Assembly: GCA_965649765.1 (NCBI GenBank) | Contig: OZ287756.1 | Coordinates: 33,108,001-33,172,000, forward strand | DNA: 64,000 nucleotides | Reading direction: 5' to 3' | From: Bispira polyomma | Taxonomy: Eukaryota | Shown: piece after piece, positions 1-64,000 of the stretch | How positions within the stretch are numbered: the stretch's first letter is position 1 | Layout: every line of letters starts with the position of its first letter | Position numbers and translations under genes: made by a program | The notes under the pieces: generated by a model | The model's database searches: none | What the model was told of the DNA's origin: nothing | The model's input: only the letters and a program-made list of their open reading frames with translations

Positions 1-1
1 G

Positions 2-448
2 TTAACCAAAAAATCATTTGAGGCAATGGGGTTACCTGCTGATAATTATGAAGTGAAACTTTTATCAGGCATCCATTTTGGGGCCATTATATGGGGTGTT
101 GCCATGAAACAATACATTGATTTCAGAGAGAGTGGAATGAATATTGCTGGAGTCCGCTATGAAGATCTTGTGGCAGATACAACATATGCTTACCAGAAAG
201 TGTTTGAATATTGTGGTTTACCATATAATGCCAAGGCAGTGGAAGTAGCCATGGGAAGGGATTCCCAAAGGGGAACAACAATCAGCCTTAAAAGTTTGGG
301 AAAGTACAAAGATGAGGAGTTTACAAATGAAATTAAGAAGCAGACTGACGCAGTGTGTGATCAGTTTGGTCTGCCACACTTTCCAGAACCATTTGTTGCC
401 CTTGGAACAATAACCTACAGAGAAAAGCAAATTCAGAAAGAAAAGTAG
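2..448 (+). CDS. Sulfotransferase-like protein, 3' part (5' end outside window); divergent paralog of the - strand cluster
   Basis: Frame is open from position 2. YIDFRESGMNIAGVRYEDLV and AMGRDSQRGT align to the C-terminus of the 434-aa ORFs (YIDFRTSGMNIVGIRYEDLI, AMCRDSQRGS). RYEDL is a typical sulfotransferase C-terminal motif. Confidence 0.8.
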   Translation, partial: LTKKSFEAMGLPADNYEVKLLSGIHFGAIIWGVAMKQYIDFRESGMNIAGVRYEDLVADTTYAYQKVFEYCGLPYNAKAVEVAMGRDSQRGTTISLKSLGKYKDEEFTNEIKKQTDAVCDQFGLPHFPEPFVALGTITYREKQIQKEK

Positions 449-2949
449 TACTTGTGGAGTAATTCAGAAGTTGTGACTAAATTTTTATCATAACTATTTG
501 CTATACTAATTCTATTGTTTTTGTGATGTGTATGGCATGGTTTTGCCGAAATGTTTGTACTGAAAGAGGTGGTCATGTGTCCCCACTTAAATGTAATATT
601 AGTTATTTGACATTCTACATGAGTTCTTGAGTGACACAACATAACAGATGTAATATTGTGTAAATGAAGTACTCCATTAAATTATCTCAATGACATATTT
701 GCCTGAGAAATACCAATAATGTAGTACTTAATTTGTGACAAGTATGGGTGTATATGCATTATAAAGTATTGGCAGACTACTAATTCTTGAACACTATGTT
801 ATTCTGTTGTTGGTTCATATATTCTATTTGTACTTCCTTGTATAAACACACCATTAATACTTTCTATTATCCATACGATTTATTTCAAATTTCTTGTTAT
901 TAAATATTGCCAGACAAGTTGATTTTAGTTGATCAAGGTGTCTCAGTTCTGAAATTGTACTTGAATATGTCATCATTTGTACAGTTTTGGAAGACAGAAC
1001 ATTTTGATCTAACAATTAATTCAATTATGTTATATAAACTTTTACATGTGTCTTTAATGTGATAGTTCCTAAAAAGCCTTTACATCAGTTCAACTTTTAA
1101 AAATATTTATTACAATAATTGTGTATAAGCTTATTGTTTACCTTGTAACAACAAGTATGTCTCCTTAACATTACAACCACATTTTGGCATGTTTAATGAC
1201 ATCGTTTGAATGATTCCAAAACAATTTTATTTGAAAATATTTGATCAATTCAGGTGAAAATACTATTGACAAGTTCTATAGATTCTGACTGTTAAAAATT
1301 GTATATATCTCAATGTTAAAGTCAATGCATCAGAATAATGTATCACTTTTATTTTCATTGACAAACAGTAAAATAAAATATATAAAAATAAATTAAAAGT
1401 TGAAATACAGGCATCTGGAGTTCTATATAGAGCTGATAAATCCCTTTTCTCGTTCTGTCAATCATTATGTTATACCTTCAATAACAAAGGTTTTATTTTT
1501 GTTTTTATTTTGTATCTGTAAACTACTGTAAGTTTTTCCTCCCAGTGATTGTCAGTTTCTTTCTGTAAAAATTATCTGGGAAAGTTGGAGGGGTATATTA
1601 GGCTAGAATACAAATTACAGTACCTTCTAGTAACACCCGCCATTCCGCCAATATGTGAACAGACCATAATTTAAACACTGTAAAGCATTGTACCTTACAA
1701 ACTTTCCCACATAAAGCAACAAACCGGATTTGAACACACATCAGTGAAAGGCCAGTTCCTCCGAATTTATATCTCCATTCCCCAAAATGATGTACATCAT
1801 ATGAACTATTTTGATAATTTTGAACAATTATCGCTGTCATGTATTTGGGGGTTGCATTATTCAAAGAGAAGACAATGCCACACTTAGAAATAATAGTAAG
1901 AACATTATTCTTCTTGGAAAAACTTGTGTTAAAAGAAGGAAACTGCATTTTGACCTAATTAATACAAAATGAACATTAGTTTGAATAATGTTTGAAAGGA
2001 ATCAATATCCTGTCACCTTTAAAATGTACTGATTTATTACACTTTATATTTCTGCTTTTGAAGACTACATGCAAAGAATCTGTTGTGTAATATATCAAAA
2101 AGTAATGTTCAATTCAGTAATTCGATATAAAGTATCCATTTACCAGATATTTCAATTTAACACTAGTTCCATTTGCATAAAATACGGAAATTTAATATGA
2201 AATGTAACAATTTGTAAAAACAAAAAACGAAATTGCGAAATTGAGGTTAGACGATGCCATTGCTCATCATCTGTCTTAACCAGTGAGTATTTATTGACAT
2301 ATAGTGTACACAAGTGGTCATTCTGTGGAAAATTCTATTTAAATTTATTAGCACAGTTATCCACAATTTAGCTTGTATTCAACAATGCCAGTTAACTTGT
2401 TCTAGATTTACTGTCCAAGTACAGCCAACCAGCACAAGTAACTGCCATTCCTCTACCGGAAGAGCAAGGCTTCAGTTGATCATTTACCAACGTCCCTGTA
2501 AAGATTCTTTAGCCTACCACTATGGATTGAATGACAGAGGACTATCATTTCAAGTGGTCGTCTAAATCACTCCTTTCTGCATGCATCCTTGGCCTCCTTA
2601 CATTTTTCCGGTGTCTCCATGGTCACGCACCCTGTACGCCCAATATATGCTGTATGAAATTGTCAAAATGATGTTCTGTTTCATGCTACCACTGAGCTAA
2701 GCTCTATAAAAGTTAGATTAGATAGATAGATGTATCCGGGGCTGCAGACAGGGTGATACACACTAGACCACAGTCGTCTTAATCCGAAGCTCAGAATAAG
2801 GTAGGACTATGATGATGCAAAATATTAAGAGCATGCGATGTATAGTTAACAAGAGGGAGACTGGGTCATAATTCCAAGGTCAAAGTTGAAATTGAAGTCT
2901 GACCCTGATGTTGCACATCAGTAACTGCTCATTTGTACCAAATAGAAAC

Positions 2950-4495
2950 ATTGTACTATTTTTCTCTTTGGGATGGTGTTTTTCCCACCTGTTTCAAGAC
3001 GGCAAATGTAATTCCCTTGATTAAAAAACAAGGGCTTGATAAAAACCAGCTCAAAAACTACAGACCAGTGTCAAAACCTGAGCTTCGTCTCAAAAGTCAT
3101 CGAGAAAGCTGTAGCTAAACAAATTTCTGACCACCTTAATAGACAAAACATTGAAAATCGCCACCAGTCTGCTTATAGAAAATTTCACTTTACAGAAAGT
3201 GCCCTTTTTTTCCATTAGCAACGATATCAATCTTGCACTGGACAGCAACGACACAGTGGCCCTCACCCTTCTGGATCTCTCAGCTGCATTCAACACTATT
3301 GATCATGTCCTGCTCTGCGACACTCTCAAGCAGTGGTTCGGTATAAATGGCGGTGTCCTTAAATGGATCAGATCCTACCTTACTCTTAGGGCACAAAGAA
3401 TTAAACTAGATGATCATCTATCATCTTCCATAAAACTTCCATATGGAGTACCCCAGGGATCCGTCCTTGGTCCTCTACTTTTCACCCTTTATACACATCC
3501 TTTCAGCACTGTCATCAATAAACACAATATGAAACACCACATGTATGCAGACGACACTCAAGTCTATCTCTCCCTCATTCCACAAAACACAGATACTAAC
3601 ATAGACCTACTTGCAGACTGTCTGTCTGATGTCCAGGCGTGGATGAACTACTCCAAACTAAAGCTTAACCCTGACAAAACAGAATTCATCCTCATAGGAA
3701 ACAAGAAAAACAGTGAACTCCTAAAATCTTTGTTTCCCATCTCCCTGTTGGGAAAAGACATACTATCTTCCGAAAATGCTAAAAACCTGAGTGTCACTTT
3801 TGATTCAGCTTTTTCGTTCGATACTCATGTTGCCAACATCTGTCGCTCCTGCTATTACCACATATGCGACATCAAAAGAATCAGAAACCACTTGGCCATG
3901 GACACAGCAATAACTGTGGCAAATGCCCTTGTAAGTAGCCGCCTCGACTACTGCAATTCTCTCTTGTACGAAGCAAATAAGTCAAACATTAAAAAGCTCC
4001 AGTCCATCCAAAACTATCTATGTAGGGTCATTTTTCGCCTGGGTTGTCGCACAGACGTCACTCCTTACCTCAAAAAATTACACTGGTTGCCCATTAAATC
4101 TCGAATGTAATCACTCAACAGCCACCCTACTTTGCCTCCCTTCTTTCCTTCAGTAACCGCAAGAGAGGCAGCAGATTCTCTGTCACTTTGGTCAGACCAA
4201 TCAGAAAGTCGGGTTTCAGAGCGTTCTCCACTGCAGCTCCACGGTTATGGAACAGTCTCCCAGTTGAGCTCAGATCAGTTGACACACTTATCGGTTTTAG
4301 GAAAAAGCTTAAAACCTATCTTTTTAATCTTGCCTACCCACCTTAGCTTTCCTCGTGCACGCTCCCACTTCCTTCCTTACAACTTTGCACTTTCCATGGA
4401 CTTAATGATTGGACTAATGATTCTGCTGTTGCGCTTTAGAAGATGCCTATCATCAATAAAGCGCGTTAAAAATTTATTATTATTATTATTATTAT
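2950..4495 (+). mobile_element. 5'-truncated, frameshifted L2-clade (CR1/L2 group) LINE: RT domain, 3' UTR stem-loop and (TTA)n tail
   Basis: NYRPVS, LLDLSAAFNTIDH, GVPQGSVLGPLLF, YADDTQVY, LKLNPDKTE, SRLDYCNSLL and LHWLP motifs. Ends GCGCTTTA...TAAAGCGC-GTTAAAAAT-(TTA)n. Confidence 0.92.
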
Positions 4496-5279
4496 GACGG
4501 GTCCCAACTCACCTCAGACCTCTGCAGTTCAAATCTTTGGTATCTTGGGTGTATCTACAAAAATCATACTGGTAGATTTGTTAAAGGCCGGTAGTTTGCC
4601 GTTCAGAAAATTCTTGGTTCACACTCCTGCTATGAATTTTTCCCATCATTTAACTGCCTAAAGATGTAGTCCAGATTTTAGTTCAGAGGATATTATATGT
4701 TACAGCGTTTTGCGCTATACTGGAGTCCGTTGAAGTGCTGGCCCTACAAATCATATGTAAAATTAAACAACAATCATAACCTATAAAATGTAAATGAAAA
4801 CAGGCCTAAACTGTTTTTTGTTTTTTTTTTTAGATATCTTGGAAAATATAGAACTAGGCGTTTTCCTTTAAAATCTAAGATGGCCGAACATTACAGAAAG
4901 ATCCTCAAACAAATAGCTTCTGATTATTTATTTTGGTGAATTAGTTTTGGAAATGCATTTGAAATTTTTCAGTAATCATTCCTCTTCAATATCTGTGAAT
5001 ATTCACCAAAGTGATAATTGTTTACTACTGTTATGAATTTTAGTCACAACCCTATCCATTTTATTGTTTCTATCTTAAATAGAAACACTCGAGACAGCAC
5101 CAGAAGACTGCTATACCGCCTGCCCAATCAACAACCATTATTGGCTGTGGGGAGAATACACACTAGTTTTGTATTTCATATTTGATCCTGGTGGAAGGCA
5201 AGACTGAGAGAGTCAAGAAGGACACTTATAACATATACTATTCCTTTATTATTTATGCTATTATTAATATGTTCAAAAA

Positions 5280-6000
5280 CCTTATGTTAGACCATTAGAC
5301 TTATGGATGATGCACACGATTTTTCGTGGGAAGCTGCTAAAGCTTCCCATGCCATCCTTTTAACCAACATGGAATTGGACAGCCTTAAGTGGACTGATGT
5401 GGACAAGGTCAATCAAATCCGTCGGGCACATGCCCAATGCCACATATCGGGCAGTTCCAGTAGTGGTACTGGTTCTAAATCCGTTGGTAGTAACACAAAG
5501 TTGCCAAGCAAGAGTCAGGGCGTGCTATGTAGATTTTTTCAGGAGGGGACCTGTAAGTTCAATGCTACCCGTAGAACTTCGGGTCAACTGTTTAACCATT
5601 GTTGTGAAACTTGTGATGGCAGCCATAAAACAAAATTATGTTGTGTATCACTCAAAGTTTAAAGATTTTGGATTGTTATCAGACAGGTTTTTAAACAACT
5701 ATTCTTGTTTCAAAACAAATGTGTGTAAGTCTTACAAAGATGCACTTGTAAGGGGACATGCAAATATTAAATACCCAAGGGGAGTTTCTGTTATGGGCGA
5801 AATTGGGTGAGGTGTCTCTCAAAAAGAATTTGGAAAAAATAAAGTCTATAATGTAAACAAAACGGGTGAGGTGCCGAGAAAGCATGTAAATAAAAGTGTG
5901 CATAAGACTGTGTGTGAAACAAATCGAGCCAGGTGGCCAGAGGGCCATAGCCTTGTTGTAAAGCCTCAAGACAAAAGGGGTGTCAAAACTAATTAACTAA
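5280..6000 (+). mobile_element. Decayed YR-retrotransposon fragment (gag C-terminal half)
   Basis: DDAHDFSWEAAKASHAILL...IRRAHAQ...CRFFQEGTCKF matches gag of the 20.7-21.4 kb element (EDVQDFSWQAAKNSHAILL...VRRAHAQ...CFRFQKGTCKF). Confidence 0.8.
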
Positions 6001-6674
6001 CAGTGTCCAAGGGGCTTAAATACCCTACAAAAGACTTAGGCGAGAAAAGGATTGTGACGAATCAGTATTCTTTTATACATGTACAACAATATATATATGG
6101 TCACAAGTTTTGGTGGTGAAGTGTTTTTGTGACTATCATGCCTGTCAACGAATTTCAACAATTATTACACGCACTATATTTTTTTAGTACCGCTCTATGC
6201 TCTGTACATATATCACAACATATTAATTTAGTGTGCATGTGTTTTATGTATTTTTCTATTTGATGGTTTTTATTATTGTATCTGGTGTGGTTTGCTTATT
6301 GGATTTCTTAAAAAAATATACCATATATATACATGAGTGCATACAAGTATATAAGGAATAGAGAGAGAGAATGTCTTCATGACAGTGCCACCTGCACTTT
6401 AATATTCTTTTTACAGTTTAACAGAGCATAAACATGGCAGCCAGCCCAGAATACAGGGGCTTATGGGGCACGTTTTTACTTGTAGAAATAAAGATCAGGA
6501 AGTAAATATGGATGCCCTTATTTAACTGTAAATATCTCAACGGATTTTGGTGGGAAAAAAGCTCTGTCATCACAATAAAATAACCTTTCTCCTGCTGATG
6601 AGTATATATCGATGAAAGAAAGCACAACGTCGGCTACCATAAAATCGGATCAGATACATTCAAATTGGCCGACA

Positions 6675-7200
6675 ATGGTGTCTGCTTAAAAGAAGCCTAG
6701 TCTTAGTCTTAAATTAGTCGTAAACTTTTGTCCTAACATTTGACTAAACAAATTAAGATTTTTGTTTTAGTCTTAGCGATATTAAACATATCTTAACTTA
6801 GTCTCCACTTTAGTCCTAACCTTAAGACCAACACAAAACAGTCTTAAATATTAAGACTTGTCTTAAATATAACTGCCAGATACATTTTGGATTTGACAGA
6901 AAAAATGAAAGCCTATTTAGGAGCAAACAAGTTATTCAAGACAAAAGTAATTCACCTGACAGCCTTTTGGACAAAGAACTTCGTGTCAAGTGTTGATTTA
7001 ATTAATATAATTAACATACACCTTATTATGAGACCTTGTATCGCGTAAGTAGAGTGAGAAAACCACAGTGTTTATTCCCAATCTCATGATGATTAAGACT
7101 AAGTCTAGCTTTGAAATCTCAATTTAAGACACATCTTAGCTAAGACAAAAATACTAAAGTTAAGACTAAGTTAAGACTAATACCTTGTGTGTATACCCCT
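6675..7200. mobile_element. Degenerate MITE-like element built from TTAGTCTTAA/TTAAGACTAA motifs
   Basis: Left end ctagtcttagtcttaaattagtc mirrors right end aagttaagactaagttaagactaa; many internal copies of the motif; no coding capacity. Confidence 0.5.
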
Positions 7201-8989
7201 GGATTTGAATGCTGCCTGCCATGTAATTTGCTACCTGCTAGTAAACTTTTTATTGTACAGCAGGAACTCGAAAGTGGCAATAACATTGATACATTAGAAG
7301 TCACAATAGAAGTCACATACAAGAAACATAGAAAACCTATAAACATTGCTATATAAACTCTTCTCTTTGTGGCAGGCTTAAATGCTGTGGAGAACCTGAA
7401 AATCTGAGCAAATGGCTGCTACCTACCATAAAAATATGAAGCAAGATATTTAAATTGACCAATCTAGCTGGAATACATTCCCATTTGGGGTGCACCATAT
7501 TGGCTCTAGTATTTTTGTTCCTGACCACCTGGACATGGTATCTGCAACTGTATTATGCACATCACACATTTCTATCACTTTTAAGCCAATGTGTGGATAA
7601 AGACTTTTCTTGCACAGACTACTTTACAATCCTGCCAGTGCTTTTGCCCCATACTTTGAAGGTGACCCCAATATTAATCTTTTCCAATCTTACAATGCCT
7701 TTACAAGTCTTACAAGTTCTATAGCATTAGAAATTTCCAAATCTTGCCCCAACCCTCCTTAAGCAGGAATCTAATTGCTTTATCATATATAAGGAATGAG
7801 GGGATGCATTGACGTGCTACTGTTAGTATATCAAATCATCAGCGAAGACATAATATGTCTAGCAAAACTTATAGGTTCCTATATGACATCCTACAGGACT
7901 TAGGTTTAAGTTATAAAAAGCTGGTGGCTATGGTAAAGACAAACATATACAACAAAACGTAAATTGCAATAATTATTATGTTTCTTGCTCTGCCAAATAC
8001 GGCAAACTAGCACGTACTTTTCTTAATCACATGCTCACCTCTTTAAAAACAGCAGGAACCTTAAAAAGTTGTTGATTTTTCTCTTAACTGGTTCAAGTAC
8101 TTCCTTGATTCATACAATGAGGTCAGAATATTCAATTATAAACCAAACAGTGTAATTATTTGAACCAATTTTCTGTTACTTCATGCCGACATGGTACATA
8201 TGAATTAATATTAAAAAACCTAAAAAAAATCATTGGCACAACAATGTTGGCCATTTTACGTCACACTAAATTTACAACATTTTCCTTATGGAAGCCATTC
8301 TGCCCTTTTTTGTTAGTCCGTCGTAAAAATAACAGCAAGGAATCTCGCTAAATAGGGACAGATACATTTGCTTACTTTGCTGGAAATGCTAGAACCAAAA
8401 CAGGTCATCAATATAATTTATTATGTTATGGTTATTACTCTCCATAATTTACCTAATACAATCACTGATACTTTGAAATATTTGGCTTCGAGATCTGGCC
8501 ATTGTAGCGTAAATGAAAGAGTGCTAGCTCTGGGACTAAGTTTACTGCCAATATTGTACTTACAGACTGAGGCTAGACATTCATAAATAGTTAGGCAGAT
8601 TTAAAATGCAAGAGTAATGTTGAGTCTGTGGTGTGTGAACCAGGTATGGCTATTATGTATACTCCAATAAAATGTACTATTGTTCTACAATTTGTTTATG
8701 TAATAATTTACTGACCAGTTTTCGTATAGACAAAATTTTTTTTATAATTATATGAGGCTCAACCTTTTAGATTGTTTGAAGGAAAAGTCTAAGAATAAAA
8801 TTCTTTGTGTGAATTAAATTTGTAGAAATATAAGGTCACAATTAAAGCCCCAGCATTATTTTTAACTCAATATTTGTGTAATTTTAAGAAATTTAACATA
8901 AATATAAACAACAATTCCTATTACTTTGACGTTGTCTCACGGGCTTTGGGGGCATCTGGAACCGAGATGTGTATGATACTCCCTTTTAC

Positions 8990-10850
8990 AACCTATTTTA
9001 ACGGAAATTTAACAATTGTGCATCTTGAAATGCTTAACATAATCATACCGGTAAGGGTGTGAGCAGAGAAGTTGAGACATAGTAGTTTAACGATCAACTG
9101 TGACAACATGACGTTATGTTTAAGGAACATCTAGCTGTTAACAGCTACTTATGACATTACTTTAAAATGAGACATATACCTGGTAAGAAAAATGTCATTG
9201 CGGATGCTTTGTGTGGACTGTATTCAGATAAAGCCTCAGACCAAGATCTCATAAATAAGATAGATAATAACTTTAAATGAATACTTCAATTTGGATCTGT
9301 CTATATAATTCTATGTGCTACCAACATAAGCTGAACACTGATGTCTTCAGCTTGGGCTAAAATCGACTTGTCATTGAGACCAAAGATAACAACAGCCTAC
9401 AACTCACATTTCAAAACTTTTATAGCTTTCCTAAGCTTACAGGCATTGCCACTGTAATGTACATGCAGTTGTTGCTTTCCTGAAATACCTGGTGCAGAAC
9501 CAGCTATCCCCAGGGGCTGTCAGCAATTACTTTAAGATTTGTAACTTCCAAATTGAGCTGGGACATGCACCCCTTTACAAATAATTCATTATCATTATTC
9601 ATGAGAAGTGTTACACACAACTCTTCATTTAGACCAAAACCCAAAGGTATTTTCACCTTAAAACAACTGATTCTTATATTTAAGGCTTGTGATATCATTC
9701 ATGACCCTGTAGTATTTCAAACAAGCTTCCTACTTTCCTTCTTTGATTTCTTGAGGTTATCGAATATAGCACCTCACTTTAAATCACCATTTGATGCCAC
9801 CGGGCACTTTGTTAGGCAAGACATGATTTTTGGCCACCCTGGAGCTCACATTTTTCTCAAATGGGCCAAGTATCTCCAAAACAGAACTGATACTCATGTC
9901 ATACAAATTCCAGTGTTAGATAATCCACACATATGTTCAGTATTAGCTCTCAAGAAACTCTTACTTTCTAGACAACTCTCTGACACGAAACCACTGTTTG
10001 CAGCCAAATATCCGCCATATCAAACAATCATTGATTCACATGTAAGGTCAGTTTTACAAAAAAAACTGCAGCACATTGGCAGTCAATATAGTTCACATAG
10101 GTTTCATGCTTTTAGAAGATCAGGGGCCTTATTTGTATTCAACAATAATGTGTCGCTCTAAAATATTATGGCCCATGGATTTTGGAGGTCATCTGCAGTC
10201 TGGATGTACCTACAAAATACATCACAGGCAGCCTAAGTGGTCCCTCTAACCTTTGCCTCTGCCATCTCACACTCCTCTTAAGTTTGGCTTGGGCCTTCAA
10301 AAATTGTAATGTTTAATTTAATGTTTAAGCATTTCATTTTACCTCTATCATAATGTATATAAACTTGTAAAAAATAAAACCTCAAAGGTAAATCTATTAT
10401 ACCTATTGTCTTGTCAGTGATTATCTTCAGATAGATATTGGCACATTAAATACTGTAATTAATATTATAATTATTAATATTATTATTATTATTACACCAA
10501 AAACCTATTTTACTGAACACGTACAACTTAACCTTGCTTACACACCTCTGACCTTTTACTTCAATCATCTCAAACGGGGACTGTGACAAGCATGTCCACT
10601 TTAGGGGACATCTATATCAGTTCACATACCTCATTCAAAATGTATCGCATTACCTCAAATAATTATAAGGCATAGCTATCCTCAGGCCATTTCTCCTAGC
10701 TACAGCAGGGCCAATGAGATTGCTTAATTCATTAGCTATTTCCTGGCTATTTTTGGCTACACCTCCTAATGAATTTAGAAATTGAACAATTTTTTTTTTA
10801 GCTTCCCACCACTTACAACTATTACCACAGCTATGATAAGGTAAGTATTT
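8990..10850 (+). mobile_element. Decayed Ngaro/DIRS-type element, 3' half: RNase H remnant, YR (about 9340-10280), 3' repeat B (10285-10582) and a following 5'-type repeat A (10590-10850)
   Basis: IVHLEMLNI (RNase H); YR motifs FLRLSNI and HAFRRSGA, then HGFWRSSAVWMY after a stop. 10285-10582 recurs at 13978-14187; 10590 onward resembles 58615 onward. Confidence 0.85.
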
Positions 10851-10879
10851 GAGTTGCTAATAGCATCTTTAGATCATAC

Positions 10880-12520
10880 ATAAATGTTGTGTGAGTTCAA
10901 ACTAAGTAAGGGTCTATAAAGAAGTGTACAGGGACGCTCAGAATTTGGCAAAAACACTGAAAAATATCAGTGACTCTGATAGTGACATGTGTATGAAGTT
11001 AGTAAAAACACATTCATTTGGGAATATTAATTTTAATACTTTCTAAGGGTTAGATCTACTATGCTATTTACATTACTAAAATTAAAATATTTAAGGTCAC
11101 CTTAAGTTGAGGCATGAGTTTAAGATTGCCTTAGCCTAAAGTTAAGGTTAAACTTTAAGGTAACCTTAACTGTGAGTTTGGAATATGAGTTTAAGTTACT
11201 GTAATAAAAGAGACATTAACAAGTTTACATATGTATAAATTAAAGGTGACCTTAAGATTTTTTAATTAAATTTGGTATACACATGACATTAAGTCCACGC
11301 AACATGGTAAGCATGTAAAAGTTATATGAATATAGCAAGAAAAAGCACTAAAATGTATTATTTATGTAAAACGGTTCCACTTATAGCTATAAGACTAAAA
11401 CCTTAGCTTAAGAGACACTCAATTCTAGAGTTCATTATAAGAGTCCATGTGTCCCAGAGACCTATCTAGCTGAGCCTTAGGTGGCAGTATTATACCGACC
11501 CTTAGTTACATTTACAGTGGAGAGCCGGCATAGTAGATCCAGTACAATTGGCATGATTTGAAATCGAGATGTGTGCATGTTCACAGTTGACAGCTCTTTG
11601 CCTTTGACTGAGTCAGCAGCACTGTGTAGCATCTGATTTTCCCATTTGTAGCGGATCTGAAACTAGACACTTTGTTAGCTTTCTGGTTAAATTTTTTTTT
11701 TATGCACATTATAAGCACAATTTTTGACAACATTTAACATAACATACAGTCAAGGAGTATATCAATACAATTTTAAGGATATTTAAATAATATACAGTCA
11801 GAAATGCACATACCCTTGCCTATTGTGAGCTAATAACTTATTTTGTATGAATGTGTGCATTTTTTACTCCTCCCATGACCCCAAAAGCTAAGAGTTCTGC
11901 ATAACAGGCTGCCTGGTGTAGCAGTAGTATTTGTGGAGACTACGAGGAAGAACCCACCATGGCGCACAAGGAGATGCCAAAGTGCAAGACAGGTACTTTC
12001 AAAGCCCCACCCCAGCACCCCCTGGCCTACCCCTGCGTCACAGGCGTTAAGTGAGCCATCACAGGCCCTTCCTCTTGCACATTGCTCCCGGCACGGCGGT
12101 AGTGAAAACATATGGGAGGAGTAGTATGAAATGATAATGGGGAAGGAGGTGGGATTTTTAAAATATTTTATGTTATTTATAAAATGGCGTCCTGCCTCCT
12201 TGGTTTGACGTTCAAAAGTGAAGGAAAAAGGATAATTGGGCCACAGTTAATTAGTACTCCCAAATGTTGGCCAATTAAAATAGATGGAGTTTAGTTGGCA
12301 AAAGTACTAGGAAGCACTGAACTAGCTGGTGTGGTGACCCGCTCCACCCCGCACAATTAATGTCTGTAATGCTCCCTGGGCTGTGTGGAATGGGGGTCCT
12401 GCCTTCTTATACTTTCCTCTGAGTTCACGTCCAGGGTTCCAGAGTGGAATAGAAGCTGTAAGAGGCAGGAATCTCATCTGCTAGGCTATTCGGTGGTCAT
12501 AAGCCAGGGGTTGCCTGATG
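10880..12520 (-). mobile_element. Probable internally deleted YR-element remnant (3' UTR with palindrome array plus GC-richer 5' part)
   Basis: TTAAGGTCACCTTAAG (11091) and AAGGTGACCTTAAG (~11243) match the 3' UTR of the 41-46 kb element; ~10990-11035 resembles 41075-41115. No convincing ORF. Confidence 0.45.
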
Positions 12521-12782
12521 CAGTCCAATTTGATCAGTTTAAGTTAAATTTTTAAATTGAGGGATGATATGTGTCAATACCAAGTTAAAACTTCGGACTG
12601 TCCATGCCTTTAGTAAGATTTAGTTCATAAATGTGACATCTTTGTCATTTCTGCTCAGTAACACTGGCAGTTTGAAAACGTGAATCACAAATGCTTTATG
12701 GCCTGTTTATAGGCGAGAAATCACTCTAAGCCAGAGGGTGCAGGTGACCTAAAAAACACTGTTTATTGATTGTTTATGGTTA

Positions 12783-13691
12783 CACGGGTGGTACAAATTC
12801 TGGACAGAATTTGATGTTTTAACTTAAATTTAAGTATGTCGCATAAGATATAATAAAAAGTCCAATGTACTGAAATAGGTATACATGAAACACTTGTCAT
12901 ACATCAATATCAATGAAAAGTCTTTTGACAGATTCTTTAAAATAAAGTTTTAAATTTATTTATATGTCAAGTCAAGTGGTATGAATTCTAGACAGTTTTG
13001 CAGCGAGGAGAAAGTGCAAGGCTGAGTCCCAACTGGGGATTCAATTATGCAGAAATAGCATTTCTGTATGCTTCATCATCTCTTTTCCTGCTATTATATT
13101 TATTTTTTCCATGACTTTATTATTGAATCTGAAATAAACAATATTTTATCAGGTCACTGCTTTGCCACCACAAGACATAAGTAGATGTACTTGAAACACC
13201 TATATACAAATGCAATACATAGGACCAACTTGTATCTCTATGTACAAGGAGATGCCAAAGTGCAAGACAGGTACTTTCAAAGCCCCACCCCAGCACCCCC
13301 TCGCCTACCCCTGCGTCACAGGCGTTAAGTGAGCCATCACAGGCCCTTCCTCCTGCACATTGCTCCCGGCACGGCGGTAGTGAAAACATATGGGAAATAA
13401 ACAATATTTTATCAGGTCACTGCTTTGCCACCACAAGACATAAGTAGATGTACTTGAAACACCTATATACAAATGCAATACATAGGACCAACTTGTATCT
13501 CTATGTATACATTTAAATTATGATTTATTATATATGTTGTCACTTTTTTTAGAAAGAAGACATTCAGTAGTGTAAATAAATTACAAAATATTGTTCGTTT
13601 GACATGGTAGTTTCTGTTTATTTCCTGGTATTTCCATATAATTTTATTTATTGTCCAGAATTCGCACCAGCCAGAATTCTTACCACCCGTG
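12783..13691. mobile_element. Non-autonomous DNA transposon (MITE) with ~21-bp TIRs and TA target duplication
   Basis: Left TA|CACGGGTGGTACAAATTCTGG; right CCAGAATTCTTACCACCCGTG|TA. Confidence 0.8.
13131..13507 (+). repeat. 114-bp direct duplication (13131-13244, 13394-13507) bracketing a 152-bp copy of 11966-12117
   Basis: Direct sequence comparison; the insert differs from its source at two positions that I could see. Confidence 0.92.
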
Positions 13692-13977
13692 TAATAAGGA
13701 CGTAATGGGTCCAAGTGTATTAATAAGTGTAGCTCACTGCTAGAATATTAGTCATGTTGATACTTCAAGATTTTAATGTTTAACTTTTTATTTTGTTAGA
13801 ATTATGGATCAAGATTATCGACTGTTGTCAATGTTATATATTATACATATAAAACAGTTTGAAGTTGCAAGTTTATCTACGTGTTTAGATGATTTTTTAT
13901 AGATATGTTCTTTGAATATTTTCAATGTGTTTTAATTATGGCTAGAGCTGTTTTATGTATTGACAGTTATGCCTAAC

Positions 13978-14187
13978 TGGGGCTTTAAAATTGTAATGTT
14001 AAATTAAGCATTTTATTTTACCTGTATCAGAATGTATATAAACTACTAACTTGTAAAAAATAAAACCATAGGGTGAAATATTTTTTTACCGTCTGTCTCA
14101 CACCAAAAACCCATTTTACTGAACGCACACAACCTTACCTTGCTCACACACCTGACCTTTCACTTCAATCATCTCAAACGGGGACTA
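13978..14187 (+). repeat. Second copy of the YR-element 3' terminal repeat (B)
   Basis: Aligns with 10285-10582, including AATAAA and the end cttcaatcatctcaaacggggact. Confidence 0.8.
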
Positions 14188-14189
14188 AA

Positions 14190-15400
14190 GAATGACTGAC
14201 AATGACAGATGTATAACAGGGAAAAGTAATTTTTGCACTCGTTAGAGTGGTTCATTTATGCCTCAAATATGGGAGGGGGTGTACTTGAGTAATAAACGTA
14301 AAATAATAGAATAACACTGGATGTATGTTCACACGTTTGAAATGAGGGGTACAGTGCCCTTGGAAGTTGTTATAAACCTAGTAACAAGAATTCTACTTGG
14401 GAAAGTTAGGTTATTCCATTTTGTTAGCTCTACAGTATTTACAGACTTAGAAGACTAAGGCCACCTTTAAATGAAGGGTGAACTTTAATTTGAGTGTCAC
14501 CATAGATTTAATTTTAAGTTTACGGTAAGGTTACCAGAGTTGAGTATGCGAAACTCGAAATTTTAAGGTCATTTTAACTTGAGAGATGCCTTGAGAATAA
14601 GGGCAACCTTAGAGTCATTTTTTGCTTTAATTTAAGGTTGCTTTAAACCGAGTTTTAGAATTTAGTTAAATGTCATCTTAGTTGAGATGCCTTATGTGTA
14701 TACGAGGTGACCTTAACCGGTAAGTAAATTTTGTTAAATAAAGGTGGCCTTAGCCTGAGATTACACAAAATCCAATTTGGGGTAAACACAGTACTAAAAA
14801 CTTGGCGTTTGCCTATTTTATTGAACAAATAATGATTAAGAAGTCATTGAATGACTGTTTGGTGGATGATTTGTGCTCCCACCTGTCAATTCTGCACTCA
14901 AACGATTGGACTTTATCCAACACCTGATTAAATTTAGAAAGAACATCCTCCTGCCTGGACTTCTTACTCCGTATTTTGGGAACAGTATACGTACCATGAT
15001 CAGGAGAATCTCCATGTGGTGTTATCAGTTTGTGCCTCAACCAGGTTAGCCTGCATCAAATTACACATGCGCTTTGTGTTACATTTTCCATGTTGCCTAT
15101 TCCTGGGACCCATGATGTATAAAATGTGTACAGATAAAACTATGTATATGTCCCAATGTGTTTGTGTGGGGTCAAAGTTAAAATGCCAGGTAAAATATCT
15201 AGTAATAATATTTTTGTATACAAATTAACAGTTTGATCTCCAAGTCACTCTGATGCCTAATTTAATAATGGCTTCTTCTTTAAAACAAGCAGCCAATAAA
15301 AATAATTTGCCGGGAAATTCTATTGGAAACTAATTAAATTGTCAACTATCTAAAATTGGCAGGTAGCTAGATTTACACTTGTGTACGTCACAATCACTGG
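14190..15400 (-). mobile_element. Internally deleted YR element: gag 5' end joined to a palindrome-rich 3' UTR
   Basis: ATG GGT CCC AGG (MGPR) at ~15113 and DVLSKFNQVLDKVQSFECRI resemble gag of the 41-46 kb element (MGPR...DVMSQLDQVLERFTDLEQRV). AAGGTNACCTT-like palindromes at 14455-14755. Close relative at 32570-32860. Confidence 0.7.
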
Positions 15401-16850
15401 TTTTAGAATGCAGCCTAAAACATACCTCTTCAGACTGTGCTACCCCCTCCTCCTAAACCTCCTTTACTTTATCCCCTGGTTTGATGTTTTTTTGTTGGTT
15501 TTTTTGTGCTTTATAAATCCTTTAATCATTATTAGTCCTTTTTCCCATTGACGTTTCTTTAAAACAAACAGCTGATGAAACCAATTTGGCAAGAAATTTG
15601 AATGGAAACTTGATATATGCTACTATGCTACGATCGATGGTGAACCATTGTATACATTTTTCATATCATTAGGTGTCCATGAAAATATTTTTGAAAACGA
15701 CAGCATTTGCCTGACTTTCCAATGTTTTTAATGTTAAATTTACTCATTTTCAGAAACAGATATTTAGCTAAATTTACACAATATATAAAATAATTATCTT
15801 AAGCCACGCTTAAAATTATATAATTCTGGATTGAACTGCATTTTAAATACTTCTTTGGAGTTAATTATTTGGGGTACCAACTTTGTACTTCCTTTGTTTC
15901 AAACTTGGATTGTAACAATAGATGGAAGGTTTTCGAACATAAATAATGTTTACTCTTTTAGGGTTATTTTTATGTGGTAACATTGGTCTTGAAAATGATG
16001 CGTTACTTGACAGGCAACCAAATAGGCCTTTTGAGAAACGGAGTCATACCGATACGAGATCCATCAAGAAACAACTCTGCACATGTGATTCTGGATTGAT
16101 TGTAGCCTTTGTGTGTTATAATTTACTGACAAGGTAAAGATGTCAGATCACAATTGCCAGATGCCCATACAATCTTTATAAACTCAATATGTGTTATTAC
16201 AAAAAAATAATAATTACAATTAAATTTTAACCTAAATTTCAATATTTACATTCATAATTAAATTTACCAACAGACAAAGTTTAAATCACTAAACCCCAAA
16301 AACAGTGGTGTTACAAAATTATTGGTCGTGCTGATTACTGCTTCACACCTTTAAGTCCAACAAAATTACTTTTAATGTAACTTTTTAAGTTGTGCCATTA
16401 GCCCCTTATACCTTTAGAAAAAAAACTTCAAACTCTCTATATATTAGCCACAAATGAGCTATGACTATTCTTTTCACAATATTTCTGTTTACATAGACAA
16501 CAGCTTGTATAACTGCAATTGCACGAACGTTTTATTAGATTTTGTACCAGTTATTACAGTTTAGACATGATTACACACTATGACATTACACTTTTACTGC
16601 CAAAAATATTACCTGTGATGCATTATAGTATTGACACATAATATGCCATTCATACCGTCCAATATTAAACATTATCAAAATCATTATGGTAAATTATTTA
16701 CATATAACAGAATCCATACACCAAAATTATGTGGCAAGGATTGTATTGTCAATACAAATATCATGCACCAAAAATACTGTACAAAACAGCATTTAATAGT
16801 AGTTATAGTAAATAGAATTCACCCATATATAGTTGAATTGACCAGTCAGA

Positions 16851-18155
16851 TCAGTACTCATTTGTGGCTATGCTAGGTGATTTACACCCAATTGTGCCAG
16901 GTGCAATATATGGCTGGTCTAAGTGTGGCACATTAAAAAAGTCACAAACTTTATCTGTCTGTTCTTTAACCTCCATTGTAAATTCATCAAAACCGTACTT
17001 CTTCAAGGCATTCACACTTATTTGACTTCCCCTCTGTGAATCACGGCACATGGCTCTCTCAACGGCACCTGCATCAAATGGTAGATCGCAATGGTTGAAT
17101 ATTGCTTTGAAAAAATGAGTAGTGTTATCAATAAGATCTTCATATCGTATTCCAACAATATTCATGCCGCTGGTCCTAAAATCGATGTAGTATTTCACCA
17201 GTGAGGCCCATAAGATTGAGAAAGTGTGAAGTTTTGAAACTACTCTACAGTCAAACTGGTCTGACGGCAAGCCCATTTGAGTGACCATATATTGTGTTAG
17301 CTTAGATGACCGACGTCCAATGTGACATGCAAGTGCTCCCAAAGGCATTCCTTGAATTGCACGGGCCATAGATTTACATACTGCTAACCCATCTCTGTAC
17401 AAGAACATCTTGTATGATTCTGGAGCCACCTTAGAAAACATTGGTAACTCCATCATTAAAAGGGATTGCAATTTAAAGACATATGCCTGAATGGCCTTAC
17501 CATTAACTGGTTTGCACAAAAAAGCTAAGCAATCATGAACATATTGGAGCATGTCTTCTTCATTTAACACTCCTTTTAGTTGTGTTAATGCATTTAATGC
17601 ATCTGGTTCAGAATAAGCCATGCAGTAACCTGTTTCTTCAAATACTTGTGTCAGAATGGTAGACCCACATCTTGTAGTGTTTCCTATGAATATAATCTTT
17701 GCTTCAGGCAAGCCCAGTTTTTGTCCCAAAATATGGAACACATGGACAGGCATAATCAGCAGGCGCTGAGCAAGCTTCCATTGTGCCACCCTAAAGAATG
17801 ATCCTGCATCAGACCTACTAGGATCATCTCCTTGTCCAACCTCAATAAAAATGGCTTCCTTGTGGTTAATGGTGTATAAACTCACTTGGTTATTTAAAAC
17901 ATACTCAGGGTCCACAAAACATCTATGCCAGGTGATGAAGTTGTTGGATGCAGAAGATTGGGTTATAGGATCTACTTTGTGTCTGTGTAAGACATCGAGA
18001 ACTTGTACTGAACCCTTGTAGGAATGAACATGATGATTTTTGCGAATTCTGAAATAGGTTCCGCTGAAGAGCCACATAATTTGACGACATGAATTAAATA
18101 TTCCATAAAAACAAAGCCAAAGAAAATGCTTGAAGAAAAGTAACCAAAGACTCAT
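16851..18155 (-). CDS. Sulfotransferase-like protein, copy A (434 aa, CDS without introns)
   Basis: 5'-PSB-like loop IIFIGNTTRCGSTIL, SEP motif, 3'-PB-like FLYRDGLAVCKS, RYEDL, hydrophobic N-terminus. Frame is conserved in paralogs B and D. Confidence 0.85.
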   Translation of the reverse strand: MSLWLLFFKHFLWLCFYGIFNSCRQIMWLFSGTYFRIRKNHHVHSYKGSVQVLDVLHRHKVDPITQSSASNNFITWHRCFVDPEYVLNNQVSLYTINHKEAIFIEVGQGDDPSRSDAGSFFRVAQWKLAQRLLIMPVHVFHILGQKLGLPEAKIIFIGNTTRCGSTILTQVFEETGYCMAYSEPDALNALTQLKGVLNEEDMLQYVHDCLAFLCKPVNGKAIQAYVFKLQSLLMMELPMFSKVAPESYKMFLYRDGLAVCKSMARAIQGMPLGALACHIGRRSSKLTQYMVTQMGLPSDQFDCRVVSKLHTFSILWASLVKYYIDFRTSGMNIVGIRYEDLIDNTTHFFKAIFNHCDLPFDAGAVERAMCRDSQRGSQISVNALKKYGFDEFTMEVKEQTDKVCDFFNVPHLDQPYIAPGTIGCKSPSIATNEY

Positions 18156-20246
18156 TGTGAGATGTTGTTCATTTAGTTTCTTGCACTATGATGTAATCCA
18201 CTTTCTCCGATATTCTTTGCCCTAAAACAGTAAACAAATAGGTACATTATATAATACTATATAATGCAATATTTTAGATGTCTGTTTGCCTCCCACTCTT
18301 TATATCTCCTTAATTCCTTGAATAGTTATTTATATTTGTACCAAGATAAATAAATTGTACAAATTTCTGTACACAAATTAGTAGGTATAATTCAGACAAC
18401 GAATGACATAATTATTAAGCAACCATATTAATGATGGGATTTGATGAAATTGATTGAATTAGAGATGGGAAGTTGGGTAGTTAGAAATTACATGTCAACC
18501 ATCATATCTACCTTGATGGACAATGCTCTTTTAAAAAGTAACCTTGACTACTGTTGATCACTGTCCAACTAACCTTTCTCAAAAGCTGATTGGCTTTCTG
18601 TTATTTACCAAATGTTTAGGATAAATCAACAGTAGGAATCAGTTTATCGAACCGCGATTCATTTGAAAATCTGGATTAAACAGAACAAACTTATGTTGAC
18701 TAATTTTTAAACTTATTCCATATGACAATTTGCAACATGGGTGATAAACCGAAGATTTTATCGAAAGACTCAGCCATTGTGTTAAACTTCATCTAAAATT
18801 ATAAATAAGAAATACCCTTCCCTTTAATTTATTTTAAAACATTTATTGGTCTCACAAAAGCTAATTGTATCAACCTATTCATCAAGATAGTCCTTGCATA
18901 CAAGTCTAACTCTAACCAAATGTTAAAGACAGATTGCATCCGGAGGAGTCATGCATGTTCTGTTCACCAGAGATGAAAAATTTTACAGCCAAGCTTATTG
19001 GTCTTATAGCGAAAGCCAAATTTAATAAGGATGGATGAAAACAATGTAAACCACCAAGCTTATTGGTCTCATTACGACAGCAAGATTTAATAATGATGGA
19101 AAAAAGCACTGTAAACCACGTATCTACAGCAAGTACCTGACAAACTTACCCACATGAAGGAACAAATGGAATTCAAATCCACATTGGTGTTATGTCAAAG
19201 TTCAGCAGGAACTGACAGCAGTATACATATACTAAAAATAGGTAAGGCTAACTGCAATAGTTTTTCTGTGAAATTGTTAACATAGAAAATATCTCTATGC
19301 ACAGCAACAGTAGTGGCATAACTGTATGTAAACCAAAGTATGCACCGCTTCCATACTGGAAGTTTTATGCTGAAAGAGTGACCTACTGTAAGGATTAACA
19401 TCAACTGATTTCCACTATGTCTATATCATGTCAAAAATAAATTAAACTTAAATGTATTGGTTTTATACGTGATATTGTACCTTGAGAGTTTTCTGTCACA
19501 TCGCTGATCCTTTAATTTTACTTATGGTATGCAGGGCAGAGGAGTTATTTACTATAGCATATCATTGTAAATGTGTAACGGTAGCGAAAAAACAAAACCC
19601 TAAAATCGAGAAGAGGCAAGTAAAAACTGCATGGAATGAAAGATGAATGGCAACGTATTGTATAATAACCTTAAATGAATGTTGATCCTGGATATTTTTA
19701 CCTCACTGAGACATATAGGTAGTTTTTGAATATTTAACATCCATGTTTTCTAGCGAGAACCTGTTGGTGTATGTTCACATCATATCATGCTATGGGACTC
19801 ACTAGAGTTTGTGAGGTGGCTTTAGCCAGCATGCTCAGTCGGGGGTGAACCTTAAAACTCCACCACCATAGCCCTAGAAAGACTACTCTAAGAAAAGCAT
19901 TTTGTTTTGACAACAAGTGTAATATTATTCTTAATTGGCTAAAACACTCTCTACAAATCTCATTGGTTGATCTTGTGGGTCACTGCTTGTGTTGTGGGTA
20001 TTTTCCTCACTTTGAAATTACAAACTGAGGTATCAACAGCTATAGTCTGCTTAAATTGGACGCCATTGTACTATTTTAACATTTACAAACTTTTTAGTTG
20101 TGATACTGGACTATTTTATCATTTATTTGACTGTTCAAGTGTTTTATGATTGATACACACATTCATTTAAAACTAACTTAGACAATATATATACATATAA
20201 ATACGGCCAATAAATTGAGCCAGTGAAAAAGACCAAAAAAATTGTA

Positions 20247-21385
20247 ATGCCTAGTGTGAAGTGTACCGGCTGTGGAGGTAGACATTCGAGACCTGTGGGA
20301 AGACGATGCCTAGTGTTCAAACGGGCACAACGCGAGGCCAAGCAGGATGAATGGATTGACGACAGCGAGATTATTCAGGAAGAAGACCCGGATACAGGGC
20401 AATTACAGCTTCCGATACAGCTTCAACTCCAGTCACAGGGTGAGTCGCTTCCAACACCGGAAGTTACACAGAATGAGGTGAACTTAACAATATTGTCAGA
20501 ACTGAAAAAACTCAATAGTAGATTAGAGTTGGTTGAAAACAACCACACGGTGAACAGTAAAAGTGTAAGTGAAAGTACAAGTAAAAGTACAGCAGTAGTG
20601 ACCTCTAGTCCTAATATTAGCAGGGCTCAACTTAGTCAGGCGTGTAGTGGAGCAAGTGCCCCTGATGGTGATGCCATCATACCAGTCTCAATGTGATTAA
20701 ATCTAATGATATACAAGTTCAGGTAGATCAAAGGCTGCGTGAGCTTGCCCTACTCAATGCCCAGGATCCTTCAGGTAAAAATCAGATCAAATCCCAAAGG
20801 GGTGGTTCAGTAGATGTTTTTGTTAAAAAGCGTGTCAAGTGGCCTCACCAGCATGTACTGGGAGGCTCCACAAAAGATAGAATAACGTACAACCATCTCA
20901 CATTTTCTCAGTTTGTATTGGGTTTCACTCGTAGTATTCAAGAAGAAAGTAATGCTCAAACAAAAGATCAAATGTTAGATTATTTATGTGATCTGTTAGA
21001 AGATGTCCAGGACTTTTCTTGGCAAGCTGCCAAGAATAGCCATGCAATACTCCTTTGTCAAATGGAGGAAGGTAAGATAAAATTGTCTGACACCAACAAG
21101 ATTGACAGAGTACGTAGGGCACATGCCCAGAGACATGTAGTTGGTAGTAACACAGGTAGTAATTACTCCAAATCACAAACCAAAGATAGGAAAGCAGGCA
21201 CACCTTGTTTTAGATTTCAAAAGGGGACATGCAAATTTACCAAGGATCATGAAATGGGGAGCAAAAACTTAATACATGTGTGTGAGTCCTGCTTTGCTAT
21301 GGGTAAGTTGTTTAACCATCCTGACAAAGAGTGTAGGAACAGAAAGTATAATTCAAAAAACGGGGGAGGGCCAGCACCAAATTAG
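20247..21385 (+). pseudogene. Element 1 gag-like ORF1 (one frameshift near 20695)
   Basis: N-terminal C-x2-C-x3-H-x7-C (CTGCGGRHSRPVGRRC), coiled-coil ILSELKKLNSRLELVE, C-terminal Cys/His clusters. Confidence 0.8.
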
Positions 21386-21402
21386 GCGCTGGCTAAAATG
21401 GT

Positions 21403-24214
21403 ATGAAATATTGTAATGGACAGAGACACAGGTCAGATAGTGTATATAATCATGTAGAAGGTAGTAATACTGAAGTCAAGTATAGACAGTATGGTGATAG
21501 AATTGTGTATAGTACAGTCATACCTAATGTAAAAGTATTGCATAATAATCAGTTTTCAGGTGATTGGAGAGAAGCATATAGAAATGCAGGTCAAAAGCGC
21601 ACATATGCACAGGCCCTGAAGCAGGGCACACGTGGTAAGGGTGTTGTAGTCAGCCAGCAGCAAGCTCGGTGTGGGCGAAACTCTCCCACTAATAGAACAG
21701 CAAATGCCCTCAAAGTTACCAACCATAGCATATCTAAATCAGCTGTTTCAAATGGCACTAGCATTGACAACAACAAATGTCCAAGAAGGGGTGATATTAC
21801 AAAACCCCAAAGCTCCATGGCCAACAGTCACAATAAAACCCTCATTTGAGACAAACAGGTCCCACTGGCTAATCGTTTTACTCCCCTATTGTCGGCCCTG
21901 GAACAAGACGATGGTCATAACGAAGAAAGTGGGGAAAGGGGGGATGTGATTTTCTCAAAAGTAGCATAAATAATGACACTTATGGACAGATTGGCAGTGG
22001 CATAAAAAATCAACCAGCTTGTGTCACAACTCCATTTTTAGCACATAAAAGGCGCAACATGTATGACAATGGGGATAAGGATAAAGGGAAAACCACTTCT
22101 ATTCAGTGGGTGGAAAACAACTTCACACCTCCACAAAGTGACAAAGTTAGCAAAAGTACGGGTGTTTGTAATATGGGTAGTGAGGAGACTCGTACTCCAG
22201 GAAATAAAACCAACATTGTCATAAACACCATTGCATGGGGTAATAGTTCGGTTGCTTCAAGTGAATGTAACAAACAATGTCATGGTAATGGAACCACACA
22301 AGGCAAGGACCAAAAAGTAGTATGGCAGGGAAAATTAACACCACATGCCCCAGTATTTATCCCTAACAAAGTACTTTCCCCGGTTGACTTGCTAAACGTA
22401 GATGGCAAATACGAATTGCAATTCTTGAGTAAAACCAACACAAAAGATATTGCTCAGCTAGTGCAATGTAAAAAATTATACGACACTTGTATGTTTCAAA
22501 ACCCTCAAGGCTTTGGCTTTATACCATTGAGTGATTTTGTTAGAACCCAGCATCAGGTTAGTGTCCATACTGAGGATATACATGATCCCATACTCTTACA
22601 TGAAATGGTTAAGGCAACGGGGAAGTACAATTTTCAGCAGGCACGTTATCCTGTCAAATCCCAACTAAAGGTTGATAACTGGGAAAGGTACTTAGAGCAT
22701 TACTGGGATTCACAGTTGATTGATTTCATCAAATTTGGATTCCCCCTAGGCTTTGATAGGAATGTTGAACTTCAGTGTGACTTAAACAATCACACATCAG
22801 CTACCCAATATCCAGCACATGTAGATACATATCTAAATGAAGAATGTGGTTTTAATGCAATTATAGGTCCCTTTGCCACCAGTTCTATTACACAGCTTCA
22901 CTGCTCACCATTTATGACTCGGGAAAAACCAGGATCAGTAAATCGCAGGGTAATCATAGATCTGAGTTGGCCAGAAGGTGGTAGTGTAAATGGGGGTGTC
23001 CTGAAGGACTCCTACTTAGGTACTAAATTTATCCTCACATTTCCTTCAGTTGATAATATAGTAGAGCAAGTAAAGTCCTTTGGAAAGGGCTCACATATAT
23101 ACAAGATAGATATTTCTAGGGCATTTAGGCATGTCAAGATAGATCCCAAAGACTATGATTTGTTAGGCCTCTACTGGAAAGACTTCTATATTGACACATG
23201 TCTTCCCTTCGGGTCTAGGCATGGTAGCCAGATCTTTCAGAGAATTTGTGATGGAGTAAGGTATATCATGAGTAAAAATAACCACAAGATTATCAATTAT
23301 ATTGATGATTTAATAGGCTGTGGTGTACCCAGCAAAGCTAAGGCAGCATATGGCTTCCTGTACCAATTACTAGGTGAGTTAGGTCTTACTATCAGTGCAA
23401 AAAAAGTTAGTTTCACCAAGTACACAATGCATATGTTTAGGAGTACTAATTGACACTGTACAAGGTACCATTTCTATTCCTGTAGACAAATTAGAAATCA
23501 TAGTCAAAACTTGTGCCACTTGGCAGGATTTTGAGGTAACCACAAAAAGAAAACTGCAGTCATTATTAGGTTCTCTCTTATATGTCGCAAAATGCTACAA
23601 GCCAGCTCGCATTTTCCTGAACAGAATGTTGACTACTCTTAGAGCTGCTAGTAATCCGTATTGTACTAGATGAAGAATTCCACAGGGATGTCAACTGGTT
23701 TCAGTCTTTTCTAGCTCAGTACAACGGTGTCACCTTTTTTAACCACAAGCCGGTGGCTGCAGTCATTGAATTAGATGCATGTTTAACTGGGGTAGGGGCC
23801 AGGTATGGGGATAGGTTATACACTCTACCAATTCCCCAGTCCATGCAAGGCATCGGAATAGTCAGACTAGAGATGGTAAATATTGTGGTGGCTTTGAAGG
23901 TGTGGGGTAGTTACTGGAAAGACAGCAAAGTGGTTATCCGTTGTGACAATAGTGCAGAAGTATCAGTGTTAAACACAGGTAGGACTCGAGACAAATACCT
24001 TGCAGCTTGTGCAAGGAATGTATTTCTCCTTACAGCTAGGCACAACATAGACTTAAAAGTAGTGCACATTTTAGGCATTAATAATGCAGTGGCTGATACA
24101 CTATCCAGGTGGATGGGCTCCAAATCTCAGTGGCAAATAATAAACAGGCATGTTAATGATCCTGTTTGATGTGACCTTAAGCAAGAGGCCTTCCACCTGG
24201 ATTGGTCCATATAG
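21403..24214 (+). pseudogene. Element 1 pol: long low-complexity N-terminal region, RT and RNase H, with several frameshifts
   Basis: ORFs 21403-21849, 22059-23453, 23395-23673 and 23753-24169 carry consecutive RT/RNase H motifs (FGFPLGF, RRVIIDLSWP, KIDISRAFRH, YIDD, LQSLLGSL). Confidence 0.85.
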
Positions 24215-24230
24215 ATTAAACATTATTGTA

Positions 24231-25210
24231 GGTACTACTCCAGTCATGAAGGCCCTGACCACTGGCGCCATTGGGAGGCTCACAGGAGCATTCAGACCCT
24301 CTACACAACGAGCCTATACGGCTATGTTTAGAAACTTCTTAGGGTTTTGCTGCTTCACAGCTATTTCAGTGCATAGAATTACAGTCCATGTCTTATTGGC
24401 ATTCATGGAATTCTTGGCCTACAATAACACCTCTCCATCTCAGGTGGCCAATTACATGGCAGCTATTAAGTCCAGTTTATCAGTATATGGCCTACCAGTT
24501 CATGTGTTTTCGGATAATAGGATCAAATTGTTCCAAAAGTCATTGTTACTGAACAGACCACTCACTGTAAAAATGAAAGGCATATTCCAAGTGCAGCACT
24601 TGGAAAAAATTGTCCAGTTGTGTGACACTATGTTTATGGGTCAGGTGTATAAATCCATTTATTTGTTAGCATTTTTTGCTTTCTTTCATATTTCAAATCT
24701 AGTTCCACATGCAAATAAACCATTTGATCCATCGGTTCACCTGGCCAGAGGAGACATCTTTTTTGCTCCACCAGGGCTGCAAGTACTACTGAAATGGTCA
24801 AAGACCATGCAATCAAAGAATAAGGTTCAGCTAATTAAAGTTCCCTCACTAGGTGGGTCTCCAATATGTCCTGTGAGAGCAGTAAAAAATGTATTGTCCC
24901 TTACACCTCGGGAAAAAAATCACCAGTTATTCCAGATTAAGAAAGCAGGTGGTTGGAGTCCACTAAATGATAACATGGTTAGGCAACATTTGAAGAAAGT
25001 GGTATTGACTTTAGGGCTAGATCCTTCTACTCACCTCTTTCATACCTTCAGGCGTTCAGGTACCACCTTGGCATTCAACTCCAACTTCCAATACAACAGA
25101 TCCAAAAACATGGTACCTGGACGTCTGATTGCATCTGGAAATATATTGTAGACACCCAGGACTCAGCTACCCAGGTGGCCACTACCTTTCAAAATCTACT
25201 TTCTCAATAA
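24231..25210 (+). pseudogene. Element 1 tyrosine recombinase (first catalytic Arg replaced by His; frameshift before the W/Y motif)
   Basis: LKWSKT, CPVRA, HTFRRSG; HGTWTSDCIWKY lies in another frame. FFHISNL corresponds to FLRLSNI and FYRLASL in relatives. Confidence 0.88.
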
Positions 25211-27120
25211 TACTACCACTAGTTTGGTTGTTTGGTGGTTATTTATTTATGTTATACTACTACGGTCTAATATATCTTAAACTTTACATGTATAACTATT
25301 AATTCATAATGTACTACATAAGTACAGCTCTGGTTAGGTAACCAGAATAATTGTATACTAAAAATAATAGAACTTATATATATATATACAGTATACTAAA
25401 TATTAAGAACTAAAAATGCATGTATCGGCACCAGGTTCATCTTATTCAAATCAAACATCTTAAAATCAAATTTCAAATTTATTTCATATCAAAAACTTTC
25501 AAAATCAAACATTTTAAATCTTAACTAATTATATATATAATAATTCATAAAATTGGGAACCTGTTGGCTTTAAGTTAAGGTTCCCTCATACCTATGAGGT
25601 CACCTTAGCTTAAATAGAATAAGTAATATGGTGTGTAACTGTAACATAGTTAATTATTAAATATACTTACAATTGGCAACAGGTACCTTGCATTTATTCA
25701 TTAAACTCAAAAATTTTACAATTTCAATTAGCTAAGTAATTCATAATTCCCATTCTCAAAACCCATGGTACCTGGTGCCCTTGTTAGGGTGACCTTAGTC
25801 ATTTAAGGTCACCCTCCAAATGTTTTGTGTTGTACATAAAATGTAGTAGTAGTAAAATAAAATTTTATACCCGCAATACTCAGTGTACTCACTGGTCACT
25901 CAAGGTCACCCATAAACTGTTCGACAGAATAATTTGACAGAATAAACTCCTTATTTTTTTTATTAATGCAAACAATCTCCAAAGATATATTAAAATCATT
26001 ACAGCCAACTTAGCTCAGAAATCAATATAATTCACTGTACGTAAGTAAAGGGAAAACATGGACATGTCCTTGACATTATATGTTGGTCCTGTGATGGCTT
26101 CATTAACACTAAAATAGCAGCATTTTTGTGAGATTTTCTAAATACAAAAGGTGAACAGCGAAAAACCAATAATTTCGAATATTTACGACACATTAAGTGT
26201 GTTTAGAAGTATGATGTTACATATTTAGAATGATTTTCTATAGTTAACAACTCTGTCGCTAACAGTAACCCATAAAATAAAAAAGCAGATGTTTCCACGA
26301 CAGATGTTTACATATAAAGGTGAAATGTCAATCTATTGAGTTGGAATCAAAGCAGTACAATATAGCTACAAGAGTCGTCTTTTAAAAAAGGTACATGCGC
26401 ACAATGTGAAATATACTAACGTTGATATAGTAACTATATACTCAGACAGGGAGCACCTAATAGCAATATATCAGAATGAAAACAACAACAATATATCGAA
26501 CACTGCTCAATTTGTATTGGTTGATTGCTTCCAACCAATCCATAAAAGCCTTACATATAATTTCTAAGATGGCGATCTTTCTAAAATAAAAACAACATTA
26601 GTATACGCCTGATAAAAAACAGGCATTACTGGTTAGTCAGTGAATTTTACTACAGTACCAAATTTCACCAAAACCGATTTTATTGAATTTAATAATGTAA
26701 AATGTAATACGCATAAATGAGTTCCATTTCACAAAGTTAATGCCATATATTGTCAAAAAACGCCCAATGGCTAAATTCACTGACTGACAAGTAGAGATAA
26801 TTAACCAACCTGTACAGTACAAGTTAACAATCCACATCTGAGAAGTATCTTAAATTGAAGAGTATATCGTCTAATATGTCTTCATTACTGTCCCTCTACA
26901 TTTGTAAATCAACAATGGCCCAGATACTTGTTTTCCATATGAATAAGTAGGTGTGTATGTAAGATACACTATCCCAAAAAAAATCATTGGCCTCATAAAT
27001 AACACTTATGATTTATTTTTTTTATTTACAATTTAATAGGGAAAATATTCAAACACTGTCTAGTTGGCCTTTCGGCTCAGCATTGATTTGATTTAAATAA
27101 ATAATTTTTTGTTTTGTTTG

Positions 27121-27265
27121 ACCCCGTTGTCTAGTGGTTAAGGGGTCGGTCTTATAATTATAAGTTACTAGGTATTACTCTTTGTTTAATGGAAAAACAT
27201 CCTTGGAAAAATATGAACACAAGTGTGAATAGTGGCTTGTATGACCACTTAAAATGTCAGTCCTC
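27121..27265 (+). mobile_element. Degenerate tRNA-derived SINE
   Basis: A-box-like gttgtctagtggttaagg, then catccttggaaaa and ccacttaaaatg; paralogous to 57014-57160. Confidence 0.5.
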
Positions 27266-28349
27266 GGTAACTGAGCTATATCTCCAGTACTTGGAGGCAA
27301 TGTATTTAATTGACTTTGACCATCCTCGCCTCTAAATTTTACCAACGGATGTCGGTAAGAGTTAGAAGTTTTTAGTTATTTAATATCAGTATTGTACATT
27401 ATATATATTTCCCATAAAAGTAGTTTTATAATATTTTCCCCACATTGCATTTTATATGTTTTAACCCAAACTTCATTTTCAGACTTCAACTCATTTAACT
27501 AACCTTTAAGTGTAAAGTGTTGGAGTCTTTAAGTTAACCTAGTGTTAACAGGAGTGAAATTAACCACAAAGTGTATTACTTACGTTAACCTTAATTTCCG
27601 TCAAATGGGGGTTAAACATCACCAACATTAGCTTTTAACAAAGTAATACACTAATATACCCCCATTACTGCTCTTCGCTGTGTACATGTCAAATAGCTTA
27701 AACCCTGAGGAGAGATGCACTGTGAGAGAGAGTTAGAACTTTTTGGAGGGGAGTGTATCATTACAAGGCCTGACCTTGTCAGTGAGAATAGAAGCCCATT
27801 AGTTGGTTTTAAAATCTATACATGTATAGCATATACCACCAGATTGCATTGTGTGAATACTAAAGCCAATAGAAAGTACCAGAGTTTGCTCAAGTACTTG
27901 TGTCTATATGGGGTGTATTATAAGGTTGTTGAGTTGTTTTTGTTTTTTTGTTTGTTTTTTTTGTCTAGAATATCACATATATAAACAAACATAATGGACA
28001 AATACTTTAGCAAGTATAGATTTTTTTTTGCATAGAACGACAAATGTAAACAAAATAAAATATCCTAAAATCCCAGCTAATGTTTTAGTTGTCAATGTAC
28101 TGGTGTGCGACAACAGATTTGTTAACAATTTGTTTTAGTAGAAAATCAGTCAATTATCATTTAAAAGTCACTAATTAATTATTAAGGATACACTTGCGCA
28201 TAGGGATTTTCTCTTACCTTTTATGCTTAAATGGGTAATCAAGCTGCGGAAATGATTCAAACTTGCAACTGCAGAGGTTCAAAAGAGTAATAGTTAAGTG
28301 GACTTTAAATTAAGAAGTTTTGTTTAATTGCACACTATGCCACATATTC

Positions 28350-29460
28350 CACTCTGCTACGATGATATATGGACCATTATATAAATTTTTCAGATCATGC
28401 ACCCCCAATAAAAAGCATTTACTTGTCTTTTTAAAGTTTTAATGTTGAATTTAGTCAATTTTAGAAAGCAACCTTTAGCTAAATTTACACAATATATAAT
28501 AATATATCTTTATATTAAGTAAATGCTTATATACAGAAATCTTGATTTTTACTGAATTATAAATACTACTTTGTAGTTAATTCTTTTGGGTTCCTACTCT
28601 CTACTTCTTTCATTTCAAACTTGCATTGTGAAAGAGGACAGAATGTTTTCTAACGAACAAAATTTTACTATTTTAGGGCTTTGGGGATTATTTTTCTTCT
28701 ATTTTGCTCAATTTTAAGCAAGAAAATGATAAAACATAGTATATAATAAAAGTAAAATCCCTCAGCAATCTCACAAAAAGAAAACGTTTTTCCACTTCTG
28801 GTTTCTTACCTAAAAAATAGCTAGTTGCAGCACCTGGTATTGTCTCACTACAAGTCTTCACAGACAATGATTACAGGTTTTAGAAAAAAGCTCAAATATT
28901 TGTATCAACTCTCTATATTGCCTTAAAATTTTGTTAACTGGTCACGACTAAACTCTGATCACAAACATTTTCCTCTATTTGAATATTATTTTGCCTACTG
29001 ATTGGAAAGTGCGCCACATAGGATGTCTTACCATCGGTTGTGATGCGATAAAAAGATAAACATTAACATTACTTGTGCTGTATATTATTAAAAAATAAAA
29101 CTTAGGAGGACAAAATACTCACAAACTTTACCTGACCGGCTCGTTTTTGTAATGCTTTGATTTGATCTCGGGTTTAATGTCACTTTCAGTACATTGTATA
29201 GGGGCTTTCTTCTTGCCTCATGTAATTTAATTATACACACCACTCTTGTACTTTTACTTTTATATTATACATTACGAAAGGACTTTATACAAGTCCATGT
29301 TTAGCTAGTATGTATACTTTTCTTCTACAATCTGTGTACGTTATAATTTACTGACAAGGTAGAGGTGCCATATCCATGTCCATGCAACATTTATTGACTG
29401 AATGTGAATAAATAGAAAAAATAGTTACTTTTTTATGTATCTCTTATGAAATTTAAAAAA
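28350..29460. repeat. Orphan copy of the gene-unit 3' flank
   Basis: Homologous to 15620-16200, 33000-33600, 49750-50150 and 53300-53960 (shared ataatttactgacaaggta...cagat block), but no gene follows it. Confidence 0.75.
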
Positions 29461-30341
29461 AATATTAGTTAAGTTAGTTAGAGTTGATTTCAGATAGTCA
29501 ATGAGTGAGACTGACTTAACCCACCACAGAGCGTGATGGTGTGAGATAGCTTAGCATGGGCAGCCAGTTGTCATTCTGCATTACAGAGCTAATAGCTAGA
29601 GCTTAGAATAATTCAGTAAAATGTTCATACATATGCCATAATAATATGTGGGAATTTATGAGTAATTAATATAGTGAATGTCAATTTTTATGAACGTCAA
29701 TTTTAATAGATGAAAATGATATGGACTTATGTTTAGTTACTACAACATATAGAGAAGACACTAATCAATTATTGTGTGGGAAGTTATGCTGCTGTGTTTA
29801 TACTTGGGTTCTCTGGCTCCACCTGCCCAGCCTTAATGAGATCTTATATTTACATACAAGCTTGCTACTAACTACAATATTACAGGGAATTACATAACAA
29901 ATAAACAGTATGAAAAGTGCATGTTAAAAGGGAGCGTGTATATAGTGGTTTAAAAGAGGAATCAAATAACAAACATTAACTTCAATTACTTCCTCACGTC
30001 AACACCACAATAAAAACCCAAGAGCCCACATTTTTCTAAATATATACAGGATGTATGTAATTGAGGAATAAACTAAAAGTCTAAACTCACAGTTTATTGA
30101 GTTATGTAGTAAAGTGAGTTTGAAGGGCCATATGGTGTCTGACCTCCATCCTCTGTGTACTTTAATACCGTTAAGCTAAACATTATTGTCAAAGGTCCTC
30201 GAGGGGGATTACAGCCTGGGTAATGAATGTCATACTCAGGGGAATGCCAATTGCTTGGACAGCCAGTTAAAAACTTATAGACAGTAAGGGGAACATCAGA
30301 ACTACCACATTGCCAATGGACAGAGTATTGAAATGTAATAG

Positions 30342-31539
30342 AAACTAGACCAAGAGCATCGGAAAACCGATGCATATTTGTATCCACCAGGAAGACAGAG
30401 CACCCTAGGTAGGAAGCACCCAAGCTATGGCTACCCTCGTCTGACCTTGAAGAAGGGGCCCAAAGTCAAATCTGACCACATCAAACGATTCTCAGCCCAA
30501 GATTACCTATAAGTTGGTTTTACATTGGAAACCTGTAGGACCAATAATAAGCGAGTTATAAGCACTTTTAATTTTGACCATTGTCATTTGACCTTGAAGG
30601 AGGGGCCTGAGGTCAAACCTGAACACATCAGAAGACTCCCAGCCCATGATTTCCTATAGGTTGCTTTTACATCTTAAAACTGTAGGACCAATAATAAGCG
30701 AGTTATAAGCACTTTTAAGCTTAACTACCCTCGTCTGACCTTGATGGAGCGGCCCAAGGTCAAATCTCACCACATCAGAAGATTACCAGCCCATGATTTC
30801 CTATAGGTAGGCTTTACATGCCAAACCTCTAGAACCAATAATAAGCGAGTAATAAGCACTTTTAAGTTTGGATACCTTGTTTAACCTTGAATGAGGGGCC
30901 CAAGGTCAAACCTGACCACATCAGAAGATTCCCAGCCCATGATTTCCTAAAGGTAGGCTTCACATGCCAAACCTCTAAAACCAATAATAAGCGAGTTATA
31001 AGCACTTTTAAGTTTGGATACCTTGTTTGACCTTGAATGAGGGATCCAAGGTCAACCTGAACACATTAGAAGATTCCTAGCCCATGATTTCCTACAGGTA
31101 GGCTTGACATACCAACCCTCTAGGACCAATAATAAGGGAGATATAGGCACTTTTAAAGTTCGCTATGTGGGGTACTTTGGCACTCCGTGGATGACCTTCA
31201 ATGAAGAACTTCAAGGTCAAATGTCTGCATGCTTGTAGAGGACATATATATCTGTTATACATATCACCTATGAAGAGATTTAACCTTCTAGTTACGAGAA
31301 CCAGCCAATAGAAAAAGATGAATAATTTTCAAAAAATGGCGATGGCGGCCATTTTGTTTTTCAGAATGAAGCTTACCTCCCAATAAAGATATCCTGCAAA
31401 TTTGGTGAAGCTAGCTGGTGTAGTTTTCTGCTGAGAGTGTTAACGACAAAAATCTCTCTACGGTGGCGGCGGTGGCGGCGGCGGTGATGTAGCCAACGCT
31501 AAACCAAAGTATCCACCTGATCGGTTGATACAACTAATT
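30342..31539 (+). mobile_element. Helentron-associated (HINE/DINE-1-like) non-autonomous element with internal tandem repeats
   Basis: Starts AAACTAGA; hairpin GCATCGG-aaaa-CCGATGC (30356-30373); GTATCCACC at 30380 and 31509; (GGC)n microsatellite at ~31462-31485; terminal palindrome GTATCCACC-tgatc-GGTTGATAC; A/T-rich end. Confidence 0.7.
30430..31220 (+). repeat. Tandem repeat, about 5.3 units of 145-147 bp
   Basis: CCAATAATAAG starts at 30541, 30688, 30835, 30981 and 31126. Each unit has a TGACCTTG...(C/G)AGGTCAA-type inverted motif. Confidence 0.95.
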
Positions 31540-31589
31540 GAAAATAGTAAATAGAAACCAAACACTAAGATCATTATTGCCCTATATTG

Positions 31590-32860
31590 CCAGTGTAAGG
31601 GGACAGTGTTGAGTGCATTTATAATTTGACAAAATAAATAAGATAAGAGTTATTTTAAGAAATATCCCTTTTAATACATCTAATAATATTAATAAGTTCA
31701 CTGAAGAGTTTTAGTCAACCTGTTGTGGCATATATACACTGGTATGCCAAGCAGCACAAATGGACCTAATTGTCATTAATTTATCTTGCCCATTTCTGTA
31801 TTAATATGTATACCCTAGTGCACATAGGTTGTTTTTTTTATCTCTACTTTGTTCTCATTGATGGGGACACCTAGCATAGTAACCAAGTTCCTAAAACAAT
31901 TTTTAAGGCATATCCAATACCTTGATAGAAAGCTGCTCCCGAGGGTAACCCAAACGGGATACTGACATAGAAAGCCCCACCCCACTTAATGCAGGGAAAT
32001 CTCTAGGATAAGTACATAGATGTATTTATCGCCTTTGTAAATCAAGTTTAAAAATACAAGCGCCTTTGTCCAGCTTTTTAACTCTAGCCAAAATGTTATC
32101 AGTAATTGGGTATTTTAAAGATGAAGGTGTGTCATCATACTCATTAATTGGAATGTAGTTATTTACAGTGGCACACCTGGGAAGGGACAAGTGAACTATA
32201 ATCCATCTAGATTGGTCTGGTTTTGGCCTAGTAATTAAAGGTGCAGCATGGAATTCCTTAAAAAGAGAAGCAGCAAGAGGGCCTACAATTGCATTAAAAG
32301 ACACTTCAGTCCTAAAATACTTGTCTGCATCTGTAGAAAATGTCATAGCTGAATTATGGTTCTGAACAACGTTATTATATTTAAATGCTGTGGAATCAAT
32401 ACTGAGAAAGAACCCAAACTCTAAACAATTACAGACTACATAAAATGTGTAACTATACCTTGAATGCTTCCAGGCTGTAATATTAATGTTTGAAGGAGCA
32501 ACCACTCTGTCAACTAGGACAACTCCACATCATACTGCATGAGATTAGCATGATATAACACACACATAATTTGTGCTTCTGCCTGTCCATTCTGCTCTCA
32601 AGTGATTGTACTTCATCCAACACCTGATACAATTTGTAAAGAACATCCTCCTTTCTGGACTTCTTATTCTGTGTTTTGGGAAGACTGTATGTACCACAAT
32701 CTAAAGACTCTCCACAGGTTGCTGATCATCTGTTTGTGCATCAACCAGGTTAGTCTGTATCAGATTACTCTTGTGTTTTGTGTTACATTTATCACAATGT
32801 CTCTTCCTAGGAACCATGATGTATAAAAACGTGTTCAGATAAAACTAGGTATGTGTCCTA
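31590..32860 (-). mobile_element. Decayed, internally deleted YR element (gag 5' end and RT fragment)
   Basis: LEFGFFL, NHNSA, AIVGP, ITRPKPDQSRWIIVHLSLP, LKYP and FKLDLQR match the RT of elements 1 and 2; 32570-32860 is homologous to 14870-15150. Confidence 0.82.
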
Positions 32861-34286
32861 ATTTTCTTTCCACCTCTTCTTACTCTAAAAACTGGCTTGT
32901 TGAAAATCTAGGTATATGTCCTGACATTCTTTCCACCTCTTCTTACCCCAAATCTGGCTGGTTGAAAAACATTCAACGATGCAGCACTAACTGAGAGGAA
33001 TAGTCTCCCTACTAGTCTTTGCAATAAAACAAGGATTACAGGCTTCAGGAAAAAGCTTTCTTGCCTTAACTTTCATTACCTGGTACTGACTGAACTCGAT
33101 AACAAACCTTTTCTCCAATCGGACTATTCTTTTGCTTAGTGATTGTAATGTGCGCCAAAAAGGTTGCCTGGCCATCGATTGTGGTATTATAGAAGTAAAA
33201 ACACTAACATTGAAACCTTACTTGTGTTGTGTATTATTAAATTATGAAACTCACGAAAATAAAATACTCAGCCGGCTCATTTTGTAATGCTTTGATTTGA
33301 TTTTGGTTTTGACATCGCTTTCAACATATGTGCTTTGTCTGTATTCATTCTATAATTTAATCATACACACTACTTGTGGAGTTTTACTATTGTATTACAC
33401 ATTACAAAAGAATTCTTAAAAAGTCTATGTATGACTAGTATGTATACTTTTCTTTTACAATCTGTGTATGGGATAATTTACTGACCAGGTAGATATGCCA
33501 GATCATAATTGACAGATGTACATGCAACATTTATAAACTCAATATATGCAATTACAAAAAAAAAATAGATACTTGATTTATATTAAAAAATTGAACATAA
33601 AATAAAAGCTACAATAGAATTGTAAACTATAAGAGGTCATTTAATTTTTTTTCAATATTTACATTCATAATAAGGTACTAGAGCAGCAACCAGACTTTCA
33701 ATTTAACCACAGAAAGTGTTTACAATCACTAAACCCTAAAATCAGGGTATTACAAAAATTTAAACGCACTAAGTCATGCTTATTATTGCTTCACACTTTA
33801 ACGTCCAGCAATATTACCTTTTATGCAACTTTTTAGCAGTGTCATTAGCCCATTTATATCATTTTTAAACATTAACTCTCTTTATAATAGCCACAAAATT
33901 TATTATCACTGTTCTTTTCAAAAGATTTCTGCTGACACAGACACCAGCTTGTAGAACTGAAGTTACCCACATGTTGCTTTACATTGGGTAACAGTATTAC
34001 AGTTTAGAAATGATTACATCACGATGACATTAGACTTTTACGTCCAACAATATTACCTTTGATGCATTATAGTATTGACAAATGATATACTATTCACACA
34101 TACAATATTAAACATTATTAATCAATTGTGTGCAATAAGATAACTAGGCCAGAGAACAAGTAATGTTAAACTGGAGAACAGATCAGGTAAGCAGCCAAAA
34201 GCATTAGTCAAGGAATGCATGAAAGAATAAACCCAATGAACAGCATTTAACAGTGTTGATAGTAAGCATAATTAGTACCGGTCTGA

Positions 34287-35591
34287 TCAGTCCCCATTCA
34301 TGAGTATGTTAGGTGATTTACACCCAATTGTTCCAGGTGCAATGTATCGTTTGTCTAAGTGTGGTACATTGAAAAAGTCACAAATTTTATCTGTCTGTTC
34401 TTTAACCTCCATGGTAAAATCGTCAAAGCTGTACTTCTTTAAGGCATGCATACTTATTTGACTTCCCCTCTGTGAATCATGGCTCATGGCTGTCTTAATG
34501 GCATCTGCATCAAATGGTAGATGGCAATGGTTAAATACTGCTTTGAAGAAATGAGTAGGGTTATCAATAAGATCTTCATATCGTATTCCAACAATTTTCA
34601 TGCCGCTAGTCGTAAAATCGATGTAACATCTCATCAGTGAGGCCCATAAGATTGAAAAAATGTGAAGCTTTGAAAGTACTCTACATTGAAAATGTTCTGA
34701 TGGCACGCCAAATTGACTAACAATGTATTGTGTTACCTTAGATGACCGACGTCCGAGATAACATGCCAGTGCTGCCATAGGCATTTCTTGAGATGCACGG
34801 GCAATAGATTTACATACTGCTAAGCCATCTCTGTACATGAATATCTTGTATGATTCTGGAACCACCTTACCAAACATTGGTAACTCCATCATTAAAAGGG
34901 CTTGCAATTTGAATACATATGCCTGAATGGCCTTTCCATGAACTGGTTTGCACAAGAATGCTAAGCAATCATGAGTATATTGGAGCATCTCTACTTCATT
35001 TAACACTCGTTTCAGTTGTGTTAATGCATTCAATGCATATGGTTCAGAATAAGCCATGCAGCAACCTGTTTCTGCAAAGACTTGTGTCATAAGAGTAGAC
35101 CCACATCTTGAGGTATTTCCTATGAATATAATCTTTACTTTAGGTAACCCTATCTTTTGTCCCAAAATATGGAACACATGGACAGGCATAATAAGCAGAC
35201 GATGCACAAGCTTCCATTCTGCCACCCTAAAAAATGCTTCTGCGTCAGACCTAGTGGGATCAACTCCCTTGCCAACCTCAATAAAAAGGGCTTCCTTGTG
35301 GTTGAAGGTGTATAAACTCACTTGGTTATTTAGAACATACTCAGGATCCACAAAACATCTATGCCAGGTGATGAAGTTGTCAGAAGCAGATGGTTGGTTT
35401 ATAGGATCTACTTTGTGTCTGTATAATATGTCAAGAACTTGTATCGAACCCTTATAGGAAGTAACATCATGGTTTTTGCGAATTCTGAAATATGTTCCGC
35501 TAAAGAGCCACAGAACTTGACGACACAAATTAAATATGCCACAACAACAAAGCCACAGAAAATGCTTGAAGAAAAGTAACCAAAGGCTCAT
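34287..35591 (-). CDS. Sulfotransferase-like protein, copy B (434 aa)
   Basis: NTSRCGSTLM, YRDGLAVCKS, RYEDL; colinear with A without indels. Confidence 0.85.
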   Translation of the reverse strand: MSLWLLFFKHFLWLCCCGIFNLCRQVLWLFSGTYFRIRKNHDVTSYKGSIQVLDILYRHKVDPINQPSASDNFITWHRCFVDPEYVLNNQVSLYTFNHKEALFIEVGKGVDPTRSDAEAFFRVAEWKLVHRLLIMPVHVFHILGQKIGLPKVKIIFIGNTSRCGSTLMTQVFAETGCCMAYSEPYALNALTQLKRVLNEVEMLQYTHDCLAFLCKPVHGKAIQAYVFKLQALLMMELPMFGKVVPESYKIFMYRDGLAVCKSIARASQEMPMAALACYLGRRSSKVTQYIVSQFGVPSEHFQCRVLSKLHIFSILWASLMRCYIDFTTSGMKIVGIRYEDLIDNPTHFFKAVFNHCHLPFDADAIKTAMSHDSQRGSQISMHALKKYSFDDFTMEVKEQTDKICDFFNVPHLDKRYIAPGTIGCKSPNILMNGD

Positions 35592-36575
35592 TGTGAAATG
35601 TTGTTCATTCAGTTTCTTGCACTATGATGTAATCCAGTTTTTCTTTGCCCTAACACAGAAAAAAAATAGTTAGATGTAAAAAATATTATATAATGCAATA
35701 TTTTGGTTGTGTGTTTACCTCTAATTACTATACAAAAATTAGTAGGTATAATTGTGATAGCCAAGGTCGCCAAAAATAAGCAACCACTTTAATGAGGGGA
35801 TTTTAAATCCAAATCGGAGTTTGATGGGAATTGGATGAAATTTCAATGAATTAGTCAGGGGTTAGAAATTACATGTTAACCAGCAGATCTACCTTGATGG
35901 ATAATGCTCTTATAAGTAGTAACCTTAATTACTGCTGATCCCTGTCTAATCTTTCATATTATTACAACTATTTGCCAAATGTTAAGATTACTCTACATAA
36001 TAAATCAGCAGTTGATCCAATCTACATTCATATGACAATCTGCATTAGCTGAACAAACTGATGTCTCCCCATTTTTAAAATATATTCCTACTTGGCACCG
36101 TCAGTAATAAACCGAGGATTTCTCTCAGTCATTGTATTAAACTTAATGTAACACTACCAATAAGAAATACTCATTTCTATTCAAATATGTAATATTTATT
36201 TTTAAAGCATTTCTTTTTGTTATAAAAGTTAATGCTTTTCATCTATTATTATAGGCAGTGCTTGCATCTAATGCTAACTACACAAAAAAAAACTAGACAA
36301 ATTGCATCAAAGCAGACAAGTCTGTTGTACAAGAGATAAAAATATTTTGGCAGCCTTTTTTGTTTTTCAGGAGGCCAAGCTAAATTAGAATTCAGTTGGA
36401 GTTTACAACAGCTTCGGTCTCATCACGACAATTATAATTAAAGAAAGATGGAAGAAACCAATACTAAAGCAGTGTAAACCATGGACCTAGCAGCAAGTAC
36501 TTGACAAACCTCAAGGAACAAATGAAGGAACAAATGGGATTCAAACCCATACTGATGTTGGGCCAAAGTTTAGTA

Positions 36576-36851
36576 GTAGCTGCCAGCAATAAACATGTAC
36601 TTAAAGTATTTTCGCGTGAAAGCGTTAACACAGAAAATATCTCTGTGTACAGCATCATCAGCTACATAACTCCATGTAAGCCAAAGTATGCACTGCTTCC
36701 ATACTGAAAATCTTTCAGCAGTAGCTACCAGCAATAAATATGTACTTAAAGTGTTTCACGTGAAAGCGTTTACACAGAAAATCTCTCTGCGCACAGCATC
36801 ATCGCCGGCATAACTGCATGTAAGCCAAAGCATGCACTGCCACCTTACTGG
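36576..36851 (+). repeat. ~145-bp tandem duplication in the upstream region of copy B
   Basis: gtagct(g/a)ccagcaataaa...gcactgc...tactg occurs twice; the paralogous A region (~19240-19360) has one copy. Confidence 0.8.
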
Positions 36852-37699
36852 AAGTCTTTATGCTGAAAATGTGCCTACCGTAAAGATTATCACCAGCTTA
36901 TCAAAAAATTATTGTGAGTTTAATGTGTGGTTGAGTGTGTTTTTGACAGGAGGAAAAAAAAAACAGAAAATAAAACAGATTTTAGCAGTGGCTATGTCAT
37001 GAATTATACAAAAATAAACATAGAAAATGTAAATGCACATAGGGTGCGATGAAACCAAAGACGAATGTTTTTATAACATAGAAATAAAGTTTTTTAGAAC
37101 AGAAAGTCTTTAATATGGACTACTGACTGTGAAGATTTCTAAAGTGGAACGGTTCACGTAAATGATATTCCATGAAGTGCAAGCTTTGTAAGGACAAAAC
37201 TTCTCTAAATAAAGGCACGATAACAATCTTAGGATAATTAATATTTATATCAACACAAGCAGACCTGTCTAATGAACACCGAAAGTGTACTAATGCTGTT
37301 TCACGTAGCACACTTTATGAACTCTCTGTACTAAGGTATTCATGTCTTCAAAGCAACCAAGTGAAGGAGTATTGTCAAATAGTGCGGCACCTGTGTTAGT
37401 TGAAAACAAATTTTATAATGTGAAAGTAAAAACTTTGAAAATTGGTTCAGTATTTTTGTAAAATAGCTTTGGACAAGCATTTAGAAAAGTGATGTATGTC
37501 ATGGTAACATCACCTACAAGATGTTATTAAAGCTGTTCAAGACTCCCCAAAAGTACAACTGACAGTTATAAAAACACTAGTGATGACCCATTTTGATCAT
37601 AATTGTAACTTGTAAAATGCAGTCATTCAGTGTTTCCCCAATAGTACAGCCTTGTAAGCGTCTGAATCTTTATTCTTATTATCCTGGGTGTCCTGCATT

Positions 37700-38626
37700 T
37701 CCGCTTTATTTAGAGTAGGCCGGTTCAACTGTTAAAAAAAATGTGGGGCCTCAACTGACTGCTGTGTTTCTGGTATAGTCTCATCATCATCTGTATCCCT
37801 CCATTTAAACTCCCTCTCATCCTCCTGTCTTGGCTGTATCCTCTTTTTCCTTGTAACTCTTTTTATCCTGGCATAATTGTAATATTTGTTTATCTGGTCT
37901 CGCTTATTCTTTATAAGAAAAAATAAAAGCCTGTTATATTTGTCTATATTAAAAATTGCAAGTAGATGTTGACTCTCTGAAAGCTCGGCTGAATCTGATG
38001 AAAAACAAGTGTGCCGTCTTCCTTTCATACAGTCTGGTCCTGCTCCTGGTTTGTTCACGAGTGATTGTTTCACTCCCAAGTTATTTTTGTCACGCCTGAC
38101 CTACCATTAGTCTTCCCAAGCTGTCTTTACAGTCGGGGATTCCTAACAATTTATCAGCCCCTTCTTACAAGTTATCTTTACGATCGGGAACTTGGTAACG
38201 ACTTATCCTTATGACATATCTTTACGATTGGGTATTTCTTAAGACCTATCCTTGACATTTGACAGGATAACTCGGGAACTTGTAATACTCCCGACCAATC
38301 GGGACGGATTGAACGATTAATTCTTTCAAAAATGGCAATTTTTTATCGCAATTTAGATGCCGATCAGAAAGTTAGGTCGTTATAACGTTAAGATAACTTG
38401 TTAGTGGCTTACAATTGACCTGATCGACCCCAATCTATCGGCCGCAGATCATCAAATTGCAGAGGTTTTGTAATATGTTAGTTAATTTGCACGAGGACCG
38501 TGAGTGTCCTGATTGTCCATGGTAAATTGGGACAACTCTACCAGTGTTTCGATTGTTCTCTCGATTGGCTCCTGATTGTCCAATTGAGACAGACGGGAGC
38601 TAAGATCATGATAGTGTGACAGCCCT
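37700..38626 (-). mobile_element. Probable PIF/Harbinger-like DNA transposon end fragment
   Basis: Right end reads AGGGCTGTCACACTATCATGATCTTA on the - strand next to TTAA; CG-rich subterminal cgatcggga-type repeats; basic degenerate ORF 37732-38079. No matching second TIR found. Confidence 0.4.
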
Positions 38627-38639
38627 TTAAAGAAAATAT

Positions 38640-39130
38640 CTTTCTGTTCAATACAAAAATACCAAAACTACCTGACTCAAATAAAACAAACTGTGGTAAA
38701 GCACTCAATGATCTGAATAATAATAAGGCACCTGGTTGCGATGGGTTTTCAGTTGAATTTGAATAAGCCCAGACCAAGTAGGTTATATCAAGGGTCATTT
38801 CATAGGAGAAACATCAGAACAACTGCTGACCTTTTCAATTACTGTAAGCAAAGCTGTAAATAAGCCCTCTTTACCTTAAAAGACTTCAAAAAGGCTTTTG
38901 ATTCGATAAAGTGTTTTTTTTTTTTTACTTAAAGCTCTTGAAGTCTTAAATTTTGAAAATAGCTTTATCTCATGGGTTAAAACAGTCTAAAATAAAAGAG
39001 AAAGTTGTGTTATAAATAATAGAAAATCAGTTTTTAAAACTAGAAAGAGGTATACCGCAAGGCTGTTGCCTAAGCGCACTCCTTTTTATAATAATAGTTA
39101 AATTTTTGGCCATTATTTATAAAAGGAATA
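38640..39130 (+). mobile_element. Decayed L1/Tx1-like LINE RT fragment
   Basis: Pieces translate to NNKAPGCDGFSVEF, QVGYIKG..IGENIR, DFKKAFDSI and RGIPQGCCLSALLFII. Confidence 0.75.
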
Positions 39131-41455
39131 GTTATCGGATGAATTTAATATTAATCAACTAGCAAAGAACATCAGACCATACATCATATTCTGTGATGGT
39201 GGTGCCATTCTCAATGGAAGAACCCTTTTCAAAATAAAAACAACATCAGGGTTTGTTATAAAAAACATGCGTTATTGGTCATCCAGTGTATTTTGCCAAC
39301 CAATACCGAATTTTACCATTCATAATAAACTACAGTTTATAAACAATTTTTTTTTTAATTCAGTGATGTAAATGTGTTGTAATATGCATTAAATAAATTA
39401 ACGTTGTATGTTGTCAAAAACGTCAAATGGTGAAATTAACTGGCCGGCGAAATTCAGTGGCTCACCAGTACACAATTAACTAACCTAAACCTGCACTAGT
39501 TAACAATCCACATCTGTAGTAGTTACAGCAATACTGAAAAGTATTTCAAATTAAACAGGAAATATCCTCTAATGTTTCTCCATAAGTGGCCCCCCACATA
39601 TGCAAATCAACAATGGCACACATACTTGTTTATCTCATGATTAAGTAGGCTTCTGTATATAAGACACACTATCCCTCAAAATCATTGGCCTCATAGATAA
39701 CACTTACAATTACTTTTTTTATTTATAATTTAATAGCAAAGATATTTTAGCACTGGCCTTTCCACTCTGCATTGATTTTACATGAATAAATAAAATTATT
39801 AGGAGAAGTTAATTGGGTAAACTAGTGCATGATTTACTGCTGTATATAATAGTTACAGCTTCTCTTAATTTTTCCTTGTATTAACACAATTACTTGAGGC
39901 AATGTATCTAATTTACATGGACCATCGGTGCCTCTTTACAATACCAATGGATATGGGTGAGAGTCAGAACTTTTTGGAGGAGAGGGTACCATTATAAAGT
40001 TTAACCATATCAGTGAGAAAAAAAACACAATCATCGATTTTTAAGATCTATAGTATATCCCACCAGTACATTGATCCATTTTTAAGATCTATAGTATATA
40101 CCACCAGTATTTTTTGTGTGACTACTGCAGCACATAAAATAAACTAGACTTTGCCCAAGTATTTGTAAATGTATAGGGAGCCTTTTGATGTAGATCTGAT
40201 ATATAAACAAACATAACAGACAAAAACTTAGATATTTTTGCATAGAGCCACAAATGTAAACAAAATATAATATCCCACAATATTCCCAACTAATGTTTTG
40301 GTTGTCAATCTACAACTTTGGGGATACAGATTTGTTTATTACCCAACAGGCACATCAGTTTAATGTTGAATCAAAGAGTGAAATCACAGTTGGTGTCAGG
40401 GTAAAATGCGAATGGAAATTATAGTCAGTATCCGACTTTGATTTTAGGTTGAAGCAACGTTAAATTCAGGTCGAAACAGCATTGATTTCCGGTTGCAACA
40501 ACATTGATTTCAGGTTGAAATAACATTGATTTGAGGATTAACTCATGTTGATTTCTGGTTGAAACCATGCTTTTCTTTTGATAAAAATTCAATTAACAAT
40601 ATAGTATGTCTTCCAAAATGTATGTATAAAAAAATTAACTCCTCACCAGATTAAAACAATATACAGCACTCAGTACACCACAAATGTATCAGCAAAACAA
40701 TTAAGGTAAGTAAACCTGGTGCTAACAATCTTTGATCGTTTGTAACACAGCAATGAATATCTTCATTTAAGCTCATTAAAGCTCCACTCCATTGTTAATT
40801 ACTATTCTTATTTAACAAAGGATGCTCATCAAAATGAAAACCAGAATTATCAAGTTGTGGTCTCATATAAACAACTTTAATCAAGCAGTTATATTAAGTT
40901 ATTTTGACCAAATACTTTTCATTTTAAACTGTTGGTTTCTGGTATTTATTTTTGTTCAATGTCGACAACCAAATATCAACCTGGTGTCTACGTCAACAGT
41001 AAAAATATGAATTTATAGAACAGTTTCCCAAAGCTGCACCATTGAGCGTTGAGGAAGGTAAGTGAACACGGGTAAGTATGAAGAACACCATGTGTAAACA
41101 TTTGGGTATTTTATTACAACACATAAAATATATATATATATATACATACTTCCTACGTAACCTCTAGAGTTAAGGTCACCTTAAGCTAAGGTTGCTTTTC
41201 CTTGTGAGGTGAGTAAGGTGACCTTAATCCCAGGGATTCCTAAACTTAAAACTTAAGGTTAATATAACTAAGGCCATCTTAAGGCGACCTTAACTTAGGG
41301 GTTTTTCCTAGCTGTCTGTCAATTGAGGTTAACCCTTAAGGAGGCCCTAAACCGGCTACTACTATTTGTTAGTACTACTACACACACTATCTATTTACAC
41401 TATTTGTATATGTTGTATATAATTATATGACTAAAAGCCAAACCCAAAAGTAGTG

Positions 41456-42438
41456 TTATTTTGTTGTCGTTGTAGCTAAATGGGAGGAGAAAGTATTGGC
41501 AACTAGACCTGCAGCTGTTGGGGTCTTCACCAAGTACCGCCATATGGCGTCAGAGCGCCAACCCCCATGGACCTTGATGTACTGTAACTCCACATTATGA
41601 TCGAAGGCCCAGGAGGCCCCTGATCTACGTAGTGCGTGAAACCCGAACTCCCGTGGGTTCAAACCCACTAGCTGCACTGCTGACCTAAAGACTTTCCTGA
41701 CCTGATAAGCTGTGATTATTGTTTTGACATTCTGATGCGTGAACTGAAATAATGCTTCCTTATTGGAAGTGTTCTGAGGGAGATAGGCTCTAAGTGCTGT
41801 TGTGGGACATAAAGGTGACCCCGGAATGAGAGGAATCTGTACCACTTGGACCTGACCCGACACCTGCATGTTTTTCGCACTTTTACTGATGATGTGGGCC
41901 CCAGGGGACCCCCAAATCACATCCTCTTGTGTGGGGAGTCTCGATGGCTGAAACATTGAGGCTCTGTTTGGGACTAATGAGGCCAGCCGATAAAACCCAA
42001 AGAACCCTAACAGCACAATGGACTTATATACCTGGTGGCCAGGGAATCCTTTAATTTGTAGGACCAGCTGCTGCAGCTTGGTAACTGAAAAAAACCCCTT
42101 TACTCTACACCTCAAAGGGGCATTGTTTGAAACAGATTTGACCATAAGGGCTATCTTCTTATGAGCCAAAACCTGTGTGGGGAAATCATATATTTGGAAG
42201 TAATGCTTAATTACACTAATGTAACCCATGATTGTTTGGGCTCTGAGACCCTGCTGAGCCAGGAACTCGACAAATAATAAGATGGACTGCAGTTCAAAAG
42301 GAGAGTTGATCTGTAGATGTGACAAAAAGCTGTGAACAACATAAACTTTGCCTGGTAGGCTGTGGATGTTCTAGGGCGAAACCCTGTAGCTACTCGTGTG
42401 TTGACATCCCTCATTAACTTCCTGGCCAGAGCTGAACC
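41456..42438 (-). pseudogene. Element 2 tyrosine recombinase (catalytic residues intact; one frameshift near 42325)
   Basis: GFYRLASL (R), HALRRSGA (HxxR), HGGWRSDAIWRY (W, Y). The N-terminal FRPRTSTAY is in ORF 42211-42450. Confidence 0.9.
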
Positions 42439-42446
42439 TACAATGT

Positions 42447-44112
42447 TCAAATATCATAGTTAGGGACTAGCCAGGCTATGTCCACGGGAACCCATGCACA
42501 TGTTTTGAGGAAGGCAACTTGAGTCTTATTAATATTTTTGTAATGATCCCATCTGGACAGTATATCTGCGTAAATGTTATCCACACCCCTAATGTGCTCA
42601 ACTTTTAATTCAATATTATGTTTTGCCTGGAGGAGCCAGAGGGTCCTAGCGCATGCTGTTAAGAAAGTATCCCTACATTTAAACTTATTGAGGACATGCA
42701 CCACTGCCAAATTGTCACAGTGTATGCAGATTGTTTGGTCTACCCACTTTCCCCCCAAGCCTTAAAAGCCACAATGATATTAATCATCTCGAAGTGGACA
42801 ATACTAAGATTGTTTACATAAGACTCAGGAATGTTAATGGCATATACATTGTTTCCCCAAAACGCCCCTAAACCTTTAAGGGAGGCGTCAACAAAAACAT
42901 GTTGTACTGCGTGTTGACTTCCATGAATAGCAGTGACCCCATTGTACTCTTCTAAAAAGGCACAACACCAATTAACGTCCTTGTGAAAGCCCTCAGTGAG
43001 GGGAACCGACACGTTTGGGGGGGTGCCCCTTAGTACTTCTAAAATTCTGTTCACAAACAATCTCGCGGGCTTGACACATCGGTGCACAAAGATTAATTTG
43101 CCTAGTAATTTTTGTAAACCTCTCCTGGTTGCGTGAGTTCTGCTCTGCCAGGCGAGACATATTTGTTTTACTTCATAAAGCTTTCGTTCCGGTATGGTCA
43201 GCACGCCCGTTCTCGCATTAATATTAATTCCCAGACAAGTCATACTCGTGGTGGGTGCATCGACCTTGTCTTGGTTGATGGGAAGACCGAGTGTTGTTAT
43301 TAAATTCTTTAGTACGGTGAAACCTTGGTTAGCCTTTCCCGGATACGCAATACCGATACAGTCGTCTAAGTATGAGCATACCCAGTGGCCGTTCTTATGC
43401 ATTAAATATGTGACGCAATCGGTGGCCATCTGGCACGCGCATGCGCCCGACTTGAGGCCGAAGGGAACACTAATATCAACATAGTATTGTTGCTTCCATT
43501 TAAGTCCCAACACTGGGTAGTCTAAAGGATCGGATCTCAAATTTCTATATGCTCTTTTTAAATTAATTTTATAAAGTAAACAATCTGGGCCTAACAAGGC
43601 TATTTTCTGCACTATATCATCAATTGTAGGGTACTTGAGCTGAAATTCAATTCCATCAAACACATCTGAAGGGATACATGAATTAACACTTTTGCTTTTG
43701 GGCCAGGAAAGGTCGACAATAATTCTTCTAGAGCCATCTGGCTTGTCTCTAGACATGAGTGGTGAAATATGTAGTCTATCAAAAGGGATGTTTTCTAAAG
43801 GGCCAACTATAGCCTTATACTGGACCTCTGTTTGAAAATACGCTTCTACTGCCTGGGGATAATTAACCGCCGAGGAGTGGTTCTCTGCCTGTAAATTATA
43901 CTGAAAAGGCTCTCATATTTAATTGGGAGGGAACCGGAAGCCTTGCCCCTTTGTAATTGGGAATCCCCCTTTTTTCTACTATTGAGTGAGATTGTTTAAC
44001 CCATTCAATCATGTCACCACTCCCCACCATGTTTTTCCTATGATCTCTTACTTGGGGTTGGCATTTAACACCTGTCATTGGGATAAATCCCCTCAACCAT
44101 TCTGTGACATCA

Positions 44113-44145
<33 letters not shown>

Positions 44146-44834
44146 TTCAGTGTGAGAAGGGAGGCCTCTGTGATACTGGGGTAATTGGCTGCCTTTGTTT
44201 CTACTGTACTATGTACCTGAAGGTGGTCTGTGTTCCCTCCAAATTGACCCTGTTCAATAGCTGTGGTAAGATTAAAGGACTGACTAAAGGAACTGTCTAT
44301 GCTGTGACCCTGATATGAGGAATTCCTTATACTATATTCAGTGCTGTAAATATAGCTACTGTATAAACACGTGTCTAAATTGGCCCTGTGCGCCATGTTT
44401 AAACTGTGTAAACGTAAACTTTGATCTGAACAGACCCCTGGTTTACAACTTGTCACATCTATCATACTTTGCTCTGACCTTACTGAAACCCTGTTTATAC
44501 CTGAAACGTCAAAGACACTGTCACCATATAAACCACTATTACTGTTACCTATTACACTGCTACTGCCTAGTATCGATACAATTTTGCTATCACTATGACT
44601 GTCAGTACTGTTACTGGCATTATGACTGACTACTTTGTGGTTTGCTACTATGTCCTCATACCAGACTCTGTAACTGTTGTCACTATTAACACTGTTCATA
44701 TGTGGTTGCACACCTTGGCATAGATTATCTGTATTACGTCTATCCGTGTCTATAGAATGGTTATACTCGACTTTTACTACTCTGTGAATATTCTCCCTGA
44801 CAGGGCGTTCAGCCCCGGATACCTTTTGTGTCAA
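42447..44834 (-). pseudogene. Element 2 pol (RT and RNase H), frameshifted, with a ~25-27 codon deletion near 43905
   Basis: VPFGLKSG, YLDD, VDAS, HFEMIN, CDN, ADILSR. The W...FGFPL segment present in element 1 and the 32-kb remnant is missing. Confidence 0.87.
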
Positions 44835-44989
44835 TCTGACACCAATTACATTGGCAATGGCCGATATGTTGGTTAAACCAGAATTTACTGTTCATTATGC
44901 AATGGGTACATAAGCAGTGTTTTGAATGAAAAGAACTAGGTATCTGAGGGGCCGTGCTAACCGTACTGCCAGGAAGAGTATTTAAACTA

Positions 44990-46204
44990 TCAAACCCTCT
45001 GATCAGCCCTATCCTGATCTTTGTGACCCCCATTTTTTATTTTCCTATTGCATTTGCTCTCTGAATTCTCATAATTTCTGTTCACCGCTTTGTAGCAATA
45101 GCCACAAGTGTGTTTCAATAATTTTCCCCCCTCATAATGCTCCCCTTCAAATTTACAGGCTCCTTTTGCATACTTAAAACACACGTTAACTTTGTTAGAC
45201 TGTTCCCTTGGCATTGAACTCCCATTACTTCCTGTATCAACCGTTTTGATTGCCCTCTGCGTGAATCTCTGCCTGATCCTGTCGATTTCACTGAGATTAT
45301 CCCATGTGACCGAGCCCCGTTCAATTTCCGACAGTACTGCTGCATGCGCGCGTTTCGCTGTGGGCCACGATAGCTCAATGGCGTCTTGCATCAGCAAGTA
45401 TTGATATTGCATCATGTTCCTGCGCACCTTTTCATCCGGCTCCTGAACCACACACCTAGCGAAGCCCTGCACCCATTGGAATATTGTTAGCTCTTCATAA
45501 GTCGGCAGTTTCATGTTATCATTGAGCATGCAATGCTCATGGGGCCAAGAAACCGCAACACGTACTCTTTGGTCACCCAACAGATACCGCCCTGACTTAA
45601 TTCCCTTCTTTTTTACAGTACCTGAAACCTCCTCGCGGGACATGTCATCGTACAGGCGTAGACGTCTGTCGACTTCGTCCTGGACCTCAGAATCTGAGCG
45701 TAGGAAATCTAATGTGGGTAATTTCTGCACTGGTGACGTTTCTCGAGCACGACGCTCCCGACTGGCACCCTGTCCCTTGCGTGCCTTGGGAAAGCTATGT
45801 GCTGAGGGCTTGGAGGTGATAGAAAAGCCGCTTTCCCCTCGCCTTTCCTGGTGACTCACCCGTTGCTCCAAGTCTGTGAATCTCTCCAGCACCTGGTCTA
45901 ATTGGCTCATAACGTCTGCGTTACATACTCGTTTGGGTGTTTTCTTCCTTGATCTTCTCCCTACTATCTCCTCTTGTGATTGCGTATCTTCAGCTGGTCC
46001 GTCCGACGTCATGTTGGGTCTTGACTGTGGAACAGTGGAAGTACCTGGCTCCCTAGCCCTAGCTGCTTCCGAATCCGTGGAGGATATTGAGTGATTCCCC
46101 TTTTCCCCTGTACACAGGTCCCCTACTGGACCTGTGTGCTTAGATTTGCACACCAAACACATTTCTCTAGTTTTACTCCTGGTGTTATGTATCCTGGGTC
46201 CCAT
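44990..46204 (-). CDS. Element 2 gag-like ORF1 (404 aa, intact)
   Basis: CLVCKSKHTGPVGDLC zinc-knuckle-like N-terminus, coiled coil, WPHEH, C-terminal CFKYAKGACKFEGEH and CGYC; homologous to element 1 gag. Confidence 0.85.
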   Translation of the reverse strand: MGPRIHNTRSKTREMCLVCKSKHTGPVGDLCTGEKGNHSISSTDSEAARAREPGTSTVPQSRPNMTSDGPAEDTQSQEEIVGRRSRKKTPKRVCNADVMSQLDQVLERFTDLEQRVSHQERRGESGFSITSKPSAHSFPKARKGQGASRERRARETSPVQKLPTLDFLRSDSEVQDEVDRRLRLYDDMSREEVSGTVKKKGIKSGRYLLGDQRVRVAVSWPHEHCMLNDNMKLPTYEELTIFQWVQGFARCVVQEPDEKVRRNMMQYQYLLMQDAIELSWPTAKRAHAAVLSEIERGSVTWDNLSEIDRIRQRFTQRAIKTVDTGSNGSSMPREQSNKVNVCFKYAKGACKFEGEHYEGGKLLKHTCGYCYKAVNRNYENSESKCNRKIKNGGHKDQDRADQRV

Positions 46205-47169
46205 ATTGCAATTGTATCAATTGGGTTTGTTGTACAGTTAACACGTAAACAAATAAAACATATGTTGTGTAAAAAGCAACTTTAAAAACAACTTATAAAA
46301 CTGTGTATATGTCCAGAGAATTAAAACTTTTTGCTTGTACACCCACCAACTTGAAATTCACAATGAAGAGCTTGGGGGTTGTTTACTAGGAAAGCTAAAG
46401 TTTTGGCAGGAAAGCATTGTTCCCCTTAATTGTGGTCTTAATGAATTGTTTGCCACCTTATGCCCCCTGTCTGGGTGACACTTGTTTTACCAGAGAATTT
46501 ACCTTGTCACTATACTGTTGACATGTGTGTCCCCTGTTCTGGGTGATACTCATTTGATAACATAAAGAAATTTAGTCATACCGTCCTCATGTAGGACAGG
46601 GCCAGCTTAGGCAACTGATAACTGATGCTGCCTAATCCACGCATTCAACCTAATATATGGAATTGAGGTTGATATTGGGTTGTCAACGTCGACAACCCAA
46701 TATTAACCTCAATTCTAAGTTGAAATCAGGTTGTGTGCCCGCTGGTTAACTACTTGTTTTAGTAAGATACCAGTTAGTTATAAAAAATACAAATGAGTGC
46801 TTATGGCAAGAAAGCTTATTTTATTGCGATTATTGTGCTTTTTGTTTCCTTAAAATCCAAAGAGAAATAGGTGTGATATTTCAGATTAAATAAGGAAGAG
46901 CGTCAGGGACATTGAAGGAACAGCGTAAACAGCGTACGGTGCAGTATCTATGGTGTTTCTAATTTATATATTACGCAAAAGACATGTTTTCCAACTATAT
47001 CCATTAACATTTAATAATTCATTATTAAGGATTCACATGCACACATGGATTTTCTCCAACCTTTAACCTTAAAATGGGTAACCTATTGGTTACATATGTA
47101 CATACCATTAAACAGTCAATAGAAGATATTACAATAAAAATGCCTTGCATTATATTACCAAATGTACCA

Positions 47170-49100
47170 AACTCTGTATTGTATTTTACTGTATTGTACA
47201 TTTTTAACGTGCCTTATTGATGCTAGGCATCTACTGAGGCGCAACATCAGAAACAATCAGCCAATCGAAAAATTGAAAAACATAGCCAGGTCGTAAGGAT
47301 GGATGAGTCTGCGCCCAGGGAAAGGACAACGGCGAGCCTGAAGACATAGGTTTTATGCTGTCTCTTAAATCCAGAAAGTGTTTCAAGCATTCTAAGCTCA
47401 ACTATCAGGCTGTTCTATAACATAGGGGTGGCGACCGAGAAGGCTATAGATCCAACCCTCTTGGTGAGTTTTTTGGAGGAAACAGATAGGGTCTTTTCAC
47501 TTTTAAGGCTGCTAAAGGAGAGTTTACTAACAAAGTAGTGAGGCTGTTCAGAGACAACAGCTTTAAAGGTGGTTACATGCATGTTAAACATGATTCGATA
47601 GTGAATAGGAAGCCAGTGGAGTTTCTTGAGGTATGGAGTGACATCAGTACAGATTCCCAAAACGAAAGATGACTCTACACAGTTCTCTAGATAGTTTTGA
47701 ATGGACTGCAATTTGTTTATGAGTGACCTATTAGCTCTATACAGAAGAGAATTACAGTAGTCAAGGAGGATACTTGCAAGAGGTTTGGCTACAGTGATAG
47801 CAGTATTTAGGAAAAGGAAAGTTTTTAGAAAAAATTTAACAATGTATGGAACAAATATGAGTATGAATAAAGACAGCCTTAAAGAGGATGGAAACAAACC
47901 CTCTACTTGTACAAAGTTTCCACGTCAACCTAAAGTTTGGCAAGGTGGCCTGAAACTCACAGTGTGTAATATACTAAATTAAGTTTTGTCAGTATTAAAT
48001 TTAAAGTAATTCATCTGTACTGAGAAAGGAGAGTCAGCAAGTAGACCCAGATTTTTGTGGAGGTTGAGAGAGAGAAATATTTTTGAGTGTCGTGAGCACA
48101 CATGTAGTGTTTAAAGTTATGATTATTTCTAACTATACTGATGGGATTAATGTAAAAATATAGAAGCCCACGTGGTACCCAAAGGTAGGCTGAATGAGGA
48201 CGAAAAGTGAAATCCAGTTTTATTTTATTTTTGTTCTGCAAGTCAGACGGAATCTAATCATTTAGCCCAAACTACTGCTTTAGGATGTCAAAAAGTAGAT
48301 GTTGGTCGATGGTATCAATGGCTGCCGAGAGATCTAGAAGGGCGATAATTGCCTTCTGGTTCATCACGAGGCAAGGTTAGTGGGATTACTGATGAATAGG
48401 AGGGCACTTTTTGTAAGCAGACTAGTGGAAGCTGTTAAAGCTAAAGTTACTGATCTGTCATTTTTCAAGACATTTTCATCAATCCCTGTTTTTTTAACGT
48501 AGGGGCCAACATAAGCTACAGTTGTCCTTCACATCATCTGGCTTCCCTTTTTTGTCTGGGTTAGTCAATTTATAGGCGTCAGCAAGTGGAAGGCCTTTGG
48601 AAACCCATGAAGTGTGGGATTGAAGATAAAGTGCAATTAGATTCTAGGCTGAGGCCGTCTGGATTTTTACATGGGTGTTTAAAGAGCCGACATGCAAAAA
48701 TGTTATTCTGAAAATTATTAATCTTAATTTTTCTGATGTTGCAGTATTTGATAACACAAGGTTTTTATAACACTGGGTTAGGCAGCACGAGATGGGCGAA
48801 AGTGGTAAGATGGTCTGATATCCCATCAATGAACGAGACATCAGTAATGATTTTGAACTCGGGTAATGATGAGGATAAGGATGTGGTTATGAAGATGGGT
48901 AGTAGGTCACAAAACAAACTGTGTCAACAAGAAGGTGTCTCAGAGGCTGTTGAATTCTTTGGTGAGTGTGTTATCCATATCAAGTTTAATGTTGAAGTCC
49001 CTTCTGATGGGAGAAGGTTGATGGTTTCAAGGAATTCAAAAACTTCTTGGTTGAAAGCTGTTAAAAAAGTGAGTCGGTTAAGGTATGAAACCAATAATGA
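47170..49100 (-). mobile_element. Decayed L2-clade LINE, same family as 2950-4495, with a (TACAA)n-like tail
   Basis: LDYCNSLLY, KLQSIQNYL, DVTPYLKKLHWLPI; 3' end gcgcctcagtagatgcctagcatcaataaggcacgttaaaaat; DFNI endonuclease-like remnant near 48990. Confidence 0.85.
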
Positions 49101-49500
49101 TTGAAAGCCATTTGATATTTATTATATCTTAGGTCTTTGATGTTTTGATGAGTAGGGCCTGTTAAAGTACTGAATTTTGATATGACTTCAAAAAGCTTTA
49201 GTATTTCATTATCATTCTGAAAAAAACAAAATAATATTATCAGCATATCGCATTTTAAATCTGGTCCTTCTTTTAAGTGGAAATTTTTATTCTTAAGGGC
49301 ATATATTTCAATTATAAGTATGAAGAGTAAAGTAGCCATAAGACATCCTTGTTTCATTTTCAGGTGAAAAACGAGATATTTCAACTTCTAGTACACCTGT
49401 ACTAGGATGTCTCCTTACATTCTAGTATTCAGTCTATCATGAAATATAGATTCATTAACACTTACTTGTATATGCCCTTTACATCATCTGACTATTTAAA
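49100..49500 (-). mobile_element. Decayed L1/Tx1-like RT fragment
   Basis: KQGCLMATLLFILIIE and a YADNII-like motif; the same junction recurs at 63895-64000. Confidence 0.55.
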
Positions 49501-50792
49501 TTTTATAAATATAGTGTCATCTCAGAACTCATCCAGAATTTCTAACTTATCATGTTTTTTATATCACAGTTTTAAAATAAAAGAATTGTATATGCCAGAT
49601 TTGTAATCAGTGTTATTAAAAAATATGTAAAGTCTGTTAAGATGTGATGAAACATTAACCCAAATTTAAAAGGATGTATTTATTTAAGTAATGTTACTGT
49701 AAAGATATTATGGGCCTGAGGCCTTAAAGTACATACAAAGTTTTTGTTATTGTTCTTAAAACATTAACATTAAAGTATTACTTGTGTTGTGTATTTTTAA
49801 AAGATGTAACTCAGGAAGACAAAATACTCACAAAACTTTACCCGACCAGGCTTGTTTTGTAATGCTTTGATTTGATTTGGGGTTTAGTTGCTTTCAGTAC
49901 ATTGTATCGATGATTACTTCTTTACTTCTATATTTTACATTGCAAAAGGACTTTAAACAAGTCCATGTATGGCTAGTATGTATACTTTACTTCTACAACC
50001 TGTGCATGTAAAATATACTGACAAGGTAAAGATGCCAGATCGAAATGCCCAGATGCCATTGTAACATTTATTAAGTCAATATGAGTAAATGTAAAAAATA
50101 GATACCTTTTTATGTATCTCTTAAAACAATAATTACAATTGAATTTTAACCTGAAAGAGTTCATGTTAACTATAGCAGCAACTAAGCTTTAAATTTAAGT
50201 AAATAAAGATTTGAAAATCACTTAACCAAAAAATCAGCGTAATATAAAATTCTGAACACACTTTGTCATGCTGATAACTGCTTCACACTTCTATGTCCAA
50301 AAATATTAGCTTTGATGCAACTTTTGAAATTTTTATTAGCCCATGTATATCCTTCGAAACTTCAAACTCTTGTATTATAGTATTGACACAAGATATACCT
50401 TTCATACACTCCGATATTAAACATTATCGAAATAATCATTTAAACTCTTCATATATAACACACTCCATACACCAAAATTATTTGTCAAAGGCTGATATTG
50501 GCAATACAAATATCATGCACTTGAAATACTGCAATTAGAGATCAATTTTATGAAACATTTGACATCTTTAGAGTACTATTGGCATCCAATCATGATCCTG
50601 CACATTTATAACCAGATGCAGAGAGATGTAGATAATATGACCACAGAACAAAAAGTGATAAAGTAAAGAACAAGCCAGTGAATAAACCCAAAAGCATTAC
50701 TCAAACAATGTAGCAAAGAACAAAAACAATCAACAGCATTTAACAGTAGTTATAGTAACTGTAACTCCCCCATATATAGTCAAATTGACCAG

Positions 50793-50956
50793 TCAGTAAT
50801 CATTTGTGGCTATGCTAAGTGATTTACACCCAATTGTTCCAGGTGCAACATATGGCTGGTCTAAGTGTGGCACATTCAAAAAGGCACATATTTTGTCAGT
50901 TTTTTCTTTAACCTCAATGGTAAATTCCTCATAGTTATGCTTCTTCAAAGCATGCA
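50793..50956 (-). pseudogene. Isolated 3' end of an additional sulfotransferase-like copy (C1)
   Basis: Encodes about 50 C-terminal residues (..NVPHLDQPYVAPGTIGCKS..) followed by the normal 3' flank. Confidence 0.8.
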
Positions 50957-50962
50957 GTCAGA

Positions 50963-52092
50963 TCAGTACTCATTTGTGGGTAAGCTGGATGATTTACACC
51001 CAATTGTTTCGGTGCAATATATGGCTGGTCTAAGCGTCTGTTTTTAGCCTCAATGTTTAATTCGTCAAAGCTATACTTCTTCAAAGCATGCACATTTATT
51101 TGACTCTCCCTCTGTGTATCACTGCTCATGGCTCTCTCAATGGCAGCTGCATCAAATGGTAGATCGCAATGCTTAAATATTGTTTTCAAGAAATGATTAG
51201 GGTTATCAATAAAATCTTCGTATTGTATACTAACAATATTCATGCCACTGGACCTAAAATCTATGTAATGTTTTACCAATGAGGCCCATAAGATTGAGAA
51301 AGTGTGAATGTTTGAAAGTATGGCATGCCCATTTGAGTGACCATGTATTGTGCTAGCTTAGATGACCCACGTCAAAGATGACATGCACGGGCTCCCAAAG
51401 GCATTTTTTGAGTTGAGCGGGCCATAGATTTACATACCGCTAATCAATCTCTGTACATGAACATCTTGTATGATCCTGGAACTATCTTAGAAACTTTGGT
51501 AACTCCACCATTGAAAGGGATTGCAATTTAAAGAAATATGCCTGAACGGCTAATAAAGCTAAGCAATCATGAATATATTGGAGCATGTCTTCTTCATTTA
51601 ACACTCCTGTGTTAATGCATTTAATGCATCTGGTTTAGAATAAGCCATGGAGTTACCTGTTTCTTCAAATACCTGTGTCACAATGGTAGACCCACATGCT
51701 GTAGTGAATCCTATGAATATCATCTTTGCTTCAGGCAAGCCCAGCTTTTGTCCTGAAATATTGAACACATGGATGGGCATAATAAGCAGGCGCTGAGCTA
51801 GCTTTCATTGTGACACCCTAAAGAATGATCCTGCATTAGACCTACTAGGATTGTCTTTTTTGCCAACCTCGATAAAAAGAGCTTCCTTTTGGTTAATGGT
51901 GTATAAATTTACTTCGTTATTCAGAACATACTCAGGTTCCACAAAACATCCATATCAGGTGATGAAGTTGCAGAAGATTTGATCATAAGATCTACTTTGT
52001 GTCTGCATAAAATATCAGGAACTGGTATTGAACCCTTGTAGGAATAAACATAACGGTTTTTGCAAATTCTGAAATATGTTTCACTGAAGAGC
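50963..52092 (-). pseudogene. Sulfotransferase-like pseudogene C (A-type), 5'-truncated with multiple indels
   Basis: QKLGLPEAKMIFIGFTTACGST, PDALNALTQ, HYIDFRSSGMNIV, QYEDFI in broken frames; homology stops at 52092. Confidence 0.9.
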
Positions 52093-52860
52093 AAGGAACT
52101 ATTTTATAGCATACTGGAGTACATGTGGAGACAGTAAACTTTAAACAGAATTGTGCACTTCGGATTTACCGATAGCAGTGTTTTGACCACCTCATGCATG
52201 ATTTGGCCTGTAAAGAGATGGTCTAACCTATATTTTTAATTTAGTGATTTAAACATACCATTTCAAGCTTGATTTTGTATAAACAGTGCTCCAACGTTAT
52301 ATATTTGTGTATTTCTTTCAGAAAAAGTGACTTAAAAATATAATTATGCCTAAAAAGACTAATGTGATGTGTAAAAAATGCTTCAAAAGGCATTTCCCAA
52401 CCACATGGAAGAAATGTCAGCAATTTGATGACGACCAAGACGAGGGCTTCACTAGATGGTACGGCTGAAGGTGCTGTGAGATAGAATGACTCAGATTCGC
52501 TTGGGGCATAGTCAGAAGAGGAACCAGACTTGCAAGTGCAAATACTACAGGAATTAAAGAAGGTCAGCAGTAGTCTGGATCAAGTAGAAGAACAAGCGGC
52601 TGGTAGTAGACATAAAGGAATGACAAAGCTTAGAGCTAAGGACAAATACCAGCTAAGTAACTTTCTTGTTCAAGTAAAAGAACAAAAGTGAGTATAGACA
52701 GTGCGAGTAAAGAATCAAGTAGTGATAGTGATTCACTGTGTAGCAGGTAATGTAAACTGAAATCAAAAAGGGGGGAAAATTTTGATGTTGTGGTGAAATG
52801 TAAAGTGGCTTGGCCTTATGAGGCGATTCTAGAGGGTTCAAGTAGACAAAGAATAAGTTG
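52093..52860 (+). mobile_element. Decayed YR-element 5' fragment (gag N-half) abutting the truncation of pseudogene C
   Basis: MPKKTNVMCKKCFKRHFPTTWKKC at ~52346, LQVQILQELKKVSSSLDQVE, KSKRG..FDVVVKCKVAWP; homologous to element 1 gag. Confidence 0.78.
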
Positions 52861-54702
52861 TGATCAGTTATCTCTCATCCAGTGGGTGGAGAGATTTTGT
52901 AGAAATATTTAAGAAGAAAAAATTATTGGAAAATTTATTGGAAATTAATTAACTAGCTAAACTTGACAGGTAGCCAGACTGAGAACTGACATGACTATGC
53001 ACAAGTTCAATTCATCCTTGAATTCACATTAATGCACCGTCTATAGCTTATGTAACATGTTTCATGTTTATAATATATGTTTCCATGCTCAAAAGTAAAT
53101 GACAAAATAAAATCTCAAATAATACACAGATGTTGTCAAAAATAATTTGAAGATACAGATTAAAGTTAATTTTAAAAGTTACACATACTTTTGTTTGATA
53201 AGTTTTGTTTCTATTAGTTTGATCTTAGACTTGCACAAGTTTGCTACAGCTTTGTGGTATCAATCACGGCAGTCAGTTTACTGGTGGTGGAGAGCAGTTA
53301 AAATCTTTTACCCCCAAAAGTGGCTAGCTAAAAATCATTCAACATTGCAGCACCTATCGAGTGGAATAGTTTCGCTACTAGTATTTGCAATGAGATAAAC
53401 ATTGCAGGTTTCAGGAAAAAGCTCAAAACACATTTGTATCAACTTGCTTGACCCCCTAACGGTCGTCACCTCATCAGGACTGAACTCAAACCATAAACCT
53501 TTTCTCCAATCGAACAATTCTTTTGCTTATTGATTGTGATGTGTGACATAGAGGGTGCCCTGTCATCCCCCCTGTGTGTTATAAAAGTAAAACCATTAAC
53601 ATTAAAACTTGGGTTGTGTATTATTAAATTATAAAACTCACGAAAAGGAATAGTCAGCAGGATCATTTTGTAATGCTTTCATTTGATTTTGGGTTTAACA
53701 TCCTTTTCAACACATTTGATATGTGCTTTGAATTCTTTTATTATAATATTTAGTCACAACTCGTGCAGTTTTATTATTGTATGACACATTTACAAAGGAT
53801 TTTTAAGAAGTCCATGTATGGCTAGAATGTATACTTTTCTTTTTGAGTCTGTGTATGTGATAATTTACTGACCAGGTAGATATTCCAGATCACAATTGAC
53901 AGATGTCCATGCAACATGTATTAACTCAATATGTGCAATTACAAAAAATAAATGCTTTAATTATCTGATAAAATTGAACATAAAATAATAATTACAATTT
54001 AATTTTAACCTAAAAGTGTCATTTTAATAAAATTTCAATGTTTACATTTATAATAAAGTACTAGAGCAACCACTAGACTTTAAATTTAACTACAGAAAGT
54101 GTTAAAAATCACCAAAACCCAAAAATCAGGGTTTAAGTTGTGCCATGAGCCCATTTATATCCTTTCAAACTTTCTTTATAATAGCCACAACATTTATTAT
54201 CACTATTCTTTTCACAAGATTTCTTCTGACACATACACCAGCATTACATTGGATACCAGTCATTAAAGTTTAGACATAATTAACTCACCATGACATTACA
54301 CTTTTATGTCCAGCAATATTACCTTTGATGCATGATAGTATTGACAGATCATACACTTTTCATGCATCCAATATTAAACGTTTTTAAATAATCATGTGAA
54401 ATTGTTTACATATAATACACTTCACAAATAAAAACAATTTATCAAATAAATATATTGTCAATACAAATATCATGCACCTAAAATATTATAGCGTTATTGT
54501 ATGGAACATTTGACCTTCCAAAGGTAATATTCGGGTCCAATCATAATCCTGTACATTTTTAAACAGAGAACGGGAGACTGTACAGATAAGATAAGCAGTC
54601 CAAAAGCACTACTCAAAGAATGTATCAAAGAACAAAACACAATGAACAGCATTTAATAGCGTTGATAGTAAGCATACTTAAAAGTCAAATTGACCAGTCG
54701 GA

Positions 54703-56034
54703 TCAGTACTCATTCGTGGGTATGTTAGGTGATTTACACCCAATTGTTCCAGGTGCAATGTATGGTTGGTCTAAGTGTGGTACATTAAAAAAGTCACAAA
54801 TTTTATCTGTCTGTTCTTTAACCTCAATGGTAAATTCATCAAAGCTGTACTTCTTTAAGGCATGCATACTTATTTGACTTCCTCTCTGTGAATCACGGCT
54901 CATGACTCTCTCAATGGCATCTGCATCAAATGGTAGATTGCAATGGTTAAATATTGCTTTCAAATAATCAGTAGGGTTATCAATAAGATCTTCATATCGT
55001 ATTCCAACAATATTCATGCCGTTGGTCCTAAAATCAATGTAACATTTCATTAATGAGGCCCATATGATTGAGAGAATGTGAAGTTTTGAAAGTACTCTAC
55101 AGTTGAATTCGTCTGATGGTATGCCCATTTGAGTGACCATGTATTGTGTTACCTTAGATGACAGACGTCCAAGGTTACATGCTAGCGCTCCCATAGGCAT
55201 TTTGTGAATTGCACGGGCCATCGATTTACATACTGCTAACCCATCTCTGTACATAAACATCTTGTACGATTCTGGAACTACCTTACAAAACATTGGTAAC
55301 TCTATCATTGAAAGGGATTGCAATATGAATACATATGCCCGAATGGCCTTTCCATGAACTGGTTTGCACAATAATGCTAAGCAATCATGAATATATTGAA
55401 CCATCTCTACTTCATTTAACACTCGTTTCAGTTGTGTTAATGCATTCAATGCATCTGGTTCAGAATAAGCTATGCAGTAACCGGTTTCTTCAAATACTTG
55501 TGTTAGAAGGGTGGACCCACATCTTGAAGTATTTCCTATAAATATAATTTTTGCTTTAGGCAACCCTATCTTTCGTCCTAAAATATTGAACACATGAATT
55601 GGCATAATCAGCAGGCGCTGAGCAAGCTTCCATTGTGCCACCCTGAAGAATGGTCCTGCTTCAGACCTACTGGGATCAACTCCCTTGCCAACCTCGATAA
55701 ATATGGCTTCCTTTTGGTTAATGGTGTATAAACTCACTTGGTTATTCAGAACATACCCAGGGTCAACAAAGCATCTATGCCAGGTGATAAAGTTGTTGGA
55801 AGCAGATGGTTGGAGTAATGGATCTACTTTGTGTCTGCGTAAGATATCAAGAACTTGTACTGAACCCTTGTAGGAATGGACATCATGGTTTTTGCGAATT
55901 CTGAAATATGTTCCGCTAAAGAGCCACAAAACTTGCCGACATAAATTATATATGCCATAACAACAAAGCCACAGAAAATGCTTGAGGAAAAGTAACCAAA
56001 GGGTCATTTTGAGATGTTGTTCATTCAGTTTCAT
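54703..56034 (-). CDS. Sulfotransferase-like protein, copy D (443 aa from the upstream ATG; 434 aa from the ATG shared with A and B)
   Basis: NTSRCGSTLL, SEPDAL, YRDGLAVCKS, RYEDL; closest to copy B. Confidence 0.85.
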   Translation of the reverse strand: MKLNEQHLKMTLWLLFLKHFLWLCCYGIYNLCRQVLWLFSGTYFRIRKNHDVHSYKGSVQVLDILRRHKVDPLLQPSASNNFITWHRCFVDPGYVLNNQVSLYTINQKEAIFIEVGKGVDPSRSEAGPFFRVAQWKLAQRLLIMPIHVFNILGRKIGLPKAKIIFIGNTSRCGSTLLTQVFEETGYCIAYSEPDALNALTQLKRVLNEVEMVQYIHDCLALLCKPVHGKAIRAYVFILQSLSMIELPMFCKVVPESYKMFMYRDGLAVCKSMARAIHKMPMGALACNLGRLSSKVTQYMVTQMGIPSDEFNCRVLSKLHILSIIWASLMKCYIDFRTNGMNIVGIRYEDLIDNPTDYLKAIFNHCNLPFDADAIERVMSRDSQRGSQISMHALKKYSFDEFTIEVKEQTDKICDFFNVPHLDQPYIAPGTIGCKSPNIPTNEY

Positions 56035-57013
56035 GCACTATGGTATAATCCAGTTTTTCTTATATTCTTTGCCTTAACACAGAAAAGAAATAGGTACATA
56101 TAGAAAATGTTATACAATGCAATATTTTAGTTGTGTATTTACATCTAATTACCACACATAATTGAGGTACAATTCAGACAACCCAGGTCATAAATAATAA
56201 ACAATCATTTTAATGAGGGGATTTTAAGTCTAAATTGGAGTTTGATTGGAGTTTGATGAAATTTCAATGATTTAGAGATGATGAGTCAGGTGATTAGAGA
56301 TTACATATCAACCATCATATCCACCTAGGTGGGCAATGCTATTATAAGTAGTAACCTTGGTAACCTTAGTAACCCTTGCCCATTGACAATAAATCTGACA
56401 CTCCTCAGGTGTGGATAGTTTGATTGCTTCCAACCAATCCATGAAGGCCATACATAATTTTTCTAAGATGGTGGTGCCCCTTTCAAATGGCAACGCCCTT
56501 TCAAGAATGAAAACAACATCGGCTAAAAAAATGTGTTATTGGTCAGGCAGTTATTTTTTGCCAACCACTATTAAATTTTTCCACCCATAATAAATTAATG
56601 CTATACTTTGTCAAAAACATCAAATGGTGAAATTAACGAGATTCAGTGGCTCACAAATACACAACTAACCAACCTGAACCAGCATTAGTTAAGAATCCAA
56701 AAGCACAGTAGTTACAGCAATACTCAGAAGTATCTAAAACTGAACAATATATATCCTCTAATGTTTCTCCATCAGTGGCCCTCAACATATGTAAATCAAT
56801 AATGGCACAGATACTCGTTTATCACATGATTAAGGAGGCTTGTGTACATAAGATACACTATCCCCAAAAATCATTAGCCTGTTAAACAACACGTACTTAC
56901 CATTTCGATTTTTTTAGTTACAATTTAATAGCAAAAACAAAATTTATTCACCTTTCCACTCTACATTTGTTTGATTTGAATAAAGAAACTTATAAAAATT
57001 AATTAATTTTTAT

Positions 57014-57340
57014 CCCTTGTGGTCTAGTGGTTAGGGAGTTGGTCTGATGATCAGATAGTCCCAGGTTTGACTAGTGGTACCGGCCGCTAGTTTAATATAA
57101 TGGAATAATATCCTTAGGCAAAATGTCAAGATGACTCGGATAACCGCTTAAAATGGCTTTCTATCATTCTATCCAGTAGGAACTGAAAGACACATGGAAG
57201 ACACATGCTTTGTTACTAAAAACTACTAAAACCAAAAATTAAATTCATGCTATAGATTAACACTAAAGGCACCGTTTCCCCAATGAACACTGAAGGTAAA
57301 GTCCACTAGATTATTCAAATATTCACATAACACAAACCTT
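57014..57340 (+). mobile_element. tRNA-derived SINE
   Basis: A box TGGTCTAGTGG, B-box-like GGTTTGACT, followed by a non-tRNA body (atccttaggcaaa, ccgcttaaaatggc). Absent at the paralogous B site (~39795). Confidence 0.6.
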
Positions 57341-58611
57341 TATTAAGAGAAGTTAGTTGGGTAAAACTAATGCATGACTTACTGCTGTATATAATAGTTA
57401 TGTTTTCCCTTTATTTTTGCTTGTATCAACACAATTACTTAGGGGCAATTTTTTTAATTTACATGGACCATCCTCACCTTTCCACAATACCAACGGATGT
57501 GTGTGAGAGTTGGAACGTTTTGGAGGAAAGTGTACCATTACAAAGTTTAACCATGTCAGTAAGAATAGAAGCACATTCATTGATTATAATATATATAGTA
57601 TATACGACTCATATTTTTTGTGTGATAACTGAAGCACATAAAACGTACTATACTTTGCCCACGTACTTGTAAATATATCAGCGATCTATTATGATGAAGT
57701 TGGTCTTTTTTCTGGTATCTGATATATGATATAAAAACAAATCTAATAGACAAAGACTTTAGCAAGTATAGACCTTTTTGCATAGAGTCACAGATGTAAC
57801 CATAATAGAATATCCCACAATATTCACAGGTAATGTTTTGGTAGTCAATCTACAACTGTGCGGCTACAGATTAGCTATTTGTTTTTGTAGATCAGTTAGT
57901 TATAGTAATACAAAATAAAAATGAGTGTTTTATGCACATTTTAAAAGGATCCAATGGTTGGGTTTAATGCACGAAGCCCAAAGGCATTCTGTCGCAGAAA
58001 CATAAATTACGTAGAATTTAGGTACTTTGACTCTGACCTCAAAGAGTTAGGCAATTTTGCAGCAATTTTAATGCGATTTGGGTGCAATTTTAAGGCGATT
58101 TTCAAAAAAAAAAAATAAAATATTGCAGATTATTTGTTAAAAGATAAGATTTTAAAGGAGGTAAAAATTCCATGGTCAGAAAGCTTTTTTATTGCGATTA
58201 CTGTGCTTTTTGTGTCATTAAAATCTGCTGAGAAATAGCTGAGATATTTCCATAATTTGGTTTTGTCTTTTACTTAGCCCTACATGATCTTATATGTCAC
58301 TTTAAACACATTAACATTGTCACAGGTCATATTTCATATTTATAAATACTTTGTTATACATGTATGTAATCAATTCTTAATCAACAATGAAGCAATTAGT
58401 TAAACTAAATTTCCTTACACTAAGAAACTTTGACAATTTTCTTTTTAACCATTATCTTTCTGGAGTCCATGGATGAAAAACCTTCAAAGTGTGATGCTAT
58501 ATTGTAATACATTTGTTCTCGTAAAAAATGATAGACTGTATAAATGCATACAAAGTGAAATTTATATTCGATTAATTGGTTTGGACAAACTGAATTTACA
58601 TCACACACTGC

Positions 58612-61600
58612 ATAGCAAGTCCACTTTAGGAGACTGCTAGTTCAGTCCAATCCCACTTTATTATAACACTACCTTGTGAATGCCAGAGCATTATCCAACT
58701 GTCTGTCCTAATGCAGCTATGTCCAATCACAGTGCTAGCTACTAGTGACCCCTAAGCTAACATAGCTATCCTCCAAATTGAATTTGTATTTTTACCTGTG
58801 AACAGGACATTGAAGAGAATTGTAATTTTAAGCACATACTTTTACTGAATCGTTTTTATTTCTACTTTTTATTATTTTTATTACTATTTAACGTGGTATG
58901 TGAACTACTAGTTGATTGTGCAATATAGGAAGAATAAAAGTAACACCCGTGTTGAGTGCGTGAAAGAGGACTACAAGAACAGCTTCTACAAGGAAAGCTA
59001 AGAAAGGGGGAGCCAGTCAGGTAATTACGAGTACTCATGACCAAATAGAACTCTCTAACGTTGCTGGTGTTTTCACCATGTCTCCCTCTCTAGATCATTG
59101 TTTGCTAGCTAATCCAGATGGACTACCCGGTCATGCTGAATTTTCACCCCAGGCGATGACCCAGTACCCCAACTGCAAGCCGAATCCCAGAATATGTCCG
59201 AGATGTTGACGATATTACGTAGCCTGGAGAACTCCAATGCAAGTATAACCAAATGGCTTCAACTCATTGAGGACAGGCAGGAACTGTTACACCTGCCAAT
59301 TCTCTGTTGCATGCGATGAGAGATATTACGGTGGTCCAACAGAGAAACGAGGGTTATTCTCTACCGCTCCCCCCCCCCCAGGTACAATGGGGTCGTGCAA
59401 CATCAACAAGTTCCACTACCGGTTCAATCAACAACAGAACACATTTCCAACATGAAGGGCATCATTCCCAATCTGGATGCACTGGGATCCTTCCGTCACG
59501 TGCAGGCGGCTGATACCAGGCAGCTTGCGGACTACGAGGTCCTGGCTCAGAGGGGCCTAGCTCAGGGTAAGCATACAGTAAAGCAAAAATCTGGGCATTT
59601 TAATTCCATTACATTCGCCGACCCCAAACTCAGATGGTCGAATGGAGGTTGGGGTTGGGGGTCAGCTAGTCGCAGGCCAGCTTTTGATGACCTCACAATG
59701 CCACAGTGGGCAGCAGGCCAGCTGGCCAATGCACTACAAGTAAGTGACCCAAAGCTATGGTGAACCAAATGGGACACTCTCTGTAGGATGCAGCCACACT
59801 ACCATGACGTGTAGTCAGGACAGCCTGGGCCCTCAGTATGCATGAGGCTGAGGAGAGCAGGCTGTCCTGGCAGGACAACAAATGATGTGCATTGAATTGT
59901 ATCAGTGCCTCTCAAACTGGTCCCATTGTACTCACCAGGAATAGAGACAGGCGTTTTTCAGGTTATTTCTACATGTTTCATGATGTGACTGTTGTTAGCT
60001 TTATTTATACTAGTGCTGAATTTCCACTCAGCCAAGAGCTTTGTATTATTCAAATTTTTCAAACCATAATTGTGATTCAGGCCGTTTTATTTAATGTCAC
60101 TGATGACAGCAATGTGGAAATACACCACCAAACTGTGGCTGAATGAGCAGCTGATTCATTTTATTATTTTAAAAGGGATAATACTTCTATCAAACGTCAA
60201 ACGATGACTTTACCCAAATGGTCGGCAATGTTCAAAACAAGTAAGGGTTATAACAAAGAAGTTAAGGACAATAATGACCCAGATAAAACAATGGGTTTCT
60301 TAGTATTTTCCTTAGTATTGAATTTACATTTATAGGACCTGACAGACCACCTTGAAAAATTGGCCTTTGTCATCAGGGATACTGCACTCCCCAATTATAG
60401 ACTATCTAGAGTGCCCCTCCTATCAGGACTAAACATAGATGCTTGGGAAGATATTTTTAAAGATTACCCTGACAAACTGCTTTGTTAGTATATAAAATTT
60501 AATTTTCCGTTTTCCCTTACAAATCCTGAAAATCTTAACAATTATGTTACTAATCACTATTCTTCCCTCCAGCACACAAGTAGTGTTGAAGAATATTTGG
60601 ATAAAGAAAGAAATAAGGGTGCCATGTTTTGCTATTCGACGACTACATTTGGATCCCCCCAGGGTTATGAAATTTTGACTAAACTGCTGGATTATCTAGG
60701 TCTTCCCATGAACATGAACAAATGCACTCCACCTACGAGATGTATGCCATGCCATATTTTAATGTTTTCAGCAGAGTTGACCATAGTTCACTTTGAAATG
60801 CTAAACGCTATTCTTGCGTTGTGCATTTTGGCGTTAAAGTGGGGGCATCAACGTATTTTGTTTCACTGTGAAAACAAGGCCGTAGTACTAGTTGGGAACA
60901 CACAAAAAATACAATTTTCCTGCTTAATGCTTGAGGAACATTTCGCTTATAGCAGCAACTTAACCATTAATATACAACACATCCCAGGGATAAATAGTGT
61001 TATTGCAGATGCACTTTAAGTCTATTTTCAGATAAACCTTCCAATGCAGACTTAACTTTTAAACTACAGAATTGTTACAAATGGATCCTTTAAAATACAT
61101 TGTCCTGGCATCATCTGTGTAATTTCATGTTCTACCAGTTCCACTCACACACTCATTCAGTCAGCTTGCAACAGAATTGGCTTAGCACTACAACCAAATG
61201 CAACATCAGCTTACCAATTCAAGACATTCCTAGCTTTTTTACATGTTGCAGGCTTGAAACACATTAACGTTTCATCAGTTCTGGCCTTTTCAGAATACTT
61301 GGTACAGAATAGCGTTTCACCGTCTGTGATTGGCAATTGCCTTTCATCACTCTAATTCATGGCTAACAAACTACATTGGAACATGTCTCCATTCACACAC
61401 AATTCTGTTTCTTTGTTCACTAGGGGTATCACCATTAACCCCACTTTACGGCCTGAACCCAAGGCATTTTTAGACACAATTGACAGATATATTAAGCGTG
61501 TCAAATATTGCTAGATCCAGTACTTTTAGGGCCATATTTCTACTAGCCTATTTTGGCTTGTTGAGGTTGTCCAACTTGGCATCTCATTCTAGGGTATCAT

Positions 61601-61700
61601 TTGACCCATCTAGGCCCTAGGACAATATTTTTGGTTCACCTGGGGTTCACATTTTTTGGGAATGGGAAAAAATTCCTTCACTCAAGAATCAGATATTGTG
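58612..61700 (+). mobile_element. Heavily decayed YR retrotransposon, element 3 (same family as 9.0-10.8 kb)
   Basis: gag (FDDLTMPQWAAGQL), RT remnants, RNase H (IVHFEMLN, HCENKAVV, HIPGINSVIADAL), YR remnants 61150-61680 similar to 9340-9860. Confidence 0.8.
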
Positions 61701-62358
61701 TCTACCACTGTTTGCAGCCAACTTACCATCATTTCGCTCAGTGATAGAAACACAAATAAAGGTAAAACACTATAAACAACTTCAGGGGACAAACTTCCCT
61801 GTTTATTACAAACATAATAAAATACTTGATATGTCAGTACGTAAACAATATCAGGTGCTTAGCGACCTTACAATAATGAGATGACATTTGTAGAAACCAT
61901 ACATGTTACCAAGCTGTAACCATTATGTATGCTATTATTCGTTGGACCAGCTCAAAGCCTGGTAAAAATCAATTCATAAATGCCTCCCCTGGGACACCCG
62001 GTTTGAATTATGGAGAGCAAAGACACGCTAACATCACGTGGGTTTGACCTTCTCAAAATTTAATATTAATGTATAATTGTTCAAATTGAAAATAAGACTG
62101 TGTTCAAATGATTGCATTCATAACAGCAACAGGACCACAGGCTTTGGACGCCAAATCGCCTAGCAGGACAAAATCCAACCTGTTAGAGCCCCTTATTCAA
62201 CTCTGGAACCCCAGTGGTGAACTCAGAGAAGGATTCCCCCACCCTCACGGCTCGAAGCCTGGCTGTCATGATGCAATCAATTTGTCACTTAAAAAACTTA
62301 AAAATGTCACCAATTGTTATTGATGTGAGTAAAGCTGTGGTAAAGGGGAGGTGGTGGG

Positions 62359-62502
62359 TTACAATTTTCTTTAATGTCCTGTTTACAGGTGAAAATACAA
62401 ATTCAATATAGAGGATAGCTATGTTACCTTAGGGGTCACTGGTAGCTAGCCCTGTTATTGGACAGAGCTGCAGATCAACAGACAGTTGGATAATGTTCTG
62501 AC
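62359..62502 (-). repeat. Inverted copy of 58681-58826 (YR-element 5' repeat)
   Basis: The reverse complement aligns over ~145 bp (cattatccaactgtctg...gtgacccctaag...catagctatcctc...acaggacatt...aattgtaa). Confidence 0.88.
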
Positions 62503-62699
62503 ATAAACTTATACAAATGATAATGTATTTTTTTCTCTTTTGGTGATATTTTATCATTGGTTTTAATCCAAAGTTAGGTGTAACCGAGGGGTTTTTACTA
62601 TTCTTTAAAAACTTTATTTGGATTCTTGGCTAGTTCTCTGCCTTTGTTACCCATTTTTATTTTATGTTTTAGCCTTCATAGGGCTTGCATCAAACTTAC

Positions 62700-63075
62700 C
62701 TTCCAACTTACATATTATCTTATTACAATTGTGCAGAATATTACACCTGCCAGTTTTGATTCAAAGTGGAAGTTTTCGAGACCGAAATTGTAATAATAGT
62801 GACCTTTGATATCTTGGTAAACAACTTTTTATATAGAATTCAGTAGTAACATTTGTTTCAAATAACTTCAGTGTTCGAAGTTTTGGTTAGAAATAACCTC
62901 CTGTTGCCAAAAATAGTTGGTCCATGTCCTGCAATTTCAGGATATTTCTGACATCAGAACACCATTTATCTCGATAGGGGCTGGCATGACCCCATTCAAA
63001 GGTTATCCTAGTTAACCTAGAATTGTTCATATTTAGAATTCTGTTCTCAACCCATAAATACTGATAAAACGTCAT
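62700..63075 (-). mobile_element. Decayed non-LTR retrotransposon C-terminal fragment (RTE-X/CR1-like)
   Basis: NRILNMNNSRLTRITFEW, PKLRTL, RSLLLQFRS..LPL.IKTGR. Confidence 0.55.
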
Positions 63076-64000
63076 AAACAGTCAAAATAGCACAAATGTG
63101 GCAGATGTGTGTATCAAAGTAGAGTCAATGGGGAGACCAAGGTTTTTTATGTTATCAGGCGGTTGCAGAAGTACTGAAGTACTTACTGTGTTTCTTACTA
63201 CCAATGAGAATAAATTCAGTTTTGTCCAGATTTAATTTAAAGTAATTCATCGGAGTCTACACAGAACAAGGATAGTCAATAAGTAGACCCAGATTTTTGT
63301 GGGGGTTGAGAGAGATATATTTGAGTGTCGTCAGCACACGTGTAGTATTTAGCATTGTGATTATTTATAACTGTACTGAGGGGATTTATGTAAAACATAG
63401 AGGCCCAATGGTCGACCCCTGTGGTATTCAGGAAAAGTGACATCCAGTTGTGTTTGTTTTCGTTCTTGAAGTCAGATAGAATCAAATCATTTAGTCCAAA
63501 CTACTGCTTTAGGGTGTCAAAAGTAGATGATGGGCGAGATCTAGAAGGGCGAGGGCTACAAGTTCATCAGAAGGCAAGGGTAATGTGATTACTGATGGAG
63601 AGGAGGGCACTTCCATGGATTGAAAATGTTCTATATGCAGACTGGTGGGAGCTGGCAAAGCTGAGGTCAGAGTCTAATCTGTAATTTTCCTGGACATTTT
63701 TATAAAGCCCTAATTTTTTCAAGTAGAGGCCAACATAACCTTAAGTTGCCCTTTACACCCTTTGGCTTCCTTGATGTCGAGATAAGTCAGTTGGCCAATT
63801 GATTCCAGCTGCATAGCAATTTTGTTGCTTATGTGAATTCAGGTCCGCTAAATATCTTCAGTCTTTGATGTTTTAATGTGGAGGGCGTGCTACAGTACTA
63901 AATTTTCATATGACTTCAAAAAGCTTAGGTAATTTATTGTCATTCTGAAGAAAAAACTAATATCATCAGCATATCGAAAGGATTAAAAGTGACTTTTTCC
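63075..64000 (-). mobile_element. Decayed L2 fragment plus L1-like fragment, paralogous to 48040-49250
   Basis: Nucleotide similarity to 48040-48560 and 49165-49250; YTCADDTQIYLS motif. Confidence 0.8.

Follow-up and report, generated by a model that had tools for sequence, protein, structure and literature searches.

The window analysed here, a stretch of 64,000 nucleotides from Bispira polyomma (GenBank assembly GCA_965649765.1, contig OZ287756.1, forward-strand positions 33,108,001 to 33,172,000), contains two long retroelements on opposite strands and gag fragments of two further families (Table 1). Element 1 (E1) is a member of a young family with at least 8 near full-length relatives elsewhere in the genome (97-98% identity), and its window copy has frame breaks near 20690, 21940, 23400, 23660, and 25085. 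Element 2 (E2) represents a second family. Its gag ORF is intact (404 aa, 46204-44990, reverse strand) and its pol and tyrosine recombinase (YR) frames are broken, the window copy showing a poly-G patch near 44110-44140, frame breaks in pol, and one frame break in YR.

Both long elements encode RT (Pfam RVT_1, E values of 5.5e-12 and 3.6e-9, a family matched by their relatives too) and RNase H (RT_RNaseH, weak in E1), and both carry a tyrosine recombinase in place of a DDE integrase. Phage_integrase matched E2 at 27.0 bits, 0.1 under the Pfam cut-off of 27.1, and the YR of E1 gave matches to SAM-like N-terminal domains below Pfam's cut-offs; many of the 3,675 YR homologues found carry PF00589. 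No methyltransferase family was detected in the Pfam scan of the window elements, and the gene order gag, RT/RNase H (RH), YR without a methyltransferase domain is that which separates Ngaro from DIRS1-like and PAT-like elements. Based on these sequence features, we classify the window elements as Ngaro-like retrotransposons of the DIRS order (Goodwin and Poulter 2004, cited in PMC9210276 and PMC3266345), a group they also resemble in having an animal host. While Ngaro elements have split direct repeats, none were found in the E1 window copy (no terminal repeat reaching 25 nt within positions 19500-27000); 256 nt of 5'-end sequence recur after the 3' end in L003 and L011, but not in other copies.

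Table 1. Retroelement features of the window, with positions numbered from its first letter. A slash within a sequence marks the exon-intron boundary.
Feature	Positions	Strand	Description
E1	19803..25920	+	Decayed Ngaro-like copy of a young family; gag, RT/RH, YR
E1 exon-exon scar, 5' leader	20168..20169	+	927 nt missing exactly in the window copy
E1 predicted exon 1, coding part	20249..20774	+	Gag N-terminal half from the gag ATG; CX2CX3HX7C knuckle
E1 putative splice donor	20772..20780	+	CAG/GTAAAA; GT 20775-76; phase 1, Gly codon
E1 predicted intron	20775..24231	+	3,457 nt; gag C-terminal half, RT, RNase H
E1 putative splice acceptor region	24205..24231	+	Ends TTATTGTAG; AG 24230-31; phase 1
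E1 predicted exon 2	24232..25151	+	Tyrosine recombinase; frame broken near 25085 in the window copy
E2	41100..46300	-	Decayed copy of a second family
E2 predicted exon 1, coding part	45622..46204	-	Gag residues 1-194 plus 1 nt
E2 putative splice donor	45616..45624	-	CAG/GTACTG; GT 45621-20; phase 1, invariant Gly195
E2 putative splice acceptor region	42438..42465	-	Ends ACATTGTAG; AG 42439-38; RH stop TGA 42449-47
E2 predicted exon 2	41456..42437	-	Tyrosine recombinase; frame break between ~42213 and 42325
Third-family gag fragment	52347..52900	+	Truncated; donor-like CAG/GTAATG, GT at 52747
Fourth-family gag fragment	59080..59900	+	Decayed; donor-like AGG/GTAAGC, GT at 59567

Most copies of the E1 family carry a GT-AG intron of 920 or 927 nt in the 5' leader. 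The 927-nt insert begins GTACGTG/GTAAGT and ends TTGTTTCAG, and the intron is precisely absent from five copies (the window copy and four others), its loss involving a single acceptor with either of two donors spaced 7 nt apart. Since the window copy nests among intron-bearing copies (support 98/94), RNA of the E1 family has been spliced and retro-copied, and the exon-exon junction of the leader intron is seen in retro-copied DNA.

The sequence-only reading of the window had proposed a different and longer splice, one that joins the N-terminal half of Gag in frame to YR and skips RT/RH. The four GTs and two AGs that it listed are all correctly placed, each AG directly preceding a GT, and the junctions do split a Gly codon after its first base with the local joins that it gave; comparative tests of both sites support the splice itself. 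On the gag side, a donor was found at the homologous Gly, in phase 1, in E1, E2, the two window fragments, L026, L031-L038, L040, and L041, such that it occupies one Gly codon across 13 diverged gag lineages. The expectation that this codon be GGT holds in 12 of the 13 (P ~5e-6 given a background GGT use of 0.30) and fails in L038, where GGC followed by AAGT produces CAG/GCAAGT, the consensus of a GC-type donor; free synonymous variation, which had been named as evidence against splicing, was not seen. The preceding codon ends in A despite a residue that varies between S, A, P, K, and T, and the following codon is ACG or GCG, then T, in 7 of 8 E2-clade members. In an 8-sequence gag codon alignment with saturated four-fold (synonymous) sites (mean identity 0.33), the donor window ranks first of 321 for third-position conservation; the site is thus conserved more strongly than the protein requires, a check that the sequence-only reading had proposed.

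In more distant clades, a phase-1 donor is displaced by 8-30 codons (AAG/GTACGN in L058/66/68; CAG/GTGAGC in L061/67/69/72), these calls being made on few sequences by a scan that yields 1-2 phase-1 sites per gag by chance, and the donor position varies across the deepest clades. Retention of a GT or GC beyond coding need, within exon and intron consensus, is what would be expected of a spliceosomal donor. In the AlphaFold model of E2 Gag, residues 187-210, which include Gly195, have pLDDT<50 and are immediately followed by a helical domain modelled with confidence; the model places the donor Gly in a disordered linker, with helices on its N-terminal side and the folded C-terminal domain of Gag beyond it.

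On the YR side, the YR frame opens with a pyrimidine tract and a phase-1 YAG in all 12 curated elements and in all 33 metagenome loci (pyrimidine content of 0.59-0.82 in the latter), and YAGs tallied by phase number 46/14/13. The YAG lies 19-21 codons upstream of the FRP motif in every curated element and is followed by 322-328 open codons in intact curated copies. Such a tract and YAG have the form of a spliceosomal 3' splice site, and upstream branch-like motifs were noted by eye (CTAAC in E2, TTAAC in L041, CTAAT in L039). Placement of the acceptor just after the RNase H stop stands for both window elements, but the RNase H stop at 24167-69 is peculiar to the window copy of E1. Contigs of the E1 family, as well as L028 and L029, have a G at 24169 that extends the RH frame to a TAG at 24213-15, which is 15 nt before the AG and inside the acceptor region.

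The combined donor and acceptor pattern is far beyond chance. It could in principle be maintained for other reasons (structure in the RNA or DNA, a signal for recombination or packaging, or biased codon use), with the resemblance to splice sites coincidental, and two observations agree with this: chance alone gives each gag 2-6 donor-like AG/GTR strings, and the gag-YR joint is absent in sequencing runs X1-X3, in which the contigs are DNA-like with even cover. We nevertheless regard such constraint as very improbable. The families share no specific sequence, only the generic spliceosomal consensus (donors GTAAAA, GTAAGA, GTACGT, GTGAGC, or GCAAGT; an acceptor consisting of a pyrimidine tract and YAG), the phase is always 1 at both sites, and the YR frame needs an upstream start.

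The last point follows from the distribution of start codons. In 32 of 45 elements (8 of the 12 curated and 24 of the 33 metagenome elements), no in-frame ATG lies in the interval from the upstream stop to the acceptor, and in many elements the first YR ATG falls within the conserved core; a conserved dedicated ATG, which the sequence-only reading held would speak against splicing, was not found. YR might still be translated from unspliced RNA, either from its own ATG on a subgenomic RNA driven by an internal promoter or through internal initiation on full-length RNA. Consistent with this, in-frame ATGs are present in the RH/YR overlap of the E1-like elements E1 (24150), L038, L039, and L040, and two independent 5'-truncated copies with unrelated flanks (L028 and L029) both begin at 24146, 4 nt before ATG 24150. 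However, these overlap ATGs occupy non-homologous places, called YR proteins show no conservation in their N-terminal extensions, and a 4-nt leader is poor for initiation, while the universal pyrimidine tract and YAG in one phase would be left unexplained, making translation from unspliced RNA quite improbable. Position 24146 was also considered as a splice acceptor and rejected, the AG being retained in both truncated copies.

Alternatively, the YR acceptor may be real and joined to another 5' exon, supplied by a 5'-leader donor or a trans-spliced leader, with YR starting at its own AUG or at a non-AUG codon without Gag. The leaders of the E1 family do hold two working donors, as the intron-less retro-copies attest, and an ATG is found 5-8 codons past the acceptor in E1, E2, and L034. 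Nonetheless, we consider this arrangement unlikely, given that the nearby ATG is lost in L023, that 7 of 12 curated elements have no ATG past the acceptor until codon 55-141, that 13 of 33 metagenome loci lack an ATG both upstream of the acceptor and in the 30 codons that follow it, and that neither the top-ranked synonymous conservation of the gag donor nor its matching phase would be accounted for.

Ribosomal frameshifting from pol, or termination-reinitiation at the RNase H stop, has in its favour that the YR frame begins 2-16 nt past this stop in the window families and in elements closely related to them, and that YR ORFs are described as sometimes frameshifted and overlapping pol (PMC3783388; PMC3266345). 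Against this, the RH-to-YR offset is +1 in E1 and -1 in E2 and L031-L035, the stretch in which both frames are open shrinks to as little as two codons and contains no slippery site, and a closed spacer of 370-500 nt with stops in the YR frame separates pol from YR in L041 and L042. Frameshifting from pol into YR is ruled out in L041 and L042 by this spacer and, because the offset is also not conserved, fails as a general route to YR; as an explanation of YR synthesis, frameshifting or reinitiation is scarcely credible.

Based on the comparative sequence evidence, YR is likely made through splicing as a fusion to the N-terminal half of Gag. The YR frame, usually devoid of its own start, is in phase with the gag donor, as in retroviral-type genes that use a start donated by gag. 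In the proposed model, full-length RNA would act as genome and Gag message, with Gag-Pol probably produced via frameshifting. A fraction of the RNA would be spliced by the host spliceosome from the Gag-linker Gly donor to the acceptor just after the RNase H stop, deleting the C-terminal half of gag and all of RT/RH (~3.2-3.5 kb; 3,457 nt in E1 and 3,184 nt in E2), so that the startless YR frame (~320 codons) would be read in phase from the gag ATG. The resulting protein would consist of the Gag N-terminal half, with its CX2CX3HX7C knuckle, disordered stretches, and two long helices, fused to the tyrosine recombinase.

We infer that the gag donor is spliced to the YR acceptor and that the fusion is made. 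The common N-terminal half may allow the fusion to travel with Gag or with RNA, and suboptimal sites (GTACGT or GTAAAA donors and modest pyrimidine tracts in the window families) may set the ratio of spliced to unspliced RNA; YR might in this manner be loaded into the particle, its ratio to RT being set by splicing. More broadly, we lean towards the view that a spliced Gag(N)-recombinase fusion is the ancestral and general expression route of Ngaro-type elements in many animal and protist hosts. The N-terminal knuckle-and-helix module would then be a shared adaptor that brings capsid-forming Gag and the recombinase onto one and the same RNA or particle, and a second gene would in effect have pol as its intron.

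When the genome was searched exon by exon, no processed copies with exon 1 adjoining exon 2 were found in either the E1 family (21 exon-1 and 22 exon-2 places) or the E2 family (23 and 40 places, the latter being the 40 scored among 94 candidates), and wherever an exon-1 place had a partner among those scored, the partner was 3.0-4.6 kb away. Leader-spliced copies exist, whereas gag-YR processed copies were not found. All of the 48 metagenome loci are likewise unspliced. A Gag-YR fusion protein was not found among the best 150 representatives or through word-index searches (longest match 420 aa), a weak negative in that nearly all proteins searched are ORF calls on genomic contigs, and none of the 19 matches from the gag search has a YR domain. 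The sole long joint in runs X1-X3, from 19863 to 24285 (CA..CA), reflects a deletion derivative rather than the predicted splice.

Published descriptions of YR in the DIRS order, including Ngaro, end at separate or overlapping ORFs with splicing unmentioned, in contrast to the spliced fusion predicted for the window families. Splicing for YR expression was not found in the Ngaro/DIRS literature searched, although a passing remark in the founding papers is possible. A conserved splice, if true, would account for startless YR ORFs, would call for annotation of YR as exon 2 of a gag-initiated gene, and would predict a protein of ~500-530 residues linking nucleic-acid binding to recombination; a single junction PCR would then provide a simple handle on when and where the elements are active.

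A start donated by gag to a startless downstream gene is also found in avian leukosis/sarcoma virus, in which a donor within gag lends env, which has no usable start of its own, an in-frame AUG and the opening codons of gag, and unspliced RNA serves as genome and gag-pol message. There, six Gag codons are donated to the envelope protein as part of its signal peptide, whereas here ~170-210 residues, including a zinc knuckle and helices, would be donated to an integration enzyme. In most retroviral env messages, the donor is located in the 5' leader. Spliced mRNAs also set the ratio of structural to enzymatic proteins for foamy virus pol and Drosophila copia gag, but these messages encode unfused Pol or Gag alone, and the splice yields no Gag-enzyme fusion, unlike the model proposed here.

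Dictyostelium DIRS-1, likewise a tyrosine-recombinase retrotransposon, differs in having inverted terminal repeats, a methyltransferase domain, and overlapping ORFs, and no natural intron has been reported for expression of its YR. With an artificial intron marker, spliced DIRS-1 RNA was shown to be reverse-transcribed and inserted (PMC7192593). The leader-intron-free copies of the E1 family are a natural counterpart, showing that reverse transcription and insertion of spliced RNA also occur naturally in these elements, which bears on template choice in replication.

The window is part of a eukaryotic genome assembly of 1.04 Gb, and its two long elements gave Pfam matches to RVT_1, RT_RNaseH and Phage_integrase. 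Because gag, RT/RNase H (RH) and tyrosine recombinase (YR) follow in that order and no methyltransferase domain was found by Pfam in either, elements 1 and 2 (E1 and E2) are classed as Ngaro-like, DIRS order. Both families are young, with numerous genomic copies at 95-98% identity, and both window copies are decayed: the E1 reading frame is broken near 20690, 21940, 23400, 23660 and 25085, while E2 retains a gag of 404 aa together with a poly-G patch and broken pol and YR frames. A run of ~30 G at 44110-44140 (E2, minus strand) stands for ~80 nt found in other family copies (query 2387-2394); an artefact of assembly or sequencing could explain it, as could a deletion private to this copy.

Elements, leader intron and donor sites, in window positions unless a copy is named (L numbers, relatives and copies compared; ^, splice boundary)
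Feature	Position	Strand	Description
Element 1	~19803-25920	+	gag, RT/RH, YR order
Element 2	~46300-41100	-	gag, RT/RH, YR order
gag fragment	~52347-52900	+	donor-like site GT 52747
gag fragment	~59080-59900	+	donor-like site GT 59567
Leader intron, GT-AG, 920/927 nt	20168^20169; L002:543-1469	+	most E1-family copies
Donor at homologous Gly, six of L031-L037			(C/A)AG^GTACGT
Donor at homologous Gly, L032			CAG^GTGCGT
Donor at homologous Gly, E2			CAG^GTACTG
Donor at homologous Gly, E1			CAG^GTAAAA
Donor at homologous Gly, L040			AAG^GTAATC
Donor at homologous Gly, L041			AAG^GTAAGA
Donor at homologous Gly, L038			CAG^GCAAGT; Gly = GGC, remainder matches GC-donor consensus

The sequence-only reading proposed that a donor in a gag Gly codon is spliced to an acceptor at the start of the YR frame (E1 20774 to 24232; E2 45622 to 42437), joining the Gag N-half to YR. 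Its four donor-like and two acceptor-like sites were recovered at their claimed coordinates, in phase 1 throughout, and the local joins at E1 and E2 are indeed in frame. Donor and acceptor are identical in all E1-family copies, which carries little weight at 98% identity; L026, a relative at 80% identity, retains CAGGTAAAA next to synonymous changes. Database searching with the E2 gag gave 19 homologues (40-55% identity), and the donor-site Gly is invariant in 13 aligned proteins. DNA was compared for seven E2-gag homologues, three E1-like elements and the distant full element L041 (a Logan contig). In an 8-sequence codon alignment, where pairwise identity at four-fold sites is saturated (mean 0.33), the Gly codon is GGT in 8/8, the preceding codon ends in A in 8/8 despite five residues being encoded, and the following codon ends in G in seven of eight. 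The three-codon donor window ranks first of 321 by third-position conservation, bearing out the expectation that the donor is kept beyond protein need, and free synonymous variation at the Gly codon was not seen, the GGC of L038 lying within a GC-donor consensus. Across 13 lineages, chance probabilities are ~5e-6 for the GGT column (background 0.30) and ~1e-4 for the A-ending column (background 0.40). It is very improbable that these donor and acceptor motifs are held by a constraint other than splicing. Metagenome-derived L044, L046 and L047 carry the donor at the same place, and in two deeper clades a phase-1 donor, conserved within each clade, is shifted 8-30 codons downstream, past the WPH motif (AAG^GTACGN and CAG^GTGAGC), with few sequences and with one to two phase-1 sites per gag expected by chance.

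At the YR end, a phase-1 YAG lies 19-21 codons upstream of the YR FRP motif in all 12 curated elements, and the open frame after it spans 322-328 codons in intact curated copies. A YR-profile search of metagenome contigs yielded 48 loci; 33 include the YR N-terminus, and each of these has a phase-1 YAG after a pyrimidine tract (0.59-0.82 pyrimidine), YAG counts by phase in the search windows being 46, 14 and 13. In E2 and L031-L035 the RH stop lies 2-8 nt upstream of the acceptor, within a pyrimidine-rich stretch. For E1 the stop needs correcting: the one at 24167-69 is private to the window copy, and the family frame ends at TAG 24213-15, 15 nt upstream of the AG.

An internal start for YR is an improbable alternative. 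In its favor, ATGs are present in the RH/YR overlap of E1-like elements, and two independent 5' truncations of E1 with unrelated flanks (L028:1501 and L029:2557) both begin at the equivalent of 24146, 4 nt upstream of ATG 24150; an RNA 5' end inside the element could account for this shared start, as could a site where reverse transcription tends to stop. A conserved dedicated YR ATG was not seen: the stretch from the upstream stop to the acceptor holds no in-frame ATG in 8/12 curated and 24/33 metagenome elements, and L023 (a relative at 84% identity) keeps TGTAGGT with the nearby ATG 24247 changed to TTA. The first ATG past the acceptor lies at codon 55-141, within the conserved core, in seven of the 12 curated elements, 13/33 metagenome loci have none in the first 30 codons, and YR ORFs called in databases show no conservation in their N-terminal extensions. 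Production of YR by frameshifting or reinitiation is extremely improbable; the offset from pol is +1 in E1 versus -1 in E2 and relatives, and L041 and L042 have a 370-500 nt spacer between pol and acceptor that is closed in the YR frame, so that pol frameshifting fails as a general route to YR.

The AlphaFold model of E2 Gag (mean pLDDT 61) contains a hairpin resembling a knuckle where the conserved CX2CX3HX7C motif lies, helices at 95-124 and 171-188, a disordered linker at 187-210, a confident helical domain at 211-323 and a zinc-finger-like end. Donor Gly195 lies in the linker ahead of the folded domain, and thus the proposed splice would cut at a boundary between modules, putting the recombinase in place of the folded C-domain of Gag. 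The shared N-half may plausibly let the fusion follow Gag or the RNA. Gag-Pol is likely made by ribosomal frameshift, judging from reading frames, since the pol frame opens 16-120 nt before gag ends (L031-L034, L038, L040, L041) and in most of these its first Met comes only at codon 55-267. Retroviruses are known to produce spliced subgenomic messages, some borrowing the gag start. No description of splicing for YR expression in DIRS-order elements was found in the literature surveyed, the founding papers lying outside it.

A look for RNA runs containing the element found none, and the gag-YR joint was not seen in three sequencing runs compared with E1 (X1-X3), whose contigs were all DNA-like. 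No processed gag-YR copy was found in the genome by scoring matches exon by exon (for E2 exon 2, 40 of 94 candidates) or among the 48 metagenome loci, and no Gag-YR fusion protein among database matches (best 150 representatives plus word-index), nearly all ORF calls on genomic contigs.

Direct evidence that E1-family RNA is spliced comes from a leader intron, and is new here. The intron reads ATTT^GTACGTG^GTAAGTG ... TTGTTTCAG^AAAACT, with two donors 7 nt apart, internally holds tandem repeats of ~215 nt, and occupies the same place in L003, L005-L007, L009, L010, L012, L017 and L022. The window copy has precisely lost 927 nt (donor TTT^GTACGT), and L018, L020, L025 and L026 have precisely lost 920 nt (donor GTG^GTAAGT) with the same acceptor; the site has no target-site duplication. 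In a tree built from the 1.8 kb downstream, intron-bearing copies enclose the window copy (support 98/94), and L020 also falls among them; intron loss is thus a derived state that arose more than once. The intron-free leaders fit best as copies made from spliced RNA. E1-family transcripts are thus substrates of the host spliceosome, a result that concerns the leader intron, the gag-YR splice itself being predicted. It is unlikely that the YR acceptor is joined to a leader donor or a trans-spliced leader instead of the gag donor. Natural loss of this intron parallels the assay of splicing with an artificial intron in Dictyostelium DIRS-1 (PMC7192593).

Several further structures were observed. 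In L003:7230-7485 and L011:5228-5483 a 256-nt repeat of the E1 5' end (19803-20058) comes after the 3' end (25920); it is absent from the remaining E1 copies, window copy included, and may be the Ngaro A1/A2 repeat or a tandem junction. One E1 deletion derivative runs from its initial 60 nt directly into the YR region (19863 to 24285; run X2; host genome G000:C3:79312091-79313006), with ends CA..CA that are not splice-like, and L014 is a second internal-deletion copy, from the leader intron to 22933. Minus-strand ORFs at 16851-18155 and 34287-35591 (exactly 434 aa each) and 54703-56034 (443 aa) are probably copies of a different repeat family.

Follow-up and report, generated by a model that had tools for sequence, protein, structure and literature searches.

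A repeat-less tyrosine recombinase element of Bispira polyomma as a probable collapsed copy of a Ngaro-type retrotransposon

Placement among split-repeat retrotransposons

Ngaro elements (order DIRS), as the accessible descriptions of Cafeteria Ngaro (PMC8547959) and Xenopus DIRS-53_XT and DIRS-54_XT (PMC9210276) present them, carry gag, reverse transcriptase/RNase H (RT/RH) and tyrosine recombinase (YR) on one strand, have no methyltransferase, are organized as A1-ORFs-B1-A2-B2, the internal repeats lying beyond YR, and leave solo AB remnants, which in Cafeteria are attributed to recombination (PMC8547959); loss of the 5' or the 3' repeats from some copies is noted for the Xenopus elements (PMC9210276). 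PAT-like elements (Pat1, TOC, kangaroo) share split direct repeats and YR integration and are described with a methyltransferase domain (PMC4157794); DIRS1-like elements, in the accounts available, combine RT with YR and make no target duplication (PMC3266345, PMC7192593). VIPER of Trypanosoma cruzi has the order A1...B1-A2-B2, and SIRE is its A2-B2 part with an exclusive internal region of ~30 bp, according to the accessible part of PMC6681497.

We analysed a window of 64,000 nucleotides (contig OZ287756.1, positions 33,108,001 to 33,172,000) of the Bispira polyomma genome, which contains on the minus strand a YR retrotransposon of 5632 bp with broken frames (41021..46652), an A-ORFs-B monomer. 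Judged by repeat architecture and gene content rather than by an RT tree (120 of 156 RT homologues were listed, none with an informative name), the window element is assigned to the Ngaro kind: its family has split direct repeats, internal repeats 3' of YR, frames on one strand and no methyltransferase, the window copy itself having lost A2 and B2. Reading along the minus strand, the element consists of repeat A (327 bp, 46326..46652), which full copies carry twice, as A1 and as A2, segment 1-327 recurring directly 3' of B1; ORF1 (44990..46216; 408 aa stop to stop), which has a Cys/His-rich C-terminus, gives no Pfam match and is called gag-like by position only; pol (42740..44891), RT then RNase H in two pieces with frames 43896-44891 and 42740-43912 (PF00078, 5e-9); a YR frame (41456..42370; PF00589, 4e-6) with R...HxxR...W...Y residues; and repeat B (~421 bp, 41021..41442). 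The YR N-terminus of the window copy is severed by a frame break near 42323, and the catalytic residues are kept in the alignment. RNase H continues directly into YR, and no Dam methylase is detected at E<=1 across nine proteins. Repeat B begins 14-20 bp past the YR stop, contains a cluster of short palindromes (41150..41345; self-blast, e.g. 41159-41185 vs 41278-41303), and is present in full relatives as B1, directly followed by A2, and as B2; a spacer X of 226-243 bp separates A2 from B2 in full copies and is absent from the window copy.

A PAT-like identity is rejected by the lack of a methyltransferase domain after RNase H. A DIRS1-like identity is rejected by the lack of ITR/ICR in both self-blast and family architecture and of any NTT common to ends and target; the described DIRS1-like elements also differ from this family in their methyltransferase and common end trinucleotide. 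The NTT/GTT expectation of the first-pass annotation of the window derives from DIRS1-like elements. VIPER/SIRE belongs to a kinetoplastid lineage and has YR before RT in its ORF order. Compared with the Ngaro descriptions as far as these are accessible (PMC8547959, PMC9210276), the B. polyomma family differs in its unique spacer X between A2 and B2 and its lack of an SGNH hydrolase frame after YR, and the B. polyomma families differ in exact A-ORFs-B monomers that equal or outnumber full copies and in a conserved predicted hairpin (ACTG/T...CAGT, the slash marking the crossover) over the joint of B and A.

Termini and insertion sites

Alignment of genome-wide copies sets the ends of the window element at TAGG...AAACTG, shifting the previously annotated span (41019..46622) by +30 bp at the element 5' end and -2 bp at the 3' end; copies diverge from the window only beyond 46652 and 41021. 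After de-duplication, 20 of 26 window-family 5' ends start with TAGGTT and 28 of 31 3' ends finish with AAACTG, and the B-A joint of full copies reads AAACTG/TAGGTT. Termini at a shared GTT had been proposed; copies end instead at TAGG and ACTG without a common GTT core, TT following the 3' end in just 4/31 and GTT preceding the 5' end in 3/26. The letters quoted in the first-pass annotation are present at their positions, and the 'GTT-AT' and 'catcaGTT' taken for the 5' end lie 30 bp within repeat A. Neither the circle junction nor the empty target reconstructed from those ends has an exact match in the 1.04-Gb genome; one-mismatch matches number 3 and 16. Two pairs of the 16 lie ~7 kb apart and resemble A1/A2 of another family.

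Element 1 of the window (19810..25919, plus strand) is an A-ORFs-B monomer of a second family, with A of 249 bp, B of 687 bp and ends TGTGAG...ACTG. Its 3' end had been given as AAACTGTT, which is a minor terminal variant plus two flank bases, the real end being 25919: 3' ends in this family are AGACTG in 62/74 and AAACTG in 4/74, with TT next in 3/74. Shorter cores, T or TG, are not supported in either family; T is the next base after the 3' end in 13/31 (window family) and 21/74 (element 1 family), where the background is ~0.33, and TG stands directly before the 5' end in 0/26 and 4/29.

The window element interrupts a hairpin-rich host repeat, with the upstream half at 46653..46750 and the other half from ~40900 to 41020. 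The host is indeed a repeated, hairpin-rich element; the element ends drawn from it were wrong. Of 37 paralogue matches spanning the site, 31 carry six host bases that the window site lacks, a point against the collapse reading set out below. Eleven insertions were informative on the target; in 7 of them, among which full, monomer and solo forms are all represented, the joined flanks equal the uninterrupted paralogue exactly, and no consistent target duplication is found among the 11. One-ended copies with duplications of 41-52 bp also occur, which is compatible with, and no proof of, recombinase action on a folded single strand by one strand exchange that replication then resolves.

Origin of the A-ORFs-B monomer

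The full form of the window family, A1-ORFs-B1-A2-spacer-B2, is present at nine insertions; A1 and A2 differ at 0-7 positions in ~326 bp (six full insertions compared), and relatives with A2 and B2 are ~98% identical to the window copy. Across 39 loci and the window, these 9 full copies stand beside 1 truncated copy with B1-A2, 12 monomers, 6 solo A-X-B units (to which SIRE is comparable), 4 partial A-X-b units, 6 B-side fragments and 1 unclassified locus. The element 1 family includes 12 monomers, 2 full copies and 6 truncated copies with A2/B2 repeats, monomers being 12 of its 14 complete copies. Introns spliced out in a sister family indicate passage through RNA.

We regard the window element as a broken Ngaro-type copy that probably collapsed to A-ORFs-B after insertion by recombination between B1 and B2, loss after insertion being likelier than loss during reverse transcription. 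A full copy would insert as A1-ORFs-B1-A2-spacer-B2, and B1 and B2 would then recombine, removing A2 and the spacer. Following the published DIRS-order model, the transcript of a full copy would carry the B1-A2 joint and so template both ends, and the recombinase would join ACTG/T to an AT-rich site with no requirement for homology; a monomer, having no B1-A2 joint, would be a dead end. Goodwin and Poulter reportedly set out a replication model in 2004. Monomers and solo units are the two products expected of BxB and AxA recombination, respectively. Recombination between repeats after insertion is evident at L087/L088, a single tandem gain, the units of which differ at 1 of 5692 sites and lie ~0.5% from every other copy; both of their B1 copies have a base that neither their B2 nor any other aligned copy has.

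Alternatively, and rather less probably, monomers could be made in retrotransposition, if RT skips from one B repeat to the other or fails to make the B1-to-B2 jump, the product then closing as a one-junction A-ORFs-B circle (1-LTR-like) that the recombinase inserts directly. The identity of monomer ends and target flanks to those of full copies, the existence of very young monomers (L082, private distance 0.30%; L077, 0.46%) and the predominance of monomers in the element 1 family are all consistent with such an origin, as is the deletion of direct repeats by RT, which in the accessible part of PMC3187697 is more frequent for longer repeats and exceeds 90% in one retroviral test. The L087/L088 locus speaks against it as a rearrangement at the DNA level after insertion, as does a trend, not significant, towards greater age in window-family monomers (median private distance 1.22%, against 0.46% in full copies; p=0.08); the element 1 family, with just two full copies, has no such trend (0.83% vs 1.07%, p=0.6). 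In keeping with recombination between the B repeats, the monomer share grows with B length, from 2/18 (B mostly 200-235 bp) through 12/21 (421 bp) to 12/14 (687 bp), with p=0.006, 4e-5 and 0.14 in three contrasts, a trend confounded by the short-B set, a third group of 20 of 150 listed YR matches chosen for intact frames and so probably young; the simple version without a jump predicts fewer monomers with longer B, opposite to this trend. No permuted A-X-B-A-ORFs-B copy occurs among 11 full insertions of both families; internal joints are thus not evidently used.

Direct traces of B1xB2 collapse were sought in the assembly, where no locus appears in both full and collapsed states (available contigs cannot span B); in 39 boundary pairs, none of which has flanks common to a full and a collapsed copy, the sole matches being the duplicate at L093 and an artefact of offset; and in B1 and B2, which carry scattered single sites and no clear inherited diagnostic sites that would reveal a B1/B2 chimera. 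One B site is common to L061 B2 and the sister monomer L099, and is also present in L090. Three contig sets from one study contain neither an empty-site joint nor a contig spanning B.

The first-pass annotation had left open whether A-ORFs-B monomers form a separate structural class or result from repeat collapse, and the second option is the one supported here. Self-blast agrees with its observation that neither long window element has long ITRs or split repeats, yielding only palindromes and hairpins of at most 46 bp; other full copies nevertheless carry A2 and B2, and the ends do not align at GTT, both of them outcomes that the annotation had itself named as refuting its proposal. A self-replicating YR class, marked by short att-like ends plus a GTT core, could draw on the abundance of monomers with both exact ends and on the real imperfect arms near them, and is scarcely credible given the TAGG and ACTG ends, the ~98% identical relatives with A2 and B2 and the unmatched junction and target. 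Monomers and full copies are moreover interspersed on the tree (21 rows; 7 label changes, where shuffling gives 7.1 on average and 325 of 500 shuffles reach an equally low count), with at least 6 changes forced by well-supported branches and no monomer clade, which argues for repeated losses and against a class that copies itself. Collapse of the 1-kb B1-A2-X-B2 tail by the assembler is very unlikely: short-read contigs indeed cannot bridge B, but the 75-contig assembly resolves the tail in nine window-family insertions and also separates a 5.7-kb tandem of near-identical units and a tandem duplicate of 4 kb; in other families the tail is resolved at 17 of 20 loci.

The predicted hairpin at the B-A joint

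Imperfect inverted arms of ~15 bp had been interpreted as terminal att arms. The arms exist and are subterminal, one within A (CAGTT...GCTG, 46603..46617, element positions 36-50 from the 5' end) and one at the end of B (CAGC...AAACTG, 41021..41036), both on the minus strand, and they are predicted to pair across the B-A joint with the crossover directly after the last base of B. They match at 13 positions of a 16-column alignment, with 83 of 5000 shuffles as good (285 of 5000 for the element 1 arms). The predicted hairpin has the crossover at the stem top, and the same outer stem recurs in 16 of 17 joints of diverged families; the folding z is -2 or lower in 11/17, whereas the window family reaches no more than -0.38 when a longer stretch is folded, and the sense strand folds better in 15/17. 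Stem covariation is 0.143 vs 0.074 when shuffled in just nine related rows of the third group, to which the pair count is limited because the automatic all-family alignment misaligned families 1 and 2. The conserved joint is ACTG/T, 25-35 nt, CAGT.

Integron attC sites, as far as PMC5027507 is accessible, resemble the predicted fold of the joint in their stem, unpaired spacer of ~5-7 nt, second stem, variable terminal loop, few conserved crossover letters and tyrosine recombinase; the B. polyomma joint has no AAC/GTT triplet at the crossover and favours the sense strand, and the likeness is a resemblance only. The hairpin closed by the subterminal arms possibly guides the recombinase. We tentatively suggest that Ngaro recombinases might read the B-A joint as a folded single-stranded hairpin in the manner of attC, cut ACTG/T at the stem top, and use one strand exchange to link single-stranded cDNA to targets that lack homology. 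If correct, this would account for ends that are fixed although no core is shared, for one-ended copies whose duplications vary in length, and for the direct insertion of some monomers and solos. As a minor reading, a core in double-stranded form with a spacer of 7 bp fits L293 perfectly and families 1 and 2 poorly.

Relatives elsewhere were absent from a first metagenome scan and from viral contigs, and a second scan returned three short contigs, none with a long repeat or a recognizable joint; with no joint in relatives from other organisms, the predicted hairpin is documented for the B. polyomma genome only. In the openly readable literature, as judged from titles and the opening lines of abstracts, searches listed neither this hairpin/attC reading nor A-ORFs-B monomers, and the same literature offers little experimental support on the integration of split-repeat retrotransposons.

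The repeat-less YR elements of B. polyomma are thus better annotated as probable collapsed Ngaro copies. In long-B families such copies can outnumber full ones, and inspection of single copies or consensus libraries will therefore misclassify them. The conserved joint supplies a precise testable substrate, short enough for oligonucleotides, and opens the question of whether a eukaryotic tyrosine recombinase acts on folded single-stranded DNA.

Elements of the window and their architecture

The YR retrotransposon on the minus strand of the window (41021-46652, hereafter the window copy) comprises a gag-like frame, a reverse transcriptase and a tyrosine recombinase, with pol and YR frames broken near 42323, 42747, 43910 and 44826; element 1, which represents a second family on the plus strand at about 19.8-25.9 kb, has the same build. 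As the first-pass annotation had noted, neither long element contains a long internal repeat. Remnants of further YR elements lie at 9484-10161, 11079-11430, 32026-32529 and 60489-61019, and a genome search for YR returned 10134 first-look candidates, indicating that the group is very abundant here. The window also carries a tandem minus-strand array of intronless, 444-aa sulfotransferase-like frames (16851-18185, 34287-35621, 54703-56037 and about 50.8-52.1 kb) with a weak match to PF13469 (1e-4).

In the window family, sampled at 39 fetched loci and in the window itself, nine insertions are full copies, A1-ORFs-B1-A2-X-B2, in which the 5' repeat A is 327 bp, the 3' repeat B about 421 bp and the spacer X 226-243 bp; one more is truncated with B1-A2 retained, 12 are A-ORFs-B monomers (nine with both ends intact, two 5'-clipped, one of a diverged subfamily), and the remainder are six solo A-X-B, four partial A-X-b, six B-side fragments and one unclassified locus. 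Two full copies, 12 monomers in which both ends are present, six truncated copies retaining B1-A2-X-B2 and numerous 5'-truncated pieces occur in element 1's family, sampled at 89 loci and in the window. Among 20 loci of other YR families, chosen for intact YR frames from at least 150 YR hits, B1/B2 is present in 17 (two being one duplicated locus), two are monomers and one is unresolved. Spacer X is confined to the A2-B2 interval, with a C-rich box at its start in both families (L074:7775-8004; L173:7666-8240).

This split-direct-repeat layout is that of Ngaro, as described in passages of PMC8547959, PMC9210276, PMC3783388 and PMC4157794, and no methyltransferase was found in nine proteins at E<=1, which separates the family from PAT and DIRS1. 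By the repeat layout of its family and its domain content, the window element is an additional Ngaro-kind retrotransposon; the separate class of YR elements proposed earlier is refuted. Two metagenome contigs (L300, L301) contain distant YR relatives (23-25% identity) and, by eye, an apparent extra frame after YR, comparable to hydrolase-bearing Ngaro.

Passage through RNA is directly evidenced in element 1's family: a GT...AG intron of 927 nt within the 5' leader (L173:723-1649), present in at least 16 loci, is exactly removed in three copies, from the first GT in element 1 (20168/20169) and from a second GT 7 nt downstream in both L181 and L245, so that at least two events passed through spliced RNA.

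True ends and integration footprint

Genome searches with each end of the window copy gave at least 41 matches each (best 40 candidates scored), and terminal-pattern searches 33 and 42; all copies match the window copy out to 46652 and 41021 and diverge beyond both. After de-duplication, window-family 5' ends read TAGGTT in 20/26 and 3' ends AAACTG in 28/31, followed by TT in four of the 31; element 1 extends from 19810 to 25919, and its family ends in AGACTG in 62/74. Alignment of the copies places the 5' end first proposed 30 bp within repeat A, and the genome contains no exact copy of the circle junction or of the empty target reconstructed with it. Uninterrupted host repeats differ at the insertion site, with six extra bases in 31 of 37 spanning matches, a gap that may predate the insertion, since the host copy is just 86% like its best paralogue.

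Joined flanks equal uninterrupted paralogues exactly in seven of 11 informative insertions (two further rows were dropped as offset artefacts); three in diverged hosts lack 2-6 bases and one is mixed. Full, monomer and solo forms therefore have one clean integration footprint in common, which lacks a shared core and is weakly biased toward AT; a TG core is likewise not supported in either family. As a target bias in the 5' flanks, A/T occupies positions -2 and -1 in 23/26 each in one family and in 27/29 and 24/29 in the other, with A enriched at -4 (17/26 and 15/29). Four independent window-family insertions (L061, L093, L095, L099) occupy differing positions in one repeat family, three of them in arrays with more than 170 spanning matches; a target bias toward this repeat family is possible. 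One window-family solo A-X-B (L097) is nested in another YR element, a relative of about 65% identity.

Origin of the monomers

On a tree of 21 copies, two of whose end branches are long owing to internal rearrangements, the monomer label changes seven times, compared with a mean of 7.1 for shuffled labels, and at least six changes are forced by well-supported branches. A self-copying monomer class was rejected, as the clustering expected of it is missing; the monomers are losses that recurred.

Probably these losses followed insertion: A2 and the spacer would be lost from a full copy by recombination between its two B repeats, and monomer and solo are the two products expected of recombination between the repeats. 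The tandem L087/L088 (C9, 49.42-49.43 Mb), A-ORFs-B-A-ORFs-B-A-X-B, has units differing at 1 of 5692 sites; its duplication, which came later than the gain of private changes, is counted for loss after insertion. Private distances in the window family tend to make monomers older than full copies (1.22% vs 0.46%, p=0.08), a trend not seen in element 1's family, and the monomer share climbs with B length (2/18, 12/21, 12/14), as published for solo LTRs in PMC7251063, a trend weakened by a bias of the short-B set toward young copies. Loss at the stage of reverse transcription seems the less likely source, yet reverse transcriptase also deletes long repeats (passages of PMC3187697), some monomers are very young, and no single site was found in both full and collapsed state.

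The B1|A2 joint

The imperfect inverted arms of the first-pass annotation are real (83 of 5000 shuffles were as good) and subterminal rather than terminal: full copies carry them on either side of the B1|A2 joint, and the crossover comes immediately after ACTG atop the stem. All joints examined have ACTG|T, followed at 25-35 nt by what is usually CAGT. Among 17 joints, all from the Bispira polyomma genome and folded over an interval picked after the motif had been seen, the best predicted fold shares an identical outer stem in 16, is at z<=-2 in 11, and is more stable on the sense strand in 15; the window-family joint gives z -2.2 over 70 nt and -0.38 over 91 nt. Across nine related joints 90.5% of cells are paired and three pairs are changed on both sides, figures inflated by relatedness and by the fitted structure. 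A literature search at the level of titles and abstract openings found no published account of this hairpin or of exact A-ORFs-B monomers.

With a stem, an unpaired spacer, a second stem and a loop in that order, the predicted layout is like that of integron attC, as depicted in PMC5027507, and DIRS-1 cDNA is described in PMC7192593 as linear and single-stranded for the most part. The recombinase might, tentatively, read the joint as a predicted single-strand hairpin; possibly the hairpin is instead an RNA structure, or the joint acts as a duplex site. Unlike some 5'-truncated copies, complete copies lack flanking host duplications. Six clear cases among 17 truncated copies examined (L160, L164, L191, L209, L223 and L215) are young, with an exact 3' end and host duplications of 46, 52, 41, 10, 7 and 6 bp, respectively. 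The 41-52 bp duplications and exact 3' ends are compatible with one-ended joining, suggesting that 5'-truncated copies are made in this way and completed by repair.
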